Origin: Candidatus Cloacimonadota bacterium
Lineage (GTDB): Bacteria > Muiribacteriota > UBA6191
Length of the DNA: 64,000 bases
Assembly: GCA_019454875.1 (NCBI GenBank)
Contig: JACFNL010000006.1
Coordinates: forward strand, 5,349 to 69,348
Reading direction: 5' to 3'
Part shown: positions 1 to 64,000 of the stretch, piece by piece
Position numbering within the stretch: position 1 is the stretch's first letter
How the letters are laid out: each line of letters opens with the position of its first letter
Program-made: the position numbers and the translations under genes
Notes under the pieces: generated by a model
Told to the model about the DNA's origin: nothing
Database searches by the model: none
Seen by the model: the letters and a program-made list of their open reading frames with translations, nothing else

Positions 1-1
1 C

Positions 2-451
2 TTTATTTATCTGGAAATGCCCAAGTTCAATAAATCCATAGATGAATTAAACACCCGCTTTGATAAATGGCTTTATATATTAAAAAACCTGGAAAGGCTT
101 CATCAAATCCCAGATAAATTTAAAGACCGCATCTTTGAAAAGCTCTTTAAGGCTGCCGAAATCGCCCAGTTCTCCAAAGATGAAAACATGGCCTACCAGG
201 ACAGCCTAAAGGTTTTTCGTGATCTCAAAAACTCTTTTGATACAGCCATTGAGGAAGGCCATCAAAAGGGCCTGCAAAAAGGTTTGGAACAGGGTCGGGC
301 AGAAGGGGAAATTCGAGGCAAGCTATCTGCAATTCTTGATTTTTATAAAGAAGGAATTTTAGATAAAGAAGCGGCCGAGGGTAAAATGTCGGCCTTTTTA
401 GGCAGTGGTTTTGATGAACTGGTAAAAGATTACCTGCTCGGTTTAAAGTAG
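2..451 (+). CDS. Rpn family / PD-(D/E)XK_2 nuclease (putative transposase-like), 5'-truncated by window edge
   Basis: Open from nt 2 (FIYLEMPKF...DKWLYILKNL); C-terminal EEGHQKGLQKGLEQGRAEG repeats typical of the family. Confidence 0.85.
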   Translation, partial: FIYLEMPKFNKSIDELNTRFDKWLYILKNLERLHQIPDKFKDRIFEKLFKAAEIAQFSKDENMAYQDSLKVFRDLKNSFDTAIEEGHQKGLQKGLEQGRAEGEIRGKLSAILDFYKEGILDKEAAEGKMSAFLGSGFDELVKDYLLGLK

Positions 452-454
452 ATA

Positions 455-2128
455 CTATCCAGCCAGAATTTCAATCTTTTTTCCCAAAAAGCCAATACCC
501 ATTTTTAGAATTTTAGCCGCTCCCTGGCTTTTTAACTCCTGCTCATATTGACGGTTTTCGATTTGGGCCAGGGCATTTTTTGCACAGGCTACAAGATCGG
601 AGTCCTCGTAAGAATCCATGGTTTTAAACTCCATCACAATTCCATAATGGTCTGGATTTTTGGGAGTCATCAAAAGATCGCAGCGGCCAAGGCCGGATTC
701 CCGGTTGGAACGAATATGCCAAGTATCGGAATAATAAGACATCAAACCTAAAACCAGTCCATGGTAAAACTTCTCTGGTTCGTTGCCCGATGCATCAAAA
801 TAGCTTAGGGAAGTGTCGCAAAGTTTTCGTAGGGCTTTGCAAATTTCTGTTACATTTCCAGACATTAGAGAATTTTTCAGATTGGGCAACAGTGCACTGG
901 ATTCACTCTTTTGAAACCACAATTGCACAGAATCTTCAAAAATGTGATGTATCTCTAAATTAGGAATTTTTAACTGAACTCTGGTTTTAACAGCCTCAGA
1001 GGGGCCATCAATTTTTACGGCCTTTAAATATCCTGTGAAATAAAAGAAGTTCCACAGATTAGCCGGGGAGTTTTCAATCTCCTGAAACACTACATGTTCC
1101 TGTAATGGGACAGTAATGCTTTGGCCCGTCATCAAATCCTCAAGATCCCTTTTGGCCTGTGCTCCGGTTCTACTTAAAATTTCTTTGACAAGATCATTGC
1201 CACTAGTGTTGATCCAGTAGTTTCTAAACTCACCCTGATTTTTTAAAAGGTTTAGACTAGACCAGGGATTATAAAGCGTGGTTTCCCCAAACAGATAACC
1301 GTTGTACCATGCCTCAATCTGAGTATCAATTGCAGAAAGGTTATAGTCCTGAATCAACTGTTTGACCTCTGGCACAGTAAAACCAAAATGTCTGGCATAA
1401 CCTTTGGATGAGACAGAAGCCGCCTCCAGATTGTTCATACCAGTAAACATGCTTTCTCTGGCAACCCGAAGGCAGCCCGTGATTACTGCGCGCCACACAT
1501 TGGGATTATCCTTAAAACCAGCACTAAAGAAGTTTCTAAAAAATGTGATAGCTTCATCCCAGTAGCCTTCTGCCCAGGCGGATTGTAAGGGGACATCGTA
1601 TTCATCAATTAATATCAGGGGACCTGGACCGATTGAGGCATAGGCCCTAGTGAGGTTGAAAAGCAAATTACAAAAATCTGCAAAATTGCCCTGATTTTGA
1701 GAAACAATCAGAATGGGCTGTAGAAGTTTGTGTTCTACCTTTATAAGGGCCGATAGGTGCTCCAGACTCATTCTTTGCAGAAGATCGTATAACATATCTT
1801 CCGTTTTGAGCCAGTCATTGGCCTTACAATCCTTAAATGATAAATGAATTACCGGGCGAGTGCCTTGCAAGGCCATGACCTTTTCATTTTCAGAAACCTT
1901 AAGACCCTTAAAAAGTTTGCGGTTTTCTTGGGCGTTTTCCTGATCAAAAAAGTACTTGAGGGTGGAAAGATTTAAGGTTTTCCCAAAACGGCGGGGGCGA
2001 GTGATTAAAAGGATTTTGGCAGAATCAGTTAAAAATTCCTCAATCAGCTCCGTTTTATCCACATAGAGAAAGTCCGGAGCAGTGCGAATCTGCTGAAAAT
2101 CACTGTGGCCGATGGGAATCTATTTCAT
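455..2128 (-). pseudogene. AAA-ATPase-like + PD-(D/E)XK_9 (DUF1703) protein with in-frame TAG at codon 3; may be expressed from GTG 2062
   Basis: ATG(2128) AAA TAG ATT CCC ATC GGC = MK*IPIG...YVDKT; motifs RPRRFGKTLN, ILIDEYDVP, YNPWS, NRESGLGRCDL...MEFK. Confidence 0.75.
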
Positions 2129-3220
2129 TTACAGTTCCAGCAGCAGTTTTTTGGCGATATGAAGCCCGGGGTGAGTTCGCAAGGCCTCGTTTAAGTTAAT
2201 CTTGGCCAGATGTGCCTGTTCATTCAAGAGATTTAATACAGAAAGATTATATAAAAGGTAGGGCCGACTTTGAGCATCGGTCATGGTTCTCACCGTGCTT
2301 TTAAGGGTTTCTTCAGCCAGGGCTGCCTGATTATCAGAATACAGGATAAGGGCCTCGAGATTTCTGGACTGTAGTATGTATTCATAGGACAAACCTCCAG
2401 CAGCTAGCAGAATATTCTGGTTCTGTCTTAAGGTGTAGAGAGCCTTTTGAGGCTGGTTCTCCATAAAGAATGCGTAGGCTAAGGAATAGGTGAGCTTCTG
2501 ATATTCATCAGAAACTTTTAAAACATAACCGGGATCGGTGGCTTGCACGGCTTTGAGTGTATCCTGGTTTGAATGCAGGGTTTTGTGCTGATTTAAGGAG
2601 GATTCAAAGCCAGTAACAAGAATTTGGGAAGGGCTCGATATTGCCGGTGGTGCGATCAGGTAGATAGCTTTGTCCTTATGGATTGGATATGATTTATGAA
2701 TGGGGGTGGAAGGCAGCTTAAAGTCTCCCTCAAACTGAGTTACAAAAATGGGTAGAAAAAAACTCAGATCATAGGTTTCCAAAAGATCATCCACCCGGGC
2801 TTTGAGTTGATTGCGCTGCCATAAGGCCTCATGCTGCCATACCTCATCAATTCTGGACTTTAGGCCAAGGTAAGGGGTTTTAAATGTAATTATAGCCTGT
2901 ATGGATGATGGAAAAACTTCCTTATGGCTTACAATGTCCCACTGGAAACTGGTGCTGTTCTTCAGTTCAGCAATTGAGGCATTGGAATGAATTGCAGTGG
3001 CAGTGATTCCATCGGGCAGTTTTAAGGTTACACTTACATCCTGAAGGTTAAGGCCAATGGGAGTGAACCTGAGTTCGATGCGGGTCTTTTGATCCATCTG
3101 AGGATGACCACTGGAAACAAAATCCGCAGTATACCAGACAGGCAATCGAAGTCCTGGAATGGTGGCTAATGATTGAGTGATTAAGATCAGAAATAAGGTT
3201 AGGCAATGTAGTTGATTCAT
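2129..3220 (-). CDS. Secreted hypothetical protein with C-terminal TPR-like helices
   Basis: 363-aa ORF, N-terminal signal peptide, C-terminal YNLSVL...AKINLNEAL TPR-like pattern. Confidence 0.65.
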   Translation of the reverse strand: MNQLHCLTLFLILITQSLATIPGLRLPVWYTADFVSSGHPQMDQKTRIELRFTPIGLNLQDVSVTLKLPDGITATAIHSNASIAELKNSTSFQWDIVSHKEVFPSSIQAIITFKTPYLGLKSRIDEVWQHEALWQRNQLKARVDDLLETYDLSFFLPIFVTQFEGDFKLPSTPIHKSYPIHKDKAIYLIAPPAISSPSQILVTGFESSLNQHKTLHSNQDTLKAVQATDPGYVLKVSDEYQKLTYSLAYAFFMENQPQKALYTLRQNQNILLAAGGLSYEYILQSRNLEALILYSDNQAALAEETLKSTVRTMTDAQSRPYLLYNLSVLNLLNEQAHLAKINLNEALRTHPGLHIAKKLLLEL

Positions 3221-3236
3221 AAACCATATAATAACA
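3221..3236 (-). promoter_or_regulatory. Extended -10 promoter (TGt-TATTAT) 7 nt before ATG; leaderless-type
   Basis: Minus strand TGTTATTATATGGTTTATG, no Shine-Dalgarno. Confidence 0.5.
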
Positions 3237-3248
3237 CATGCATTTTCT

Positions 3249-3277
3249 TTGACTCACATGCTTAAATTGAGTAACAT
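3249..3277 (+). promoter_or_regulatory. sigma70-type promoter
   Basis: TTGACT-N17-TAACAT upstream of the 3355 gene. Confidence 0.6.
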
Positions 3278-3312
3278 TTGCAGGGAATTCCCTTTACGAG
3301 CCAAATATGGAG

Positions 3313-3341
3313 ATAGGACCAGCCGGGTTCTATTTTTTTTT
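3313..3341 (+). terminator. Terminator/attenuator-like hairpin in 5' leader
   Basis: ATAGGACC-agccg-GGTTCTAT stem (one G:U) running into T9, just before RBS GAGGAG. Confidence 0.4.
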
Positions 3342-3354
3342 ATGAGGAGTTGGC

Positions 3355-5439
3355 ATGGCTAAGACTATAAAAGCAATTGAAGAAAAAATTATTGCAAAGA
3401 ACTATAAAATGGTCCTTCTTGAGACTCTAATACAGTCACAGACGGCAACAGTATCCGATTTGACTAAGAGAATACAGGAGGAAATTCCTTTTCTGAAAAT
3501 GGAGTCTCCCTTTCGAGTGCGGGCTGAGTTTGTATTGCCAACCTTAAAAAAGAGTAAATGTTTTGTAGATAAGGGTAAAGAAGAATGGAGTCTGTCCGAT
3601 GCTTTTCTTCATCTTGCCGATTATGCCTACCAGACCCTAAAAAAAGGTGGGGTTCCACTCACAATTGATGCACTCAAGGAAAACATCGCTCTGGAAAATG
3701 GTCTGCATCCTTCCGATATCCCCCTGAATCTGGAGGATAATGAGAGATTTTTTACGGAGTCTGTAGGGGGGGCGGAATACTGGTTCATTGAAGAATGGGA
3801 ATTTTGCAACGAGTATGCTTTTGCCCTGTTTGCCATGAATCAGAACAAGGCATTGCCCCTGGATGAAATTGAGAATCAGCTGGTAAAGCAGTTTAAAAGA
3901 AAGAAAAAGGGTCTGATTCTGATGCTTCGTGAAGATTCACGGTTTAAGCCTGGATCGGATGGTTCATTTAATGTTTTTCCCAAGTTTTTGAAGAGGCTTC
4001 ATTTTAAACAGATATCCAGATCGGATATGGATAAAATCTGTCAGAGGCTGGAGGGTGAGGAAAAAAGCCTGAGCCTGATGGAGCTTTCTGAGGAATATTT
4101 GCAGGTGCCTTTTCCCTTGACCAATCTGGAGCAGGCGTTTCAGGAAGATCTAAGATTTCAGCTAGTTGGTTCCAAGGTCAGACGGTCTCGCTTAAGCGCA
4201 GATGAAATTCGGGAGTTAAAACGCAAGGACAGAGCAAAAAAACTTGCAGAGAATGCTTTGGCAAAGAAAAAAGCCAAGGAAGAAATGCAGGCAGCTAAAA
4301 TTCAGCCGGAAATTGCTGAGGAAATTGTGCCGGGTTCAGAAATGGATCCTGAATATAATGAAGAAGAAGCCCAGCACTTTAAAAGGCTCATGGAGTCTGT
4401 CCGTTCGTCCATACAGGGGGGAACAGAAGAAATTCTGCCTGGGGTGCGCCGTGCTGTTACCTTAGTGCAGGTTCAGGATGCACCCAAGCCGGTACAGGAG
4501 CCTGAGGCTCAGGCTGTACCTGTAACATCAGAGCCAGAGGTAAAACAGGCTGCAGTGGTTTCGGCACAGGTTGAGACGACCCCACAGGGTACGGTGCGTC
4601 GTCGTGAGCCAGTTTTGAAAAAATCGGCGACTCTACAACAGGAAGTGTTTGATGTCGCTGGAACCGGGGTTAATGTAGCGGAATTGAATGGGTTTTTGAA
4701 GGAGCTTACCGAAAGAGATGGGATGGCCCAGGAAATGAGTCCTGAACGGCTGGATGATATGCTGGTTCGTTATCTGCCATTCAAAATTGCGGATTATCGC
4801 CCCACCCATCCTAGTGTTTCAGCTTTTATGGTAAAACTGGCCAGGCCAAGGCTCGAGCATCTGGTATTTGATTTGGCCTGTGGTCGTGGTGATATTTTAT
4901 TAAAAACTCTGAATCATGTTCGCGGTAGTCTTCGTAAGGACAATGAGCAGGACGCGGAACATTTCCGGACATTCTGTGATGAGCAGATTGTGGGCATGGA
5001 TGTCTCAAGTTTTGCTATTCGAGGAGCCGGTTTGAACCTGAGACTGTCTGGGCATGAAATCTCTCTTTTGCTTCAGGGGAGTTCTCTTGAGCCTTCCGAC
5101 ATTTTGATTGATGAAATGTATTCCATAGGATTTGCCGATATGACAAATCTGAATCCTCGTGAGGTCAAGGGGTTTTTAGAGACAGCTCACAGGATTTTTC
5201 AGGATGGGGGAGAGGGTGTATTTGTTGTCAACTCAGATATCATGAGTGAGGATGGAGAGGTAGCCCAGTTTGTTCAGGAGCACTATTTCCTCAGGCATCA
5301 AATCGTGTTTAATGATGTGGATGGTATGCAAAAACACATCCTGCATGTATTCAAAGATATGGACAGAAGAGACAAAACCAAGCTGTTTAGACTAGATAAT
5401 CTGGATCAGTTGAACAGGGTTCTGGATCTGATTCACTAA
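3355..5439 (+). CDS. Tandem HARE-HTH/RNAP-delta-like winged-helix protein fused to degenerate HsdM-like N6-methyltransferase domain
   Basis: Repeats like ADYAYQTLKKGGVPLT...LEDNERF...W; C-terminal FMVKLARP...VFDLACGRG (motif I); NPPF position reads FADMTN. Confidence 0.6.
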   Translation: MAKTIKAIEEKIIAKNYKMVLLETLIQSQTATVSDLTKRIQEEIPFLKMESPFRVRAEFVLPTLKKSKCFVDKGKEEWSLSDAFLHLADYAYQTLKKGGVPLTIDALKENIALENGLHPSDIPLNLEDNERFFTESVGGAEYWFIEEWEFCNEYAFALFAMNQNKALPLDEIENQLVKQFKRKKKGLILMLREDSRFKPGSDGSFNVFPKFLKRLHFKQISRSDMDKICQRLEGEEKSLSLMELSEEYLQVPFPLTNLEQAFQEDLRFQLVGSKVRRSRLSADEIRELKRKDRAKKLAENALAKKKAKEEMQAAKIQPEIAEEIVPGSEMDPEYNEEEAQHFKRLMESVRSSIQGGTEEILPGVRRAVTLVQVQDAPKPVQEPEAQAVPVTSEPEVKQAAVVSAQVETTPQGTVRRREPVLKKSATLQQEVFDVAGTGVNVAELNGFLKELTERDGMAQEMSPERLDDMLVRYLPFKIADYRPTHPSVSAFMVKLARPRLEHLVFDLACGRGDILLKTLNHVRGSLRKDNEQDAEHFRTFCDEQIVGMDVSSFAIRGAGLNLRLSGHEISLLLQGSSLEPSDILIDEMYSIGFADMTNLNPREVKGFLETAHRIFQDGGEGVFVVNSDIMSEDGEVAQFVQEHYFLRHQIVFNDVDGMQKHILHVFKDMDRRDKTKLFRLDNLDQLNRVLDLIH

Positions 5440-5441
5440 GG

Positions 5442-5471
5442 TTGACTCTTAATTGTGGGATCGTATACAAT
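5442..5471 (+). promoter_or_regulatory. sigma70-type promoter of rpmF-plsX-fab operon
   Basis: TTGACT-N18-TACAAT. Confidence 0.5.
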
Positions 5472-5512
5472 GCCTCACTTTTTTGGCACCGTAATTTTTT
5501 AGGAGATGCATT

Positions 5513-5686
5513 ATGCCAATGCCGAAACGCAAAATTTGTAAGTTTAAGAGAGACCAACGCAGAGGTCATATTAAGTTAGGTGCTCAGAAGCTGGTTCCCT
5601 GTGCTGAGCAGGGCGGAGCTTTGGTGCCTTTGAATCAGCTCAGGGCTTATCAGGAAGGCCTGATCACTGTGGAGAAAAAGAGCTAA
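5513..5686 (+). CDS. rpmF: 50S ribosomal protein L32 (not in the ORF track)
   Basis: 57 aa MPMPKRKICKFKRDQRRGHIKL..., AGGAG RBS, canonical position before plsX. Confidence 0.9.
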   Translation: MPMPKRKICKFKRDQRRGHIKLGAQKLVPCAEQGGALVPLNQLRAYQEGLITVEKKS

Positions 5687-5689
5687 TTT

Positions 5690-6658
5690 ATGGCAGTAGT
5701 TCTGGATGCAATGGGGGGGGATTTTGCTCCATCAGCCATTGTAGAAGGAGCAATTCTGGCTGCAAGGTCGGGGATAAAGGTTTATCTGGTTGGTACTAGA
5801 GAGGCGTTATCCCCCCTTGAGTCAAAGCCTGAAACGGGAATCGAGCTGGTATATGCCTCAGAGGTTGTGGGGATGGCAGAATCTCCGGCTGAAGCATTGA
5901 GAAAAAAGATCGACTCATCGATTGCGGTAGGTGTTCGACTTGCCAAGGAAAAACAGGTTCCCTTTGTCAGTGCAGGGAATACCGGTGCCTGTATGGCAGC
6001 GGCTCTTTTTGTTTTTGGGCGAATTCCAGGAATTAAGCGGCCGCCAATCGCCTCTGTGTTTCCTCAGACTAATGGCAAAAAGACTGTTGTACTTGATGTA
6101 GGTGCGAATGTTGACTGTCAACCAGAATCCCTTTTGCAGTTTGCTGTAATTGGAGATGCCTGGGCTAAGGCTATGCTTGGGATTCAAAACCCAACAATTG
6201 GACTTTTGTCCAATGGCTCAGAGCGGGAAAAGGGAAATGCACTAGTGCATGAAGCCCATGAGATTCTGAGCAAATCCAAGTTGAACTTCATTGGTAATGT
6301 AGAAGGTTTTGATGCTCTTGCTGGTCGCTGTGATGTCATTGTCACTGATGGATTTGCAGGTAACATCCTTTTGAAGGCAATAGAAGGGGTGGCTCATCTG
6401 TTTGGGCACATGATAGAGACCAATTTACCCAAAGACAAAAAACCCGCCGAGGAATATCTTAATTTGATTCAAGCTACCAAGGCTTATAACCCATCGGCTC
6501 CTGAACATTGCGGAGCACCACTTCTGGGCGTAAACGGTCATTGTTATATTGTTCATGGCAATGCAGATGCCAAAGTTATCTTTGGGGCCTGCCAGACCAG
6601 CGTTAAATTAGGGCAGTCCAATCTCTTGGAGCTGATTCAGGCAGGGGTTCGGGGATAG
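5690..6658 (+). CDS. plsX: Phosphate acyltransferase PlsX
   Basis: LDAMGGDFAP, SAGNTGA, DVGANVD, DGFAGN motifs. Confidence 0.97.
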   Translation: MAVVLDAMGGDFAPSAIVEGAILAARSGIKVYLVGTREALSPLESKPETGIELVYASEVVGMAESPAEALRKKIDSSIAVGVRLAKEKQVPFVSAGNTGACMAAALFVFGRIPGIKRPPIASVFPQTNGKKTVVLDVGANVDCQPESLLQFAVIGDAWAKAMLGIQNPTIGLLSNGSEREKGNALVHEAHEILSKSKLNFIGNVEGFDALAGRCDVIVTDGFAGNILLKAIEGVAHLFGHMIETNLPKDKKPAEEYLNLIQATKAYNPSAPEHCGAPLLGVNGHCYIVHGNADAKVIFGACQTSVKLGQSNLLELIQAGVRG

Positions 6659-6662
6659 TTTC

Positions 6663-7664
6663 ATGAAGCACCTTAAAGGAGCTCAGGTTGTGGGGGTTGG
6701 CAAATGCCTGCCTCAGAAGATCCTGACTAATCACGATTTGGAAACTATGGTGGAAACCAGTGATGACTGGATTAGTGAAAGAACCGGTATCCGCCAGAGG
6801 CATGTGATTTCCGGTAGTGAAACTGTGTCCACGATGGCAGTGGCAGCAGCTCGGCAGGCCATGGAAATGGCTGCAATAGGCCCGATGGATCTGGATCTCA
6901 TTATTATGGGCTCCTTCACAGCCGATCATAAACTACCAGCTGGTGCCTGTATGGTTCAAGCAGAATTAGGGGCTAAACGAGCTGGTGCATTTGATATAAA
7001 CTCGGCCTGCACAGGCTTTATCTATTCCCTTCTGACAGCGGCACAGTTTGTGAAATCGGGCACTTGCAAGTATGTTCTGGTTTTGGGTTCTGATGCCACC
7101 TCCACAGTTTTGGACTGGACGGATCGCAACACCTGTGTTCTGTTTGGGGATGGGGCATCTGCCCTGGTCTTAAAACAGACTGAAGACACTGGTGTAGGTA
7201 TTTTGTCCCAGTTTATGTGTACAGACGGAACCGGGATGTGTAATCTCTGGATTCCCAATGGTGGCTCCCGATGGCCACTGACAGAAAAAAACATTGGCGA
7301 TAATAGACATTTTGTCAGTATGTCCGGTAAGGAAGTGTACCGGTTTGCAATCAATGCTTTGGTGGAAAGCTCTCATAATGTGCTGGCCCAGGAGGGTCTT
7401 ACCTGCAAGGATATAGCTCTAATGGTTCCCCATCAGGCTAATGCCAGGATCATCCAGTCTGCTGCAAACAGGCTTGAACTATTGGATGAACAGGTTTATA
7501 TCAACATAGACAGGTACGGTAATACCGTGGGGGCTTCGGTTGGGTTGGCCCTCTGTGATGCCTGGCACGAAGGCCGGATCAAGGAAAACGACAAGCTTTT
7601 AGTCGTGGGTTTTGGCGCAGGGTTGTCCTGGGGGGCAACTTTGATTCATTGGAGTCTCAAATGA
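6663..7664 (+). CDS. fabH: 3-oxoacyl-ACP synthase III
   Basis: Catalytic C (SACTG), PHQAN, YGNT, GFGAGLSWG. Confidence 0.97.
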   Translation: MKHLKGAQVVGVGKCLPQKILTNHDLETMVETSDDWISERTGIRQRHVISGSETVSTMAVAAARQAMEMAAIGPMDLDLIIMGSFTADHKLPAGACMVQAELGAKRAGAFDINSACTGFIYSLLTAAQFVKSGTCKYVLVLGSDATSTVLDWTDRNTCVLFGDGASALVLKQTEDTGVGILSQFMCTDGTGMCNLWIPNGGSRWPLTEKNIGDNRHFVSMSGKEVYRFAINALVESSHNVLAQEGLTCKDIALMVPHQANARIIQSAANRLELLDEQVYINIDRYGNTVGASVGLALCDAWHEGRIKENDKLLVVGFGAGLSWGATLIHWSLK

Positions 7665-8620
7665 GAAAAAAGATCGCATTTGTTTTTCCAGGCCAGGGTT
7701 CGCAGTCTGTAGGCATGGGAAAACTTCTGGCCGAGCAGGCACCGTGGGCTCAAGAGGCCTACTTATCTTTGGACAAAAACCTGGGCATATCTTTGAGCAG
7801 ATACTGTTTTGAGGGCCCGGAATCGGAGCTTTTGCGTACGGAAATTACCCAGCCAGCCATTGTGGCCACCAGTTCTCTTTTATGTCAGAGTCTGATTCGG
7901 GAGGGAATTTCACCGGACTGCACAGCCGGACACAGTGTAGGTGAATATTCAGCACTGGTGGCCAGTGGGGCTTTGGACATTGAAAGTGCAGTATCACTTG
8001 TACATATTCGTGGAAAATTGATGGATGCTGCCTGTCCTCAGGGGACTGGCTCTATGGCTGCTTTGATTGGAATGAATGAAGAACAGGTCACTCTGATGAT
8101 AGAGAAACTGGATCTGGGTGGGGAAAGCCTGGATATTGCGGGCCTGAACTGTCCGGGTCAGGTTGTAATTGCCGGACATGTGAATGCCTTGAAGACTGCG
8201 GTTGAAAAAATCAGGGAGTTTGGTGGCCGCATGGGAATGATGTTGTCCGTGAGTGGTCCATTTCATTCAAGATTGATGGCCTCGGCTGAACGGGAACTTT
8301 CTGAGAAATTGCAGGCAGCTTCGTTTACCGATGCAAAAATTCCGGTTTATCCCAATGTAAATCCTGTTGCGGTTACTGACCGTGAAAAAATTAAAGCCTG
8401 TCTGATGGCCCAGCTGACCAAACCCGTATTGTGGGAAAAAACTATTGTGCAGATGATTGCAGATGGAGTAGTTGCCTTTGTGGAGTTTGGCGGTGGTAAT
8501 GTGCTTTCAGGCATGATTCGCAAAATTGACAAACAGGCGCAGGTCTACCCTGTCTCAGAGCCCAAAGATGTGGCCAAGGTATGCGAGACACTGCGTTCCA
8601 ATCAGATGGTGGGAGCCTGA
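7661..8620 (+). CDS. fabD: Malonyl-CoA:ACP transacylase
   Basis: FPGQGSQ, GHSVG, GPFHS; ATGA overlap with fabH. Confidence 0.97.
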   Translation: MRKKIAFVFPGQGSQSVGMGKLLAEQAPWAQEAYLSLDKNLGISLSRYCFEGPESELLRTEITQPAIVATSSLLCQSLIREGISPDCTAGHSVGEYSALVASGALDIESAVSLVHIRGKLMDAACPQGTGSMAALIGMNEEQVTLMIEKLDLGGESLDIAGLNCPGQVVIAGHVNALKTAVEKIREFGGRMGMMLSVSGPFHSRLMASAERELSEKLQAASFTDAKIPVYPNVNPVAVTDREKIKACLMAQLTKPVLWEKTIVQMIADGVVAFVEFGGGNVLSGMIRKIDKQAQVYPVSEPKDVAKVCETLRSNQMVGA

Positions 8621-9369
8621 TGTTTACCTCATTGAAAGATAAGGTCGTAATTGTTACCGGGGCATCCAGAGGAATTGGTCTTGCCATTGCAAGATCTCTG
8701 GCTGAGGCAGGTTGCAAGGTAGGGTTGGTGGCTACGAATCTCGAAGTAGTACAAGGGGTTGCCAAGGAACTGGAGTCTGAGTTTCAGGCCAAAGTGCTTC
8801 CTTTGAAGGCAGATGTAAAAGTAGCTGAAGAAGTACAGGCAGTGGTGGATCAGGTAACTGAGGTTCTAGGCGATGTTGACTTTTTGGTTAACAATGCCGG
8901 AATCACTCGGGACAATCTTTTGATTCGCATGAAATCGGAAGAATGGGATGAGGTGATGGACACCAACCTGAAGGGTCCATTTCACTTTGCGAGAGCGGTT
9001 TGCAAGGGCATGATGAAACGCCGTAGCGGCTGTATTATTAACATTTCATCCGTGGTAGGTCTGATGGGAAATCCAGGCCAGGCAAACTATGCATCGGCTA
9101 AGGCAGGGGTCATCGGGTTGACAAAAACCCTGGCAAGGGAACTGGCCCCAAGAAATATCAGAGTAAATGCCATCGCCCCCGGGTTTATTATGTCGAGTAT
9201 GACAGATAAAATTCCGGACAAGACCAGGGAAGAACTGTTGTCTAAAATTCCTCTGGGGTATTTTGGAGAAGCCAAACAGGTTGCGGATTGTGTGTTATTT
9301 TTATTGTCCGACAGGGCAAGTTACATTACCGGTAGCGTGATCCAGGTTGATGGTGGATTAAACATGTAG
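8620..9369 (+). CDS. fabG: 3-oxoacyl-ACP reductase
   Basis: [21 protein letters not shown]; start reassigned to ATG 8620 (TGATG coupling). Confidence 0.97.
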
Positions 9370-9385
9370 CAAGGGAAGGAAAATC

Positions 9386-9643
9386 ATGTCAGAAGCTATG
9401 ACTGAAAAAGATACTTATGAAAGAGTAAAGGCAATTGTTGCCAAGCAGCTGGGGGCAGAAGATGATGCCATTACCGCAGAAGCAAATTTTGTAGAAGATC
9501 TACGAGCTGATTCATTGGATATTGTAGAACTGATTATGGCCTTAGAGGAGGAATTTGATGTAGAGATTCCTGATGAAAAGGCCGAGGCTATGAAAACAGT
9601 GCAATCAGCTGTTGATTACATTATTGCCAATACAAAAAATTAA
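9386..9643 (+). CDS. acpP: Acyl carrier protein
   Basis: ADSLDIVEL phosphopantetheine site. Confidence 0.97.
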
Positions 9644-9650
9644 CTGATTT

Positions 9651-9687
9651 AAACCGGTGGATTTTCTTAGAAAGTACCACCGGTTTT
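9651..9687 (+). terminator. Intrinsic terminator/stabilising hairpin after acpP
   Basis: AAACCGGTGG...CCACCGGTTT inverted repeat with short T tract. Confidence 0.7.
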
Positions 9688-9712
9688 CGCTATGTTTCAG
9701 AGGGAGAATCGC

Positions 9713-10948
9713 ATGGAAAGGGTAGTCATTACAGGAATCGGTTCTGTGTCAGCACTAGGGCACGACTCCAACACCATGTTTCAGAATCTGTTATCAGGGG
9801 TTTCAGGTGTAGGCCCGATCTCGCATTTTGATACCGAGGGCCACGACACTAAAATTGCCGCAGAGGTGAAAGATTTGCCTGTTGAGAAATATTTTGATGT
9901 AAAGTCCTTGAAAAAGTTTGACCGCTTCTCCCAGTTTGCCTGGATTGCTGCCGAGGAGGCCATGAAGCAGAGCGGCTTGCAATTAGAACAGTTGGATCTA
10001 CATCGCGCAGGGGTACTTATTGGTTCTGGAATAGGTGGGATTATGACGCTTGAGGCGACTATGGAGCAGTATCGGCTTCGTGGCACCAAAGGGGTATCGC
10101 CATTTTTTATCTCCAATCTGATTTCTAATGAAGCCGGAGGCAATGTTGCCATTCGCTACGGTTTTAAAGGCATGAACTTTGGAATTGTATCGGCCTGTTC
10201 CACGGGAACACATTGTATTGGAGAGAGCTTTAAAGCCATCCGCTACAAAGAGCAGGATATCATGATAGCTGGGGGTACTGAGGCTTCAATTACACCTTTG
10301 ACCGTGGCCGGATTTTCCAATATGAAGGCTATGAGCCGTAATAATCAGAACCCTAAAAACGCCTCCAGACCATTTGATAGGGATCGGGATGGATTTGTAA
10401 TTGGAGAAGGTTCAGGGGTACTGGTCATGGAATCTTTGACACATGCCAAAAAACGCGGTGCCAATATTTTAGCTGAGGTGATTGGTTACGGGGCTACATG
10501 TGATGCCCACCATATTACTGCAATTGCTCCTGGAGGCGAGGGTATGGCCAGGGCCATACAACTGGCATTGAGCCAAGCCGGAACCGGGTTGGATTCTGTG
10601 GATTATATTAATGCTCATGGGACCTCGACCCCTATCGGGGACAAGTATGAAACTGAGTGCATCAAGTCTGTGTTTAAAGAGCATGCCTACCGCTTAAGTG
10701 TCAGTTCCACAAAATCCATGATTGGGCATCTTTTAGGGGCTGCCGGTGGGGTGGAGTCTGTTGTTTGTGTCAAGTCACTTCTTGAGCAGTGTGTTCATCC
10801 GACCATGAATCTTGACAACCCAGATGAAGGCTGCGATCTGGATTATGTAGCCAAAGAGGCCAGACAGAAAAAAGTAACCGTGGTATTAAAAAATTCGATG
10901 GGTTTTGGAGGGCATAACGCTGCTTTGCTGTTTCGGGCTTTTTCATGA
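9713..10948 (+). CDS. fabF: 3-oxoacyl-ACP synthase II
   Basis: MERVVITG, SACST, NAHGTST, KSMIGHLLGAAG, GFGGHN. Confidence 0.97.
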   Translation: MERVVITGIGSVSALGHDSNTMFQNLLSGVSGVGPISHFDTEGHDTKIAAEVKDLPVEKYFDVKSLKKFDRFSQFAWIAAEEAMKQSGLQLEQLDLHRAGVLIGSGIGGIMTLEATMEQYRLRGTKGVSPFFISNLISNEAGGNVAIRYGFKGMNFGIVSACSTGTHCIGESFKAIRYKEQDIMIAGGTEASITPLTVAGFSNMKAMSRNNQNPKNASRPFDRDRDGFVIGEGSGVLVMESLTHAKKRGANILAEVIGYGATCDAHHITAIAPGGEGMARAIQLALSQAGTGLDSVDYINAHGTSTPIGDKYETECIKSVFKEHAYRLSVSSTKSMIGHLLGAAGGVESVVCVKSLLEQCVHPTMNLDNPDEGCDLDYVAKEARQKKVTVVLKNSMGFGGHNAALLFRAFS

Positions 10949-11619
10949 ACCTCGATGAACGCCTCAGTAAGGCTGAGAGGGTTTTACAATACCGCTTTTC
11001 CAATCGACAGTTTTTGTTGCAGGCTTTGATGCACAGGTCTTTATCTGAATACCTGGGTCTGGGTTTTCATTATGAAAGAATGGAGTTTCTTGGTGATTCC
11101 CTGTTAGGCCGTTTTGTTTCGGAAAAACTTTACAGGGAATCTGCAGCCGAGCCAGGAGTATTAACCCAGAGTCGGGCGGCTTTAGTATCGGGAAAAACAT
11201 TAAAAGCCGTGGCCCGTGAGCTTGAGCTTGATGACTGTGTTCTGGTCATGTCACATCTGAGACTAAGTTCAGGAGAGCTTAGCGGAAATTTTATTTCGGA
11301 TATTGTTGAGAGCCTTTTAGCAGCCGTTTGGCTTGATGGTGGCGAAAAAGAGTTTGAAAAGGTTTCTGAGCACATTTTGGGCTTTTGTAACCCGTCTGAG
11401 TTGCCACTTAGAGATTCTAAGTCAAGACTGCAAGAAATTTGTCTTAAAGCTACAAAATTATTGCCTGTATATGCTAGCATTTCAGAAGAGGGAAGGCATG
11501 TGGTTCAGGTTAGTTGTGAAGGCCTGGGTTTGGCTTCCGGAGTAGGACGCAGCAAAAAAGAAGCAGAGCAGATGGCAGCAAGTTCCCTGATTCAACAATT
11601 AGACAATAAAGGTTCCTGA
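10945..11619 (+). CDS. rnc: Ribonuclease III
   Basis: ERMEFLGD signature, C-terminal dsRBD (DSKSRLQE...SKKEAEQMAA). Confidence 0.93.
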   Translation: MNLDERLSKAERVLQYRFSNRQFLLQALMHRSLSEYLGLGFHYERMEFLGDSLLGRFVSEKLYRESAAEPGVLTQSRAALVSGKTLKAVARELELDDCVLVMSHLRLSSGELSGNFISDIVESLLAAVWLDGGEKEFEKVSEHILGFCNPSELPLRDSKSRLQEICLKATKLLPVYASISEEGRHVVQVSCEGLGLASGVGRSKKEAEQMAASSLIQQLDNKGS

Positions 11620-11885
11620 TGGAAACCCTGAAGGTATCCTCTGGAACTCAATCTAAAGCTGTAGCTGGTGCTATGGCCCAGATCTTTGAAAGAGAAGACA
11701 AGGTTTGTATTCAGGCAATCGGTGCAGGTGCTGTCAATCAGGCCGTCAAGGCCATAGCCATTGCCCGGGGATTTATGGCTCCTAAGGGAATTGAGCTGTT
11801 TGTGCAAATCGCATTTGTGGATTTATCGATTGATTCCCAGGAGCGCACAGGCATTAAGTTTGTTGTCCTTGCTCGGACAGTCTAG
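11619..11885 (+). CDS. spoVS: SpoVS family (Alba-like) protein
   Basis: LKVSS...AVAGAMA...QAIGAGAVNQAVKAIAIARGF. Confidence 0.95.
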   Translation: METLKVSSGTQSKAVAGAMAQIFEREDKVCIQAIGAGAVNQAVKAIAIARGFMAPKGIELFVQIAFVDLSIDSQERTGIKFVVLARTV

Positions 11886-11896
11886 GCAATCAGAAT

Positions 11897-14272
11897 ATGG
11901 CAAATCTTGATCTAAGTTCTGTCATTGAAGCAAATCTGAGAGCAGTTCAACTCAACCCGGATGATTTTTTTGCTCATTTTAACCTTGCCAGGGCGTATGA
12001 GTGCAAAGGCCGAATGGAAGAGGCTTTAATTGCCTACCAAAAAGCGGTTACGATTAATCCAAAAGATCCATTTGTTCGACAGGCACTAGCTGAGCTCTTT
12101 GTTCGCTTTGGTCAGCCTCAGCAGGCTAAACTTGTGTTCCAAAGGCTGATTGCGGAAAGGCCAGACTTTGTGCCAGCCCATATCGGTCTGGCCAGACTTC
12201 TGGTTTTGGAGGGACAGAAAGAAGAATCCATAGTTCGTCTGAAACGCTCGTTAAATCTCGACCCGGATCTGGATGAGGCTTATTACCTTCTGTTTTGTGT
12301 TTACAAAGAAATTGGATTTGTAAAAGAAGCCATAAACAGTATCCAGCAAGCTATCAGAATCAGGCCCCGTTATTATCTGTATTTGCGGGACAAGGCGGCT
12401 TTTCTCAATCAGATTGGCGAGAAAAAAAATGCTTTGTACGAGATTCGCAGGGCATTGGCCAGCTATCCACAGGATAGATTCAGTCTGGAACTGGCAGCCG
12501 AGCTGGCTCACGAAAGTGGGGACTATGTTTCGGCAGAACGATACTTGAATCTGCTTATGGATATTGAGCCTTACTCTGTAAAGGGATTGTCCCTCAAAGG
12601 TCAGTGGCTGGTAAATCAGGGGAAGCTGGAGCAGGCTGAGGCTGTGTTTCGGCAGGTCTTCAAAATACGCCCGGATTGCCAGGATGTTTTGCCTGATCTT
12701 GCCAGACTCCATGTTATGAAAACCCAGTATTCTTCTGCATTGTCAGTTTTGTCCCGGTTTAAAATGGGGGGCACTGAAAAAACAGAGATTCTGTTGTTGA
12801 AGGTCGAGGCTTTGATTGGGGTCAAAAATTTTTTGGAAGCTGGCAATATACTTAAGGAGCTATTGGAACAAAGAGTGTATCAGGAGGATGTCTTTTATTG
12901 GTTAGGGGAACTGGGGATATATAGACATCAGGCCCAGGAAGCATTGAGCTATTTTCGTCTGGGATGGGAACTGGAGCCGAAAAAAGCCCGTTGTTTAAGA
13001 AGGATAGCTGAGATTGAGGATTCCTTGGGGCATGTGGAGGAAGCAAGGCAGGCCTTTGAACTTCTGGCCGAACTGGAAAAAAATACAATTTATGAAGATA
13101 AAGAGGATGAAACAAAGGATACAGGTTTAATAATACCCCAGGAATCTGAAGAACAAGGTGCTAAGGATTGGGAGAAAAAGTTAGCAGTCGAGGGAGAACA
13201 GCTTGAAAATCTAGTTGGATTTGGAGACTTTTTGTATTCCTGTGGCAATCTGGAAAAGGCCTTAAAACGCTGGGAAATGGCCAATGCTTTATATCCAGGT
13301 ACTCTGCCACTTCTGTTAAGAATAGTGGAGGCTTTAAGAGTACAGGGCAATCTGGTGGAGGCTCTTAATTATCTTCAGAAGATGCGTGATGAATGGCCTG
13401 AGTCCGATCAGGTATTTCTTGCCGAAGTGTCTGTACTTCTGGAACATGGAAAACCAGATCAGGCTCTGTCAGTCTTAAGACAGATGAGAACCTTGTTTCC
13501 TGACCATCCTGAAGCTGAGGTTTTGGAGTTGAGGCTAGCTCGTCTTATGGATGAAACCATAAAGATGAAAAAGCTTAGTGACGAGATTCTTTTGAAAAAT
13601 CCTTCTCATTTGCTGGCATTAAAAGTCAGAGGGTGGTTATGTATCCGTAGTGAGGATTATGTGACTGCCCGTTCTTGTTTTGAGCAGGTCTTAAAAATTA
13701 CAGAAAATTCTGATGTGGAGTCATTGCATCAGATGGCAGGACTGGAAGAAAACAGTAAAAACTTTGCTCGAGCCTCGGCCTGTTATGAAGCAATTCTGCA
13801 ACTTGAAGAAACAGCCTGGGTGCATGCCAGACTTGGTATGGTTCATGCCCAACTACTCAATCCGATGATGGCCATACATCATTTGCAGAAGTCTTTGCAG
13901 ATGGATCCGGATCTGGAAGAAGCCCGGTTGAAACTGGCCAATATTTTTGTGGAACAGGAAGAGTTTCAAAAGGCAATGCTTTTGGTGGACCCGCTCTTAA
14001 GTCAGGAACGGTTTCTTGGTGAAGCAGCCATGATTATGGCCGTAAGCCTAGCTAAACTGAACCAGCATCATAAGGCCTTGCAGTGGCTGGACCTGATTAG
14101 AAAACACCAGCCTCTGGAACCAATGAACTGGTATTTGATGGCTCAGTCACTGGAATCGTTGCAGGAATGGGCAAGGGCCCATAAGGCCTACCGGAAGGTA
14201 ATGGAACTTGCACCTGAGGATAGTCGTCTTTACGAATTTGCTCAGGAGTCTCTGGTGCGCTTGCCTGCATAA
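11897..14272 (+). CDS. Tetratricopeptide repeat protein
   Basis: 791 aa of consecutive TPR patterns (AHFNLARAY...KAVTINP etc.). Confidence 0.9.
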   Translation: MANLDLSSVIEANLRAVQLNPDDFFAHFNLARAYECKGRMEEALIAYQKAVTINPKDPFVRQALAELFVRFGQPQQAKLVFQRLIAERPDFVPAHIGLARLLVLEGQKEESIVRLKRSLNLDPDLDEAYYLLFCVYKEIGFVKEAINSIQQAIRIRPRYYLYLRDKAAFLNQIGEKKNALYEIRRALASYPQDRFSLELAAELAHESGDYVSAERYLNLLMDIEPYSVKGLSLKGQWLVNQGKLEQAEAVFRQVFKIRPDCQDVLPDLARLHVMKTQYSSALSVLSRFKMGGTEKTEILLLKVEALIGVKNFLEAGNILKELLEQRVYQEDVFYWLGELGIYRHQAQEALSYFRLGWELEPKKARCLRRIAEIEDSLGHVEEARQAFELLAELEKNTIYEDKEDETKDTGLIIPQESEEQGAKDWEKKLAVEGEQLENLVGFGDFLYSCGNLEKALKRWEMANALYPGTLPLLLRIVEALRVQGNLVEALNYLQKMRDEWPESDQVFLAEVSVLLEHGKPDQALSVLRQMRTLFPDHPEAEVLELRLARLMDETIKMKKLSDEILLKNPSHLLALKVRGWLCIRSEDYVTARSCFEQVLKITENSDVESLHQMAGLEENSKNFARASACYEAILQLEETAWVHARLGMVHAQLLNPMMAIHHLQKSLQMDPDLEEARLKLANIFVEQEEFQKAMLLVDPLLSQERFLGEAAMIMAVSLAKLNQHHKALQWLDLIRKHQPLEPMNWYLMAQSLESLQEWARAHKAYRKVMELAPEDSRLYEFAQESLVRLPA

Positions 14273-14675
14273 AGGGTCGGGCAAGTTGCAGTAACCTTGG
14301 TTGGGCCTCAATCATTCTGGCGCATACCTCGTTGAATTTTTCGATTTCTCCAAGTCTTGCAAATTGAGCTAGAGTGTAGAATTCCCTGATTTGCTCGGAT
14401 AAAAGTCTTACATAGGCTCTGGCCTCTTCGGAGTTGACTTCAGGTTCTTTGGCTGGAAAGTATTGTTTTAAAACGGTGGTAAGAGCTTCTTTGAATACAG
14501 GGTCCATACGATCGGATTGCAGCAGGTGATGCACCTGTTCATAACTTGTTCTGTATCCCTGCCTGGCAGACAGGTGTTCATGCTCTTCTTGTAAATCTAA
14601 CAGGGAATCCTGCAAAGGTTGTGCCTTTATGATCACTACTGACAGACAAAATAACAAGGCAAATCGGCCCAGCAT
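14097..14675 (-). CDS. Secreted hypothetical protein
   Basis: AGGAGG RBS before ATG 14675, signal peptide MLGRFALLFCLSVVIIKAQ; 3' end overlaps TPR gene by 176 nt. Confidence 0.6.
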   Translation of the reverse strand: MLGRFALLFCLSVVIIKAQPLQDSLLDLQEEHEHLSARQGYRTSYEQVHHLLQSDRMDPVFKEALTTVLKQYFPAKEPEVNSEEARAYVRLLSEQIREFYTLAQFARLGEIEKFNEVCARMIEAQPRLLQLARPFMQASAPETPEQIRKDDYPQVQVPLPSGRPYGPLPIPATIPVTEPSNTSSLVPEAGVF

Positions 14676-14737
14676 AAATACCTCCTGGCTCAGCATATAT
14701 CGACACAATCCTTAAAAAATATGCTATTTTTGAACTT

Positions 14738-15073
14738 ATGACTATTTTTGAAAAAATTATCAATAAAGAGATTCCCGCTGATATTGTTTATGAAAATGAA
14801 TGGGTGCTTGGCTTTCGTGACATTGCCCCGCAAGCACCGGTGCATGTTCTGTTTATACCCAAAAAACCGGTGGAAAATTTTCTTGAGGCATCTTTGGAAG
14901 AGGGTCTTATGGACAGGCTTTTTTCCGCAATTTATGAATTTGTGGAACAGGCAGGTTTAAATCGGGAACAGATTCGCCTGGTAACAAATTGTGGTGCATT
15001 GGCAGGGCAGTCTGTATTTCATTTCCATGTTCATCTTTTGTCAGGAAGAAACTTCTCGTGGCCACCAGGGTAG
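14738..15073 (+). CDS. Histidine triad (HIT/Hint) nucleotide-binding protein
   Basis: TIFEKII, DIAPQAPVH, QSVFHFHVHLL. Confidence 0.95.
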   Translation: MTIFEKIINKEIPADIVYENEWVLGFRDIAPQAPVHVLFIPKKPVENFLEASLEEGLMDRLFSAIYEFVEQAGLNREQIRLVTNCGALAGQSVFHFHVHLLSGRNFSWPPG

Positions 15074-16290
15074 AAGATGACAGATCTCTGGTTCTAGCTG
15101 GTCTTCATAGAATTGTGCTATCGGGAGAAGACCGGGAGGCTGTTTTGGAAGATATCTTATCCTCCACAGATAACCAGAACCGGGCTACTCTGTCATTTAT
15201 GCTGTATGGTTGCCTGAGGCACTGGCATTATATTGAGCCCAGGCTTTGTGAGTTTATCAAGGGAAAACCCCTGCCCCTGGATTTAAACATATTGCTTGTC
15301 TTTTTTTTGTTTCAGGCATTTGTGATGGACTCTGTGCCTGTTTATGCAGCCCGTGCTGAAATGATAAAGAGAATTCCCAGAAAATTTAAGGGCCTTAAAG
15401 GTGTACTGGATGGGGTGTTTCAGAATTTTTTGCGCAAGTATCCGGTTTTGCCGGAATTTCCCATACTGCCGGTCTGGTGGAAAAAAGCTCTGGAAAAACA
15501 GGCAGGAGGGGAATTTGTTAACCACCTGCTAAGCCGGTGGAATAAGACCCCTGAGGTTTATGTTTTTTCCAAGCCTTCGGCATCGGATGAGTTTAGTTTT
15601 GAAAAGTTAGGGCAAATGGATAAGGCGGATCGTGCCCAACGAATTGAAATGGGAGATTTGATCTGTGATCCTGCTTCGTATCTGGCGGCTTATCTTTTAA
15701 AACCTGCTCATGGTGAAAAGATTATGGATCTATGTGCCGCTCCTGGTAACAAGTCTGTGGCTCTGTTACAAATCTGCCCCACCATTCATTTGACCTCAGT
15801 TGAAATTCAGGAATCCAGAGCAAAAATTCTTGAAAAGAGGCTCAAGGGCCGTGCCTCGGTAGTTATGGCTGATGCTCTTGAAGTGTTAAGTCAGGCGCAA
15901 GAAGGCAGTGTGGATGCCATTTTATTGGACGCTCCCTGTTCGGCCTGGGGTACTGCTTTGTTGCACCCGGAATATCTCCTGCACAAAGAGGAAAATCAAG
16001 GTGAATCACGGATACAGAAAGAACTCCTGAGGAAAGCCTACAGGGCTTTGCGCAATGGAGGCAGACTCATATATAGTGTCTGCACATTTTGTGAGGCGGA
16101 AACAGTCGAGTTGGGCCAGAATTTTTTGAATGAATTTGGGGGATTTCTGGTAAACCGGAATCTGACTTGCCCGGCCCCGTTGCAATGGCATCCTAGTGGC
16201 CCTGGTTACTTGTTGCTGCCTCATGAGGAAGGTTCTACGATTTTTTGGTATATGAGTCTGACAAAGCAGTTGACAGGTGGTGTTGAGTGA
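15058..16290 (+). CDS. rsmB: 16S rRNA m5C methyltransferase RsmB/Sun-like, with NusB-like N-terminus
   Basis: DLCAAPGNKS, LLDAPCS, YSVCT; probable GTG start at 15058. Confidence 0.75.
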   Translation: MATRVEDDRSLVLAGLHRIVLSGEDREAVLEDILSSTDNQNRATLSFMLYGCLRHWHYIEPRLCEFIKGKPLPLDLNILLVFFLFQAFVMDSVPVYAARAEMIKRIPRKFKGLKGVLDGVFQNFLRKYPVLPEFPILPVWWKKALEKQAGGEFVNHLLSRWNKTPEVYVFSKPSASDEFSFEKLGQMDKADRAQRIEMGDLICDPASYLAAYLLKPAHGEKIMDLCAAPGNKSVALLQICPTIHLTSVEIQESRAKILEKRLKGRASVVMADALEVLSQAQEGSVDAILLDAPCSAWGTALLHPEYLLHKEENQGESRIQKELLRKAYRALRNGGRLIYSVCTFCEAETVELGQNFLNEFGGFLVNRNLTCPAPLQWHPSGPGYLLLPHEEGSTIFWYMSLTKQLTGGVE

Positions 16291-17258
16291 AGCTGTTCTG
16301 GCTTGTTCTGAAACGCACCCTGTTTTTTCTGTTTGTCTTCTTTCTGTTGATTGCCGGAGCGTTTTACCTGTTTAAGGCCGCAAAGGGGATTTTTCGATCC
16401 GAGGAGTTTCTGGTACCTGATTTTCTGGGAAAATCAATAACCTGGGTTCTTGAGAATCAGCCTGATGGTATTGAAATAGAGATTGTCGAAAAAAAGGAAT
16501 CCAATAAGGTTCCTGGGGATCATGTTCTGGATCAGAGACCAAGGCCAGGTACTAAGATAAAAAAAGGTAGAACAGTTCTTCTGGTACTGTCTTTAGGGAT
16601 TGAATCTCAAAAAATTCCATCCCTTATTGGGTTAAGTCTAAGAGATGCCGGTTTGATTCTAAGAAATCAGGGTCTGATTACAGGCCGCATTTCTTACTGG
16701 TATGTGAATTCCGGTATGGAGGGAAAGATTCTGGCATATTATCCATCCTCAGAAATTCCAGTGGCCAGAGGTGAGGCTGTCAATCTGCTTGTGGGAGCAC
16801 AACCCCCCAGTAAAATCCGGCTTCCTTCTTTTGTTGATAAGCCTTTGGCACAGATAATCCCAGAACTGGAACAAACCGGCCTGCCTCAACCTCAGATTGA
16901 TTATTCCTATGATCCCCTAAAAAAGGACAATGTTGTTCTGGCCCAGTTGCCTCTGCCTGGCCAGGAGTTACTGGTGGCACAGGGGAAACTGGGCTTAACT
17001 GTTAATCGATTATCCTCCAGTTCAGGGACAGCCGGATTTAACAGAACTCGTGTAGAAATTACCCTGCCTTCCGGGCTTCGGTCCCACAATCTTCGGGTTG
17101 AACAGGTTGATTCCAACGGTTCCAAGGTGATTTATAGAGGGCTGCATGAACCGGCCTCCGTATATGGGCAAGATGTTCAGTATAGTGGACAGGGTTATTT
17201 GAATCTGTATCTTGATGACATATTTTACCAGCGCATCGGCTTAGGTGGGGAAAGGTAG
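16287..17258 (+). CDS. Membrane-anchored PASTA-domain protein (3 PASTA repeats)
   Basis: N-terminal TM; VPDFLGKS, IPSLIGLS, LPSFVDKP repeats with Q-x-P-x-P-G motifs. Confidence 0.85.
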   Translation: MKLFWLVLKRTLFFLFVFFLLIAGAFYLFKAAKGIFRSEEFLVPDFLGKSITWVLENQPDGIEIEIVEKKESNKVPGDHVLDQRPRPGTKIKKGRTVLLVLSLGIESQKIPSLIGLSLRDAGLILRNQGLITGRISYWYVNSGMEGKILAYYPSSEIPVARGEAVNLLVGAQPPSKIRLPSFVDKPLAQIIPELEQTGLPQPQIDYSYDPLKKDNVVLAQLPLPGQELLVAQGKLGLTVNRLSSSSGTAGFNRTRVEITLPSGLRSHNLRVEQVDSNGSKVIYRGLHEPASVYGQDVQYSGQGYLNLYLDDIFYQRIGLGGER

Positions 17259-17261
17259 AAA

Positions 17262-18347
17262 ATGGCTTTGAACTATGACGAAATTGCTTTGGCGGATGCG
17301 TTTAAGCGAGATCCCTTAATGGATGTATCCTTAAGCAACTTGATCGTCAAGGAACGCTATAAGGTCTTGAAGCTGTGGGCAGAGACATCGAGAACCAATA
17401 TTTTTACGGCCTATGATCTGAAAGAGCAGAAGCCAGTGCTGGCCCACATCGTAAAAAATCATCTTTTCCGACAGGGTGAAGAGCTGCAGAAATGGATTAA
17501 ATCTGTAAAATCAATGCGTAGATTAAAAGAGCCTGGCTGGTGTTTTGAACTTCTGGATCTGGATATATGGAAAAAGAAACTGGTTTGTGTGACAGCCCCG
17601 TTTGATGGATTGACTTTAAGTCATATTCTATCCAGTGAGAGGGAACTTCCTCTGAACTTTGTCTTGAAGATTCTAAGCAATGTGGCTGGACTTCTAAGCA
17701 AGGCTGCAACCTTGGGTTATCCGTCCAGAAGTATTACTCGAGAAGATTTGTTTGTGAATCCTGAAGGTGAAATTCGCCTTTTACGCTTCACCCCATCCCG
17801 TATGGAAGGGTTGAGTCCGGAACAGGTGAGGGATGTGACCCCAGATCTGTACTTCCTGTCCTGTCTGATTTATGAGCTTTTTTGTTATGAAATTCCCTTT
17901 ACCCAAAGCCGCAGGCATATTGATTTGGAGAGGGCCCATTTTATGGCCAAACTAAAAACCAGAAAAAACCAGTCACAGAAGGACCTTTTTGGTCCGATTG
18001 TGGATCTTTTTGTCATGTGTTCTGGTAAAGATTCCGATAACAGGATAGATACAATGGAGGTTCTGATTCAGAAACTTCAAAAGTTATGGCAGGAATCACT
18101 AAGGCTTCATAATGCGGCAGAGATGAAAACAGAACGGGAACAGTTAAATTCAGCATTTGATGTTGTTTATGCCTTAAGAGGGGAATCAAGTCCCATTCCT
18201 CCCACGGCTACAGAAAACGCGTATTCCCGGGTATGGCAAAAAAACCAGATCCCTTCGGAAGCCGATACTGAGTTTGTCTTTCGTATTATTGCAGTGCTGA
18301 TCATCGTGCTTTCTTTCTGTTACAAGTTTTTTCAGGGGGGGAGCTGA
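17262..18347 (+). CDS. Hanks-type Ser/Thr kinase-like pseudokinase with C-terminal TM
   Basis: ERYKVL, LSPEQ, DLYFLSCLIYEL..PF retained; Gly loop, VAxK, HRD and DFG degenerate. Confidence 0.7.
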   Translation: MALNYDEIALADAFKRDPLMDVSLSNLIVKERYKVLKLWAETSRTNIFTAYDLKEQKPVLAHIVKNHLFRQGEELQKWIKSVKSMRRLKEPGWCFELLDLDIWKKKLVCVTAPFDGLTLSHILSSERELPLNFVLKILSNVAGLLSKAATLGYPSRSITREDLFVNPEGEIRLLRFTPSRMEGLSPEQVRDVTPDLYFLSCLIYELFCYEIPFTQSRRHIDLERAHFMAKLKTRKNQSQKDLFGPIVDLFVMCSGKDSDNRIDTMEVLIQKLQKLWQESLRLHNAAEMKTEREQLNSAFDVVYALRGESSPIPPTATENAYSRVWQKNQIPSEADTEFVFRIIAVLIIVLSFCYKFFQGGS

Positions 18348-19000
18348 TGCAGATCGCCCCATCCATCCTGAGTGCAGATTTCTTAAGTCTATCCAGTGAT
18401 TTACCAGTCCTTTCACAGATGGGGATTTCTGTGTTGCATCTGGATGTGATGGATGGGCATTTTGTACCCAATCTGACATTTGGTCCTCCACTGATTTCCT
18501 CAATCAAGCCGCACTGGCCAGGTATTCTGGAAGCTCATTTGATGATGACAAACCCAGATGATCATCTAAAGGCATTTGTTTCGGCTGGTTGTAATAGAAT
18601 CATTGTGCATCAGGAAGTGTGCTGGCATCTGCACAGGACATTACAAACCATTAAAAATCTGGGAGCAGAGGCAGGGGTAGTCCTTAACCCGGCTACACCG
18701 GTTGAAACAATTTCAGAAATATTACCCTTTGTGGATCTGGTTTTATTAATGACGGTGAATCCTGGTTTTGGTGGTCAAAGCTATCTTGCATTTGTGGAAG
18801 AAAAAATTAAGAAACTTGTAAATTGGCGTAAGGGGAATTCCTATCTGATTGAGGTTGATGGTGGAATCAAGGCAGAACATTTGTCTGGATTACAGTCCAT
18901 GGGTGTGGATTTGGCCGTAGTTGGTTCTGCCCTGTTTAATCAAAATCCAGTGTCTGAAAACTTAAAGGATTTGTTGACCCATGTCACATCAAATATCTAA
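18347..19000 (+). CDS. rpe: Ribulose-phosphate 3-epimerase
   Basis: IAPSILSADF, HLDVMDGHFVPNLTFG, MTVNPGFGGQ, EVDGGI. Confidence 0.97.
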   Translation: MQIAPSILSADFLSLSSDLPVLSQMGISVLHLDVMDGHFVPNLTFGPPLISSIKPHWPGILEAHLMMTNPDDHLKAFVSAGCNRIIVHQEVCWHLHRTLQTIKNLGAEAGVVLNPATPVETISEILPFVDLVLLMTVNPGFGGQSYLAFVEEKIKKLVNWRKGNSYLIEVDGGIKAEHLSGLQSMGVDLAVVGSALFNQNPVSENLKDLLTHVTSNI

Positions 19001-20225
19001 AAAGACATTGGAGGCTTTAAATGCCCAGCTCCGTTCCCGAAATGTGGACGGTTTATTACAATTGACGGCGAGAATTCAGATAGATAATCCAAATTCCCTG
19101 ATCTCAAGGCTTTATACGGCCCGTGGTTTGATGTTAACCCGAAAATATGCTGAGGCCTCGGATATTCTTGAGACTATTGTATTGCCGTTTCCCCGATTCA
19201 AAAAAGTATTTCTCGATTATTTGAAGTGTCTGAATCTGGCTGGCAGAAAATTGCAATGGGAAGTTCAGGCACAAAGATTTCTGGAATATCATTTTTCAGA
19301 AAAGGTAATTCTTGGATTGGCCCGCCGCTATTTCAAGACTAAGCACTGGGAGCAGGCCCATCAGCTGCTGGCCCGTTTGTTATCGGGGACCAAACAGGCT
19401 CAATATTGGGAAAAGAAGCTGGCTTTGCCTTTAGGAAGGGTATTTTATGAGATGGGAAATTTTAAGGAAGCGTTAAAGTTTCTGGAAATTTCTGGCAGTG
19501 ACTCGTCCCTGTTTCTTCAGGCCCGCATTTATTCGGGAATGGGGCAGATGGGTAAGGCTCATTCACTGATCGCTCATGTTTCCGATAAAAATCACCCAAG
19601 AATTGCCAGGTTCAGGCTTAGTCTGGCTAGAAAATCTGGAAATCAGGAATCGGAAATTCAGGCCCTGGAGGAACTTCTGAATCACCAATGTTCCCCAAAA
19701 GACAGGGCCTTACAGCTCTACAGATTGGGGAATCTATACTGCAAGGCACAGGATTATGACAGGGCAGTACGCATATTTCATTCCCTGCAGGCCTTAGTAC
19801 CTGCAAACTTAAAAATTCTAGGTCTGAGGATTCATTGCCTGGAACAGGCTGGTTCTTTTTCAAAGGCTTTTGAACTGTGTCTTAAATTTCACCGCCGTTC
19901 TCCTTTTCATGTTAATAATCTCAGGACAGGAGTACGATTGGCACTGAATTTAGATAAATCGGATCAGGCGTATTCTCTTTTAAAAGGTGCCTGGCTTTGT
20001 GGCATTAAGGATACAGGATTGCGGATTCAATTAGCTGAGCTGTGCTTGAAACGATTGGATAGCAAAGAAGCAAAAAGAGTTCTTGAAGGTGTTTTAGAGG
20101 AATCTGGAGCAGATTCAAGAGTATATGGATTGATGGCTACGGCCTGGGAACTGGAAGGAAATATGCGGATCAGCACCTACTACAGGGAGCTCATGCGCAA
20201 ATTTTCTGTATCATCAGCGGCCTGA
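18981..20225 (+). CDS. TPR repeat protein
   Basis: TPR patterns (LGRVFYEMGNFKEAL; LGNLYCKAQDYDRAV). Confidence 0.75.
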   Translation: MSHQISKKTLEALNAQLRSRNVDGLLQLTARIQIDNPNSLISRLYTARGLMLTRKYAEASDILETIVLPFPRFKKVFLDYLKCLNLAGRKLQWEVQAQRFLEYHFSEKVILGLARRYFKTKHWEQAHQLLARLLSGTKQAQYWEKKLALPLGRVFYEMGNFKEALKFLEISGSDSSLFLQARIYSGMGQMGKAHSLIAHVSDKNHPRIARFRLSLARKSGNQESEIQALEELLNHQCSPKDRALQLYRLGNLYCKAQDYDRAVRIFHSLQALVPANLKILGLRIHCLEQAGSFSKAFELCLKFHRRSPFHVNNLRTGVRLALNLDKSDQAYSLLKGAWLCGIKDTGLRIQLAELCLKRLDSKEAKRVLEGVLEESGADSRVYGLMATAWELEGNMRISTYYRELMRKFSVSSAA

Positions 20226-20299
20226 ATTGCTTTTCTTCCCTGAATCAATCTGGTATAAAAGAGAAATTCCGAAATTTAGATCTTTTTGAAGGAGGATTC

Positions 20300-20578
20300 A
20301 TGAACAAGACGGAACTGGTCAAAGCTGTTGCAGATCGCGCTTCCATTTCTCAGGCAGATGCAGCCAAGGCACTGGATGTGTTTCTGGATACAATTAAGGG
20401 TAGTTTGAAGGATGGAGACTCAGTACAACTGATTGGATTTGGTTCTTTTAAGGTTGCTGAGCGCAAAGCCAGAAAAGGAATCAATCCCCAGACAAAAAAA
20501 GAAATTACAATTGCGGCCACTCGTGTGCCCAAGTTTGTTCCTGGAAAAGAATTTAAAGATATTCTGTCCAAGAAATAA
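20300..20578 (+). CDS. hup: DNA-binding protein HU
   Basis: MNKTELV...GFGSF...RKGINPQT...PKFVPGK. Confidence 0.97.
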   Translation: MNKTELVKAVADRASISQADAAKALDVFLDTIKGSLKDGDSVQLIGFGSFKVAERKARKGINPQTKKEITIAATRVPKFVPGKEFKDILSKK

Positions 20579-20598
20579 ACATTACCTTTTTTGTTGTG

Positions 20599-20636
20599 AA
20601 ACCGCTGGAAAGAGAACTTTCCAGCGGTTTTTCTTT
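20599..20636 (+). terminator. Intrinsic terminator after hup
   Basis: 14-bp perfect stem AAACCGCTGGAAAG/CTTTCCAGCGGTTT followed by TTCTTT. Confidence 0.85.
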
Positions 20637-20663
20637 GACAGCTTTTTAGGGTTTCGTTATACT
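20635..20663 (+). promoter_or_regulatory. sigma70 promoter of secDF
   Basis: TTGACA-N17-TATACT, near consensus. Confidence 0.75.
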
Positions 20664-20711
20664 CCTTGTCCTCTTTAAGAGGCTATCTAGTCCTGTATAA
20701 AGGAATCCAGC

Positions 20712-22274
20712 ATGAAAGAAAACTTGAAAATGAAATTGCTTGCAGTGCTAGCCCTGTTGTTGGGTAGTATTTATGTGAGCGCACCATCCCTGGGTCTGTT
20801 TCCTACGGTAAATGACATAGACCAGAACGGAATTCTGACTGAGGTAGATTTCCGGGCGTATCATAAAGAACGGCTGCAGAAAGACCCCCAGTTCCTTAAG
20901 CAGTATGATGCCGATTCTGATGGGGTCCTTAGTGAGGACGAATGGGCTAGTGTTATGGCCACTGAAAAGGACAGGCTTGGACTGGAAAGAGATCCCCGCG
21001 GTCTTCGCAAGTTTTTTTATGATAGGGAAGTTACCCTTGGGCTTGATCTTCGTGGTGGTATCGATTTGATTTACAAGGTGGAGTCTCCAAACGAACTTCA
21101 GTCGTCTCAGGAGTATGCAGCACTGGTTAGAAAAACAGTGGAGGTTTTAAAAAACCGCATTGATATGTTAAAAATCACTGAGCCTGTGGTTCAGAGGTAT
21201 GACGATACTCACATCCGCGTGCAACTGGCAGGAAATTTTGATGAAGCCCAGGTCAAGGCTGTCATGGGACAGACCGATCTTTTGAAGTTCCAGAAGGTGG
21301 CGGGACATGCAGACAGTCCAGTTCAGTTTGGAGCCAATGCCAATGACCCAAGGTATGAAATTGTCCCTTCAACAATCCCCCGCGGCAAAGACGGTCAACC
21401 TACCGGTGAGCGGACATTTTATCTTTTGGAGCGGGATGTGCCTTTGACTGGGGACACCATCGACGGGGCTTTCCCCAGTTTTGATCAGTTTGGGAAACCC
21501 CAGATCAGTCTGCGCTTCAATTCCGAGGGTGCCAAAATTTTTGCCTCACTGACCCGTGGTATGGTAGGAGAGCAGCTGGCTATTGTTCTTGGTGGGGAAG
21601 TATATATGGCCCCCAATATCAAAGAGGCCATTACTTCTGGTGAATGCAGTATCGAAGGTGCTTTTGATGTGAACTATGTTCGTGGCATTGTAGATGTTTT
21701 AAAAGCTGGTTCCCTGCCATCCAGGCTGGTATTGGAAAACGAGGCCAAGGTTGGAGCAACTCTGGGCCAGGATTCGGTAGATCGTGGTCTTAGAGCTGGT
21801 CAGATGGGGCTTGTCCTGGTGTTTGTTCTGATGATTGCCTGGTATGGCAAGGCAGGGATTTTAGCCTGTTTATCGCTAAGTCTGAATCTTTTACTTCTAT
21901 TAACCATCCTGATACTTTTGAAGGCGACTTTGACTCTTCCTGGTATTGCTGGATTGATTCTGACTGTGGGCATGTCAGTTGATGCCAACATTTTGATATT
22001 TCAAAGGATTCGCGAAGAATTACAAATTGGTAAAACGCCAATTGCAGCGATTGAGGCTGGATTTGAAAAAGCCCTTTCCGCCATTCTGGATTCCAACATC
22101 ACAACCATTCTTACCTGTCTGATTCTTTTTAATTTTGGTTCAGGGCCTTTGCAGGGTTTTGCGGTAACTCTGACCATTGGAATTATGACTAGCATGTTCA
22201 CTGCCATTATTGTGACAAAGGTTTTGATGTATACATTTATGGTCAGCAAAGACAACAGGGCATTCTCGGTTTAA
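20712..22274 (+). CDS. secD: Protein translocase subunit SecD with EF-hand insertion
   Basis: LGLDLRGG, AGSLP, TLPGIAGLILTVGMSVDANI. Confidence 0.95.
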   Translation: MKENLKMKLLAVLALLLGSIYVSAPSLGLFPTVNDIDQNGILTEVDFRAYHKERLQKDPQFLKQYDADSDGVLSEDEWASVMATEKDRLGLERDPRGLRKFFYDREVTLGLDLRGGIDLIYKVESPNELQSSQEYAALVRKTVEVLKNRIDMLKITEPVVQRYDDTHIRVQLAGNFDEAQVKAVMGQTDLLKFQKVAGHADSPVQFGANANDPRYEIVPSTIPRGKDGQPTGERTFYLLERDVPLTGDTIDGAFPSFDQFGKPQISLRFNSEGAKIFASLTRGMVGEQLAIVLGGEVYMAPNIKEAITSGECSIEGAFDVNYVRGIVDVLKAGSLPSRLVLENEAKVGATLGQDSVDRGLRAGQMGLVLVFVLMIAWYGKAGILACLSLSLNLLLLLTILILLKATLTLPGIAGLILTVGMSVDANILIFQRIREELQIGKTPIAAIEAGFEKALSAILDSNITTILTCLILFNFGSGPLQGFAVTLTIGIMTSMFTAIIVTKVLMYTFMVSKDNRAFSV

Positions 22275-23204
22275 GTGAGGTTTGATGTGAATATTGATTT
22301 TGTAGCTTCCCGCAAAACATTTTATGGAATTTCCCTGTTACTGGTTTTGGCCTCCCTGTTTTTTATTATCCAAAAAGGGATCAATTTCAGTGTGGAATTT
22401 CGTTCCGGTTCAATTCTGAAAATCCATTTTAACGAGTCTAATGTAAGTAAGGCTGAGATTGAGGCAATTCTTGCCAGTTCCCAATTTTCAGAAAAATTTA
22501 TTCAGCCTGTGGTGGTTGAGACATCCAGTACCAATATGCAGGGCGGGGCTGGTAAGGAATTTCAGATTACATCCGGTTTTATTGTGGACCAGGCCAATGA
22601 AACAGAGGCTGATCATCTGCTGGAGCTTGAGCTTCAGAAGACATGGCCATCGGCAACTGCCCTTGAGTTTGTTAATATTGGACCAACTATTGGGGAAGAT
22701 CTGAAGGAAGCAGCACTGGTATCTGTCTTTTTATCGATCCTGGTGGTGCTAGTGTACCTAGGTGTTCGATTTGATAAGCGCAATGCTGTAATTGCAGTAG
22801 CTGGAGTCACTCAGGTAGTGCTGATTGTACTTGGAGTATTTGCTCTGGTACAGGAAGAGTTTTCCTCGGCAACCATCGCGGCCTTTTTGGCCTTGATAGG
22901 GTATGCCTTAAATGACACTATTATCATTTTTGACAGGATCCGCGAAAATGTCAAATTTATGCGCCGTGAAAAAATTGAGGTAGTGATTAATGCATCCATC
23001 AATCAGACTCTGGGAAGAACTATCAAAACATCACTAACCACATTTTTGCCCGTATTGACCATGTTTTATTTTGGAGGCTCCGGGCTTCACAGTTTCAGTA
23101 TGGTTATGTTAATTGGCCTGATTGTTGGGACCTATACATCCATTTGTCAATCCGCCACCGTTTTGGTGGATTGGGAGTCTGCTCCCGAAGTTGTTGAGGA
23201 ATAG
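22275..23204 (+). CDS. secF: Protein translocase subunit SecF
   Basis: GINFSVEFRSG, IGPTIG, GYALNDTIIIFDRIRE. Confidence 0.95.
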   Translation: MRFDVNIDFVASRKTFYGISLLLVLASLFFIIQKGINFSVEFRSGSILKIHFNESNVSKAEIEAILASSQFSEKFIQPVVVETSSTNMQGGAGKEFQITSGFIVDQANETEADHLLELELQKTWPSATALEFVNIGPTIGEDLKEAALVSVFLSILVVLVYLGVRFDKRNAVIAVAGVTQVVLIVLGVFALVQEEFSSATIAAFLALIGYALNDTIIIFDRIRENVKFMRREKIEVVINASINQTLGRTIKTSLTTFLPVLTMFYFGGSGLHSFSMVMLIGLIVGTYTSICQSATVLVDWESAPEVVEE

Positions 23205-23205
23205 T

Positions 23206-24021
23206 TCAGGGAATCTGATAAATCAGCACCATACACAGAAGGTAGGTGCTGATGGTGGAAGCGTCCAGCCACTTGAGCTGATGTTCCTGGATAGAAGTTC
23301 TTTCCCTTTGAGGGTCAAACCCACGGACCTCCATGGCAATAGCTAACTGATCTGCTCTTTGCATGGAACTTTGTAACAAGGGGATCATAAGGCTTTGAAT
23401 TACTCTGGCTTTTTTGCTGAGATTTCCTCGTTTCAGGCTTGCCCCCCTGGCTTCCTGGGCACGACGGATTTTTTTAAGTTCTTCAAACAGCACAGGAATG
23501 AACCTTAGGGAAATACTCATCATCAGAGCAAATTCCTCAGCTGGAAATCCGAATCTTTTGAATGGCTTTAAGAGTTTGTCCAGTGCATAGGTGATTTCTA
23601 CGGAACTTGTGCTTAAGGTTAAAAGGGAAGATGCCAGTAAAATGGTCAGTACTCTCAGGGAGAAAAATATCCCCTTCTCCAGTCCTTCCTGAGTGCCAGC
23701 CAGCCCAAAAATCTCGAAGGTAACAGTGTGGGATTCGGGGATTTCCGAGGCAAAACTGATCCAGTTCATAAAAAATGTAAATCCCAAAAGTATAAGAAAT
23801 GGAAAATATCCTGAAATCAGAAGACGCAGGGAAAATGGTAACATCCTGATTAACAGAAGTTCTGCCAAAACTACAGCCAGAAGCTCCCAGGAACTTTTAA
23901 ACTGAAAAATCAGAATACAGTGAACTAACAGAATCAGAATCTTTAATACCGGGTGAATGCGGTGCAGAAACGAATTTCCTGGTATGGATTGTCCTAGAAC
24001 TAAATGTGTTGCCTGAGTCAT
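23206..24021 (-). CDS. ecfT: Energy-coupling factor transporter transmembrane component EcfT
   Basis: SLRFIPVL, AQEARG and AMEVRG (X-R-X) motifs. Confidence 0.9.
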   Translation of the reverse strand: MTQATHLVLGQSIPGNSFLHRIHPVLKILILLVHCILIFQFKSSWELLAVVLAELLLIRMLPFSLRLLISGYFPFLILLGFTFFMNWISFASEIPESHTVTFEIFGLAGTQEGLEKGIFFSLRVLTILLASSLLTLSTSSVEITYALDKLLKPFKRFGFPAEEFALMMSISLRFIPVLFEELKKIRRAQEARGASLKRGNLSKKARVIQSLMIPLLQSSMQRADQLAIAMEVRGFDPQRERTSIQEHQLKWLDASTISTYLLCMVLIYQIP

Positions 24022-24023
24022 AC

Positions 24024-24052
24024 TTGTCGAAGCATACCATAGGGGGTAGAAT
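24024..24052 (+). promoter_or_regulatory. sigma70-type promoter of glgC
   Basis: TTGTCG-N17-TAGAAT. Confidence 0.5.
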
Positions 24053-24087
24053 GATGGGCAAATTGGACTGTTGGCTTTAGGAGGATT

Positions 24088-25323
24088 ATGCGACCAGAGG
24101 TATTGGGGTTAATTTTAGCAGGGGGCAAGGGGACTCGTCTTGAGCCTCTTACAAAATACAGGGCAAAACCATCCGTTCCTTTTGGTGGCCGTTATCGAAT
24201 CATCGATTTTGTCTTGAGTAATTTTGTAAATTCAGGAATTTATTCGATTTATGTCCTGACCCAGTTCAAGTCACAATCGCTAACAGAGCACATTCATGAT
24301 GTATGGGCCTTTAGCACCATCATTCCAAATCAGTTTGTGACCTGTGTTCCGGCGCAAATGAACACCGGGGATTACTGGTACAAGGGCACAGCCGATGCCA
24401 TTTTTCAGAATATGAATCTGATTCGTGAACGAAACCCCCATGTAGTAGCCATTTTTGGCGGAGACCATATCTATAAGATGGATGTCTCTGCAATGGTCAG
24501 GTATCACCACGACAAGTCGGCGGATTGTACCATTGCCGCCATTGCTGTACCAATTGAGGAGGCTTCAGCCTTCGGGGTATTACAAATCGATTCGGACTGG
24601 AGAATTATCGGATTTGAAGAAAAGCCAAAAAACCCGACTCCATTGCCAAATGATCCAACTATGGCTCTGGTCAGTATGGGAAATTATGTTTTTAACACCC
24701 GTGAACTGATTCGTTCCCTGGAGATTGATGCAGATGATCAGTCAAGCACTCATGACTTTGGTAAGGATATTCTGCCCAAAATGCAGAAAGATGGCCGCCT
24801 GTTTGCTTATGACTTCCGTCGTAACATCATTCCTGGGGCCAATCCTGGTGAGTTAAACGACTACTGGAGAGATGTAGGAACCCTGGAGGCCTATTATGAG
24901 GCCAATATGGATTTAAGAAGTGTGCGGCCAGTCTTTAATCTTTATAACAAAGACTGGCCGATTCGCTGTGAGGTTAAAAACAGTCCTCCAGCCAAGTTTG
25001 TGCATTTAGGCCCGCACCGTACCGGACAGGCCATTAACTCGATTGTATGCGAGGGAGCGATTATTTCCGGGGCTACCATCAAGGACAGCGTGATCAGTTC
25101 GGATGTTCATGTCCACAGCTATTCTACTGTGGATGGCTGTATTCTTATGGATTCTGTGGAAGTGGGGCGAAACTGCTCTTTAAGGCGATGTATCATTGAT
25201 AAGCATGTCCGTATTCCGGATAACACAACCATTGGATATGATCTGGAAGAAGATAAAAAACGCTGGACCGTTACCGATGGGGGTATTGTTGTAATTGAGA
25301 AGTCCCGTAAATTTCTGGCCTGA
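24088..25323 (+). CDS. glgC: Glucose-1-phosphate adenylyltransferase
   Basis: LAGGKGTRL, RAKPSVPFGG, GTADA, GDHIYKMD, FEEKP, DFGKD, YWRDVGT. Confidence 0.97.
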   Translation: MRPEVLGLILAGGKGTRLEPLTKYRAKPSVPFGGRYRIIDFVLSNFVNSGIYSIYVLTQFKSQSLTEHIHDVWAFSTIIPNQFVTCVPAQMNTGDYWYKGTADAIFQNMNLIRERNPHVVAIFGGDHIYKMDVSAMVRYHHDKSADCTIAAIAVPIEEASAFGVLQIDSDWRIIGFEEKPKNPTPLPNDPTMALVSMGNYVFNTRELIRSLEIDADDQSSTHDFGKDILPKMQKDGRLFAYDFRRNIIPGANPGELNDYWRDVGTLEAYYEANMDLRSVRPVFNLYNKDWPIRCEVKNSPPAKFVHLGPHRTGQAINSIVCEGAIISGATIKDSVISSDVHVHSYSTVDGCILMDSVEVGRNCSLRRCIIDKHVRIPDNTTIGYDLEEDKKRWTVTDGGIVVIEKSRKFLA

Positions 25324-25387
25324 TTGTAGTACCGCCAAATTGGATTACTGCTCGCAGAATAGGGTCTATCATGTTATATAAGCGTTT

Positions 25388-26188
25388 ATGAAACTGCAAT
25401 ATTACTCCCTTAGACCTTCGGCAGATGCTGAAGCAACTTTTGCCCGATTTTTTGAATGGTTTTATGATCAGATGATGGATGAAACCGTAGACAATAGTGA
25501 TTTGGCCTGTGAAACATTGTATATGCTTGAGTGTGGTCAGATGGACTACAAGGCAGGAATGCAGCAGGCCATTGAACAGGGAAATGCGGCTTTACAGTTA
25601 AAACTGATGAATATGGATCCTCGTAATGCAGCTTTGGAACCCGAGTATTATGGGGATGTGGACAAGGTTCTTTACGCCAGAAACAAGCCGTTTTTATGGC
25701 TGTGGAGTGCGTTTGACAAGTTGCCCATCTCCAGAAATACCTTGTTTGCTTTTCCTTTCCGTCGTTTGTTAGGAGGATTTTTGTTCCGTCATCTAGGCGA
25801 GAATGTGAAGCTCTTCCACAATATAGAAATTACCTACGGATACAATCTTGTGATTGAGGACAATGTGGTGATTCATAGAGATGTGCTTTTGGATGACAGA
25901 GGTGGCATTACCATCGGAAAAAATGCCTCAGTTTCTGATTATGCAAACATATATTCGCACACACATTCCAGTAACGAAATTGCCGATGTTACCCTGCATC
26001 ATACCGTTATTGGTGCCAATGCCAGGGTAACTTACCATGCTACAGTTTTGTCAGGATCAAGCCTTGGAGAGTGGTCCATTCTTGGAGCCATGGGTCTGGC
26101 AACCAGGCCGATTGAAGAAAAGCAGATCAAGGGTGGCATTCCGGCCCGTCCCTTAGGCGTGGTGGAACCACGAGGACTTCCTTCATAA
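25388..26188 (+). CDS. Hexapeptide-repeat (LbH) O-acyltransferase
   Basis: LbH repeats (GITIGKNASVS, TVIGANARV, GIPARPL). Confidence 0.85.
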   Translation: MKLQYYSLRPSADAEATFARFFEWFYDQMMDETVDNSDLACETLYMLECGQMDYKAGMQQAIEQGNAALQLKLMNMDPRNAALEPEYYGDVDKVLYARNKPFLWLWSAFDKLPISRNTLFAFPFRRLLGGFLFRHLGENVKLFHNIEITYGYNLVIEDNVVIHRDVLLDDRGGITIGKNASVSDYANIYSHTHSSNEIADVTLHHTVIGANARVTYHATVLSGSSLGEWSILGAMGLATRPIEEKQIKGGIPARPLGVVEPRGLPS

Positions 26189-26193
26189 TTTAT

Positions 26194-26220
26194 TAAATTT
26201 GACCGCTTTTTGTCCGATTC
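26194..26220 (+). promoter_or_regulatory. Putative sigma28 (FliA/SigD/WhiG)-like promoter
   Basis: TAAA-N15-TCCGATTC upstream of the secretin gene. Confidence 0.4.
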
Positions 26221-26273
26221 AACGGTAAGAGTCTGCCTTTTTTTTGGCGACTTGTAACCTTGGAGTGAAGCGG

Positions 26274-29200
26274 ATGTTTAATTACAAGTCGGTTGCATGG
26301 CTATTGATTCTGCACCTGGTTTTACAGCCATTTTTGTTGGTTGGTACAGTGCTTTTTGCAGAAGAGGGGGATTCGGCCCCTGTGCGTCGAACTTTGAACA
26401 GAAGAAGCACTAATCCGGATCAATCACCCCCTGCTGCCCAGAATCAGGGTGAGGCGGCAACCAGTGAAAATTCTGAAACTTCCGGAACTGATACAGCTTC
26501 AGGCCCAGCAACTACAACAGGTGGCAGGCAAAGGATTCTGACTTCCATGAGCCAAAATAGAGGCTCTGTGGCCAATACCTCTTCAGCCACCGAGGTGTCC
26601 TCATCTCTTGCACTACAGGACACAGCCTATCGGGAATCTTTGGACATCCTATCGCCTGATGACACTTCCCCGGTTCTGGCAGAATCTGTTTTTGGAGCCA
26701 AGGGCAAGGTCAGAATCAACTTGGTAGCAGACAATGTGGAAATTAAAAGTATCATGGATTATCTGGCCACAGAATACAGAATCAACATCGTATCCAAGGA
26801 GATTGCCACTAACAACCGTATTAAGACCTCACTTTACGATATTCCACTGGAAACCGTATTTCAGGTACTTCTTGAGCAGTCCAATCTGTCCTATGAAAAA
26901 AGAAACGGGATTATATATCTTCAGGATCGGGGCCGTGGCCAGGATTATTTTCTGGAAGAACGGTTTTTTAAGTTGAAGCAGTTTGCCGACTTTGATTTTG
27001 CGGGAAAGCTTATCGATAACATTTCTACTTCAAGGGGCAAAAAGATCCTTCCCAATCCGGAAAAAAAGGCCTACTTTGTGGTTGAGTACAAGGCCAATCT
27101 GGAAAGAATTCAAAAGACCCTGGGTGATCTAGGATACCTTGACATCATTGATCCTGATTCATCGGTATATTCCCACCATTATCTGGCCTACAACTATGTG
27201 GATCCCAAAGTTGTGGATGAGATCATTAAAAAGCACCAGACCAAGGATGGAAAAGCCATTCCTGATGCCAAGTCCAACCGTTATATTGTGTTTGATACCA
27301 ATGCCGCCTTTGAACTAATGAAGCAGGCTCTGGATTTTATTGATGTACCCCCAGGCCAGGTGTTTGTAGATGTAAAATTTCTGGATCTGAATGATGATGA
27401 CACCAAGAGGATTGGTATGTCCCAGGTTGTGGACTGGAATGGAAACACCAATGATCAGGACAAGTTTCAGTTTTCTTTGGCTGCTGATGTGACCCGCGCC
27501 TTAAACTGGCAAGTCAGTCCTGTTGTAAATCTGGGCATGTCAGGAAACCATGATCTTTTAAACACCAAGATTATTAACAATCCCAAGGTAATGGTCATGA
27601 ATAATGACACAGCCAATATTCAGGTTACTGAGAATTTCCCCTATGTCACCAATGAAAACAGCAATGGTGTGATTTCTTCCCAGATCAATCAGGTACCTAT
27701 TGGAGTGCAGTTAAATGTTACTCCCAAAATTAATGCTAATGGTGAAGTCACCATGACACTGGAGCCTAAGGTGACTGTACTGAAGGATGTAAAAATCATT
27801 ACCACCAAGGTAATTGACACCAATCAGGCAGGGGGAAGAACCACAGAAACGGATTCAGAGTTTCCAATTATTGATGAACGCTCCATTAAAACCAATGTTA
27901 CCATTCCTAACGGTAAGACTCTGATCATTGGTGGCTTGATTAAAGAATCGGATCGCAAGGGTGTAGATCAGGTTCCGGGACTCACCAAACTACCCTTGTT
28001 AGGTCGATTTTTTCGCCGTACCACGGACGCTGAATCCAAGTCCCAGCTCTACATTTTTATTACTCCAACTATTGTCAAACAGGCACCAGTTACCTCGGCC
28101 TTCCGATCGCAGCAACTTGCAGCTGTTCCATCTCTGTCTACCAGTGTAAGTGACAGCTCCACTCAGACCAGAGTGGCAGTTCCAGGACTACAGGTAAGCT
28201 CGGCTGAACCAGAAACAAAAGCCAGACCCGGTGTTACACCTCTTAAGGAAAAGGTCGATTTTTCAACCTTTTTGCAGAAGGTGAATGCTTTACGGGAGAA
28301 GGAAAGACAGGAAAAATTTGAGGCATCCGATGTGCAGGCTAGAAATGTTCAGAAACAGGAAGGTTTTGATCATTTAATTGAAAAACTGAAGCAGGATATT
28401 CGTACCGAGTCACAAAAACCGGAAGCTGTAGCTACAAAGACATTGGTATCCACCGAGCCATCCCAAAAACTCAGTGCTCCGCTTATCCCTAAGGATGTGG
28501 TTCTAGGAGACAGGGCAGAACGCATTGCCAAGCTTCTTAGAGCATGGGAAGAAAATCCAGTGGATGGTGTTATGAAACCCAAGGAAGCAGTCGCAGATCC
28601 AATTGATCTTAGACCTCGGCCACCAGAGGCCAAGGCACTTCCCGATACAACACCTTTGAGTCAGGACATTGGGGGAGGACCAAGACGAGTGTCCGTTGCT
28701 GCCCCCGAGGTTAAAAAGATCGAGGTGGTGGTTCCCGTTGAGACCAAGGCAGAGGAAGTCAAGGCCTTGGTTGAAGACCCGATTCAGATGGATTATTTCT
28801 CACCGTTAGGAATTGCTCCTGATGCCAGGAAAAGGCGGGCTGTTGAGGATCCGGTGTTTAGATTTGGAGACATTAACGGAACCAGACCGAATCCGAATGC
28901 AGCTCCTGTTAACACTTCGGCACCAGAGGTTATGGAGACAGACATACCCTCGGAGGAAGCAGCAGGCGAGACTACTTCAGAAACTTCGGAAGCACCGACA
29001 CGCAGACGAAAGGTTGGTTTTTTTGAGGAGCCCATGTCCCCCAATCAGTTTCTGCCCGTACCTAAAGTTGAAACTCCTTTAAAAAAGGTTGTGTCAACTG
29101 GCTCGAATCGCAGCTTTGAGTTTACTGTGCGACCTACGGAAACCAAAGGTGATAAAACTTCGGGCTCACAAAACTGGGTGGATGACTTTTTGGAAAGAGA

Positions 29201-29705
29201 TCTGACCAGAATTGTAGTGTCACAACTTAGTGAATCTGAAGATGAGATCTTTGCGATGGCCGGACATAAACAGGCACAGGCTCCGGTAAAAAACGAGGTT
29301 GAAAAACCAATGCCGCCTGCTGAGCCTGTAAAAGATGAAGTTGTGCCAGCACCTCAGCCTGTTGTTGCAAAGGCTAAGGAGAAAGAAGCTCGGCCAGTGA
29401 TTATGAGTTCTCCTGATCCAAAAACCCAGGAGATTTTTAATGAATTAAACAGGACTGAACCTTTGTTATCCAAGAGGACTGTGGTCGCTGAGGTACCGGT
29501 AACTCCAGTGCCTGAACCAAGAAAAGTGCCTGCAGAATCAGATTTTGAAGCATTTTTAGCAGATATGTTTAGTCCCACAGATGATGTAGCGGCTGTTAGT
29601 CAGGCTTCCTCGGTTGCAAAGACAGGTACAACAACTTCCACAAAACTACCTTCTTTGTCGGCTAGTGCGGAACGGGATTTCCTACAGTTTCTGGGAGGAT
29701 TTTAA
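26274..29705 (+). CDS. Secretin (PilQ/GspD family) with long disordered C-terminal extension
   Basis: Signal peptide, N-domains, QVFVDVKF, NPKVMVMNN, GVQLNVTPKI, LIIGGLI, VPGLTKLPLLGRFF, IFITPTIV. Confidence 0.9.
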   Translation: MFNYKSVAWLLILHLVLQPFLLVGTVLFAEEGDSAPVRRTLNRRSTNPDQSPPAAQNQGEAATSENSETSGTDTASGPATTTGGRQRILTSMSQNRGSVANTSSATEVSSSLALQDTAYRESLDILSPDDTSPVLAESVFGAKGKVRINLVADNVEIKSIMDYLATEYRINIVSKEIATNNRIKTSLYDIPLETVFQVLLEQSNLSYEKRNGIIYLQDRGRGQDYFLEERFFKLKQFADFDFAGKLIDNISTSRGKKILPNPEKKAYFVVEYKANLERIQKTLGDLGYLDIIDPDSSVYSHHYLAYNYVDPKVVDEIIKKHQTKDGKAIPDAKSNRYIVFDTNAAFELMKQALDFIDVPPGQVFVDVKFLDLNDDDTKRIGMSQVVDWNGNTNDQDKFQFSLAADVTRALNWQVSPVVNLGMSGNHDLLNTKIINNPKVMVMNNDTANIQVTENFPYVTNENSNGVISSQINQVPIGVQLNVTPKINANGEVTMTLEPKVTVLKDVKIITTKVIDTNQAGGRTTETDSEFPIIDERSIKTNVTIPNGKTLIIGGLIKESDRKGVDQVPGLTKLPLLGRFFRRTTDAESKSQLYIFITPTIVKQAPVTSAFRSQQLAAVPSLSTSVSDSSTQTRVAVPGLQVSSAEPETKARPGVTPLKEKVDFSTFLQKVNALREKERQEKFEASDVQARNVQKQEGFDHLIEKLKQDIRTESQKPEAVATKTLVSTEPSQKLSAPLIPKDVVLGDRAERIAKLLRAWEENPVDGVMKPKEAVADPIDLRPRPPEAKALPDTTPLSQDIGGGPRRVSVAAPEVKKIEVVVPVETKAEEVKALVEDPIQMDYFSPLGIAPDARKRRAVEDPVFRFGDINGTRPNPNAAPVNTSAPEVMETDIPSEEAAGETTSETSEAPTRRRKVGFFEEPMSPNQFLPVPKVETPLKKVVSTGSNRSFEFTVRPTETKGDKTSGSQNWVDDFLERDLTRIVVSQLSESEDEIFAMAGHKQAQAPVKNEVEKPMPPAEPVKDEVVPAPQPVVAKAKEKEARPVIMSSPDPKTQEIFNELNRTEPLLSKRTVVAEVPVTPVPEPRKVPAESDFEAFLADMFSPTDDVAAVSQASSVAKTGTTTSTKLPSLSASAERDFLQFLGGF

Positions 29706-30235
29706 AGTTCAAACCGGCTGCTTTGAGTATACAGGGCAGCCAGTTCAAACAGAAGATTATCACCATTTCTGAATTCAGGCCGAACATCTTCACTGACTTC
29801 TTTAGGCAGTGGGAGGCCCACCTTCCATACTTCCATACGGATAAGATAGGTGACACGGCTTGTAGTACTTAGATCTTCGACTTTGGTGATTCTGGAAAAT
29901 GTACGAAAATGCGCATTGTTGTATTCAAGATCCATACTTGTTGCATTAGGAGATAAAAGGGAGCGATCGCGGATTCCGGGAGCAACCAGGGTTATTTCTG
30001 GTGGATAGGCTGAAAAATTGGCAGGTGAGATCCTGTCGATAAACTGATGCTGATTCAAAAACAAATCCATCTGATTACGACCGACTGTAATGGCACTCAC
30101 CTGGTCCTGCTGCATTAAAAGCAGTTCTACAAGATTGGCCAATGACCCAATCAGGGGAAATACCCCAACGGCGATCACAGTGATGGTGATCAGCAGTTCA
30201 ATCAGGGTTACACCTTTATTGTATAGAGGTTTCAT
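29702..30235 (-). CDS. Prepilin-type N-terminal cleavage/methylation protein (PilV/pseudopilin-like)
   Basis: NKG|VTLIELLI class III signal. Confidence 0.85.
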   Translation of the reverse strand: MKPLYNKGVTLIELLITITVIAVGVFPLIGSLANLVELLLMQQDQVSAITVGRNQMDLFLNQHQFIDRISPANFSAYPPEITLVAPGIRDRSLLSPNATSMDLEYNNAHFRTFSRITKVEDLSTTSRVTYLIRMEVWKVGLPLPKEVSEDVRPEFRNGDNLLFELAALYTQSSRFEL

Positions 30236-30792
30236 TCCCAGTTCAGCCCCATCTGTCTTCCGCTTATAAAACGAACGGGTTCCCGAAAATTCTGTAGAGT
30301 TTCCAGATCGTCATTAACAAATTCAATACTTCCCGAAGAAACAATAGCTTTTTCAATGGAGTCATATCTGCTTGTATATTTGAGTACCCAGCGGTTTTCT
30401 GATTCACATACCCCGTTTTGTGGGCGGGTTTTACACTGCCCGCCCTGGTAGGCACAGCAGTAGGAATCAGGGCTGGCAGAAGTATTACAAACTTTAAGGC
30501 TCTCATTTACAAACCATTCCACACACCAGATTTTTCTGAATTCAGCAATAGTTTCCGGGGTAATGGTGAAATTGGTGCTGACATCTTCTGCAAGACTGAC
30601 CTGACCGTGTATCAGGCCAGATAATGAGGCATAATCAGCCTGCACTCTGGCTCCCATGTACTCAAGTTCCAAAGACTGCTGAACCACAAGTTCATTAAGA
30701 GCGATGCCAATCATGGCAAAGGTTAGCACCAGAGTCAGAACGACTACCATGACGCTACCTTTAGAGTTATTGGTTGAATAGTGCATTTGCAT
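30232..30792 (-). CDS. PilX/GspK-like minor pilin (no Glu5), Cys-rich
   Basis: SKG|SVMVVVL hydrophobic helix, QADYASLSG (A-x-x-A-A-x-x-G-like). Confidence 0.65.
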   Translation of the reverse strand: MQMHYSTNNSKGSVMVVVLTLVLTFAMIGIALNELVVQQSLELEYMGARVQADYASLSGLIHGQVSLAEDVSTNFTITPETIAEFRKIWCVEWFVNESLKVCNTSASPDSYCCAYQGGQCKTRPQNGVCESENRWVLKYTSRYDSIEKAIVSSGSIEFVNDDLETLQNFREPVRFISGRQMGLNWE

Positions 30793-30871
30793 AGGATACC
30801 CCGAAATTATAGAACAAATCCTGTGCGAAAGGACTGAAATTTGCTAGAATCCAGCGAGATTGCACAAACTT

Positions 30872-31888
30872 ATGTTGAAACTGATTCAATTCGTCCTGAT
30901 TTTTCTATTCCTGATTGGTTTTACAGGTTGCTCAAAAAAACAGCATACTCCTGTAGGTACTATTCCTGTGCCCGATTTTTCCAAACCTGTAGATTTGCTG
31001 CCCAGCCTGATTAATGTCAGATATAATCCCGGAAGTTCTGGAGTAGAATCCTGCCGTACCTGCCATCAGGAGTATTATGAGGAATGGAAAGATTCCAGGC
31101 ATGCCAGGGCTACCCAGTCAGAGCTTTTTAAGTCCACATCAGATCATTATAAGCTAGAGAACTGTATGACCTGTCACTCTCCTGCAGATATGGAGTTGTC
31201 CATTCATCGTCCTAAGGCCAGAGACTGGAAGCTGGAGGAAGGGGTTACCTGCTCTTCCTGTCATGTTGTGGAAAACCGGACTCTTGGGGTTCTTAAGTCC
31301 AATGCCCCCCATCATACCCGCTTCAGTGAAGAGTTTAAAACATCCATGGCCTGTGCTTCCTGCCATCAGCCTACATACAATCAATGGAAAGAAAGTAAAT
31401 ATGCCAAAGAAGAAAGGCATTGTCAGACTTGCCACATGCCATCCACGGAAAGATTTATAGCCAATTATGCCCAGATTGGCTACAAGAAAAAACCGGCACA
31501 TAGCCATCATTTTCCGGTGGAATATGCTGGTGCCTGTGAGGTAGATATAACCCAGGGCAGGATATCTTTAGAGCAGATTACCGTGGCAGTTACCAATGTC
31601 GGGGCAGGGCACGATTTGCCAACCGGTGTATTTGGAGACAATACGGTTCAGGTGGAGCTTAGGATCCTGGATGGAGAAAAGGAGATTTTCTTTCGTCGGG
31701 AGACCTTAAATCAGGCCGCAAAAAATGCTATAAAATCTGGAGAAACCCGTCGCTTTTTTTATAATTTTCGTGCTCCGCAACAGAAGAGTTATCTGATGGT
31801 GGCGAAGGTCTATTTTCTGTCATCATTCCAGAATGAGCCTATCAAGCTTGCTGAGAGAGAACAATACTACTATCTGCATGATCAATAG
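30872..31888 (+). CDS. Pentaheme c-type cytochrome lipoprotein (c554-like)
   Basis: Lipobox FTGC; five CxxCH (CRTCH, CMTCH, CSSCH, CASCH, CQTCH); AGHDLPTG. Confidence 0.88.
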   Translation: MLKLIQFVLIFLFLIGFTGCSKKQHTPVGTIPVPDFSKPVDLLPSLINVRYNPGSSGVESCRTCHQEYYEEWKDSRHARATQSELFKSTSDHYKLENCMTCHSPADMELSIHRPKARDWKLEEGVTCSSCHVVENRTLGVLKSNAPHHTRFSEEFKTSMACASCHQPTYNQWKESKYAKEERHCQTCHMPSTERFIANYAQIGYKKKPAHSHHFPVEYAGACEVDITQGRISLEQITVAVTNVGAGHDLPTGVFGDNTVQVELRILDGEKEIFFRRETLNQAAKNAIKSGETRRFFYNFRAPQQKSYLMVAKVYFLSSFQNEPIKLAEREQYYYLHDQ

Positions 31889-32945
31889 ATATTTTTGGTG
31901 GATGTTCTGGCTCTTTTTGGCCGTGAATGAGAAACCGTTCTCGGAGCAGATTGTCCCTGGGGATCGGATTCTGGTAAATGGCACCCTGCAAATGCTGGCT
32001 GGAGAACAAAGACTGGTGACATCTGAGGGTCTAATCTTTTCTCTTTTAAATTATAAGCCGATGGCCGTAAATCTGGGCTCAAGCACTAGACTGGAAGGCT
32101 TTTATCAGATATTCCCACAAACAGATATTCGTTCGGTTCATGCAATAAGAAATGTTATTGGCAGTGATTCTTATTTCACTGATTCCGATACCAGGTGCCA
32201 GGATGCAGGTTCGGATACCTCAAGTTTATGTCAGGAATTTATGAAAAGGTATCTTGACTATGTTCGGGAAATGGAATTGGGTATGGCACTGAAGTATGCC
32301 CGCATGGTGTCCGAAAGGGAGGAGAAACTGAAGAATACGGATAGCCCGCCGGAAGATATTATTGTAAGTGTTGAGGAACCGCCTGATCTGGCCGGGATCC
32401 GTTTGTCTGTATTTGTGGAAAATCAAAGACAGTTTTATAGCTGGTATTCACAGTACCTAAAATACAGGCAGGATTTTATAGATGGCAATTCGGATGGATT
32501 TGATGCAAAACCGTACTACCTGCGGATTTCCCGAAAAAATTTTTTATTGTCGCTACACAGGCTGGATAACCATGAAGCCCTGTTTTTTTTTCCGATATCC
32601 TACGGATTTCATCCTGACGGTGCTGACAAACAGAAGCCTGACGATGGTAGAACTCCCAGGACTCCCCGTTTTAACACATCTCCCGCCAATTCCCCTCATT
32701 TTATTGCCCGCCGTATTAACGAGACCTGTAAACCCGGCATGACCGGGGCTTGTATGGGAATTGGTTCCCGAAGGCCCGAGGATCAGTTCTGGTCCCAGTT
32801 TGGAATGAATATAGCTATTCACGGGACTGAATCTTATGGAACGGTGGGAACTCGATCTTCCAACGGCTGTATCCGTTTGTTTCATAAGGATGCACAAATT
32901 CTTTTCCCTTTGACTTATGAAGGAATGCCCGTAATTTTGGATTAG
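31878..32945 (+). CDS. L,D-transpeptidase (YkuD) family protein
   Basis: DGRTP, IAIHGT...SSNGCIRL catalytic His/Cys. Confidence 0.85.
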   Translation: MINRYFWWMFWLFLAVNEKPFSEQIVPGDRILVNGTLQMLAGEQRLVTSEGLIFSLLNYKPMAVNLGSSTRLEGFYQIFPQTDIRSVHAIRNVIGSDSYFTDSDTRCQDAGSDTSSLCQEFMKRYLDYVREMELGMALKYARMVSEREEKLKNTDSPPEDIIVSVEEPPDLAGIRLSVFVENQRQFYSWYSQYLKYRQDFIDGNSDGFDAKPYYLRISRKNFLLSLHRLDNHEALFFFPISYGFHPDGADKQKPDDGRTPRTPRFNTSPANSPHFIARRINETCKPGMTGACMGIGSRRPEDQFWSQFGMNIAIHGTESYGTVGTRSSNGCIRLFHKDAQILFPLTYEGMPVILD

Positions 32946-32980
32946 TGCGATACTTGCAAACACAGGGGGAAGGAAATACC

Positions 32981-35512
32981 ATGGTAGGCATGGAAGATAG
33001 AACCAACCAGTTTCTGGACTCATTCTGGCTATTGTCACAGGAACAAAAGAGACGCAGAATTCTGGCATGGGTGCAAAAACCGGCCAAGGGAGTGGGACTT
33101 CTTCTTAAAAGAATTGCCTCTGAGGATGCTGAGGTACAGATTCGTTACCTTGCTCGCAAAGCCCTTTTTCACCTTCAGAAAATGAATGCTTCGGACGCGG
33201 TTGGATTAAAGCCAAATGTTGCCTGGGAAAAAATTGAGCCTCTTTTGCAATCTGAGAATTCGGAAAAGGTAACCCGGGTTATGGAATGGTGTGTCAAACA
33301 TCAGAGGCTAGAGCTTCTTGAGTGGATCAAGAGCCGTCTTGACTCACTGGTTGATCCGTATCTGATTGCATCTTCTCTTACTGCCATGGGTAGGCTTGGA
33401 GGTGGTTCAGCTTTTACATCCATCCGCTCATTTTTTCAGCATCCTGATGCCAGAGTTCGTGCTTCCTGTATAGAAGCTATGGGGATCTGTGGGGGCTCGG
33501 AAGCCACTCCGTATCTGTTGGGGGCATTGGGGAGCAAGGATCACAGGATGAGAGCCAACGCCATCCGTGCCCTGAGGTTGCAGGACAGAAAGCTGGTTTT
33601 GGAGGCCTTAGGCCAGATGGTTCAGTCCAAGGATGAATGGATGAGAAGTTCAGCAGCCTTTGCGATTGGGGAATTTAAGACTTCCGAAGTTTTGGAGTTA
33701 CTGGCATCTTTGCTCACAGATAAAATTGAATCCATTCGCAAGATGGCTTATCGCTCTCTTGAAAGATTAAGTGATCATGGAATTGTTGAAGCTGGTTTAC
33801 TTTTAAAAAATCTTTCGGGACTTAAGGAAGAAGAGTCCATTCGAGATTTTTTACAGCTCATGGAGAATCAGTCCCAGAAAGCTACTGAGGATTTGCTCTA
33901 TAGTGAAGATTCACAAATCAGGCTTGTAGAAATCAATCGTATTGTCAGAGAAAAAGATACTTCCCGCTATCGCGATCTGGAGGCGAGGCTGGTTCTTGAA
34001 GAGGATAATTATATCAAGGCTTCCTTGATTCTGGCATTAGGCAGGGTTGGTCAGGATAGTGCAGTTCCTTTAATCAAGTCCTTTCTGGTGGATCCAATTC
34101 CTAGAATCCGTGCCAATGCAATTGAGGCTTTAGGCTCGTTTGGCAAACCCCAGTATCTGCCTGAGGTAATTTTACGGCTTGATGAAACCAACAATCGGGC
34201 CAGGGCCAATGCAATTATTGCATTAAGACAGTTAAAGTATGTTGATATTGTTTCACCCCTCACGGAAATGGCTACTTCTAAAGATCCAAAAATCAGGCAG
34301 AGTGCCTTTTTTGCGATTACAGAACTAGGCAGCAAGGAAGCCAGGGATTTACTTAAACTACTGGCAAAAGATGCTGCGCCCAGCTTAAAGACCAATATTC
34401 GAGATTTTGTTCTGATGCTTGAAGAGCAGGATGCCAAAGAAGGCAAAAGGCTTAAAAAGGAATTGGATAGCCAGATAGACTTCTCCCAGGCCCAGGCCGA
34501 TTTTCAGGAAGTCGAAACCCTGGAAGAAGCTGCTAACGAGTCGCTTTTGGATGAAACTCCCCAGCTTAGAGAAAGTGATTTTGAAGGATTTCAGCCCGAT
34601 AATGTGACTCAGGACACAGTTCGATCTGTGGAGCTTAGCGGGTTTTTAAGCGTCTCCGCAGAAAAGAAAGCCCAGATGGTTGAGTTTATGAAAAACAGTC
34701 TGAGCCAGGAGCACTACACTATTTTGAGGTTTGCTGAAAGGGACAAGGATTTTCAGGTCAAGTGTCTGGCCAGAATTGCCTTGAACCAGTATAAAGGCAA
34801 AGGTTTTGTGGATGAGGATTTACAGTCTGTTGTTGGTCGTTCTGGTGGTGGGGGACTAGCCGGTAATTTTCTGATATCTGGAATTGGCGTGGAGAGAGTG
34901 CGGCTTGAGTATCAGGGAAATGACAGCATTCCTGTATTAAATCAGGATTTGCAGCGCAGATTGGAACAGTATACAGGCACAGGCAGCTACGGTGGAGCCT
35001 TAAAGAATGTGCCCATAGCCCTGACAGCCCTTCGTCGAGACAGTCAGGACATGATTGCTAATGCTCTAGGGCCTGAATTGCACCAGATAGAACTTCTAAG
35101 TCTTCTTTATTACAGTCCAACCTATCGCCCATTTCTGGAGGGACACAAGTCTTTGGATGGTTTGAATCTGGAGAACTTTGTGCAGCTAAATACCATGAAA
35201 TCCACGGTGGTTCAGGAAAATGCCCTGGATTTGGTATCCGTCTGGCTAAAGTCCTATGCCTCGCCTAAATATTTAATGGTTTTTCTGACTCCATCCAATT
35301 TAATCCTGTTTCTGCGTTCTACTCTTCAGTACAGGACGGCGGAATATGCCAGAATCCCAAGAGTTAAAATCAGTTCTGGACAATTGCGCAGGGGAGAACA
35401 TTTTCTGACTTTGGCTTTAAGGCTTGAGGGTGGGGAGGAATTACTTCTACCCAGGGTTCATGCCAAAGATGGTCAGGAACTTCTGGATCGACTGCTCTCT
35501 CACTCCCGCTAG
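32981..35512 (+). CDS. HEAT-repeat (PBS lyase-like) protein
   Basis: Repeated D.RVRA.AIEALG motifs; start at ATG 32981 or GTG 32945. Confidence 0.85.
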   Translation: MVGMEDRTNQFLDSFWLLSQEQKRRRILAWVQKPAKGVGLLLKRIASEDAEVQIRYLARKALFHLQKMNASDAVGLKPNVAWEKIEPLLQSENSEKVTRVMEWCVKHQRLELLEWIKSRLDSLVDPYLIASSLTAMGRLGGGSAFTSIRSFFQHPDARVRASCIEAMGICGGSEATPYLLGALGSKDHRMRANAIRALRLQDRKLVLEALGQMVQSKDEWMRSSAAFAIGEFKTSEVLELLASLLTDKIESIRKMAYRSLERLSDHGIVEAGLLLKNLSGLKEEESIRDFLQLMENQSQKATEDLLYSEDSQIRLVEINRIVREKDTSRYRDLEARLVLEEDNYIKASLILALGRVGQDSAVPLIKSFLVDPIPRIRANAIEALGSFGKPQYLPEVILRLDETNNRARANAIIALRQLKYVDIVSPLTEMATSKDPKIRQSAFFAITELGSKEARDLLKLLAKDAAPSLKTNIRDFVLMLEEQDAKEGKRLKKELDSQIDFSQAQADFQEVETLEEAANESLLDETPQLRESDFEGFQPDNVTQDTVRSVELSGFLSVSAEKKAQMVEFMKNSLSQEHYTILRFAERDKDFQVKCLARIALNQYKGKGFVDEDLQSVVGRSGGGGLAGNFLISGIGVERVRLEYQGNDSIPVLNQDLQRRLEQYTGTGSYGGALKNVPIALTALRRDSQDMIANALGPELHQIELLSLLYYSPTYRPFLEGHKSLDGLNLENFVQLNTMKSTVVQENALDLVSVWLKSYASPKYLMVFLTPSNLILFLRSTLQYRTAEYARIPRVKISSGQLRRGEHFLTLALRLEGGEELLLPRVHAKDGQELLDRLLSHSR

Positions 35513-35534
35513 GGTTTATGTTATTTTGTGGCCT

Positions 35535-37277
35535 ATGCTGCAAGAACTAATTATTTCAAATTTTGTCCTGATCGATGAAATCAGCCTGGTGTTTTCACCC
35601 AATCTGACCGTGTTTACTGGAGAAACCGGAGCAGGAAAGTCCATAATGCTTGATGCTCTTGAGCTTCTCTGTGGTGGTAAGGCAGAAAAAAATGCTTTCA
35701 GGGACCCTCTTAAGCCCCTCAAGGTGCAAGGCCTGTTTAGAATATCAAAAAATTCTGGTCTGTGGGCTGAGCTTGAGGAATTAGGCGTTAGTATCGAAGA
35801 TGAAGATGAAAACCTGATTCTTAAACGGGAGTTAAGCCCCCAGGGTAAAAACCGTTGTTTTATTAACTCGGATATGGTCAGGGTACAGGATCTGAAAAAA
35901 ATATCGGGCTGGCTTGTGAACATTCATTCCCAGCATGAAACTCATTCACTTCTGGATCCCAAATCCCATCCCGAGTTTTTTTATGCCTTAGGGGGCCAGG
36001 AGTTAAACTCTCTTCTTGTTGCCTATCGTGAGAAGTTTGAAGAGTTTCGATCGCTTTGGCAGAAAAAACAGAAAATGGATGCCAGACGCAGGGAGATTCT
36101 TCGTGAAAAGGACAGATTGTCCTTAGAGGTTGAGGAAATCTCCAGTCTTAATCTTGTGCGTGGAGAAGAAGAAGAACTGGCATTAAGACACAAGGCTTTG
36201 GTAAATGCCCAGGAAATAGGCATAAAAATCAGCAATATTTTGTCCTTTATGGATGGGTCCTCGGAAGGAAGCCTGATGTATCAGCTTGCTTTGATGACTC
36301 GTGATATTCGCAGCCTGGCCGTTTTAGATCCTAGAAGTTCGGAGCTTGTTGATGTTTTGGGGCAGATTGAGCTGCAGTTTGAGGAATTGAGTTCCCGCCT
36401 GCAGGATTATGAAGATGTTTCCCGATCGGGGTCAGATTATGATCTGGATTCGGTGGAATCCCGTATGGCTCAGATCGAAAACATCAAAAGAAAGTATGGG
36501 GCAGACATTGAAGCCGTTTTAGAACTGGAAAAAGAAAATGCAGAAACAATATTTTCTCTGATGCGAGAAGAGAAGGAACTGGATTCTTTAGATCATCTGC
36601 TACCGGTAAAATCTCGCGAACTGTATCAGGATGCACTGGCATTAAAGGCTCTAAAAGAAAAAGCCCGAGTAAGGGTTGAAAATGAAGTCTCCCAATGCCT
36701 GGCGCGTTTGAATATGCCAGAGGCCCGACTTGATATTCGTTTTGTAAACCGTGAAGGCTCATTGGAGTTCGTTTTGGACCAAAAGACAGTGGCCTTGGGG
36801 CCGGACGGCCTGGAGTCCGTTGAGTTTTATTTAAAAAGTAACTCTGGGCAGCAGCCCAGCCCATTAGCTAAAATTGCTTCTGGGGGTGAGATTTCCCGGG
36901 TCATGCTGGCCTTTAAAAAGGTTTTTGCCTCGGTAAAAACATCCCAGACCCTGATTTTTGATGAAATTGATACTGGAATTGGTGGGGATACGGCTCACAG
37001 GCTTGCTGAAATTGTTCAGGAAATATCTTCGTTAAGACAGGCTGTGGTTATAACTCATCTGGCCCAGATGGCTTTGCCTGCTAACAGACACTACCGGGTG
37101 GATAAAATTGTGGAAAAATCCGGTACTATTTCCAAAGTAGTGTTACTGACAGCTTCGGAACGGAAAACGGAGTTAAAACGCATGTTAGGACTGACTTCCG
37201 AGGATATACCTGATGAGACATTAAATCGTATGTTACAGAAGTTTGGGAAACCTATTTTGGAAAATGAGCGTACATAG
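35535..37277 (+). CDS. recN: DNA repair protein RecN
   Basis: TGETGAGKS, ASGGEISR, IFDEIDTG, ITHLAQ; start reassigned to ATG 35535. Confidence 0.95.
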   Translation: MLQELIISNFVLIDEISLVFSPNLTVFTGETGAGKSIMLDALELLCGGKAEKNAFRDPLKPLKVQGLFRISKNSGLWAELEELGVSIEDEDENLILKRELSPQGKNRCFINSDMVRVQDLKKISGWLVNIHSQHETHSLLDPKSHPEFFYALGGQELNSLLVAYREKFEEFRSLWQKKQKMDARRREILREKDRLSLEVEEISSLNLVRGEEEELALRHKALVNAQEIGIKISNILSFMDGSSEGSLMYQLALMTRDIRSLAVLDPRSSELVDVLGQIELQFEELSSRLQDYEDVSRSGSDYDLDSVESRMAQIENIKRKYGADIEAVLELEKENAETIFSLMREEKELDSLDHLLPVKSRELYQDALALKALKEKARVRVENEVSQCLARLNMPEARLDIRFVNREGSLEFVLDQKTVALGPDGLESVEFYLKSNSGQQPSPLAKIASGGEISRVMLAFKKVFASVKTSQTLIFDEIDTGIGGDTAHRLAEIVQEISSLRQAVVITHLAQMALPANRHYRVDKIVEKSGTISKVVLLTASERKTELKRMLGLTSEDIPDETLNRMLQKFGKPILENERT

Positions 37278-37281
37278 GTTT

Positions 37282-38217
37282 ATGAATCGTGTGCGCGTAG
37301 TATTATTAATCCTGTCCTTCTGTCAGGGAATTTTTGCCAATACCTTTTACCGAGATATCATCGAGGATGTGTCGGTATTGGAATCTGAGCCTTTAACTAT
37401 TCCAACCACAGTGGCTGAGTTGCCTGGTAATGTCTCCAATCCATCGTTTTCAAAGGCCAAGCGAATCCTGCAACAAAAGATTTATGAACCCTCGGGCAGA
37501 ACGGTCTATTGTGGCTGTGAGTTTTATACAGAGGATACAAAGTTAAAAGTTAAGCATGATGACTGTGGGTTTGCTCCCTTAAAACCAGGTGGCACGGATC
37601 GGGATAAAAAAGTTGAATGGGAGCATGTTGTACCAGCTAGTCATTTAGGAAAGCACAGAGAAGATCTAAAAAAGATCTGGGAAGAAGGGCATCCTGAATG
37701 TGTCACGGGCAGTGGTAAAGTTTACAAGGGAAGACAGTGCCTCGAAAAAGTCTCAATAGAGTTTAAGCTGATGCAGGCCGATATGTACAATCTGTATCCG
37801 GCCATCGGTAGCGTGAACGGATATAGAAGCGACAGGCAAATGGGAGAAATCCCCGGTGAAGAATATATTTTTGGCACCTGTGATGCCGAGTTTGCCAAAG
37901 GAGTCTTTGAACCAAGGGATGAATTTCGGGGTGATGTAGCCCGCACTTATCTTTATATGGAATCGGCCTATCCTGGATTGTATGCAGTTCCCGAAGAAAT
38001 CCGTGATCTTTTGAATGAATGGAATCAAAAAGATCCAGTGGATGTGTTTGAATGCTCCCGACAGAGAAAAATTTTTGACGAACAGGGAAATCGTAACCCA
38101 ATCTTAAGTCCTCTCTGTGAATCTGTGATGCATTCAGAATCTCTTACAGAAACCCCTGTTTTGACAGGTATTGAGGCTTTACCCCCACGATTTCACAGTC
38201 TTGAATTAAACCCCTAG
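37282..38217 (+). CDS. Secreted endonuclease I (EndA/Dns/Vvn family)
   Basis: Signal peptide; YCGC, EWEHVVP, DMYNLYPAIGSVNGYRS, EPRDEFRGDVAR. Confidence 0.92.
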   Translation: MNRVRVVLLILSFCQGIFANTFYRDIIEDVSVLESEPLTIPTTVAELPGNVSNPSFSKAKRILQQKIYEPSGRTVYCGCEFYTEDTKLKVKHDDCGFAPLKPGGTDRDKKVEWEHVVPASHLGKHREDLKKIWEEGHPECVTGSGKVYKGRQCLEKVSIEFKLMQADMYNLYPAIGSVNGYRSDRQMGEIPGEEYIFGTCDAEFAKGVFEPRDEFRGDVARTYLYMESAYPGLYAVPEEIRDLLNEWNQKDPVDVFECSRQRKIFDEQGNRNPILSPLCESVMHSESLTETPVLTGIEALPPRFHSLELNP

Positions 38218-38240
38218 GTAATTTGGTCGAATATCAGAAT

Positions 38241-38855
38241 ATGTTACTGGAAGTCCATCCTACTCACCCTCAAAAACGGCTTATCGAAAGAATTATCTCT
38301 GTACTGGAGAAAGACGGGGTAATTGTTTACCCAACAGATACCTGCTATGCCATTGGCTGTTCGATTTTTTCCAAAAAGGCAGTGGAGAGAATTTACAAGA
38401 TCAAAAGGTATCCAGTCAGCAAGGCTTTAAGTATTGTATGTACGAGCATCTCAGACATATCCAATTATGCCAAAATATCGGATATGGCCTATCGCAACAT
38501 GAAACGGCTTCTGCCTGGGCCCTATACCTTTATTCTGAGTGCAACCAAGGAAGTTCCTAAAACAATTTCTGAGGGCAAGAGGCGAGAAGTTGGTATCCGT
38601 ATACCGGACAATGCTATCTGTCAGGCTATTGTGGAGGCTTTAGGACATCCTTTGCTTTCTGCAGGTGCAGGACACGAAGACGAACTGGATTCAGCCACGA
38701 TTCCCTACCTGATAGAAGATGAAATAGGCAAACAGGTGGACATTGTGATTGATGGGGGAGTGCTGGGCAACGATTTTTCGACCGTCGTCAGTCTCGTTGA
38801 TGATGAGGTAACCATAGTGAGACAGGGCAAGGGTAAGGTAGATTTTCTGGGATGA
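38241..38855 (+). CDS. Sua5/YciO/YrdC family protein (YciO-like)
   Basis: HPTHPQKR, VYPTDTCYAIGC, LPGPYTFIL, GIRIPD, STVVSL. Confidence 0.9.
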   Translation: MLLEVHPTHPQKRLIERIISVLEKDGVIVYPTDTCYAIGCSIFSKKAVERIYKIKRYPVSKALSIVCTSISDISNYAKISDMAYRNMKRLLPGPYTFILSATKEVPKTISEGKRREVGIRIPDNAICQAIVEALGHPLLSAGAGHEDELDSATIPYLIEDEIGKQVDIVIDGGVLGNDFSTVVSLVDDEVTIVRQGKGKVDFLG

Positions 38856-39220
38856 AGCAGTTTGGAATTGTTTCTGGCCGTTTGCAGGCCCCCTGTTTTA
38901 GAAACTGGCCCGTATTAGGCAATGTCACACTGCTTGAAGGGTACTGGGTTTTTTGTTTTGATCTTCCCCGTGGGTTTAACTGGCAGTCTTACCGCAATCC
39001 CCGAACATTTTTAGGCTGTTTTCTGGCTGAAATACAGGGGATTGAATGTCTTATCGCACCTGAGAGTGCAAAAAAGGCTGTGCACTTTAATCTCTTGTCT
39101 CAAGACTGCTCCCCTATGTTTCCTATTAAATTTCCCGGTCTGTATTATGCGTTGAGACGGGAATTTAAGCTTCAAAAATCCCTTCTAAAAAGTCAACAGC
39201 CCCAGGATTCAGAATCATAA
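38852..39220 (+). CDS. Hypothetical protein (doubtful)
   Basis: ATGA-coupled to the upstream gene and fills a ~310-nt gap; overlaps the next gene by 56 nt. Confidence 0.35.
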   Translation: MKQFGIVSGRLQAPCFRNWPVLGNVTLLEGYWVFCFDLPRGFNWQSYRNPRTFLGCFLAEIQGIECLIAPESAKKAVHFNLLSQDCSPMFPIKFPGLYYALRREFKLQKSLLKSQQPQDSES

Positions 39221-40493
39221 TTTCTGCTCCCAGATGTTTTTCCAGATCGGTTACACCCAAATCATCCAAAAAAACAGGAGTATCAAATTTTAGACAGTTG
39301 GATGGCAAAAGATAACGATCGGCTGTGCCAGGTTTCACCTGTTTTAGAATATCACTTCCTACCATCAGGCCAGATACAGTCACACTGTTCCCAAAGTGCT
39401 GGTTTTCAATTTCCAGAATTTGAATTTTTTGCCTGTGGCTGGGATTCATAACAGGTAAAATATACTCTTTAAACATATAAGCCCCATCTTTTCCGGTGAT
39501 CACACCTACACTTTTCCCTGGGGCTGTATCCTGTGGGTCATAGTTTTCCGAGAAGGAGTCCACAAACTGACGAATTCCTCCAATACCATTTTCCAGAAGC
39601 TGGAAATCTGCATAATGTTCTTTACTGGGAACGGGCATTTCCGCTTTTAAGTAAAATTCGTCAGCGATCTGCATAAAAGGATGGCCGTAGTCCAAAATAA
39701 ATGCCTTCTGGTATTTTTCTATCATAGCGATGGTTTCTCTGGCCTGGGCTACAGTATGAACCTGCATGTTTTTTAATCGGGACTGGTATTGGGTAAGTCC
39801 TACGGGCACAATACCTAAGGCCTTCACTCCAGGATAGAGTTTCACCAGATCGTTCATGGTCTGTTCCAGAATCGGCCCTTCATTTAATCCAGGACAGATT
39901 ACAGCCTGTGTATAAACTTCGATTCCATTTTGGATAAGGTAGGATATTCTATCAATAATGTCTTCAGCCTTGGGGTTTCGCAAAAGCTCTCGTCTGGCTT
40001 CAAGATCGGTGGCATGAACACTGACATACAAAGGAGAGAGGTTATACTCAATAATCTTCTGGTAATCAAACTCTTTAAGCCCTGCCAGGGTGACATAGTT
40101 TCCATATAAAAAACTCAGTCTGTAGTCGTCATCTTTTACATAAAGTGAACGACGCATCTTTTTGGGTAGCTGGTAAATAAAACAGAAGTCACAGTTGTTC
40201 TGACAACGACGGATCTGATCAAAGAGAACATCATCAAACTCAACACCAAGGTCTTCATCGTATTCTTTCTCACACTCAAGCGAAAAGGTTTCTTCCTCGC
40301 GGCGAACTTCAAGAACTATGGATTCCTCGGCAATCTGGAAGCGATAGTCCAGAATATCCAGAAGCTCCACCCCATTGATATGGGTGATTATATCCCCGAC
40401 CTTAAGACCAAGATTTTTGGCAAGGGAGTCATGAAGAAGGGAGGCAATAATGCCTCCCTTGATTTTCTGTTTATCTACCCGGTTGGATTGCAT
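39165..40493 (-). CDS. PDZ + radical-SAM-like DUF512 protein
   Basis: N-terminal PDZ, CQNNCDFC, YVKDDDYRLSF, QLLENGIG. Confidence 0.9.
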   Translation of the reverse strand: MQSNRVDKQKIKGGIIASLLHDSLAKNLGLKVGDIITHINGVELLDILDYRFQIAEESIVLEVRREEETFSLECEKEYDEDLGVEFDDVLFDQIRRCQNNCDFCFIYQLPKKMRRSLYVKDDDYRLSFLYGNYVTLAGLKEFDYQKIIEYNLSPLYVSVHATDLEARRELLRNPKAEDIIDRISYLIQNGIEVYTQAVICPGLNEGPILEQTMNDLVKLYPGVKALGIVPVGLTQYQSRLKNMQVHTVAQARETIAMIEKYQKAFILDYGHPFMQIADEFYLKAEMPVPSKEHYADFQLLENGIGGIRQFVDSFSENYDPQDTAPGKSVGVITGKDGAYMFKEYILPVMNPSHRQKIQILEIENQHFGNSVTVSGLMVGSDILKQVKPGTADRYLLPSNCLKFDTPVFLDDLGVTDLEKHLGAEIMILNPGAVDFLEGIFEA

Positions 40494-41057
40494 TTATGCA
40501 CGGGACAGATACTCGCCCGTGCGGGTATCTATCTTTAAAAGCTCATCATTTTCAATAAACAGGGGCACTTGAACCTCATACCCGGTTTCAAGCTTGGCTG
40601 TCTTCATAGCACCACCAGAAACAGTGTTACCTTTAACCCCAGGTTCTGTATAGGAAACCTTCAGATTTACGGTTACTGGCAGATTGACAGTCAAAGGTTT
40701 TTCTCCGTGAAACAGTACGCTGACATCCATATTGTCCAGCATGAAATTTTTACTCTCGGCCACTAGCTCAGGAGTCAGGGTAAACTGCTCATAACTGGCA
40801 TTATCCATGAAGTGAAAGCCCTCGGAATCAGAATATAAAAACTGAACGGCCTTTTCTTCCAGAATGACTCTTTCAATTGTATCTTCAGTGCGGAACCGTT
40901 TTTCAAAGGTGGAGCCAGTGTCCATATTGCGCATTTTCACCTGAGCAAATGCCCCGCCTTTTCCAGGCTTTACGGTGTAAAAATCAATGACCTGATGCAA
41001 TACATTATCCATCAATACTACATTGCCCTTTGCAATGTTATTCATCTTCACTTTCAT
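40494..41057 (-). CDS. efp: Elongation factor P
   Basis: VKPGKGGAF, PGVKGNT, VPLFI, IDTRTGEYLSRA. Confidence 0.97.
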   Translation of the reverse strand: MKVKMNNIAKGNVVLMDNVLHQVIDFYTVKPGKGGAFAQVKMRNMDTGSTFEKRFRTEDTIERVILEEKAVQFLYSDSEGFHFMDNASYEQFTLTPELVAESKNFMLDNMDVSVLFHGEKPLTVNLPVTVNLKVSYTEPGVKGNTVSGGAMKTAKLETGYEVQVPLFIENDELLKIDTRTGEYLSRA

Positions 41058-41165
41058 GGGAAATCCTTACTCCAATTTTTGTCGTTGCCAAAACCGGCCC
41101 AGTATTATATCACTTTGGCTATCTCGAACCAGAATTTAATCGAAGAGACCTGGTGATAATTGTTA

Positions 41166-41558
41166 CTACTCCGCAAAAAGCTGGACGGCCTGTTTGTGAA
41201 AGTAGTTCAGAACCAGATTTCGCAGTTCCATCAGGTCGCAGTCTGATTTGGCGAGAAAGTCTTCGATGCCAAGGTTGTTAAAGGTGCGGATGTAATTTTC
41301 CTGAACATGGGCCGTGAGAACAAAGATGCCTACCTTGTCATTTAAGGTTCGGATTTTTTTCAAAAATTCTACGCCATTCATTTCGGGCATGTGAATGTCG
41401 GTAAAAATCAGATCGTAAGAGTCTGACTGGAATCGTTCCAGGGCTAAAACACCATTTTCGGCCACATGGACAATGACATTGGGCAGGGCTTGAAGTGCAT
41501 CACAAAGCAGTTGTGCAAACAGTCTTTCATCTTCAACAATCAAGATTTTTTTTTCCAT
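41166..41558 (-). CDS. Single-domain (CheY-like) response regulator
   Basis: ILIVEDE, TDIHMPEMNG, LTAH, FLAK. Confidence 0.92.
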   Translation of the reverse strand: MEKKILIVEDERLFAQLLCDALQALPNVIVHVAENGVLALERFQSDSYDLIFTDIHMPEMNGVEFLKKIRTLNDKVGIFVLTAHVQENYIRTFNNLGIEDFLAKSDCDLMELRNLVLNYFHKQAVQLFAE

Positions 41559-41617
41559 ATCTCCATCATAAGCAAGAAGTTTGGGTTAAGGCAATGTTAC
41601 CTTAAACATTTCCCATC

Positions 41618-41645
41618 TAAATCCGTTATACGGTAGTGCCGATAT
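41618..41645 (+). promoter_or_regulatory. Putative sigma28/SigD-type promoter
   Basis: TAAA-N16-GCCGATAT, 7 nt before ATG 41653. Confidence 0.6.
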
Positions 41646-41652
41646 CGTGAGT

Positions 41653-42294
41653 ATGACGGTTTTATCTCAAACAAGAGTAGAAAGCGAAGAGGCTCATTTT
41701 CGGAATAATCCCGCGCCTCTTTTAAAGACCTATCAGCTTAAGCATAGCCGTCCTGCCCAGAACCTGGATTTACATAATTATCAGACCTGGCTGTTTGGGA
41801 TGCTGGAAAGATTTCAGAAGTTAAGAAATGCTTATACTGCCAACGGTATCCGTATCAAGGAAGCCTGGGGATTTTTGTATTTTAAGTGCCTCCTGTTAAA
41901 TACGGCTGATTTTGTTCTGGCCCAGAAGAATCGGCAATCTCCCCTGAGTCGGGTTCAGATATTATCGCTACTGGCTCTGTTGAAGCAGAATACTACTTTA
42001 AGGTATTACCTTCAGGGTGCCAAACTTTCCCTACTGATTGATTCCAGTGATGCTTTAAGTGATGCGGAGCTGTTTTATCTGACCCGCACCCCCTGCACTG
42101 ATGATGAGGAACCGCCTAAACCATTGTTGTTAGGCACTTATCATGAGACTCTATTGGAAGATTTGATTGCGAGTATGAGGCAGGAGCTTCGTTCGCATAT
42201 CAACCAGAAAGCCAGAACCAAGGTTCAGGCTGTAGCAGCCGTAGGTTGTATTCTGGTTTTGCCCGTAATGGGCTGGCTGATGCAGATTCCCTAA
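41653..42294 (+). CDS. Hypothetical protein with C-terminal TM anchor
   Basis: ~213-aa ORF ending in a hydrophobic helix; alternative GTG start at 41647. Confidence 0.6.
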   Translation: MTVLSQTRVESEEAHFRNNPAPLLKTYQLKHSRPAQNLDLHNYQTWLFGMLERFQKLRNAYTANGIRIKEAWGFLYFKCLLLNTADFVLAQKNRQSPLSRVQILSLLALLKQNTTLRYYLQGAKLSLLIDSSDALSDAELFYLTRTPCTDDEEPPKPLLLGTYHETLLEDLIASMRQELRSHINQKARTKVQAVAAVGCILVLPVMGWLMQIP

Positions 42295-42298
42295 CCAG

Positions 42299-43462
42299 AT
42301 GAAAAACTCAAGAATTGCTGGCTTGATTTCACTGGCCTGGTTCTGGTTGGGGCTGAATTATTGTGTGTTTATGATTTTTGTCCCCCTGTCCTTCCCCCAG
42401 GATGACAATGCGTTAAAAAGCGTTTCCTGGTTTATAGGCATCCCGGCAGTTTTTGCTATTTTGGGCCAGAATTATTTTGGGTACATCTGTCTTAAAAAGG
42501 ACAGGTTTCGTTTTCTGATGGTGTTAAGCTTCGTTTCTTTTGTGATTCTTTGGGTTATCAAGGCCATGGGGGTTTCCAACACCTGGCTTTATCCATATCT
42601 TGCAATCCATGGGTTTTTGGTAATGGCCATGATTCCCTCCAGTAAGGCTCTTATCACAATTCTATTTCCTGAAGAAAAGGCCCAGATGATAGGAAGGCTT
42701 TATAGCTTTGAATCGATTGGTATTGCCATAAGTTCCGTGGGGATTGGGCTGCTTCTTGAAAAAAACGCAGCCGATCCTCTGGCTTATCAGAAGCTCTATG
42801 GAGTAATGGCCATCGCCAACATTGTGTTTATACCTGTTTATTGGCTTATGTTTCCTAAACGAATGAGTCACTTAAAATGGGATATTTTATCAGCCCGGGC
42901 ACCGGGAGCGATTCTAAGAATTTTTAATACGCCAGGAATCAGGCATCTTTATTGTTATCTGGTATTAGTAAGCTGTGGCAGTTCTTTTTATTTTTTTTAC
43001 TTTGGCCGTTACTTAAAAAACATTCTGTCCGGCACAGAAACCCAGGTAGGGCTATCCATGACCCTAGCCACACTGTTTGGAGCATTGTCCTATCCACTAT
43101 ACGGAAAATTTATGCAGGTTTATGGCTCTTATCGAGGGCTATTACTTTGCGTAATCAGCTATGTTCTGTGTTTTTTGTCTTTGCATTTTGTGACCGATCC
43201 GAATCTGTATCTGATCATCTATGCCCTGCCGCTTTATCCTTTGATGACCGTGGCTTCCAATCTGTTTTTAGCCAATCACACCACAGAACAGGACCGTGGA
43301 GTGGGTTTTGGGCTTTTGGACACTGCCTTTCAAACCAGCGGTATACTGGCCCCATTGCTTGGAGTTCTGATATTTTCCTTTGCAAGCCTGAATCAGCTGG
43401 CTTTGATTTCGATTGTTATTCTGGCTCCGGCAGTGTTTTTTTTAAAGGGTTTAAAAACTTAA
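42299..43462 (+). CDS. MFS transporter
   Basis: ~12 hydrophobic helices, DRGVGFG motif. Confidence 0.85.
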   Translation: MKNSRIAGLISLAWFWLGLNYCVFMIFVPLSFPQDDNALKSVSWFIGIPAVFAILGQNYFGYICLKKDRFRFLMVLSFVSFVILWVIKAMGVSNTWLYPYLAIHGFLVMAMIPSSKALITILFPEEKAQMIGRLYSFESIGIAISSVGIGLLLEKNAADPLAYQKLYGVMAIANIVFIPVYWLMFPKRMSHLKWDILSARAPGAILRIFNTPGIRHLYCYLVLVSCGSSFYFFYFGRYLKNILSGTETQVGLSMTLATLFGALSYPLYGKFMQVYGSYRGLLLCVISYVLCFLSLHFVTDPNLYLIIYALPLYPLMTVASNLFLANHTTEQDRGVGFGLLDTAFQTSGILAPLLGVLIFSFASLNQLALISIVILAPAVFFLKGLKT

Positions 43463-44586
43463 ATTTCCTCATCTCCAGCAGGTTGTCCATCCCACTGCAA
43501 GTAGGATAAGATAAAGTCTTCCAGATCCCCGTCCAGAACCTTATCGGTTGAAGAGGTGGAGCATCCGGTTCTGTGGTCTTTGACAAGCTGGTAAGGGTGC
43601 AGGACATAAGAACGAATCTGTGAGCCCCAGCCAATATCCATTTTGATGCCCATGGCTTTTTCTCTTTCTTCCTGCTTTCTCTTGATTTCAAGCTGCATCA
43701 GGCGGGATTTAAGAACTTTCATGGCCATTGCCTTGTTCATAATTTGAGACTTTTCATTTTGACAGGAGACGACCAAACCGGATGGGTAGTGGGTCAATCG
43801 CACAGCAGAATAAGTCGTGTTCACAGACTGTCCACCGGCCCCTGAAGAACAGAAGGTGTCTACCCTCAGATCCTTGTCCAGAATTTCAATATTGATCTCT
43901 TCATCAACCTCGGGAGCAACTTCTACGCTGGCAAAAGATGTGTGACGGCGGGCTGAGGAATCAAACGGTGAGATACGGACCAGACGATGTACTCCCATTT
44001 CAGACCTTAAGTACCCATAGGCATAATCTCCCTCGATCAAAAGGGTTACAGACTTGATTCCAGCAACTTCTCCAGGTAGAAAATCAAGTTCCTTGGCCTT
44101 AAATCCATACTGTTCTGCCCAGCGCAGATACATACGGTGAAGAATGGAGGCCCAGTCACAGCTCTCAGTTCCCCCGGCCCCAGGATGGATAGTGAGAATT
44201 GCTGAATTGATGTCCATTTCCCCATTCAAAAGAAATTTCAGATTGGCCTTTTTGAGAAGATCCTGAAACTCCGTATGATTTTTGATAATCTCAGGAATCA
44301 GGCTGGAATCAGATTCACTTTGATATAGCTCAATAGCAAACAAAAGATCTTCATGGGATTTGGAAAGGCCAAGATACTGGTTCAAGTCCTTTTTTTTCTG
44401 ATGCAGTTCCTTGTTGATCTGGTTCATACGGGAAGGGTTCTGAAACACATCTGGATCGGAGAACTGTGCCTCTAACCCGGCCACCTCTTTTTTTAGCTTG
44501 GTCGGGTTAATAATAGACTCAATTGATTTGAATGTTTCGAACTGTTCACTTAGTTCGTGGGCAATCTGTTCCACGACATCACTCAT
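43459..44586 (-). CDS. prfB: Peptide chain release factor 2 (no programmed frameshift)
   Basis: GAGGTES, LVRISPFD (SPF), GAGGQ; single continuous ORF. Confidence 0.97.
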   Translation of the reverse strand: MSDVVEQIAHELSEQFETFKSIESIINPTKLKKEVAGLEAQFSDPDVFQNPSRMNQINKELHQKKKDLNQYLGLSKSHEDLLFAIELYQSESDSSLIPEIIKNHTEFQDLLKKANLKFLLNGEMDINSAILTIHPGAGGTESCDWASILHRMYLRWAEQYGFKAKELDFLPGEVAGIKSVTLLIEGDYAYGYLRSEMGVHRLVRISPFDSSARRHTSFASVEVAPEVDEEINIEILDKDLRVDTFCSSGAGGQSVNTTYSAVRLTHYPSGLVVSCQNEKSQIMNKAMAMKVLKSRLMQLEIKRKQEEREKAMGIKMDIGWGSQIRSYVLHPYQLVKDHRTGCSTSSTDKVLDGDLEDFILSYLQWDGQPAGDEEI

Positions 44587-44610
44587 AGGTATTCCTTATC
44601 CAATTTTTAA

Positions 44611-47163
44611 TTATGCCCCGTGGCAGCGTTTGTATTTTTTGCCACTACCACAGGGGCAGGGGTCATTGCGTCCAATATCAAGAGCCTGTGCTGGCCTGGC
44701 CTTGGCTTCCTTATTCTGTTGTAACTCCTCAATCTCTTCTTCAGTTGAGGAGTAGATCAGTTCTTTGGGGGCTTCGGGTACAGGAATCTCCTGTTTAGGA
44801 TTAAAATCGAGCTTGAACAAAAGAGAGATGGTTTCTTCGCGGATACGGCGAATCATCTCGTTAAACAGATCGGTTGCCTCAAGTTTATATTCCACCAGAG
44901 GATCTTTCTGTCCGTAACCTCTTAAACCGATTCCTTCTTTTAAGGCATCCATAGTATTCAGGTGCTCACGCCATGTCATATCCACAGTCTGCAAAAGAAT
45001 GGCTTTTTCAATATGTCGAAGAAAGCCAGACCCTAGAACCTGCTCCCGATTGGAGTACTGCTGTTTCAGAGAATCTATAATCTGTTTTCTAAGGGCCCCA
45101 GGTTCCATACCACGGGCTCCTTCTGGCAGAGGATGATTGAACTTTTCACGAATCTGCACCTCAAGTTCATCAAAATCCCAGCTTTCCTTGGGCACATCTT
45201 TATGTACGGTATCCTGAAGAATTCTTTCTACAGTGCGCTCAAGCATGTGCTGGATATCTTCGGAAACATCTTCTACCTTAAGAGCCTTTTGTCTTTGCTG
45301 ATAGACAATTTTTCTATGGTCATTCATGACATTGTCATATTTAAGAATATGTTTTCTGGCTTCAAAATGCATGGTTTCAACGCGTTTCTGTGCTCTTTCA
45401 ATCGCCTTGGTCACCATATTGGAGTCAATCGTCTCTCCGTATTCCCATCCCATAAAATTCATGAGGTTGGTCATTCTTTCGCCCCCGAAGATGCGCATTA
45501 AATCATCCTCGAGTGAGAGATAAAACACAGAAGTACCAATGTCTCCCTGCCTTCCTGCACGACCTCTGAGCTGATTATCGATCCGGCGGGACTCGTGGCG
45601 TTCTGAGCCGATAATGTATAGGCCACCTAAATCGGTAACACCTTCTCCTAGTTTAATGTCAGTACCCCGTCCTGCCATATTGGTGGCAATGGTTATTGCT
45701 CCTTTCTGTCCAGCTAAGGAAACAATCTCCGCTTCCCTTTCATGGTGTTTGGCATTCAGAACCTGATGAGGGATGTTTTCCCGGCTCAACATCATGGACA
45801 GCATTTCTGACCGTTCAATGGAGATGGTTCCAATCAGCAGGGGTTGACCAGTCAGATTCAGTTCCTTGGCCTTGGCAAGGATCGCTTCGTATTTTTCTTT
45901 CTGGGATTTGTAGATCCTGTCAGGCAGATCAATTCTGGTTACCTTGCGGTTGGTGGGAATGGCAATCACATCCAGATCATAAATCTCGGCAAATTCGTTG
46001 GCCTCAGTCAGGGCCGTTCCTGTCATACCGGCCAATCGCTGGTAAAGCCGGAAAAAATTCTGAAAGGTAATTGAGGCCAGGGTTATGGATTCGGTTGCCA
46101 CTGGCACACCTTCTTTGGCCTCAATTGCACCGTGAAGTCCATCACTGTAGCGGCGGCCAGGCATCAGACGGCCCGTAAACTCATCAATAATAATCACTTC
46201 TCCATTCTGAACAACATATTGCTGATCCCGGTGAAACAGGTTTTCAGCCTTTAAAGAAGCTTCCAGATGGTGAAGAAGTTTGAGATTTTCAGGGGCATAA
46301 AGGTTTTCAACCCCAATAATTTTTTCCGCCGCTGCAATGCCCTCATCACTCAGATACACACTATGGGCTTTTTCATCGACGGTAAAGTCCTTATCCTTTT
46401 TCAAAAGTTTGACCCAGCGGGACATTTTCAGGTATAGGTCTGTGGATTTTTCGGCTGGCCCGGAGATGATCAGAGGGGTTCTGGCCTCATCTACCAAGAC
46501 AGAATCGACCTCGTCAATTACACAGTAATTTAATCTTTGCACAATATCTTCAGGGTGGGTGGCCATGTTGTCCCTGAGATAATCAAAGCCAAACTCGTTG
46601 TTGGTACCGTAGGTTATGTCACAAAGATAGGCTTCCCTTTTTTCCTGCGAGTTCTGTCCATGGTGAATCAGCCCTACGCTAAGTCCTAAAAATCTATGTA
46701 CCTGTCCCATCCATTCCGAGTCACGGCGGGCCAGATATTCATTGACAGTGACCACATGAACCCCACGGCCCATAAGACCATGAAGATAAGTCGGAAGGGT
46801 AGATACCAGGGTTTTACCTTCCCCGGTTTTCATCTCCGCAATATTGCCACGAAACAGAACAATTCCCCCGATAATCTGGCAGTTGTAATGCCTCTCCCCC
46901 AAAACCCTTCTGGCAGTTTCCCGAACTGTGGCAAAAGCCTCGGGTAAAACCATTTCCAGGGCTTCAAAATACTCAACCCCATGATCCAGCTGTTCCTGTA
47001 CCATGGCCCGCAATTTTGGAGTCTGAGCTTTCAGGCCCTCGTCATCCAGAGATTTTAATCTGGATTCAAAGGTATCTACCTCGTCAGCTATCAGCTGCAT
47101 TTTGCGAATCTGTCTTTCATTGTAGCGGGCTGGAAGAAAAGTTTTAAGTGCTTTTAAAATCAT
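44611..47163 (-). CDS. secA: Preprotein translocase ATPase SecA
   Basis: [50 protein letters not shown]. Confidence 0.98.
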
Positions 47164-47218
47164 GGAATCTGTTCCTTGTTCTGGGAGAGGGATTTTCAGC
47201 TATCCGTTGAAATCCGTG

Positions 47219-47266
47219 AAAACAAAAGGCGAGGAACCCGCGCACTTCTACGCTAGCACCTCGCCT
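47219..47266 (-). terminator. Intrinsic terminator after hpf
   Basis: AGGCGAGG...CCTCGCCT stem followed by TTTGTTTT on the minus strand. Confidence 0.65.
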
Positions 47267-47279
47267 AAGATTCAGTTGT

Positions 47280-47858
47280 TCACTTGTTTGGTTCAATCAG
47301 GCCAATGTTACCATCGTTTCTACGATATACAACATTCACATCCCCGGTAGAAGCATTGTTAAACACAATAAACTCCTGTTGCAGATACTGAAGCTGTTCG
47401 GCTGCTTCATCAGTAAACATGGGTTTGGTGAAAAATGTGTTGGAGCGAATGATTTTAGGACTGACATTCAGCTCTTCTTCCACATGCACTTCTTCAAACT
47501 CAGGAGCAACCACTAAGTGCTTGAAGTGGAAGTCACGATGTTTGTGCTTACGGTTGGGTTTGGTTTTTAACTTGTCCTTGTATTTGGAAGTCTGTTTCTG
47601 AAGTTTGTCCACAATCAAATCAATGGCTGCGTACATGTCAGGATGGGAACTGGATGCTCTAAAATTGATTCCCGTAGCCCAGATTGTAACTTCAGCTGTG
47701 TGAAGAATTCCCTGGCTTTTGGTTTTATCTACAGATAAGGTCACCTCAATTTCCTGGAGCTGTTCTACATAGGAATGAATGGAATCCATTTTCTTTTCCA
47801 CAAACTCTTTAATAGAAGGTGTCAATTCGATGTTTCTGCCTGTAATGATGACTTTCAT
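47280..47858 (-). CDS. hpf: Long ribosome hibernation-promoting factor
   Basis: ITGRNIELT, DMYAAID, C-terminal KPM..EA..QL...F.VF.N...NVVYRR.DGNIGLIEP. Confidence 0.95.
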   Translation of the reverse strand: MKVIITGRNIELTPSIKEFVEKKMDSIHSYVEQLQEIEVTLSVDKTKSQGILHTAEVTIWATGINFRASSSHPDMYAAIDLIVDKLQKQTSKYKDKLKTKPNRKHKHRDFHFKHLVVAPEFEEVHVEEELNVSPKIIRSNTFFTKPMFTDEAAEQLQYLQQEFIVFNNASTGDVNVVYRRNDGNIGLIEPNK

Positions 47859-47952
47859 AAGTACCTCCTGTGGCGACCACTAGTCTTTTGTGTACATTTT
47901 ACTCTTGAAGATAAGGGCTTTGCAAAGCATAAAATATGTATATACTGCAGGA

Positions 47953-48519
47953 ATGTTTTTTGTTGAAGATGTTATGCTAAGTGATGCAATTCGGTACACC
48001 CGTTTTGGCTGCCGTCTTATGACATGCAAAGGTAAATGCTGTGAGGAGGGGGATAGTGGTGCTCCTCTTACCGAACTTGAAGCCCAGACAATTGAAGCAA
48101 TCCTGCCAATTGTGGCTTCAGAGCTAGAGCCGTCTGGATTGCAGGTGGCGAGCAGGCGGGCAGTGGTTCGTGAACAAGGCAGGCCACATACCCCGTTAGT
48201 TGGGGAAGCTGGGCCATGCGCCTATCTGATTCCTGGTGAAGGCTCGGTTAAAATCTGTGCCTTTGAAAAACTTTTTAAAGAGGGAAAAATCGGATTTTTG
48301 AAACCCGTTTCCTGCCATTTGTTTCCACTGATTTTTAAAGAAACCATGTTTTATCGCTCATTATCTTTGCAGACCAGGGAATCCTGCATGTCTTCTTATG
48401 GAGCAGCCGGGCCTCATATTGTAGAATTTTTGAAAGAACCCCTGATTCGTCAGTTTGGGGAAGATTGGGTAAAAAAATTGTTTCTTGAGCTTAACTTAAC
48501 CTTTGAATCAGACTCCTGA
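47953..48519 (+). CDS. DUF3109 family Cys-rich protein
   Basis: CKGKCCEEGDSGAPL, CAY, CAFE, KPVSCHLFP; start reassigned to ATG 47953. Confidence 0.85.
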   Translation: MFFVEDVMLSDAIRYTRFGCRLMTCKGKCCEEGDSGAPLTELEAQTIEAILPIVASELEPSGLQVASRRAVVREQGRPHTPLVGEAGPCAYLIPGEGSVKICAFEKLFKEGKIGFLKPVSCHLFPLIFKETMFYRSLSLQTRESCMSSYGAAGPHIVEFLKEPLIRQFGEDWVKKLFLELNLTFESDS

Positions 48520-50280
48520 ACCCAGACTTTCCAGTGTGACAAGTGTGTCCTGAAACTCGTTGGGCTTGGTTGTTACTTCAGGATCCAGATTTAAACCCTG
48601 TTTGACCAGTCGGTTAAAATCCTGCCAGACCTGTTGTCCTGGGGTGGCGAGCTTCCGGTCAGAAACTTCGGCTAGAAAGTCGAGCTGGTATACCTTGTTA
48701 TTTTGTAATACAAACACGGATCTTTTGGCGATATAACCCCGGTTCTGCTGACCTGAAGGATGGGGGAATACATAATCTACCAAAAACACCTCATCGCCCC
48801 AGTATTTGTCGGCTACACTGAAATAATCATTCTGGTACCTGGTCGAATAATAGGCTGCAAGGTTACTGCGTAACTGTTCCAAAGTACCGGCTTCCGAGGC
48901 ATTCAGAACAGAAAAGGTTCCTCGAAGGTTACTTTCAGGATCGGGATAGAAGCGGTATTTGGTTGAAGAACGGGAATCAGGATTTTTTTCCCACTTCCAT
49001 TCACTAAGCCCTGATTTTACAACAGGAGCAGGAATCTGATAGAACTCATAGAACCTAAATCCGGCTCCACCAAGAAGCCCAAGGATGGAGATAGCTGCCA
49101 AGTTGCGCACAAATCGAATCATCAGGGTAAAAATTCCAGGACTGTTATTCTGTTGTGTCTGATTGTGGGTATTATTGTTCATTGGTCCATTCTGGCGACG
49201 ATCCCGCCTTTGAATCAGTTCATCGACCTGTGTTTTGCCTGAGTCGGATACCTTAGGTTCTTCCAGGCGGGACAGTTCCTGGGAAATACTTTCTGTTTTC
49301 TGAATCAACTCTTCAAGATCCGCTGAATATGTGTCAGCCACCAGCTCTTTGACGGGCTGTGGTTTTGCTGGCTCACTTTCCAGATTGGCCTTGCGCATCA
49401 TTTCCGCCAAATCGGATTGAGACAGGATTGCATCCGGTTCGGCATCAAGCAGGGGAGCCATCTCAAGTCCAACCGAGACTGGAGCCTGTTTAACCGGAGC
49501 CTGTTTAGCCGGGGGTTCGGGAATTTTGATTTCAGATTCTTTGGTATCAAAAAGATCATCAGTAGATACCTGAATTTCCTTTTGAGTTTTGGCAATCAGG
49601 GCTTGAATATCGTCATGAGAAAGTACAGCGTCACTGTCACTATCCATGGTAGTAGCATTGGCTGCCTCAACTAAAGCAGCAATCTGATCTGGTGATAGGG
49701 GGGCATCGTCGTCAGGGTCCATGGAACTATGCAGAATTGATGGGACTTTAGGTGCGGGAGCAAAGACCTGTGGCTCAGGTTCAAGAGCAGGTGCTGGAGC
49801 TGGTGCTGGGCTTTGGGCTTCACGGATCAATGCCTCTATGTCATCGGAAGACATGATTTCATCTTTACTAGGGCTAGAGGTTTCTACCTTGGCTACAGCT
49901 GGTTCAGGTTCAGGTTCTGGTTCAGGCTGGGGCTCAGGTTGTGGTTCAGGTTCAGGCTTAGCTGCCTGAGTGGTGGATTTAATCAATGCGTCAATATCGC
50001 CTTGACTTAACATTCCATCGTCTGGTTCCATTTTAGAGCTCTGAGGCTCAGGCTTGGGTTCCTCTTGGGCTGGGGAGTCTGTAGCAGAGGCACTAGGAGT
50101 ATCGGCAGTGTCTTTGGTCTCATTCTCTTCGGCTTCTTTAGCCTTGTCTGGATCCTCGGGAGGATTCAAAATATTTTCGTTGGTTGCATTGAGGGTATTT
50201 TCGGGGAATAGGCTGGCTACGGCGTATTTTTCCGCCTCTGTAAATAGATCCTGAATTTCCCGATCGGTGAACTGTGACAT
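48508..50280 (-). CDS. Single-pass membrane protein with disordered N-terminal arm bearing repeated FliM-N-like motifs and an extracytoplasmic C-terminal domain
   Basis: LSQGDIDALI, MSSDDIEALI, LSPDQIAALV, LSHDDIQALI, LSQSDLAEMM; TM near aa 393-410. Confidence 0.75.
   Translation of the reverse strand: MSQFTDREIQDLFTEAEKYAVASLFPENTLNATNENILNPPEDPDKAKEAEENETKDTADTPSASATDSPAQEEPKPEPQSSKMEPDDGMLSQGDIDALIKSTTQAAKPEPEPQPEPQPEPEPEPEPAVAKVETSSPSKDEIMSSDDIEALIREAQSPAPAPAPALEPEPQVFAPAPKVPSILHSSMDPDDDAPLSPDQIAALVEAANATTMDSDSDAVLSHDDIQALIAKTQKEIQVSTDDLFDTKESEIKIPEPPAKQAPVKQAPVSVGLEMAPLLDAEPDAILSQSDLAEMMRKANLESEPAKPQPVKELVADTYSADLEELIQKTESISQELSRLEEPKVSDSGKTQVDELIQRRDRRQNGPMNNNTHNQTQQNNSPGIFTLMIRFVRNLAAISILGLLGGAGFRFYEFYQIPAPVVKSGLSEWKWEKNPDSRSSTKYRFYPDPESNLRGTFSVLNASEAGTLEQLRSNLAAYYSTRYQNDYFSVADKYWGDEVFLVDYVFPHPSGQQNRGYIAKRSVFVLQNNKVYQLDFLAEVSDRKLATPGQQVWQDFNRLVKQGLNLDPEVTTKPNEFQDTLVTLESLGSGV
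49900..49956 (-). repeat. Coding (PE/PQ)n low-complexity repeat
   Basis: CCTGAA-type hexamers encoding PEPEPQPEPQPEPEPEPEP. Confidence 0.8.
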
Positions 50281-50301
50281 AAGTATTATGGTGTCAGTAG
50301 C

Positions 50302-50328
50302 TTATCGGCAGCATATTCTAGTTGCTAG
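50302..50328 (-). promoter_or_regulatory. Putative sigma28-like promoter (perfect -10, weak -35)
   Basis: GCCGATAA at 50309-50302, 21 nt upstream of ATG 50280. Confidence 0.45.
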
Positions 50329-51944
50329 AGGTCCTGTAGAAAATCTTTAATTTGAATTTCAGGAATTTTCAGCAGTTTCTCTTTTGAAACAAAAAGATCA
50401 GAATCATTTAAGTCCTGATTTAAAAATCCCTGATCAAACAGGGATGGCATGGACTGTGATTTACTGCCAGCACTCATTCTGTATTCGGTTGGATTGTAAG
50501 CCACAACTTTAGTATTGAGCCCCTGTCCAAACCGCATTTGAGTGCCAGATTGAAGTTTTGTTGTTTCTATTTTGGTATCTACCGTCAGTTCACCCTGGAC
50601 TACACCGGCTGTGGAATAGTCAGGATGGTGGCGGGCTAGATGGTAACTTCCGATTTTTCCTTCAATCCTGCCATGACTGGTCTGACAGGCAAATGCCTTC
50701 TCTTTGTCCTTAACTGTGATTTTGATACTTCCTGTATCCAGATGAAATTCATTGTGGGCGATAACCCTTAAGTCGGAGGCTGCTTCGAGAACGATGTCGG
50801 CATGTGATGTTTTAAGATAGGCATCTGAACTTGAGGTTCTAAGAAATTCTCCAGCACGAACAGGACTGTTTTGGCCATTTAACTCAAAAAAACCAACAGG
50901 TGGATTAAACTGATCCATGTTTTGCAAAAGACTCATTGTGTTTGTAGTGCTTTTGACTTCGGATACGGTTTCACTTCGGACAGGGTTTATAGTTTTGTAT
51001 ATGGAGCCACAAAAGAAAACTACAATAACTGCCAAAGCTGGTTTCACCAGGGCTGTGGCCTGCTTCTCCTCAACCTGATTTTTCCAGGGCTCAGTACTGA
51101 ATCCATCGGCTTCAGAGTTTTCCAGTTCCTGTTTTTCCTGAAGCTGCCGGATCTCATTTTGTCTGCGGATTGCTTCAATCATCGAGGAAGGTTCTGAGCT
51201 TTTTTCTTTAGGTGGCTCCCATTGGGGGTACAAGGAATGTACATGGGTGTAAATACTTTTTTCTTCAAACCGGTCACGAAAGTCGATTCTTAAACCCTGG
51301 AGAAGTCGATGCATTCTCTGGTGAAAGGGTACAGTATTCAAAATCTGCTGCTTTGAGTTTAGCTGGTCTACAAACTGGGTCAACTCTTCTGCGGCAGTGA
51401 GTGATGGGTCCTTGGCCGGGTGTCCCATTAACTGATCCAGGATTGTATACAGGTGGGCTTCCAGTACGGGTTCAGAAATTCCCAACAAGCGAGCTGTTCT
51501 TTTGGAACCGAGTCCCTCCAGGACACACAAATCAAGCAGAAACTTTCTGGGGCTGGAAAGCTGGGTTCTTCTAAGAATGGAAACGGTATCCCGATCGGGC
51601 AGGGAGTCCTTATCAAAAAACTTGTCCGACAGGGGTTGTAAATGAGTCTCTTCGTAGGCACATTCACGAACCCGGCCCAAAAACGCCTTGGCCGGTTCCG
51701 GTTTGTCCCTCAAAACCAGTTTGAGCGCACCGGTTAGCAGTAGCATATTCAGTGGCTCACTCTTGGATTGCCGGATTTTTGAGTCCCGTAATCGGCCCAA
51801 AATTTCGGCACTCCAGTTCCATGCCAATGACCTATCCTCCGTAAAATAGGTAAAAAAATGGCATAGGCAGGGATTCCCCTCGGTCCAGAGGCTTAAATAA
51901 TCTTCTGCATCAGAAACCTTTGCCATGACGGAATCGTTCTCCAT
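50325..51944 (-). CDS. Degenerate ECF sigma-like domain fused to TM and FecR-like periplasmic domain
   Basis: sigma2-like and sigma4-like (LEGLGSKRTARLLGISE) N-terminus; TM; FecR-like LDTGSI...FACQTSHG...VVQGELTV. Confidence 0.6.
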   Translation of the reverse strand: MENDSVMAKVSDAEDYLSLWTEGNPCLCHFFTYFTEDRSLAWNWSAEILGRLRDSKIRQSKSEPLNMLLLTGALKLVLRDKPEPAKAFLGRVRECAYEETHLQPLSDKFFDKDSLPDRDTVSILRRTQLSSPRKFLLDLCVLEGLGSKRTARLLGISEPVLEAHLYTILDQLMGHPAKDPSLTAAEELTQFVDQLNSKQQILNTVPFHQRMHRLLQGLRIDFRDRFEEKSIYTHVHSLYPQWEPPKEKSSEPSSMIEAIRRQNEIRQLQEKQELENSEADGFSTEPWKNQVEEKQATALVKPALAVIVVFFCGSIYKTINPVRSETVSEVKSTTNTMSLLQNMDQFNPPVGFFELNGQNSPVRAGEFLRTSSSDAYLKTSHADIVLEAASDLRVIAHNEFHLDTGSIKITVKDKEKAFACQTSHGRIEGKIGSYHLARHHPDYSTAGVVQGELTVDTKIETTKLQSGTQMRFGQGLNTKVVAYNPTEYRMSAGSKSQSMPSLFDQGFLNQDLNDSDLFVSKEKLLKIPEIQIKDFLQDL

Positions 51945-52803
51945 TAAACAGGGGATTCACTACAAAAAAACTGGTGGAAATGCTTCGTCCTTCCGGGCCA
52001 GAGCCTTGCCTTTCCCCTTGAAATACCATTTTAGTATGATGATAGACCTTGGTCAGTCTGAGATTAAACTTTGAAGGTTCTTCCTTGTCTCTAAAGTAGG
52101 AGAATTCAAAACCTGGTTCAATACTGAAGTGCTCGATTCGGCCTTCTGCCCCGTGAAGCTGCCCAAATCGATGCGTTTCCTCTCCCTCGCCCGGGCCAGT
52201 CATTCTGGAGACAAAATTCAGTTTTTCCTTGCCGCTTAAATCACTCAGATAGTGTCTATACCAGACTTTTTCACCCTTGACACCAATGTAGTACTCGCGA
52301 ACCTTGGCAGAAATAGGTTCTTCGATGTCCCGGCTGACTACGGCAAATGAATTGAGCATAAATTCAGGATGGTCATTAAGCACCACTTTTTTGTCAAAAA
52401 AGTGGTCGTATTTATCCTCATATTCATAATACATCTGGCCGTTGGCTCCAAATTTTTCCCGAGGCAGCCTTTGGATGGGCAAAACCTCAATTGTGTCAGA
52501 GACAGCGTTGACATCATCATAAACCACACAGGGGAAAAAGCGGGGCTGGATTGGAAATGGTTTTTTGTGCTGGTGTAAATCAACAGGTGCATCGCTTTTG
52601 GTGAATCCTTGAGCATCGTACAAATCCTGTCGCAAAACCATGATGAAATTTTGCATGTCCTTGATTGTGCTTAAGGTTTCTTCACCTTTAAAGGAGTTTC
52701 GTAATGATTCAATAAAATAGGTGTAGATTCCTATCAGAAGAACGGCGGCCACCCCCACTGCAAACACAGCTTCAATCAAGGTAAAACCGTGCCGTGTTTT
52801 CAT
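51910..52803 (-). CDS. Prepilin-type protein (PilW/GspJ-like)
   Basis: RHG|FTLIEAVF; ATGA coupling. Confidence 0.85.
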   Translation of the reverse strand: MKTRHGFTLIEAVFAVGVAAVLLIGIYTYFIESLRNSFKGEETLSTIKDMQNFIMVLRQDLYDAQGFTKSDAPVDLHQHKKPFPIQPRFFPCVVYDDVNAVSDTIEVLPIQRLPREKFGANGQMYYEYEDKYDHFFDKKVVLNDHPEFMLNSFAVVSRDIEEPISAKVREYYIGVKGEKVWYRHYLSDLSGKEKLNFVSRMTGPGEGEETHRFGQLHGAEGRIEHFSIEPGFEFSYFRDKEEPSKFNLRLTKVYHHTKMVFQGERQGSGPEGRSISTSFFVVNPLFNGERFRHGKGF

Positions 52804-53321
52804 TGTAAATATACCTCGTCCCTGGTCATTACGGTTTTTAACTCTAAAGACCGGTTGTATTCGCTGGCTCCAGGGGTTATCCATTCCACACGAACGGCGA
52901 GAACCTTGGCATCGGGCATAGGACGATGGTTTTCACTGGAACCGATGTTGGCAGGATAAATTTTTATCATGCGCCGAAATCGGTCTGGCATTGGAGAAAG
53001 TACAAGTTTACTTAAGGAGCGAATATCGGGATTTTTGAAATCTTCCCATAAGTAGGGGCGGGGCATGGCTGAGATATCAAGCCAGGGGTTTTTTTCGTTT
53101 TCATCCGAAATATTATTGATTCCATCCATACCCAATGACATCTTGATCGTAGTGATACTGTCAACTACCTCACGAGCAATGATCATGGCCTGAATTTCAT
53201 CCAGGCTGGCCTCGGTCTGATGTATAGACTGGCGGAACATAAAAAACATGGGTATGGCCAGAAACAGAAGAAGCATTGAGGCAATGATGATTTCCACCAG
53301 TGAAAATGCTTTTTTACTCAT
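52800..53321 (-). CDS. Prepilin-type protein (PilV/GspI-like)
   Basis: KKA|FSLVEIII; C-terminal FRRMIKI...VRVEW. Confidence 0.85.
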   Translation of the reverse strand: MSKKAFSLVEIIIASMLLLFLAIPMFFMFRQSIHQTEASLDEIQAMIIAREVVDSITTIKMSLGMDGINNISDENEKNPWLDISAMPRPYLWEDFKNPDIRSLSKLVLSPMPDRFRRMIKIYPANIGSSENHRPMPDAKVLAVRVEWITPGASEYNRSLELKTVMTRDEVYLQ

Positions 53322-55668
53322 GCTCAATTCTTTTTTTTCCTTGATTGTGATCATCCAATGCCATTCTATACATTTTCCAGCTGTCTGGAGCAAGTGGATT
53401 TAACCTAGGGTTATAGGTTAATGTAGTGGATGCCTGAAACATGGACAGATCCAGACGGGACACAGCCAGGGATCCCAAAATATGTACAATCTGTTCCGGG
53501 TTGGACTTGCGGATAGTGCCTGAAGAGGTTAGCTGGGCCTCGTAGAGAGTGGGGACTCCGGGGGGAGTGTTACCAGGATTCAAATGAATCTCGGAACATT
53601 CAAATCCTGCGTAAAATCCCTGGGATTCCACGGGAGCGAGATTACACATTCCGGCGACTATGATGCTGCTGTCTCCAGATAACACCACCGGAAGATCAAG
53701 GTTTAAATTGCCCCACAACCCAATTGTGCGCCCCTGGGTATTGAGATAAAACATCCCGCTGCCTCGCTTCAAAATTCCGGCATCCTCAAGTTTTTCCTGT
53801 TTGTCATAAAAAAAGCTGGCTCGTTTCAAAGAGGCGTGGGCCAGGTCATGATAGTCGGGTATTCCCTTCAGATATGCTCCTGTAGGTGTCATACTCTTGG
53901 GGAGCTTCTGAACCCAGGTTTCCTCATCATCCTTGCCAGGAGATGGTCTTAAACTGGGGGGGAAGCTGTAATCAAGAAAACTTTCGTGGGCATGGGGCGG
54001 AAATACCTTATGGGTATAATGAGGGAAATCGATTAAGTGATTTAAATGAACCCGGATTGTTTGGGCCATTATGGATTCATATTCCTGGTACTGAGGTGCA
54101 AGAAGCTCCCAGGAAAAATCGGGCTGGGCCAGCAGGTGGACTGGTTCTTCACAATCTTCCACAAAGTTCATATTGGTCCACTGAAGTGGCAGGGGCTGAT
54201 AAAAGGGAGGATTTTTATTCACAAATTCAAACTCGGTCAGATTGCGAATTATGGCCGAACTTTCAAAATTGTGAACAGATTCAGGCAGGCAGCGGGCTCT
54301 TGAGCGTTCATCGGCATCACTTAGATCCCGGTCTATTCTTAAGGAGCTGAGTTTTGCTATTTCCAGATAGGCTTCTCCTACTGTGTAGGTTCTTGAAGGA
54401 TAGTCTACAGAACCAAACACCTTCAAAAGAGATGATTCCGCAGAATATTGGGGAATATAGTAGGCAGGATTGGCAGGCCCGGTAGTCTCATAAAAGCCTT
54501 CGTAAAGTTCTTCCACCCATACGGATCCGGCATTGTCTGCAAGGGGTGGGGTTTCAGGATCCTCAAAAAAATAGGTAAACATCACTGGCTCGGTAAATCG
54601 TGGAGGGGGATCGAGTCTAATGTAATTTGGCAGACGAATCCTGTTGTCTCCAGTCACTTTGGCCCTGGTAGTAAAATAGTTGCGGTTAAGAATCATGAAC
54701 TGCTGTCCGGCCGCTGCCATTCCCGGAGTCATCTTGAGCACACTGGACTGGGAGTTTCCAAGGTAAAGCCATCCTCTTTGATCAATAGAGGATTTGCTTA
54801 ACTGAAGTTTGTTTGAATCCCTTAAAGAATCAAGGCCTTCCATTGTGTCAGGAGCGGGACCATAAATCTGGAGATCGGTTTTGATTTTTTCATCCTTTAA
54901 AGGACTGTGATACAGAAACATGGGGTAGTTGTACTGATATTTGAGGTTTCCACCCTGGACAATAGGGACTCCGTTAATATCTGTGTACAGCCTCTGGTAA
55001 TTACTAAAATTGGAGTCATTGTGCCAGAGAGTAAATCTGGACAAAACAGGCTGACCCAAGGAGTAGGATACCAGGGTCTTTGTCCTGACGGCCCCGCCTA
55101 TCAGACCCTTAAAATCCACGGATGCGCCAAAGTTCAGGGCACACTGAATCAAGATGCTGTCTTGAAATTCAGACTCTTTGTCCAATCTGGGATGACATGA
55201 GTAGGCCAGTTTTAGCTGGTAGTCCTCTGCTCCGATCTGCTTCAAGAACAAATCCATTGCCTTAACAGTCTGTCCCCGCTTCTTTAGCCATTCCACATTC
55301 TGTTCATGATTAATTTCTCCGTGCCCACCCTTGGGAAGCAATGAGAAGTTTCTGAGGAAGAATCCAAAATAGCCGGCATCTGTGTTGAGGCGATCTGAAT
55401 TGATTGCACTCTCAAGGATTCTGTGATCCTGGGCACCCTCCACGCTGTCGCGAAAACCCAGTATAAACAGTTCCACCAACCCTTCTGCCGCTGTTTTTGC
55501 ACTTTCTGCATAAAACATTCTGTGTGCATCACGATTTTGCTGTAAAGAACGGGAGTGTAGTGTCAAAAAAAGTATTCCAACGACACTAAGGATGCCAAGT
55601 ACTATAAAAAGTACAAAGCCCCGGTTGTGAGAATATAGTCTTTTGGGAAAAATAATTTGCATATCCAC
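53314..55668 (-). CDS. Large PilX/GspK-like minor pilin or tip adhesin
   Basis: NRG|FVLFIVL (no Glu5), AKTAAEG; C-terminal GSLAV...LTYNPRL. Confidence 0.75.
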   Translation of the reverse strand: MDMQIIFPKRLYSHNRGFVLFIVLGILSVVGILFLTLHSRSLQQNRDAHRMFYAESAKTAAEGLVELFILGFRDSVEGAQDHRILESAINSDRLNTDAGYFGFFLRNFSLLPKGGHGEINHEQNVEWLKKRGQTVKAMDLFLKQIGAEDYQLKLAYSCHPRLDKESEFQDSILIQCALNFGASVDFKGLIGGAVRTKTLVSYSLGQPVLSRFTLWHNDSNFSNYQRLYTDINGVPIVQGGNLKYQYNYPMFLYHSPLKDEKIKTDLQIYGPAPDTMEGLDSLRDSNKLQLSKSSIDQRGWLYLGNSQSSVLKMTPGMAAAGQQFMILNRNYFTTRAKVTGDNRIRLPNYIRLDPPPRFTEPVMFTYFFEDPETPPLADNAGSVWVEELYEGFYETTGPANPAYYIPQYSAESSLLKVFGSVDYPSRTYTVGEAYLEIAKLSSLRIDRDLSDADERSRARCLPESVHNFESSAIIRNLTEFEFVNKNPPFYQPLPLQWTNMNFVEDCEEPVHLLAQPDFSWELLAPQYQEYESIMAQTIRVHLNHLIDFPHYTHKVFPPHAHESFLDYSFPPSLRPSPGKDDEETWVQKLPKSMTPTGAYLKGIPDYHDLAHASLKRASFFYDKQEKLEDAGILKRGSGMFYLNTQGRTIGLWGNLNLDLPVVLSGDSSIIVAGMCNLAPVESQGFYAGFECSEIHLNPGNTPPGVPTLYEAQLTSSGTIRKSNPEQIVHILGSLAVSRLDLSMFQASTTLTYNPRLNPLAPDSWKMYRMALDDHNQGKKRIEHE

Positions 55669-55726
55669 ATATAGTTTGCCCGATCTCTGGCGAAAAATAC
55701 AGGGTTACTGATATATACTTGCAGGT

Positions 55727-56425
55727 ATGATCAAACAGATTAATGCGCTTAGAGAACATGAGCTGGCAAGGCAGGAAGCCAGAATCAGGGTAGAAAAGGC
55801 CAGGCAAAGGATTCAAGAAGCCCAGTCCAAGGTGAACGGGCTGTCGCAAGGCATCGAGGATTGCCAAAAAAAAATTCAATCCAAAAATCTGGAACAGAAG
55901 CGGCTGGAGCTGGATTTAAAGGCTTTGGACCAGGAGTTAAAAAGACTGGAGCAGCAAAAACTTGGCGCAGGCAGTGAAAAACTTTTGGAGGCACTGAATT
56001 TAAAAGGCGAGAAGCTTAAAGAATCATCAAGTAGCCTTGAGGACACGATTCTTGAAATTTTGCAGTCCGTGGAAGATCTTCAGACCAGGATGCAGGAAAT
56101 GAGCCTGAGTCTGAAAAAAGAAGAGGCCTTGTTTGAGAGTGGGATCGTGGGCTGGAACGAGGAGTTGCTTGAGGCCCAAAAGACCCTGCATGAAATTACG
56201 CAGGAAGACGAACAGGCTCTGGATGGTCTGAGTGCAGATATGGTTCGTTTGCATACTGCTGCCCACAAGGCTTTAAAGAGAGAATGTGTTATTTTTGCAG
56301 TAACAAGTGAATGTTGTCCTAATTGCGGAATTCATCTGGCACAGAATTCCTATATAGCCATGAGATATCATAATCAGGTTCATCCCTGTCCTTCCTGCCA
56401 GGGAATTTTGTACTACCCAGGCTGA
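55727..56425 (+). CDS. Coiled-coil + C4 zinc-ribbon protein (CT398/FlgZ/DUF164-like)
   Basis: Long coiled coil then CPNC...CPSCQGILY. Confidence 0.85.
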   Translation: MIKQINALREHELARQEARIRVEKARQRIQEAQSKVNGLSQGIEDCQKKIQSKNLEQKRLELDLKALDQELKRLEQQKLGAGSEKLLEALNLKGEKLKESSSSLEDTILEILQSVEDLQTRMQEMSLSLKKEEALFESGIVGWNEELLEAQKTLHEITQEDEQALDGLSADMVRLHTAAHKALKRECVIFAVTSECCPNCGIHLAQNSYIAMRYHNQVHPCPSCQGILYYPG

Positions 56426-56428
56426 TAA

Positions 56429-57163
56429 ATGATGTTAAAACTGTTCCTGGTTCTGACTTTAATTAGTGTTTTTGAGGCCTTGCCCGTTCAGGATGATGCT
56501 TTGCTGTTTAGCCCTGAATCCCGTCAGGCCATGGAACAAATGGCCCAGGAGCTTGAGTTAAGCACGGGGATTCGTTTTTTTGTCCTGGTTGAAGAAACAT
56601 TTCATCTTGAGAATTTTGATTCCAGCTCCCGTTCGGCCTTTGCCCGGTTTATTGAGCCTGTGGCCAATACTCGAGGGGCCATGATTTTTTTGCAGCTCGA
56701 AAAGGGCTCACGCAGGGGAAGGGTCAGTTTTTCCCTGGGGCTAGGGCTTCAGGGTGCCATGGAAAGAGAAGCAGTCCGTGAGATTTTAAAGGATATGATC
56801 CAGGCTTTGAGCCGTGATCAGAACTACCAGAAAAAGCTTGTCGAAGGGGTTTCACGGTTTATCAAAAACCTCAAAGACTATGCCCAAAAAAGCCCGGCTG
56901 TGAGTCCAGATCCTGAAAAACAAAGCACTCTTGAAGTAGAACCGGCGGTTTCATCCAGTAAATTTTTCTGGATTGCTTCTGTTCTTTTGATCTCGTTTAT
57001 TATAAGCTTGGCCTTGTTCGTCTGGTCGCGACGCAAATGTCCGCGTTGTGGGTCCAGACTGCATGTAAACATCCGCCCCCTGTCGCATGGGGAATCTCGG
57101 TATAAACGGATTAAAATCATAAAATGTTTCGATTGCAATTACTTCCGGAAATACCTCTTCTAG
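56429..57163 (+). CDS. TPM-domain membrane protein with C-terminal Zn ribbon
   Basis: VQDDALLFS...LELSTGIRFFV TPM start, TM, CPRC...CFDC. Confidence 0.75.
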   Translation: MMLKLFLVLTLISVFEALPVQDDALLFSPESRQAMEQMAQELELSTGIRFFVLVEETFHLENFDSSSRSAFARFIEPVANTRGAMIFLQLEKGSRRGRVSFSLGLGLQGAMEREAVREILKDMIQALSRDQNYQKKLVEGVSRFIKNLKDYAQKSPAVSPDPEKQSTLEVEPAVSSSKFFWIASVLLISFIISLALFVWSRRKCPRCGSRLHVNIRPLSHGESRYKRIKIIKCFDCNYFRKYLF

Positions 57164-57179
57164 GCTAGAAGGAGCCAGC

Positions 57180-59753
57180 ATGTCTGCAAAAAAGAAAAAT
57201 AAGCCTACAGAAATTGAAGATGATGAACTGGAGGATTTGGAAGATGAGATAGAAAGTCTGGACTACACGCCCAGAGAGCTAGAACCATCACAAATCTCGG
57301 ATCGGGATGAGAAGGAAAGGGCCAATCGGCCCGCTGTTTTTGATATTCCTGTATTACCATTGCGGGAGATTGTTGTTTTTCCGTACATGGTGATTCCATT
57401 GTTTGTGGGAAGAAATCTGTCCTTGGCCGCCATTGAAAAGGCAATGGAGACCAATCGCGAAATTCTTCTGGTTTCACAAAAGCAGGCCAAAACAGATCAT
57501 CCTTCCCGCGAAGACCTTCATGATGTGGGTACAGTTGCTGAGATTATGCAGCTTTTAAAGCTGCCTGATGGAATCGTCAAGATTCTGGTCGAGGGCACTG
57601 CCCGGGCCCGTGTCAGAAAATATCGCGACAACGACAAGTTTTTTGAGGCCGAGATTGAGGAATATGTAGATACCGAAGATAAAAATCTGCGGACTCAGGC
57701 TCTGATGCGAAACGCCATCACCCAGTTTGAAGCCTATATAAAACTCAATAAAAATGTTCCGGTGGAAATTATCAATGTCACCAACAGCGTTGAAAATCCT
57801 GGACGGCTAGCAGACATCATTGTGGCTCACCTCAAATTGAAGGTTGAGGCAAAACAGGAAGTTCTGGAGGCATTTTCTGCTGAAGATCGCCTTTCCATGA
57901 TCTGCGATATCTTAAATAAAGAGATAGAGATTCTAAATATCGAGAAAAAAATCCGTGGCCGTGTGCGCAAGCAGATGGAGCAGGTTCAGAAGGAATATTA
58001 TTTAAGGGAACAGATCAAGGCCATTCAGAAAGAACTTGGTGAAAACGATGAGGCGGCCAATGAGGCCAAGGAGTTCAGAAAACTCATTGATAAAGCCAAA
58101 ATGCCTAAAGATATCAAGGACAAGGTTTTAAAAGAATTGGACAAGTTCGCCAAAATGTCTTATTCCTCAGCTGAGAGTGGAGTGATTCGCAACTACCTTG
58201 AAATTATGGTTGAGCTTCCCTGGTCTAAAAAAACCAAGGATCACCTGGATGCCAAAGTAGCTCAGGAGACCCTGGATAAAGACCACTACGGGCTAGAAAA
58301 GGTCAAAGAGAGAATTATTGAATTTTTGGCAGTATGCCAGCTCAAAAACACGATCAAGGGGCCAATTCTTTGTCTGGTGGGACCACCTGGGGTGGGAAAA
58401 ACATCTCTTGCCCGATCAATTGCCGAGGCTATGGGCCGAAAATTTGCCAGAATTTCTTTAGGCGGCATGCGTGATGAAGCTGAAATTCGTGGGCACAGAC
58501 GCACCTATGTGGGGGCTATGCCAGGGCGATTGATTCAGACTTTAAAGCAGGTAGGGACCAAAAATCCGGTTATTCTTCTGGATGAGATCGATAAAACCGG
58601 CTCCGATTTTAAAGGCGATCCTTCCTCGGCATTACTTGAGGTTTTGGATCCGGAACAGAATGTAACCTTTCGTGACCATTATATTGGCGTGCCTTTTGAT
58701 TTGTCTCAGGTTCTGTTTCTCACAACTGCCAACCATCCTTATTCCATCCCTGGTCCTCTGATGGATCGTATGGAAGTGATATCCCTATCCGGTTATACGG
58801 AGGAGGAAAAGGTTCAGATTGCCAAAAAGTATCTGGTCCCCAAACAAATCGAAGAGAATGGTTTGAAAGAGGGGCAGTTAAGCATTTCCGAGGATGCCCT
58901 GGTTGAAATCATTCGTTGTTACACTCGTGAAGCCGGAGTTAGGGATCTGGAGCGCAAGGTCGGTTCCATTGCCCGTAAGGTGGCTAAGGCCATGGTCATG
59001 GAAAAGGATAAAAAGACCAGAAAGGTCACGGCTAAAAATGTAGTGGATTATCTGGGAGTTAGAAAACTGCTTCCAGATATGCAGGGAATTGAGGATCAGG
59101 TCGGTGTGGTTACTGGTCTGGCTGTGACTTCTCTTGGTGGTAACATTTTGCCAATTGAAGTTGAGATTATGGAGGGGGCAGGAAAAATTCTTCTGACGGG
59201 AAATCTAGGAGATGTCATGAAAGAATCCTGTCAGGCAGCAATCACCTATGTTCGTCGGCATAGAGAGAAGTTTTTTATTGACCCGGAGTTTTACAAAAAG
59301 CTCGATATCCATATTCATGCCCCAGAAGCCGCTATTCCCAAAGATGGTCCTTCTGCCGGAATCACAATTGCTACGGCCTTAGTTTCTGCCCTGACAAATG
59401 TGCGGGTGCGTAAAGATGTGGCAATGACGGGCGAAATTTCTCTCAAAGGCAAGGTAATGCCCATTGGTGGGGTGCGAGATAAATCACTGGCAGCATACAG
59501 GGTGGGTATAAAAGACATTATCCTGTGTGAAGAAAATGAGAAGGATCTTGAGGAAATCCCCAAGGAAATCAAGGAAAATATCCGCTTTCATATCGTAAAA
59601 ACCTTTGATGAAGTTCTGAAGGTGGCTCTTGTTGCCAAGGATTATCAGGATTTGTTATCCGGAAAGACCAAGCCAGCTATAGTTGCCCCAGAGTCCAAAT
59701 CTAAAGGAAGAGGACGCAGAAAATCGGTTCAGATTCAGGCTACGGAGGATTGA
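57180..59753 (+). CDS. lon: ATP-dependent protease La
   Basis: PVLPLR..VVFP, GPPGVGKTS, DEIDK, PKDGPSAG. Confidence 0.98.
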   Translation: MSAKKKNKPTEIEDDELEDLEDEIESLDYTPRELEPSQISDRDEKERANRPAVFDIPVLPLREIVVFPYMVIPLFVGRNLSLAAIEKAMETNREILLVSQKQAKTDHPSREDLHDVGTVAEIMQLLKLPDGIVKILVEGTARARVRKYRDNDKFFEAEIEEYVDTEDKNLRTQALMRNAITQFEAYIKLNKNVPVEIINVTNSVENPGRLADIIVAHLKLKVEAKQEVLEAFSAEDRLSMICDILNKEIEILNIEKKIRGRVRKQMEQVQKEYYLREQIKAIQKELGENDEAANEAKEFRKLIDKAKMPKDIKDKVLKELDKFAKMSYSSAESGVIRNYLEIMVELPWSKKTKDHLDAKVAQETLDKDHYGLEKVKERIIEFLAVCQLKNTIKGPILCLVGPPGVGKTSLARSIAEAMGRKFARISLGGMRDEAEIRGHRRTYVGAMPGRLIQTLKQVGTKNPVILLDEIDKTGSDFKGDPSSALLEVLDPEQNVTFRDHYIGVPFDLSQVLFLTTANHPYSIPGPLMDRMEVISLSGYTEEEKVQIAKKYLVPKQIEENGLKEGQLSISEDALVEIIRCYTREAGVRDLERKVGSIARKVAKAMVMEKDKKTRKVTAKNVVDYLGVRKLLPDMQGIEDQVGVVTGLAVTSLGGNILPIEVEIMEGAGKILLTGNLGDVMKESCQAAITYVRRHREKFFIDPEFYKKLDIHIHAPEAAIPKDGPSAGITIATALVSALTNVRVRKDVAMTGEISLKGKVMPIGGVRDKSLAAYRVGIKDIILCEENEKDLEEIPKEIKENIRFHIVKTFDEVLKVALVAKDYQDLLSGKTKPAIVAPESKSKGRGRRKSVQIQATED

Positions 59754-60625
59754 TGCCTGCATCAATGACTGGGTATGCCACAGGTGAAATTCTGTGTCGC
59801 GGTGTAAGTGGGACAATTGAGATCCGTTCGGTGAATCACAAACACCGCGAGTTAGGCATAAGTTTGCCCATGAACTCTTTGGCTCTGGAAGCTAAAGTCA
59901 GGGAGATGGTTGAACCTTTGGTGCTTAGGGGCAAAATTCAGCTTAGTGTCAGGCTTGAGTTTAAGCAGTTGAGTACTGGACCTGTGGTGGATCTGGATAA
60001 GGCCAGATCCTGGGTCGATCGATGCAACCAGCTCTCGGATGCCATGAATCTGAAATCGGATCTGGGTGTCAGTCAGCTGATTACCCTTCCTGGGGTTTTA
60101 GCCGATAGTACGGATCCAAATTTGCATCAGGATCTTGAGGATGCATTATTGAAGTATCTGCCTTCTGTGGTTCAGGCATTTTGTGTTTCGAGACAGAAAG
60201 AAGGGGATTTTTTGAGCCGGGAATTGTTAAAGTACCTTTATCGCATGGAAGAATGCCGGCAGATGATAGAGGGTTTACAGGCAACGATTCAGAACGATTC
60301 CCTGGAAAGATACAGACAGAGGGTAGGCCTTTTTATGTCAGGGGAACTTGATGAAAACCGCCTGTATCAGGAAGTTGCCATTCTTTTGGAAAAGGCTGAT
60401 GTGAGTGAAGAGCTGGTTCGTCTGGCAGCTCATTTCAAAGCCTTTGAAGAGATTTTGTTACAGGCTTCTGAATGTGGCAGGTCCTTGAATTTTTTGTGTC
60501 AGGAAATTCATAGGGAGATCAATACAACCGGCTCAAAAAGCCAGAATCTTGAGGTAGTCAGGCAGGTGCTGGAGCTTAAGAATCTTCTGGAAAAAATTCG
60601 GGAGCAGATTCAGAATCTGGAGTGA
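59753..60625 (+). CDS. yicC: YicC/YloC family endoribonuclease
   Basis: SMTGY, EIRSVNHK, ADVSEELVRL, QEIHREINTTGSK, REQIQNLE. Confidence 0.93.
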   Translation: MPASMTGYATGEILCRGVSGTIEIRSVNHKHRELGISLPMNSLALEAKVREMVEPLVLRGKIQLSVRLEFKQLSTGPVVDLDKARSWVDRCNQLSDAMNLKSDLGVSQLITLPGVLADSTDPNLHQDLEDALLKYLPSVVQAFCVSRQKEGDFLSRELLKYLYRMEECRQMIEGLQATIQNDSLERYRQRVGLFMSGELDENRLYQEVAILLEKADVSEELVRLAAHFKAFEEILLQASECGRSLNFLCQEIHREINTTGSKSQNLEVVRQVLELKNLLEKIREQIQNLE

Positions 60626-60633
60626 GGTGTTGC

Positions 60634-60939
60634 ATGCGGCTCAAAATGCTTGGAATTGGATTCGGAAATTTTGTGATGGCCAACCGGCTGATTTCTGTTA
60701 TATCTCCTGGGTCAGCCCCTGTGAAACGAATCAAGGATGTGGCCAAGGAAAAGGGAAAGCTGGTTGATGCTACTTATGGGCGAAAGACCAGGTCTATTCT
60801 GGTAATGGACTCCGAACATGTGGTCTTATCTGCTGTAAACCCCGAAACAATTCATGTCAGGCTGGCCAATAACGAACAGAGCCTGATTCGTGAAGAAGAA
60901 ATGGACTCCCTGGATATGAGTGATGGGGAGGACGAATAA
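60634..60939 (+). CDS. remA: RemA/DUF370 family regulator
   Basis: IGFGNFV...SAPVKR...DATYGRKTRS...VVLSA. Confidence 0.9.
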   Translation: MRLKMLGIGFGNFVMANRLISVISPGSAPVKRIKDVAKEKGKLVDATYGRKTRSILVMDSEHVVLSAVNPETIHVRLANNEQSLIREEEMDSLDMSDGEDE

Positions 60940-61565
60940 TGAATGCAATCAAGAGAAGCGGAGTGCTGTTTGTGGTATCCGGGCCTAGTGGTTCGGGTAA
61001 GTCAACTCTTTGCAGGGATTTGATGAAAAAACCGGACCTTCCTTTTGGGTTGGCTGTTTCGCATACGACCCGGGCGATTCGTCCCCGTGAAGTGGATGGT
61101 ATTGACTACCACTTTTTAAGTAAAGAGGATTTTGAGCGCAATCTGGCCCGGGGGCTATATCTTGAATACGCATTGGTGCATGGTAACTATTATGGGACTC
61201 CTCAGACGGCAGTGGATGCATTTTTAAGTCAGTCCAAGCATGGGATTTTAGAGATTGATGTACAGGGTGGATTGCAGGTTAAGGCTAAAAAGCCAGATAC
61301 CGTGTTGATTTTTGTATGCCCACCGCGATTTTCGATTCTGGAGGCCCGCCTTAAAAGCAGGGCGACAGATTCCGAGGAAGTGATTGCCCGTCGTATTCAC
61401 AATGCCATTGACGAGATAAAAAAAATACCATCTTATGACTATCTGATCATTAACGATGATTATGATTTGGCCCTAAAAGAACTGGAATCTATTTTGTATG
61501 CAGAACAAAACCGGATTTCACGGTTGAATCCTGAAAATCTGTATGATACCATGCAACTTCCCTAA
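60939..61565 (+). CDS. gmk: Guanylate kinase
   Basis: SGPSGSGKST, HTTR..R..EVDGIDYHF, YYGT, LEIDVQG. Confidence 0.97.
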   Translation: MNAIKRSGVLFVVSGPSGSGKSTLCRDLMKKPDLPFGLAVSHTTRAIRPREVDGIDYHFLSKEDFERNLARGLYLEYALVHGNYYGTPQTAVDAFLSQSKHGILEIDVQGGLQVKAKKPDTVLIFVCPPRFSILEARLKSRATDSEEVIARRIHNAIDEIKKIPSYDYLIINDDYDLALKELESILYAEQNRISRLNPENLYDTMQLP

Positions 61566-61598
61566 ATCAGGACTGCGCCCAAAGCGTGAAGGACAGGT

Positions 61599-61862
61599 AT
61601 GATCGATTTTAATATTGATACTCTGCAGAAAAGTTTAGATGGTAAGTTTAATGTAGCTCACCTAATTATCAACCGGGTGAAAAAACTTAAAACCGGTGTG
61701 GAATCCAAGGTGAATCGAAGAATGCGCGAAAAAGATATTGTTCTTGCCATTCGCGAGATTGATTCTACAGAACTTGAATACACTCTGGACGAGTCCAGCA
61801 CCCGTGAGCGACAGGTAGAGCTGGCTGAGGCAGTGCTTGAAGACAGAGGAGACCGATCCTAA
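61599..61862 (+). CDS. rpoZ: RNA polymerase omega subunit
   Basis: Position after gmk; KF....I.NRVKKL...K.IVLAIREI. Confidence 0.8.
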   Translation: MIDFNIDTLQKSLDGKFNVAHLIINRVKKLKTGVESKVNRRMREKDIVLAIREIDSTELEYTLDESSTRERQVELAEAVLEDRGDRS

Positions 61863-61864
61863 AA

Positions 61865-64000
61865 ATGATTGCCGAGGTTCTTATACCTCGCCCAATATTT
61901 AAGCGGTTTCATTACAGGATTCCCCAGGAGTGGGAATCCTTTGTTTTTTCCGGGAGCCGTGTGCTGGTGCCTTTTGGTAACTTGCAGATGCAGGGGCTGG
62001 TGGCCAATGTTTTAGAGGATTCAGGGATTCAGCCAGATATGGTGCTGAAGCCTATTCTGCGACCGCTTGAACCCTTTGAGGCCGTTGACAGGATTTCTCT
62101 TGAGGTTATTGAGTCGATCTCGGAAAGAACCATCCAACCGGAAGGTGAGGTTGCCTCCCTTTTTTATCCCCGTTATGAACCTCCTTTGATTTCAAACTTT
62201 TCTCTGTCTCCAAACCTGGCCTGGGCCTGGGAGCAGATTCCTGTTTCCAGAAAACAGTTACGGCAGGGTTTTTCTCGTCTGTGTTTGAGTAACCATACCC
62301 AATTTTCTATGGATGATTTACGAAGTATCAGTTTGCTTTCGGATCCTCTGATTCGTGATTTAAAAAAATTGGGAGTGATTCTTGAAACACCGGGTTTTGA
62401 GAGAGAAGAGATTCTGCCCATCAAGTATTTGCCCACAGCCGGTCCATCCTTGAGCAATCAACAGACTATGGCTTTAGATGGGATTTTAGAAGAGCCTGTT
62501 TCCAGAATCTGTTATCTGCACGGGGTGACGGGCTCAGGTAAAACAGAAGTTTATCAGGAGTTGTGCCAGCATGTTTTAAACCAGGGGCTTGGTGCATTGA
62601 TTCTGGTTCCTGAAATTGCTCTGACCCCCCAGATCAAAAAACGGTTTTATGAAAGATTTGGGGAGTTGGTCACTGTGATTCATTCTGGGCTGGGGGATAA
62701 GGAAAGGTATAAGGAGTGGGCTCTTATTCAGGCTGGCTACCGTCGACTGGTGATAGGTGCCCGATCGGCTCTATTTGTACCCTTACGCCCTTTAGGACTT
62801 TTAGTGGTAGATGAAGAGGGAGAAAGCAGCTACCGTCAGGATACTGCTCCATTTTATGATGCCCGTCAGGTAGCCGAAGAAATTGCTTCCCGTAGTGGTG
62901 CCAGACTGGTTTTTGGTTCTGCCACCCCCTCCATTCAGGCTTATTCACGGATCAAGTCCAAAGAATTTGCCTATTTTGAGATGGGAAAGCGGCATTACTC
63001 CCAGGCTATGCCAGACATTCGCATCATTGATCTAAAAACCGAATTTCACAACCGCAATTTGAGCGTTTTTTCCAAAACCTTAAAAGAAGCTCTCTTAAAG
63101 GAGTTGAAGGAGGGGAACCAGGCTATATTGTTTGTGAATCGCCGGGGTCACTCCAGTTTTGTAATGTGTCGCAACTGTTCTCATGTTCTGGAGTGTGAAC
63201 ATTGCAAGGTATCTCTTACCTATCATGATACATCCATGCATCTTCATTGCCATTATTGTGATTACAGGACACAAGTTCCTGAGGTATGCCCCCAGTGCCA
63301 ATCCACTGCCATCAAGTATTTTGGTATCGGGACACAAAAGGTAGAGTGGTTTTTTCAAAAGGAATTTCCCGGAGTGAGGTATGCCCGCCTTGATACTGAT
63401 ATCAGTAGCAAAAAGGGGGCCTCGGAAGCGATTTTGAATCGAATGCAAAACAATGAGATTCAGGTTTTGATCGGAACCCAGATGATTGCCAAGGGCCTGG
63501 ATTTTGACAATGTAACTCTTGTAGGTATTCTTAATCCCGATGCTATTGTCAAAATGTCGGACTACTCGGCTGCGGAAAAGGCCTTGCAGTTATTTGTACA
63601 GATAGCCGGAAGGGCAGGCAGACGCTCCAAACAGGGTACAGTGTTTTTGCAGACTTACCAGCCAGAACATCCTGTATATCGTCACCTTCTGACTCAGAAC
63701 ACCCGCCAGTTTCTGGAAGAAGAATTAAAAATGCGCGAGGAACTGAACTTTCCTCCTAGCTCAATTTTGATTCATATCCAAACCAACAGTGAAATCATGG
63801 AACAGGCCCAAGATGCCATTCATTCTGTACACGCACAATTAACTGAACTTCTGAAACCAACCTCTGTTCAGGAAATCACCCCGCCCCAAAAGTCCCCAAT
63901 TGAAAAAATTGATCGGCGCTGGCGTTATCGCTTTTTAGTCAAAACAAAGTACAGTCAGGCTGTCTGGTGTGCATTGCGGGAACTGCGGGAAGGTTTTAGG
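61865..64000 (+). CDS. priA: Primosomal protein N' (3'-truncated by window edge)
   Basis: RVLVPFG, GVTGSGKTEVY, LVPEIALTPQ, GSATPS, four CxxC, GTQMIAKGLDF, AGRAGR. Confidence 0.95.
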   Translation, partial: MIAEVLIPRPIFKRFHYRIPQEWESFVFSGSRVLVPFGNLQMQGLVANVLEDSGIQPDMVLKPILRPLEPFEAVDRISLEVIESISERTIQPEGEVASLFYPRYEPPLISNFSLSPNLAWAWEQIPVSRKQLRQGFSRLCLSNHTQFSMDDLRSISLLSDPLIRDLKKLGVILETPGFEREEILPIKYLPTAGPSLSNQQTMALDGILEEPVSRICYLHGVTGSGKTEVYQELCQHVLNQGLGALILVPEIALTPQIKKRFYERFGELVTVIHSGLGDKERYKEWALIQAGYRRLVIGARSALFVPLRPLGLLVVDEEGESSYRQDTAPFYDARQVAEEIASRSGARLVFGSATPSIQAYSRIKSKEFAYFEMGKRHYSQAMPDIRIIDLKTEFHNRNLSVFSKTLKEALLKELKEGNQAILFVNRRGHSSFVMCRNCSHVLECEHCKVSLTYHDTSMHLHCHYCDYRTQVPEVCPQCQSTAIKYFGIGTQKVEWFFQKEFPGVRYARLDTDISSKKGASEAILNRMQNNEIQVLIGTQMIAKGLDFDNVTLVGILNPDAIVKMSDYSAAEKALQLFVQIAGRAGRRSKQGTVFLQTYQPEHPVYRHLLTQNTRQFLEEELKMREELNFPPSSILIHIQTNSEIMEQAQDAIHSVHAQLTELLKPTSVQEITPPQKSPIEKIDRRWRYRFLVKTKYSQAVWCALRELREGFR

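Follow-up and report, generated by a model that had tools for sequence, protein, structure and literature searches.

The four genes A to D of the stretch of DNA analysed here (the window, 64,000 nucleotides of genome G000) constitute, as judged from their sequences, a real functional unit, because their order is kept across four families while the flanks change. Three minor-(pseudo)pilin-like genes, A, B and C, are joined in it to gene D, a hybrid of an ECF-sigma-like domain and a FecR-type domain separated by a transmembrane (TM) helix. A fifth gene, E, encodes a bitopic protein with FliM-type EIDAL motifs and accompanies the unit in a single family.

An earlier note on this DNA had described five co-directional genes with three overlaps and a gap, and the coordinates bear it out: in the ORF list of the window all five are minus-strand open reading frames, overlapping by 8 nt (A/B), 4 nt (B/C) and 35 nt (C/D), with 44 nt between D and E. 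The host of the locus is an uncultured wastewater bacterium. In its Atlas record, gene A begins at residue 3.

Table 1. Features of the A-E locus, in window positions.
Feature	Position	Strand	Length or residues	Description
Gene A	53314-55668	-	784 aa, GTG start	giant minor-pilin-like protein
Gene B	52800-53321	-	173 aa, ATG giving MSKKAFSLVE	prepilin-type minor pseudopilin (A↓FSLVE)
Gene C	51910-52803	-	297 aa, MKTRHGFTLIE	prepilin-type minor pseudopilin (G↓FTLIE)
Gene D	50325-51944	-	539 aa	IutY-like hybrid
D pseudo-sigma	51420-51911	-	residues ~12-175	degenerate ECF sigma-2 + sigma-4-like
D TM helix	50979-51050	-	residues ~299-322	hydrophobic stretch VKPALAVIVVFFCGSIY
D FecR-type domain	50490-50897	-	residues ~350-485	all-beta, periplasmic
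Gene E	48508-50280	-	590 aa	bitopic protein
E motif 1	49981-50010	-	residues 91-100	LSQGDIDALI; near-canonical FliM/FliY EIDAL, PSSM 21.9 bits
E motif 2	49825-49854	-	residues 143-152	MSSDDIEALI; PSSM 11.8 bits, fourth-best genome window
E motif 3	49669-49698	-	residues 195-204	LSPDQIAALV; degenerate, loose regex alone, PSSM <5
E motif 4	49594-49623	-	residues 220-229	LSHDDIQALI; strict regex match, PSSM 5.9 bits
E motif 5	49396-49425	-	residues 286-295	LSQSDLAEMM; degenerate, loose regex alone, PSSM <5
E TM helix	49039-49131	-	residues ~384-414	cytoplasmic-side RRDRR before helix; AF2 helix 2-32 of fragment
E periplasmic domain	48520-48996	-	residues ~429-587	putative PsbP/Mog1/DcrB/EagT6-like alpha-beta sandwich
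CT398/CdsZ-like gene	55727-56425	+		coiled-coil zinc-ribbon gene, divergent neighbour of A

We compared gene order in eight loci of the window's own family, f1, and in f2, f3 and f4, sister families of the same class. Five f1 loci carry the complete series A-B-C-D-E (G002, G004, G005, G006 and G007, the last with an additional second A and second C); in the three others contig ends intervene, and these are collinear as far as they reach. E lies directly after D in all eight, with a contig end within the G003 and G008 loci, despite identities of 23-35%. The module proteins of f1 are only 23-40% identical to those of the window; the exception is G001, of the same genus, with 71-76% identity in C, D and E. 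In the flanks of f1, Lon and SecA share 70-76% identity with the window's, rising to 95% for G001 SecA. As the whole f1 neighbourhood is collinear, including Lon, SecA and HPF, synteny inside this family alone says little on E.

A-B-C-D is also found in six sister genomes of 47-73% GC: G010, G012, G014 and G015 (f2), G013 (f4) and G011 (f3). The flanks of these loci are different. A CHASE2-GGDEF gene is divergent from A in all five loci that reach upstream, and comparison of the flanks found no E, CT398-like, TPM or Lon gene at the sister loci. The order A-B-C-D is thus kept over four families of one class and 32-73% GC while its surroundings change. Full-length D occurs in the window's genome, in 8 of 9 f1 relatives, in 4 of 5 f2 genomes and in the single f4 genome; in f3 the match is split.

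The C-terminal domain of E was found in f1 only. In this class, f1 is the only family in which either E or FliM was found, and this co-occurrence amounts to one evolutionary event; in other classes, 60 of 69 genomes have FliM without E. The refutation proposed with the note, a gene order not conserved in relatives, does not come about: A-B-C-D-E is kept in every f1 locus that extends far enough, and A-B-C-D in six genomes of three sister families as well. A shared distribution of all five genes fails, E being limited to f1, unlike A-D.

Genes A, B and C are minor-(pseudo)pilin-like. The prepilin class III motif (G/A↓F-x-x-x-E followed by a hydrophobic helix) is present in B and C, not in A. 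The N-terminus of A is hydrophobic and of the GspK/PilX type (RGFVLFIVLGIL), without Glu5, and precedes a large periplasmic body of no known family. None of 10 members of the gene A family matches any Pfam family, PilX_N (PF14341) included, and N_methyl gives no match in A, where the prepilin-type Glu5 is missing as well. Its sole NCBIfam match, GspK (NF037980), scores 12.9 bits (cut-off 130) and covers residues 16-81 alone. An Atlas feature search returned, at 0.95, a cluster in which PilX_N is carried by 45% of the members, and which is a lead only. Orthologues of A are restricted to the class; the paralogous family extends to 79 of 87 phylum genomes.

B scores 15.9 bits with Pfam N_methyl (cut-off 21.2) and matches NCBIfam ComGE at E 3.7e-4, under its cut-off. 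Its AFSLVE segment has E10 invariant across 10 orthologues, and its PDB profile matches span the pilin N-terminus only. C exceeds the N_methyl cut-off of 21.2 (23.9 bits, E 2.8e-5), has weak matches to GspJ, PpdB and HpsB, and keeps L9 and E11 invariant in 12 orthologues. For all three proteins, similarity to solved minor pilins was undetectable past the N-terminal segment, so that a tip role would follow from their class. The N-terminal segments sustain the pilin-like character first claimed for A, B and C; the specific identities of PilX, PilV and PilW are not supported.

Gene D encodes, in this order, an ECF-sigma-like cytoplasmic domain, one TM helix, a FecR-type periplasmic domain and a conserved C-terminal tail (..KDFLQKL). 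In the AF2 model (pLDDT 75), a helix at residues 294-319 is followed by a beta domain at 351-482 and, past it, by a low-confidence tail at 492-539; F310 of the TM helix is invariant in the orthologue alignment. The N-terminal half aligns with 15 true ECF sigmas over 180 columns (hhalign probability 99.35%, E 5.9e-21). Foldseek matches the sigma-like domain to sigma factors at probability 0.94-0.98 (0.98 for SigG1 and BldN) and to PhyR (4qic) at 0.89. The Pfam sigma scores of D itself are all under cut-offs, with E 0.025 at best for Sigma70_r4_2; short N-terminal matches of the D profile are sigma factors by Pfam in seven cases of seven.

At the other end, all five of the C-terminal profile matches tested carry FecR, and true FecR/zf-HC2 anti-sigmas were found. 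Foldseek matches this end to the putative anti-sigma factor of 4m0h/4m0n and to PupR (6ovk_R), each with probability 1.0 and E 1e-7. Among orthologues, the Pfam FecR model (PF04773) matches 2 of the 9 from f1 (best E 1.6e-5) and 4 of 4 from sister families (E 6e-5 to 9e-3, under cut-off); FecR_C (PF16344), the STN-like subdomain through which such proteins contact the transducer, has no Pfam match in D or its orthologues. A profile search found only 34 matches to D at E<=1e-10 among 1.84 billion representative proteins. No TonB-dependent transducer with STN lies beside D by a family scan of the window, and none was noted in the eight f1 and six sister loci, whose flanks were compared only with the neighbours of the window's and sister loci.

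The sigma-4.2-like helix has 0-3 K+R residues in 13 D orthologues versus 3-8 in true ECFs, a range taken from the 6 sequences, of the 15 aligned, that the locating pattern matched. The ECF consensus Trp and IA.N positions (region 2.3-2.4) are not retained in the hhalign columns of D. By sequence comparison, the N-terminal half of D shares ancestry with complete ECF sigma factors, but the basic residues that read DNA are missing from it; the C-terminal half has, in the model, a FecR-type fold, and the two halves lie on opposite sides of one TM helix. The proposed sigma-TM-FecR fusion is accordingly upheld by AF2, Foldseek, profile search and hhalign alike. That it had no described equivalent was too strong a statement: IutY of Pseudomonas putida is a characterised hybrid of the same architecture.

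In gene E, a conserved N-terminal segment of 45 aa is followed by a disordered, acidic cytoplasmic arm that bears five EIDAL-like motifs, and then by a TM helix and a periplasmic domain. The strict pattern [LM]S..[DE]I[DEQA]AL[LIV] occurs three times in E, once in FliY and nowhere else in the 1.57 million residues of the G000 open frames; the loose pattern occurs in 19 ORFs, among which E alone has at least two copies (five). By these counts the FliM-type motifs first read in E are genuine and far from chance. With a PSSM built from FliM/FliY N-termini only and 1.47 million genome windows scored, motif 1 is the third-best window of the genome, behind FliY (41.0) and FliM (33.3), and the best window outside FliY, FliM and E has 11.7 bits. 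Of the motifs in the window's E, motif 1 alone stands clear of the genome background, motifs 3 and 5 being weak; an HMM from the same seeds matches E at no better than E 0.47.

In each of the eight E orthologues that cover the arm, the best motif scores no less than 17.7 bits (range 17.7-27.4). Loose matches number 4 to 16 per orthologue, G007 presenting a tandem array of the derived unit IMSPDDIANLI. The N-termini of f1's own FliM and FliY read ..LLSQTDIDSLL and ..MLSQDEIDALL; the acidic flanking residue and the hydrophobic residue before Ser are common to them and to the E motifs. The motifs of E are internal (residues 91-295) and not at the extreme N-terminus as in FliM. Pfam finds neither FliM or FliMN_C nor LysM or TPR parts in E.

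The AF2 model of the periplasmic fragment of E (pLDDT 79, pTM 0.68) resembles PsbP (2xb3, E 6e-6), DcrB (6e8a, 9e-4) and SciW/EagT6 (4e-4 to 8e-4). These Foldseek matches all have probability 1.0 and E 6e-6 to 1e-3, with 7-15% identity and TM-scores of only 0.37-0.59 by target length and 0.34-0.43 by query length. An Atlas search with the domain also gave PsbP leads, and there is no Pfam match in it. A search of 5.8 billion proteins found only 4 homologues of E.

Candidate partners of the motifs are encoded in the genome, which has FliM, FliY and five CheW matches, FlhF and MinD-like ATPases, and a CheY candidate that we take to be Thermotoga-type. EIDAL is reported to bind CheY-P and to be both required and enough for the binding of FlhG (PMC6946799; bioRxiv 10.1101/2022.04.21.489128).

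The divergent neighbour of A was rightly identified as CT398-like: it matches Pfam CT398_CC at 29.7 bits (cut-off 27), and CPNC...CPSC is present in its sequence, with Zn_ribbon_9 at 16.4 bits, under cut-off. It is not a CdsZ equivalog, since NCBIfam CdsZ gives 16.8 bits against a cut-off of 275. It shows no specific link to the module: it adjoins the module in f1 only and is absent beside it in the six sister loci, and its family is phylum-wide, with members in 71 of 87 genomes, including families where FliM was not found.

The best explanation overall, which we hold tentatively and at somewhat less than an even chance, is that A-B-C are filament subunits forming with D a membrane sensor module, to which E is appended as a tether of CheY-P/FlhG. 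A, B and C would together make the complex that primes or tips a type IV filament, their subunits lying in the inner membrane with the globular parts periplasmic, before or after assembly. The FecR-type domain of D would read the state of A-B-C, whether stock, assembly, or contact via an STN-bearing secretin, and D would relay it across the membrane to its own sigma-like domain. As this domain is without basic DNA-reading residues, a sigma mimic or docking module, as in PhyR, is judged likelier than a working sigma; release of D by regulated proteolysis, as in IutY, might also take place.

E would have been added as a fifth gene in the flagellated family f1, its putative PsbP/DcrB-fold domain placed in the same periplasmic compartment as the FecR-type domain. 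Its arm, displaying one near-canonical and several weaker EIDAL copies, could then serve, at the filament machine, as a multivalent tether or sink whose ligands are CheY-P and/or FlhG. If this is true, E couples pilus state to flagellar switching or flagellar number. Co-function of E with A-D, like surface sensing, transcriptional output and CheY sequestration by the A-E module, is what we infer from this arrangement. Against the explanation stand the lack of an adjoining TonB-dependent transducer and of the FecR_C/STN subdomain of PupR-type systems in D, and the absence of E from sister families that retain A-D; the sigma-like domain may also be an output-less fossil.

The least improbable alternative, itself unlikely, is a plain assembly cassette. 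A, B and C would be minor pilins, and D and E lineage-specific membrane accessories or chaperones for holding or loading the giant subunit; their sigma-like and EIDAL-like stretches would be evolutionary leftovers or generic helices with no signalling role. The sigma-4.2-like helix without basic residues and the Pfam sigma scores under cut-offs would agree with this, as would the large expanded paralogue family of A and the fact that PsbP/DcrB/EagT6-fold domains are often chaperone-like binders. A fossil does not fit, however, with the best-conserved parts of D being the sigma-4-like segment and the C-terminal end (mean majority fraction 0.49 vs 0.30-0.45 elsewhere). Nor do leftover motifs fit with E, in which the motif windows of G000 and G001 are 94% identical vs 63% for the linkers, and every arm-covering orthologue keeps a high-scoring copy.

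It is also improbable, and ranks next, that D functions as an IutY-type sigma, which Prc/RseP-type proteolysis sets free to switch on the pilin operon or other genes, with E an unrelated FlhG/CheY tether, a flagellar placement or hub protein adjacent by chance in one family. D shares the architecture of IutY, and sister orthologues retain a Cys..CxxC stretch at the site of zinc-binding anti-sigma domains; M50 and S41 proteases are encoded in the genome, but they are generic and say nothing of D. The paucity of basic residues in the sigma-4.2 helix and the loss of the Trp and IA.N positions argue against such a sigma. As for E, its restriction to f1 and the gap ahead of it, compared with the overlapping A-D, would suit an unrelated gene. 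In two RNA libraries from the same study, word depth is much higher for the contigs covering E than for those covering A-D, and the E contigs end ~85-95 nt upstream of the E start, a hint that E is transcribed from a start of its own. D and E are nevertheless bridged by RNA contigs from two runs, and E keeps its place directly after D in every f1 locus despite its divergence.

Most doubtful is that E is a HubP/FimV-like landmark whose acidic amphipathic repeats are of a generic kind, with partners other than CheY/FlhG and a convergent likeness to EIDAL: the variable number of loose matches, the G007 array, the internal position and the four of five window motifs near or below background speak for it, but motif 1 and its counterparts stand well above the background maximum in all eight arm-covering orthologues and share flanking residues with FliM and FliY, and E has none of the LysM/TPR parts of HubP/FimV.

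Parts of the preferred module, filament subunits with a sensor and an appended tether, have counterparts in known systems. HubP/FimV are bitopic, with a long acidic repeat-rich cytoplasmic region recruiting motility regulators including FlhG (bioRxiv 10.1101/2022.04.21.489128). E has this general plan, with the opposite topology and a putative PsbP-fold periplasmic domain in place of LysM; neither Pfam nor the 5.8-billion-protein search found a sequence relation between them. Motif 1 and its orthologous copies resemble the FliM/FliY peptide, fitting the consensus D-x-[LM]-[LM]-S-Q-x-[DE]-I-[DEQ]-[AS]-L-[LI] of f1's own FliM and FliY; in E, however, 4-16 internal repeats are carried by the disordered arm of a bitopic protein with a putative PsbP-fold domain and without a CheC-like/SpoA domain. 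A full-text literature search for 'EIDAL' gave, among the matches listed, no array like that of E by title; those that bear on the motif deal with C-ring proteins or the archaeal switch.

Minor pilins and PilY1 feed back on FimS-AlgR, a membrane pool being read by an inner-membrane sensor (PMC5979040; PMC7541494). A-D are similar to this system and to the GspI-J-K priming complexes in that a minor-pilin set would prime or tip a filament and a sensor would read the pool. The FimS-AlgR sensor is a histidine kinase whose gene lies elsewhere in the operon region, whereas D combines sigma-like and FecR-type parts and is coupled in translation to the pilin genes. Past their N-terminal segments, A, B and C resemble neither FimU/PilVWX nor GspIJK in sequence.

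In the alphaproteobacterial general stress response, PhyR has a sigma-like domain that serves as an anti-anti-sigma mimic. Like D, PhyR has a degenerate ECF-sigma fold, which there is a protein-binding decoy and not a DNA reader; PhyR is a soluble protein under receiver-domain control, whereas D has a membrane anchor and a FecR-type sensor attached to its sigma-like part, with no NepR-like partner identified. The closest relative in architecture is IutY, a characterised sigma/anti-sigma hybrid activated by Prc and RseP (PMC5411451; PMC8999054). This ECF243-type protein of cell-surface signalling likewise unites a cytoplasmic ECF-sigma-type domain, a TM helix and a periplasmic FecR-type domain in one chain. 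IutY has a TonB-dependent siderophore transducer as its partner and has been proven to act as a sigma, freed by Prc and RseP. D, in contrast, has no adjoining transducer noted in the loci compared, lacks the FecR_C/STN subdomain and the basic sigma-4.2 residues, and is instead welded to pseudopilin genes and furnished with a conserved C-terminal tail of its own.

Five successive minus-strand open reading frames occupy positions 48508-55668, as the earlier note had described. Genes A and B overlap by 8 nt, B and C by 4 nt and C and D by 35 nt; a gap of 44 nt separates D from E.

Genes of the pilin-like locus and their products
Gene	Position	Strand	Product	Start
A	53314-55668	minus	784 aa	
B	52800-53321	minus	173 aa	ATG start giving MSKKAFSLVE
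C	51910-52803	minus	297 aa	N-terminus MKTRHGFTLIE
D	50325-51944	minus	539 aa	
E	48508-50280	minus	590 aa	

The 3′ end of E overlaps a convergent DUF3109 gene (47890-48519) by 12 nt. At the other end, about 60 nt from the start of A, lies a divergent gene (55727-56425) that scores 29.7 bits with the CT398 coiled-coil family (cut-off 27); beyond it come a TPM-domain gene and lon. A scan of 47000-57500 found 18 promoter-like sites (14.0 expected from shuffles) and 13 terminator-like sites (12.5 expected), and is uninformative at such near-shuffle counts. One hairpin with a T-run (50416-50445, minus strand) sits within the 3′ end of D, ~100 nt before its stop; it could be there by chance, because the scan total is no higher than in shuffled sequence.

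Metagenomes of 13 studies, from wastewater, activated sludge and bioreactors, contain the stretch 48400-55800 in near-identical form; seven of the rows are RNA libraries. Most of the locus is represented in contigs of four RNA libraries, which belong to three studies. Since all four runs consist of contigs, they give no information on starts, strands or levels, and DNA carry-over is possible. The contigs bridge A-B (run X11), C-D (X7) and D-E (X5 and X7), and none of the RNA-library contigs listed bridges B-C. Some runs leave parts of A-C uncovered, from which nothing follows. X5 and X7 belong to one study; in both, word depth is 27-58 over the E contigs versus 0-7 over A-D, and the E-covering contigs end at 50364-50374, ~85-95 nt upstream of the E ATG: a weak hint of a separate transcript start for E. 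The hairpin within D lies just upstream of these ends.

Gene C has a textbook prepilin motif and scores 23.9 bits with N_methyl, above the cut-off. Gene B (A|FSLVE) stays below that cut-off, yet its Glu is invariant across 10 orthologues, while the N-terminus of A is hydrophobic, of the GspK/PilX kind, and without Glu5. No Pfam family is found in A (0 of 10 family members matching), and NCBIfam GspK gives it 12.9 bits versus a cut-off of 130. PDB searches with profiles of A, B and C return pilin N-terminal segments only, at E 0.065 or worse. Because the matches are confined to these segments, we call the three genes just minor-(pseudo)pilin-like, a class to which they are predicted to belong; the specific labels PilX, PilV and PilW given to them earlier are unearned. 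The paralogue family of A is present in 79 of the 87 phylum genomes compared, with up to 13 matches per genome, and its full-length, high-scoring orthologues are confined, among these 87, to the window's class. Its nearest Atlas clusters carry the label Candidatus Rifleibacteriota, which is a lead only. In the window's own genome (G000), each of A, C, D and E occurs once, and B has two weak paralogues.

The sole Pfam match of D is weak (sigma-70 region 4, E 0.025), and a PDB search with its sequence profile gave no match. In an AF2 model based on nine orthologues (pLDDT 75), the N-terminal half is helical, residues 294-319 form a helix and residues 351-482 a beta domain. By Foldseek, the beta domain resembles the periplasmic domains of FecR-type anti-sigma proteins (4m0h, 4m0n and PupR 6ovk_R; E 1e-7, probability 1.0), and the N-terminal half resembles ECF sigma factors and PhyR (probability 0.89-0.98). 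A profile of 13 D sequences, searched against 1.84 billion representative proteins, matches 1427 of them at E≤1e-3 and just 34 at E≤1e-10. Its positions 3-175 match proteins of 180-200 aa, with Pfam sigma domains in 7/7 tested; positions 350-490 match anti-sigma factors, with FecR in 5/5 tested and zf-HC2 also in four of the five. Aligned by hhalign with 15 sigmas from the profile search, D reaches a probability of 99.35% (E 5.9e-21, 180 columns). From the profile matches, hhalign and Foldseek together it follows that D is a fusion of an ECF-sigma homologue and a FecR-type anti-sigma.

The sigma-4.2-like helix of D holds 0-3 Lys+Arg in the 13 orthologues, versus 3-8 in six true ECFs. Since the sigma-4-like stretch is among the best conserved parts of D, we read the domain as a putative pseudo-sigma under constraint rather than a fossil. 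The tail is also conserved, as ..KDFLQKL in the window's own family (f1) and ..VRGFRDSF in sister families. In the D orthologue of one relative (G002; L015, G002:C27, 10130-10259), the stretch from the upstream stop to where conservation sets in contains no ATG, GTG or TTG, which suggests that the start codon is unusual or that the sequence has a frameshift or an assembly error.

Among eight f1 loci, the full order A-B-C-D-E is found in five, with extra copies of A and C in G007; the other three are cut by contig ends and collinear over their extent. The flanks are collinear too (CT398-like/TPM/Lon on one side, DUF3109/HPF/SecA on the other), so that f1 synteny by itself is weak evidence for a module. 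Stronger evidence comes from the sister families, where A-B-C-D is kept in G010, G012, G014 and G015 (f2), G013 (f4) and G011 (f3), at 21-28% identity to the window and 47-73% GC. Their neighbours differ from those in f1, and no E, CT398-like, TPM or Lon gene is found at these loci. With the 13-sequence profile, full-length D is detected in 8/9 f1 relatives plus G000, in 4/5 f2 genomes and in the single f4 genome; the match is split in f3 and limited to the FecR part in G017 (f5), and G016 (74% complete) has none. The earlier note had proposed a module of five genes with a zinc-ribbon gene, to be checked by gene order and phylogenetic profiling. The finding is real at its core, A-B-C-D, whose order is conserved in f1 and in sister families alike; E, limited to f1, and the zinc-ribbon gene fall outside it.

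The zinc-ribbon (CT398-like) gene was rejected as a part of the system, its linkage not being conserved: it is absent from the sister loci, and the family is present in 71/87 genomes and extends to f2 and f3, two families in which no FliM was detected. Its adjacency in f1 carries no weight.

Upstream of A, a divergent CHASE2-GGDEF diguanylate cyclase gene is present in all five sister loci that reach that far (within the set L038-L042 and L091, respectively from G010, G014, G013, G012, G015 and G011). In G012, a CHASE2-adenylate/guanylate cyclase gene converges on D. The best CHASE2-GGDEF homologue of G000 (32% identity) is located elsewhere, beside enolase on contig C163. This suggests that the A-D module has a second-messenger partner where E is absent.

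Gene E has four homologues in a search of 5.8 billion proteins. The profile of its C-terminal domain detects 8/9 f1 relatives and G000, and none of the 77 other phylum genomes. FliM occurs in 10/10 f1 genomes and in 60/69 genomes of other classes, and was found in none of eight genomes (70-100% complete) from other families of the class. As both E and FliM are thus f1-only within the class, E co-occurs there with flagella; this co-occurrence is a single event, and E is missing from most of the phylum's flagellated genomes.

The C-terminal 160 residues of E are modelled by AF2 (pLDDT 79) as a PsbP/Mog1/DcrB/EagT6-like sandwich. Foldseek matches have E-values of 6e-6 to 1e-3, with TM-scores of 0.37-0.59 by target length and 0.34-0.43 by query length. 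The best ESM Atlas feature score, 0.80, is at chance level, and the PsbP lead is weak.

The cytoplasmic arm of E is acidic, Pro-rich and poorly conserved, save for its first 45 residues and five short motifs. These motifs resemble EIDAL, the short N-terminal peptide of the C-ring proteins FliM and FliY, which in the f1 family begin with DDLLSQTDIDSLL and ENMLSQDEIDALL, respectively. We built a matrix from 30 distinct FliM/FliY N-termini of the phylum, no E sequence included, and scored 1.47 million G000 windows: FliY reaches 41.0 bits, FliM 33.3, the first E motif 21.9 and the second 11.8, with all else at or below 11.7. An HMM of the same peptide ranks E third in the genome at E 0.47, by itself non-significant; for the E motifs the PSSM is the more telling. 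Eight E orthologues extend over the arm, and each has a motif scoring 17.7-27.4 bits together with 3-15 weaker copies; a G003 fragment with the N-terminus alone scores 9.8 bits with the FliM/FliY matrix. Between G000 and G001, motif windows are 94% identical and linkers 63%. According to passages of PMC6946799 the EIDAL motif binds CheY-P, and parts of bioRxiv 10.1101/2022.04.21.489128 describe it as necessary and sufficient for FlhG binding.

At the G007 locus (L020, G007:C21, ~9500-16800) the module is partly duplicated, in the order A-B-C-A′-C′-D-E. Its E carries a tandem array of ~11 copies of a ~30-residue unit with IMSPDDIANLI.

The window's genome is flagellated and chemotactic, with FliM, FliY, MotAB, FliL, five CheW matches, 40 receiver domains, and FlhF and MinD-like ATPases. 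A CheY candidate, presumably Thermotoga-like, is encoded on contig C21 (27455-27898). On contig C49 (L075, 2-1481), two tandem MinD/ParA-like ATPase genes stand directly upstream of an FlhF-like gene, the first truncated where the locus begins, the second encoding 309 aa with KGGVGKS; both are possible FlhG paralogues. The window also encodes a 130-aa protein that consists of a stand-alone receiver domain (41166-41558, minus strand); its gene lies beside efp, at 7 kb from the module, and has no CheY-type context.

In cell-surface signalling, FecR-type proteins make contact with STN domains, as is reported for PupR and PupB in the work behind structure 6ovk. The window secretin (26244-29705, plus strand, 1153 aa) has in its N-terminal part, at residues ~160-227, a weak stretch that is STN-like (E 7.3e-4, 19.7 bits) and FecR_C-like (E 2.8e-3), and adjoins a prepilin-type gene (29702-30235, N_methyl E 4e-5). 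As an input to D, this stretch is a lead. G000 has five secretins; one, on contig C213 and ~4.5 kb from an RseP-type M50 protease gene, matches STN more strongly (42.8 bits).

The architecture, homologies, linkage and motif conservation are direct observations; the functional links among A-E are predictions from sequence. A-B-C would form a priming or tip complex, whose periplasmic state, or that of a secretin, the FecR-type domain of D would read; the pseudo-sigma domain would be the cytoplasmic output, and E would tether CheY-P and/or FlhG, its candidate partners. In its boldest form, which we hold to be improbable, this amounts to pilus-wired cell-surface signalling: a pseudopilin tip complex or STN-bearing secretin would replace the TonB-dependent transducer as the input of an IutY-like hybrid, and in the flagellated family the EIDAL-array membrane protein would soak up or tether CheY-P and/or FlhG in a regulated manner, so that the state of the type IV filament would directly set flagellar switching or number. 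If the proposed contacts are real, they would connect a type IV filament directly, at the molecular level, with gene expression and the flagellum, a type of link long sought in surface sensing. Testing the claim would cost little, since its main components, short peptides and small soluble domains, can be produced without culture of the organism.

The earlier claim that no equivalent had been described does not hold for the architecture of D. In IutY of Pseudomonas putida, which Prc and RseP activate, the same protein carries both the sigma and the anti-sigma domain (PMC5411451; PMC8999054). Like IutY, D unites ECF-sigma-type and FecR-type domains in a single chain. Unlike IutY, it has no adjoining transducer gene and no FecR_C/STN subdomain, possesses a conserved C-terminal tail of its own, and is poor in Lys+Arg (0-3) in its sigma-4.2-like helix. 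As far as our searches show, what is undescribed is the setting of two known parts: a sigma/FecR hybrid of siderophore signalling translationally coupled, class-wide, to minor-pilin genes, and the CheY-P/FlhG-binding EIDAL peptide of the C-ring multiplied on a membrane protein beside pilin genes.

Follow-up and report, generated by a model that had tools for sequence, protein, structure and literature searches.

A predicted membrane protein carrying an array of FliM/FliY-type EIDAL peptides beside a minor-pilin cassette

Results

The window analysed here, a stretch of 64,000 nucleotides from an uncultured wastewater bacterium, encodes a 590-aa bitopic membrane protein made up of an arm, a transmembrane (TM) helix and an outer domain (ORF call, 48508..50280; the features of this gene and of its pilin-side neighbours described below lie on the minus strand). 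The initial annotation had placed the protein at 49210-50280, a range that covers the arm (aa 1-357), but the ORF extends to 48508. The layout proposed at that stage, an acidic, Pro-rich arm with a single TM helix and then a folded outer domain behind it, is borne out by composition, hydropathy and the structure model. Pro makes up 11.4% of the arm and Asp+Glu 19.3%, and its net charge is −47. The single TM helix lies at about aa 382-408 (49057..49137) according to hydropathy windows, and AlphaFold models a helix at 383-415; the basic cluster RRDRR ahead of it suggests, by the positive-inside rule, that the arm is cytoplasmic. No Pfam family matched the 590-aa protein (E up to 0.1), and NCBIfam gave nothing usable. 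The N-terminus forms a conserved head (aa 1-41, 50158..50280), where five orthologues agree fully at 30 of 41 columns. The head is modelled by AlphaFold as a helix at residues 6-24 and is the part common to the array protein and the distant family members P0005-P0008.

The outer domain (about aa 424-590, 48511..49011), predicted to be periplasmic, was assigned from its model (pLDDT about 87) and fold searches to the DcrB/PsbP/Mog1 type of alpha-beta sandwich. VIA-align matched it to DcrB (6e8a_A, Z 11.9, rmsd 2.7, 115 aligned), and also to 3lyd_B (Z 10.3) and 1tu1_A (Z 10.1); Z was 9.1 for Mog1 (1jhs) and 8.9 for PsbP (2xb3_A), and Foldseek retrieved PsbP with an E of 5e-6. The likeness is one of fold, at 5-16% identity and with no Pfam match, and the fold gives no function. 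What sets it apart from these proteins is that a TM helix links it to a cytoplasmic arm. FliL, PilO/PilN and GspL/M-type folds were not among the matches listed for the outer domain, and a test of the array protein for FliL (PF03748) gave no Pfam match, the best fold matches being DcrB and PsbP.

Upstream of the array gene lies a gene for a 539-aa protein (50325..51944) with a sigma-70-like N-terminal part, a TM segment and a FecR-like outer part, as judged from Pfam and Atlas clusters. Its Sigma70_r4_2 match (14.7 bits) is under the cut-off, and its nearest Atlas clusters, which carry Sigma70_r2/r4 and FecR, provide a lead at a score of 0.95. Then come a pseudopilin-like protein of 324 aa (51910..52884; N_methyl 23.7 bits, above the cut-off), a second of 197 aa (52800..53393; N_methyl 16.1 bits and ComGE-like 20.5 bits, both under the cut-off) and a 784-aa protein (53314..55668) with an N-terminal TM helix, which Atlas clusters suggest to be the PilX_N-like, giant subunit of a minor-pilin cassette. 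This last protein has no Pfam family; its Atlas clusters score 0.95-0.96, one set carrying PilX_N on 45% of members, and are likewise a lead. In every relative with enough flanking sequence, the array gene adjoins the minor-pilin cassette and the sigma/FecR-like gene, and it was found in no flagellar or chemotaxis cluster. As the family is limited to one GTDB family, the shared gene order does not count as independent support for a functional connection. The pilin-like neighbours fit the coupling to pili that had been suggested for this protein, but as a matter of neighbourhood within one bacterial family.

The octamer GCCGATAA stands 21 nt before the ATG of the array gene (50302-50309, sequence match) and had been noted at the first reading, as a hint of a flagellar promoter. 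Sigma-28 promoters follow a consensus of the type TAAA-N15-GCCGATAA. The octamer is present, yet its count in the window is at chance level (2 observed against 1.03 expected, with 27 of 100 shuffles having at least two), no TAAA was found about 15 nt upstream under this consensus, which may differ from that of the host, and it is kept in one of six upstream regions of relatives, that of the closest relative, whose intergenic region is nearly identical. The reading as a sigma-28 (FliA) promoter was rejected on these grounds. The sequence CCGATA[AT] was not found upstream of the flagellin genes of the genome, and scans for sigma-70 promoters and terminators around the gene stayed at shuffle level (4 vs 2.8 and 4 vs 3.2, respectively). 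Metatranscriptome contigs from four runs in three studies span parts of the array gene at 99% identity or more, which is not proof of transcription, and parts of the upstream pilin genes are uncovered in some runs. The X4 and X5 contigs, from one study, end near 50364-50374; contigs reveal neither where transcripts end nor how abundant they are.

Motif copies in the arm were sought with a strict and a looser version of an LSQxEIDALL-like reference pattern, and the five strong and three weaker motifs first reported were all recovered at their positions. The strong copies, each found by pattern, are LSQGDIDALI (motif 1, aa 91-100, 49981..50010; 16.1 bits to the motif profile, modelled helix 93-104), MSSDDIEALI (motif 2, aa 143-152, 49825..49854; 18.0 bits, helix 145-156), LSPDQIAALV (motif 3, aa 195-204, 49669..49698; 9.1 bits, helix 197-209), LSHDDIQALI (motif 4, aa 220-229, 49594..49623; 18.0 bits, helix 222-240), and LSQSDLAEMM (motif 5, aa 286-295, 49396..49425; 15.9 bits, helix 288-300). 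The variant FTDREIQDLF (aa 4-13, 50242-50271) fits the strict pattern and lies inside the head. Two weak copies fit the loose pattern only: SADLEELIQ (about aa 318-327, 49300..49329; DLEELI, 321), within a helix at 314-339, and TQVDELIQ (aa 350-357, 49210..49233; QVDELI, 351), with a helix at 349-363 and followed by RRDRR. When the 420-aa arm was shuffled, the six strict matches compared with a mean of 0.008 and the eight loose matches with a mean of 0.16, and none of 20,000 shuffles reached either count. A genome-wide scan of all six-frame open frames of at least 80 aa (1.88 million aa) found a match in 30 frames, among which the array gene alone had more than one (5); the FliY N-terminus of the genome (LSQEEIDALL) is one of the single-match frames.

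AlphaFold starts a helix directly after the Ser at each of motifs 1-5, with block pLDDT values of 56-70 for motifs and 32-40 for linkers, and each motif is thus predicted to be a short helix within an otherwise disordered arm. The copies in this gene are not recent DNA repeats, and therefore each has been kept up on its own. The conservation of motifs amid divergent linkers, called for as a check on the first reading, was found: across five orthologues, 48 of 70 motif columns (69%) are invariant vs 46 of 207 linker columns (22%; Fisher p 6e-12). A word-based homologue search had yielded four relatives and a scan of the genome collection one locus, with orthologues at 94% and 71% identity to the array protein. 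The family was found in one GTDB family, in nine of its ten genomes. Its members have 3-13 motif copies, and distant members at about 20% identity retain the array; a strict pattern missed all copies in one member (L036), and in one genus the array has expanded via a 90-bp tandem repeat (9.5 copies). The family consensus is D-x-hydrophobic-[ML]-S-Q-D-D-I-A-A-L-[IVL].

The flagellar genes of the genome include those for FliM, FliY and FliA. Its chemotaxis genes lie in CheY-CheX and CheW-CheR-CheD-CheY-CheX-CheB clusters with at least two CheY-CheX pairs, so that the CheY-type receivers presupposed by the initial annotation are present. Two of the CheY genes adjoin CheX on C21 and C36, and a stand-alone receiver is encoded at 41223-41546 of the window. 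A complex prediction for residues 22-147 of the C21 CheY with arm residues 84-160 (77 aa), run without controls, gave a score of 0.00 in both runs, which speaks neither for binding nor against it.

Discussion

The arm peptides resemble the EIDAL peptides of FliM and FliY in their hydrophobic pair, Ser, Gln, acidic residue(s), Ile, x, Ala, Leu and hydrophobic residue, and in a predicted short helix that starts just past the Ser while the surrounding stretch is disordered. Pattern counts against shuffles, profile rank and model helices all place them with the LSQxEIDALL-like helix peptides of the FliM-N/FliY-N type. In FliM and FliY the peptide stands once, at the very N-terminus of a C-ring protein with FliM or CheC-like plus SPOA/FliN domains. 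The array protein differs: it has 5-8 copies (3-13 in the family), these are internal save for the head variant, and the membrane protein that bears them has neither CheC-like nor SPOA domains (no Pfam match). CheZ, cited in the initial annotation, provides another possible comparison, as its C-terminal peptide forms a helix, acidic and amphipathic, that docks on the CheY face used by FliM-N; however, CheZ is a phosphatase with one such peptide at its C-terminus, and Pfam found no CheZ-like domain in the array protein.

Based on these features, the protein may well be a multivalent membrane-tethered docking array for proteins that read the EIDAL-type peptide, namely, phospho-CheY and/or FlhG, a reading we hold with moderate confidence. 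What the analysis establishes is the set of motifs with its conservation and likeness to FliY-N, the layout of the protein and the existence of candidate clients in the genome; that clients bind, which clients these are and what follows from binding, we infer. In such a docking array, an inner-membrane protein would tether a flexible, strongly acidic arm some 380 aa long to the membrane, with five good and three weaker FliM/FliY-type EIDAL helix peptides strung along it; the TM helix and the periplasmic domain of DcrB/PsbP fold would serve as the anchor. Several sites per molecule could concentrate, buffer or position regulators at the membrane, at a site perhaps set by the periplasmic domain together with the neighbouring pilin-like and sigma/FecR-like envelope proteins.

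The first alternative is that the copies are lineage-specific short linear motifs for a different partner, such as the cytoplasmic, sigma-like half of the protein encoded upstream or a component of the pilus machine, and that their likeness to EIDAL is convergent, the product of a capping box combined with an amphipathic helix; we consider this somewhat unlikely. The array gene always comes next after the sigma/FecR-like gene and the pilin cassette and never at a flagellar locus, which fits such a partner, but this synteny again comes from one bacterial family only. The family consensus also departs from FliM and FliY, as the Asp of EIDAL is mostly replaced by Ala (A in 33 and D in 4 of 61 family copies), and a conserved acidic run, absent from FliM and FliY, is added just upstream of the motif. 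Part of the likeness could indeed be convergent, since helix-capping boxes in general begin with S-x-x-[DE]-hydrophobic and the FliY match reaches just 12 bits. An array profile built from 56 unique copies, with no FliM or FliY included, was searched against the genome's 17,995 six-frame ORFs. Of the 17,994 non-self ORFs, the FliM N-terminus came fourth (7.5 bits, not significant), which suits a different partner, but none scored above the FliY N-terminus (12.2 bits, E 0.033). A second argument against convergence is that the full-length family profile, run over the 87 genomes of the phylum, had three matches outside the array family; the one inspected comes from a different family within the phylum and corresponds to the start of a FliY-type ORF adjoining FliM and CheY. 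Finally, an array on another protein, P0012, which has a weak FliL match (18.1 bits vs a cut-off of 24.6), ties the motif type to flagella.

If the arm does dock readers of EIDAL, phospho-CheY is somewhat more likely than FlhG to be the client, with FlhG as an alternative or an additional one. According to published work, the EIDAL motif is the high-affinity site for CheY-P and is also necessary and sufficient for FlhG binding, FliM increases the ATPase activity of FlhG, and in the FliY-bearing B. subtilis FlhG binds FliY, not FliM. Two MinD-like ATPases are encoded between flhA and flhF, the position of FlhG, in this genome. Because EIDAL is published as an FlhG site and these ATPases are present, CheY-P is not the sole candidate.

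A further alternative, which we think unlikely, takes this to its end: the array would be a landmark that recruits or activates FlhG, not CheY, at the membrane, in a role like that of the acidic, repeat-rich polar landmark HubP in setting flagellar number or position. The published properties of EIDAL fit this role, as does the array profile, which is nearer to the FliY-N than to the FliM-N of the genome. In the GTDB family, FliM was found in all ten genomes vs CheW in seven. Neither the CheA dimerisation domain nor CheW nor MCP was found in two array-bearing genomes, G069 (92% complete) and G074 (85% complete), where FliM and FliY nevertheless retain their EIDAL peptides; that these two incomplete genomes keep the array speaks against its depending strictly on classical chemotaxis. 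Both of them do have CheX, though, and G069 has a CheY-CheX pair, and thus the absence of chemotaxis genes is not clean. The two MinD-like ATPases score as MinD-family only, under the cut-offs, and no model names either of them FlhG.

HubP, reported to interact with FlhG and FlhF, offers an analogy, as HubP/FimV proteins would share with the array protein a single-pass layout, a long cytoplasmic region that is very acidic and contains repeats, and an anchor domain in the periplasm. The analogy stops short of homology. The array protein has neither the periplasmic LysM domain nor the C-terminal FimV domain that mark HubP/FimV (Pfam, E up to 0.1), no domain is common to the two, and the repeats are unrelated. 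The topology of HubP is opposite to that of the array protein, whose arm is N-terminal.

It is very improbable that the acidic run and helix start are EF-hand/dockerin-like half-sites of a cytoplasmic buffer or switch for Ca2+ or another metal, although NCBIfam lanmodulin matched weakly at aa 181-249 (18.5 bits against a cut-off of 135; E 0.0016) and some copies fit D-x-D-x-[DN]-x-x-hydrophobic-x-x-x-[DE], because EF-hand loops follow D1-x-[DN]3-x-[DNS]5-G6-x-hydrophobic8-x-x-x-[ED]12 flanked by helices, whereas the 61 copies have a plain acidic run at positions 3-5 (62%, 57% and 77% D/N), with D/N in just 23% at position 1 instead of a 1-3-5 spacing; position 6 is Gly in 23%, and an entering helix is lacking.

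From a biological perspective, the docking array would extend what is known so far of the EIDAL peptide, namely, that the flagellar switch carries it once, as a handle at the N-terminus. In the literature covered, which lay outside subscription journals, we found no description of multi-copy EIDAL-type arrays, and judging from its sequence the protein may be an undescribed tether for CheY and FlhG. If such arrays bind CheY-P or FlhG, they would be an unrecognised bacterial means to buffer, localise or gate these regulators. This would matter for the way in which motor sensitivity, the lifetime of CheY-P and the number of flagella are set, and in this lineage perhaps also for crosstalk of pili with flagella. 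One could go further and imagine a new class of bacterial signalling scaffold, made of multivalent EIDAL arrays tethered to the membrane. At this locus the array protein would act with the sigma/FecR-like membrane regulator and the minor-pilin tip cassette, so that an envelope or pilus signal sets the amount of CheY-P and/or FlhG left free for the flagellar motor. This is a long shot; if true, the scaffold would be a direct physical link from a pilus-type filament to flagellar switching or number.

Other membrane proteins carry EIDAL arrays as well, with the same type of motif in multiple copies and a membrane anchor, but their anchors and gene contexts differ. In P0012 and P0013 the array is followed by a TM segment and a C-domain, and P0009, P0010 and P0014 have N-terminal TM helices and C-terminal arrays. 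The family in the window is set apart from these by its own conserved head, its DcrB/PsbP-fold domain, and neighbours that are pilin-like, not flagellar.

Results

The array protein is encoded by a 590-aa ORF on the minus strand (48508..50280), of which the range in the initial annotation, 49210-50280, is the N-terminal arm only. No Pfam family matched the protein at E up to 0.1, and its sole NCBIfam match, to lanmodulin, was far sub-threshold. A strict pattern for the EIDAL motif, the LSQxEIDALL-type docking peptide at the N-terminus of FliM and FliY, matched the arm at aa 4, 91, 143, 195, 220, and 286, and a loose pattern added aa 321 and 351; all the motif positions first claimed were thereby recovered exactly. 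None of 20,000 shuffled versions of the arm reached either count (means 0.008, strict, and 0.16, loose). The arm contains 11.4% proline and has a net charge of −47. Among all open frames of at least 80 aa in the 3.8 Mb genome, the pattern matched in 30; the array ORF, with five matches, was the only one with multiple matches, and the FliY N-terminus was among the single-match frames.

The expectation that the motifs would be conserved amid divergent linkers was borne out. The five orthologues compared, which range from 94% down to about 41% identity and include two truncated ones, keep every motif, while the linkers vary in sequence and length, and invariant columns make up 48/70 of the motifs versus 46/207 of the linkers (Fisher p 6e-12). 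The head (aa 1-41) is invariant in 30 of 41 columns. No DNA repeats were found among the motif copies of the window's gene, which argues that selection on the peptide maintains each copy. In the array gene of one genus (L040 9535-10389, genome G072), a 90-bp tandem repeat (9.5 copies, 90% identity), whose unit is one motif and its linker, indicates a recent expansion of the array to a total of 13 motifs.

Searching 1.84 billion representative proteins with a profile returned 13 at E up to 0.001. Apart from close orthologues, these include P0005-P0008, four full-length proteins of 576-794 aa that, at about 20% identity, likewise have the head, an array, a single TM helix, and the C-terminal domain. 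Family members carry 3 to 13 motif copies, the locus of one relative, L036, scoring zero by one strict pattern and 3 by a looser one. The same kind of array is found on other anchors in P0012 and P0013, where it is followed by a TM helix and a C-terminal domain, and P0012 has a weak FliL match (18.1 bits versus a cut-off of 24.6). P0009, P0010, and P0014 are a separate architecture with the same motif type, in which N-terminal TM helices and a long helical region accompany C-terminal arrays of ‘DPNKMMSxDDIxALL’ units with Pro/Glu-rich linkers between them. No multi-copy EIDAL arrays were found in a literature search with little subscription-journal coverage. The array protein thus belongs to a new protein family that sets a known docking motif in a new architecture. 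Compared with the other arrays seen so far, its position next to pilin-like rather than flagellar genes is unusual.

In the full-length AlphaFold model (12-row alignment A3, mean pLDDT 60), the arm is disordered (pLDDT 32-40 in the linker blocks) apart from helices at the head (aa 6-24), at the five strong motifs (aa 93-104, 145-156, 197-209, 222-240, and 288-300), and at two weak motifs (aa 314-339 and 349-363). The helix starts directly after the motif's Ser at all five strong motifs. A TM helix is modelled at aa 383-415, and the basic RRDRR cluster that precedes it would, by the positive-inside rule, place the arm in the cytoplasm. Modelled alone, the C-terminal domain has a pLDDT of about 87 across its length and is predicted to adopt the DcrB/PsbP/Mog1 sandwich fold, as VIA-align gave Z 11.9 to DcrB (6e8a_A; rmsd 2.7, 115 aligned), 10.3 to 3lyd_B, 10.1 to 1tu1_A, and 8.9 to cyanobacterial PsbP, and Foldseek gave E 5e-6 to PsbP. 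This is a likeness in fold, which by itself shows no function.

A minor-pilin-type cassette lies upstream of the array gene on the same strand, at 51910-55668 (minus strand). It comprises a PilX_N-like giant of 784 aa with an N-terminal TM helix (cluster-database leads at 0.95-0.96, one set with PilX_N on 45% of members) and two pseudopilin-like proteins with N_methyl. A 539-aa protein (50325-51944, minus strand) has a TM helix, an outer part, and a Sigma70_r4_2 match of 14.7 bits, below the cut-off; its closest clusters carry Sigma70_r2/r4 and FecR as leads, and it looks like a fusion, across the TM helix, of a sigma-70-like N-terminal half and an outer half resembling FecR. Wherever a relative's locus has flanking sequence, this neighbour is conserved next to the array gene. 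In each of the five loci whose upstream flank is long enough (those of the window, L036, L037, L038, and L039), the giant is followed by two pseudopilins, the protein of about 540 aa, and the array protein; L040 has the same gene types but an additional pseudopilin and a different order, and L018 and L041 are truncated where their contigs end. The genes 3′ of the array gene, DUF3109 (convergent), HPF, SecA, and PrfB, are housekeeping genes and equally syntenic. The neighbourhood is suggestive of a functional link without being independent evidence of it, because all members belong to one GTDB family.

A stand-alone receiver of about 130 aa (41223-41546, minus strand) adjoins prfB and is also in the array gene's syntenic block in L018, L037, L040, and L041. 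The remainder of the window holds housekeeping genes, a secretin, and another pseudopilin. The 1153-aa secretin (26244-29705, plus strand) has its Secretin domain at residues 440-612, followed by more than 500 residues without a domain match, and the pseudopilin gene (29702-30235, minus strand) is convergent with it and adjoins it.

Discussion

The array protein most likely would act as a multivalent docking array, tethered to the membrane, for proteins that read the EIDAL peptide. The EIDAL motif of FliM is described as the CheY-P site (PMC6946799; bioRxiv 10.1101/2022.04.21.489128), and FlhG as pairing with FliY in B. subtilis but, in polar flagellates, with FliM (PMC12826062). The genome encodes FliM, FliY, and FliA, with nine flagellin-N, five CheW, and 40 receiver-domain matches. 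The CheY-type receivers on which the initial annotation depended are present, in a CheY-CheX pair on contig C21 and in a CheW-CheR-CheD-CheY-CheX-CheB cluster on C36. On C49 (L021 793-6252), flhA is followed by two tandem MinD-family ATPases and flhF (163 bits, slightly below the 174-bit cut-off), an arrangement that differs from the usual flagellar order, flhF-flhG. With CheY genes and MinD-family ATPases beside flhF, both candidate client classes are thus present.

We slightly favour CheY-P over FlhG as the putative client of the array, and FlhG is a serious alternative. All 10 genomes of the window's GTDB family have FliM, and CheW was found in 7 of them. Two genomes that carry the array, G069 (92% complete) and G074 (85% complete), have intact EIDAL peptides in their FliM and FliY, and no CheW, MCP, or CheA-dimerisation matches were found in either. 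This pattern leans away from the CheY-P of classical chemotaxis and towards another client, FlhG for example. The test is not clean, since CheX is present in both, G069 has a near-identical CheY-CheX pair, and the genomes are incomplete; they could have flagella without classical chemotaxis or, alternatively, missing contigs.

We give about a quarter of the weight to a third reading, in which the motifs have some other partner and resemble EIDAL by convergence. The array-family consensus is D-x-[ILMV]-[ML]-S-Q-D-D-I-A-A-L-[IVL]; it differs from the FliM/FliY motif in the residue after Ile (Ala in 33 and Asp in 4 of 61 copies, rather than the Asp of EIDAL) and in the acidic run that precedes each copy. 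Its S-x-x-acidic-hydrophobic start also fits a generic helix-capping box. A motif HMM built from 56 unique 16-aa copies, taken from array proteins only, was run on 17,995 six-frame ORFs of the genome. Its top match after the array protein itself was the FliY N-terminus, VLSQEEIDALL (12.2 bits, sequence E 0.033), and the FliM N-terminus, LMSQAAIDDLL, ranked fourth at 7.5 bits, which is not significant. Over 87 species genomes of the phylum, the full-length family profile matched in 9 of the 10 genomes of the window's GTDB family and, outside it, in 3 of the 51 genomes of a second family; of these three matches, the one inspected (in G040) falls on the N-terminal end of a FliY-type ORF, with CheC and FliN domains, between FliM and a CheY. 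The likeness to FliM/FliY is objective, but the peptide behind it is short and scores low. Elsewhere in the genome, a 999-aa ORF without a Pfam family (contig C70, L058 172-3171) carries one LSSKEIDDLL about 17 residues from its C-terminus, a placement reminiscent of CheZ.

The sigma-28 promoter hinted at by GCCGATAA, 21 nt 5′ of the array gene's ATG, did not hold up and is not counted for flagellar regulation, since the octamer occurs in the window at chance level, no TAAA lies at sigma-28 spacing from it, it is conserved in one of six relatives (the near-identical intergenic region of the closest one), and no CCGATA[AT] was found in the upstream regions of the genome's flagellins. The stretch, or part of it, is contained in 20 public runs, seven of them RNA libraries. 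Contigs of at least 99% identity cover parts of the array gene in four metatranscriptome runs from three studies, of sludge and wastewater; the presence of such contigs is not proof of transcription, and neither ends nor levels are readable from them. The flagellin-N matches on contigs C56, C189, C175, C50, C196, and C194 are mostly in very long open frames (593-1655 aa), which suggests giant flagellins.
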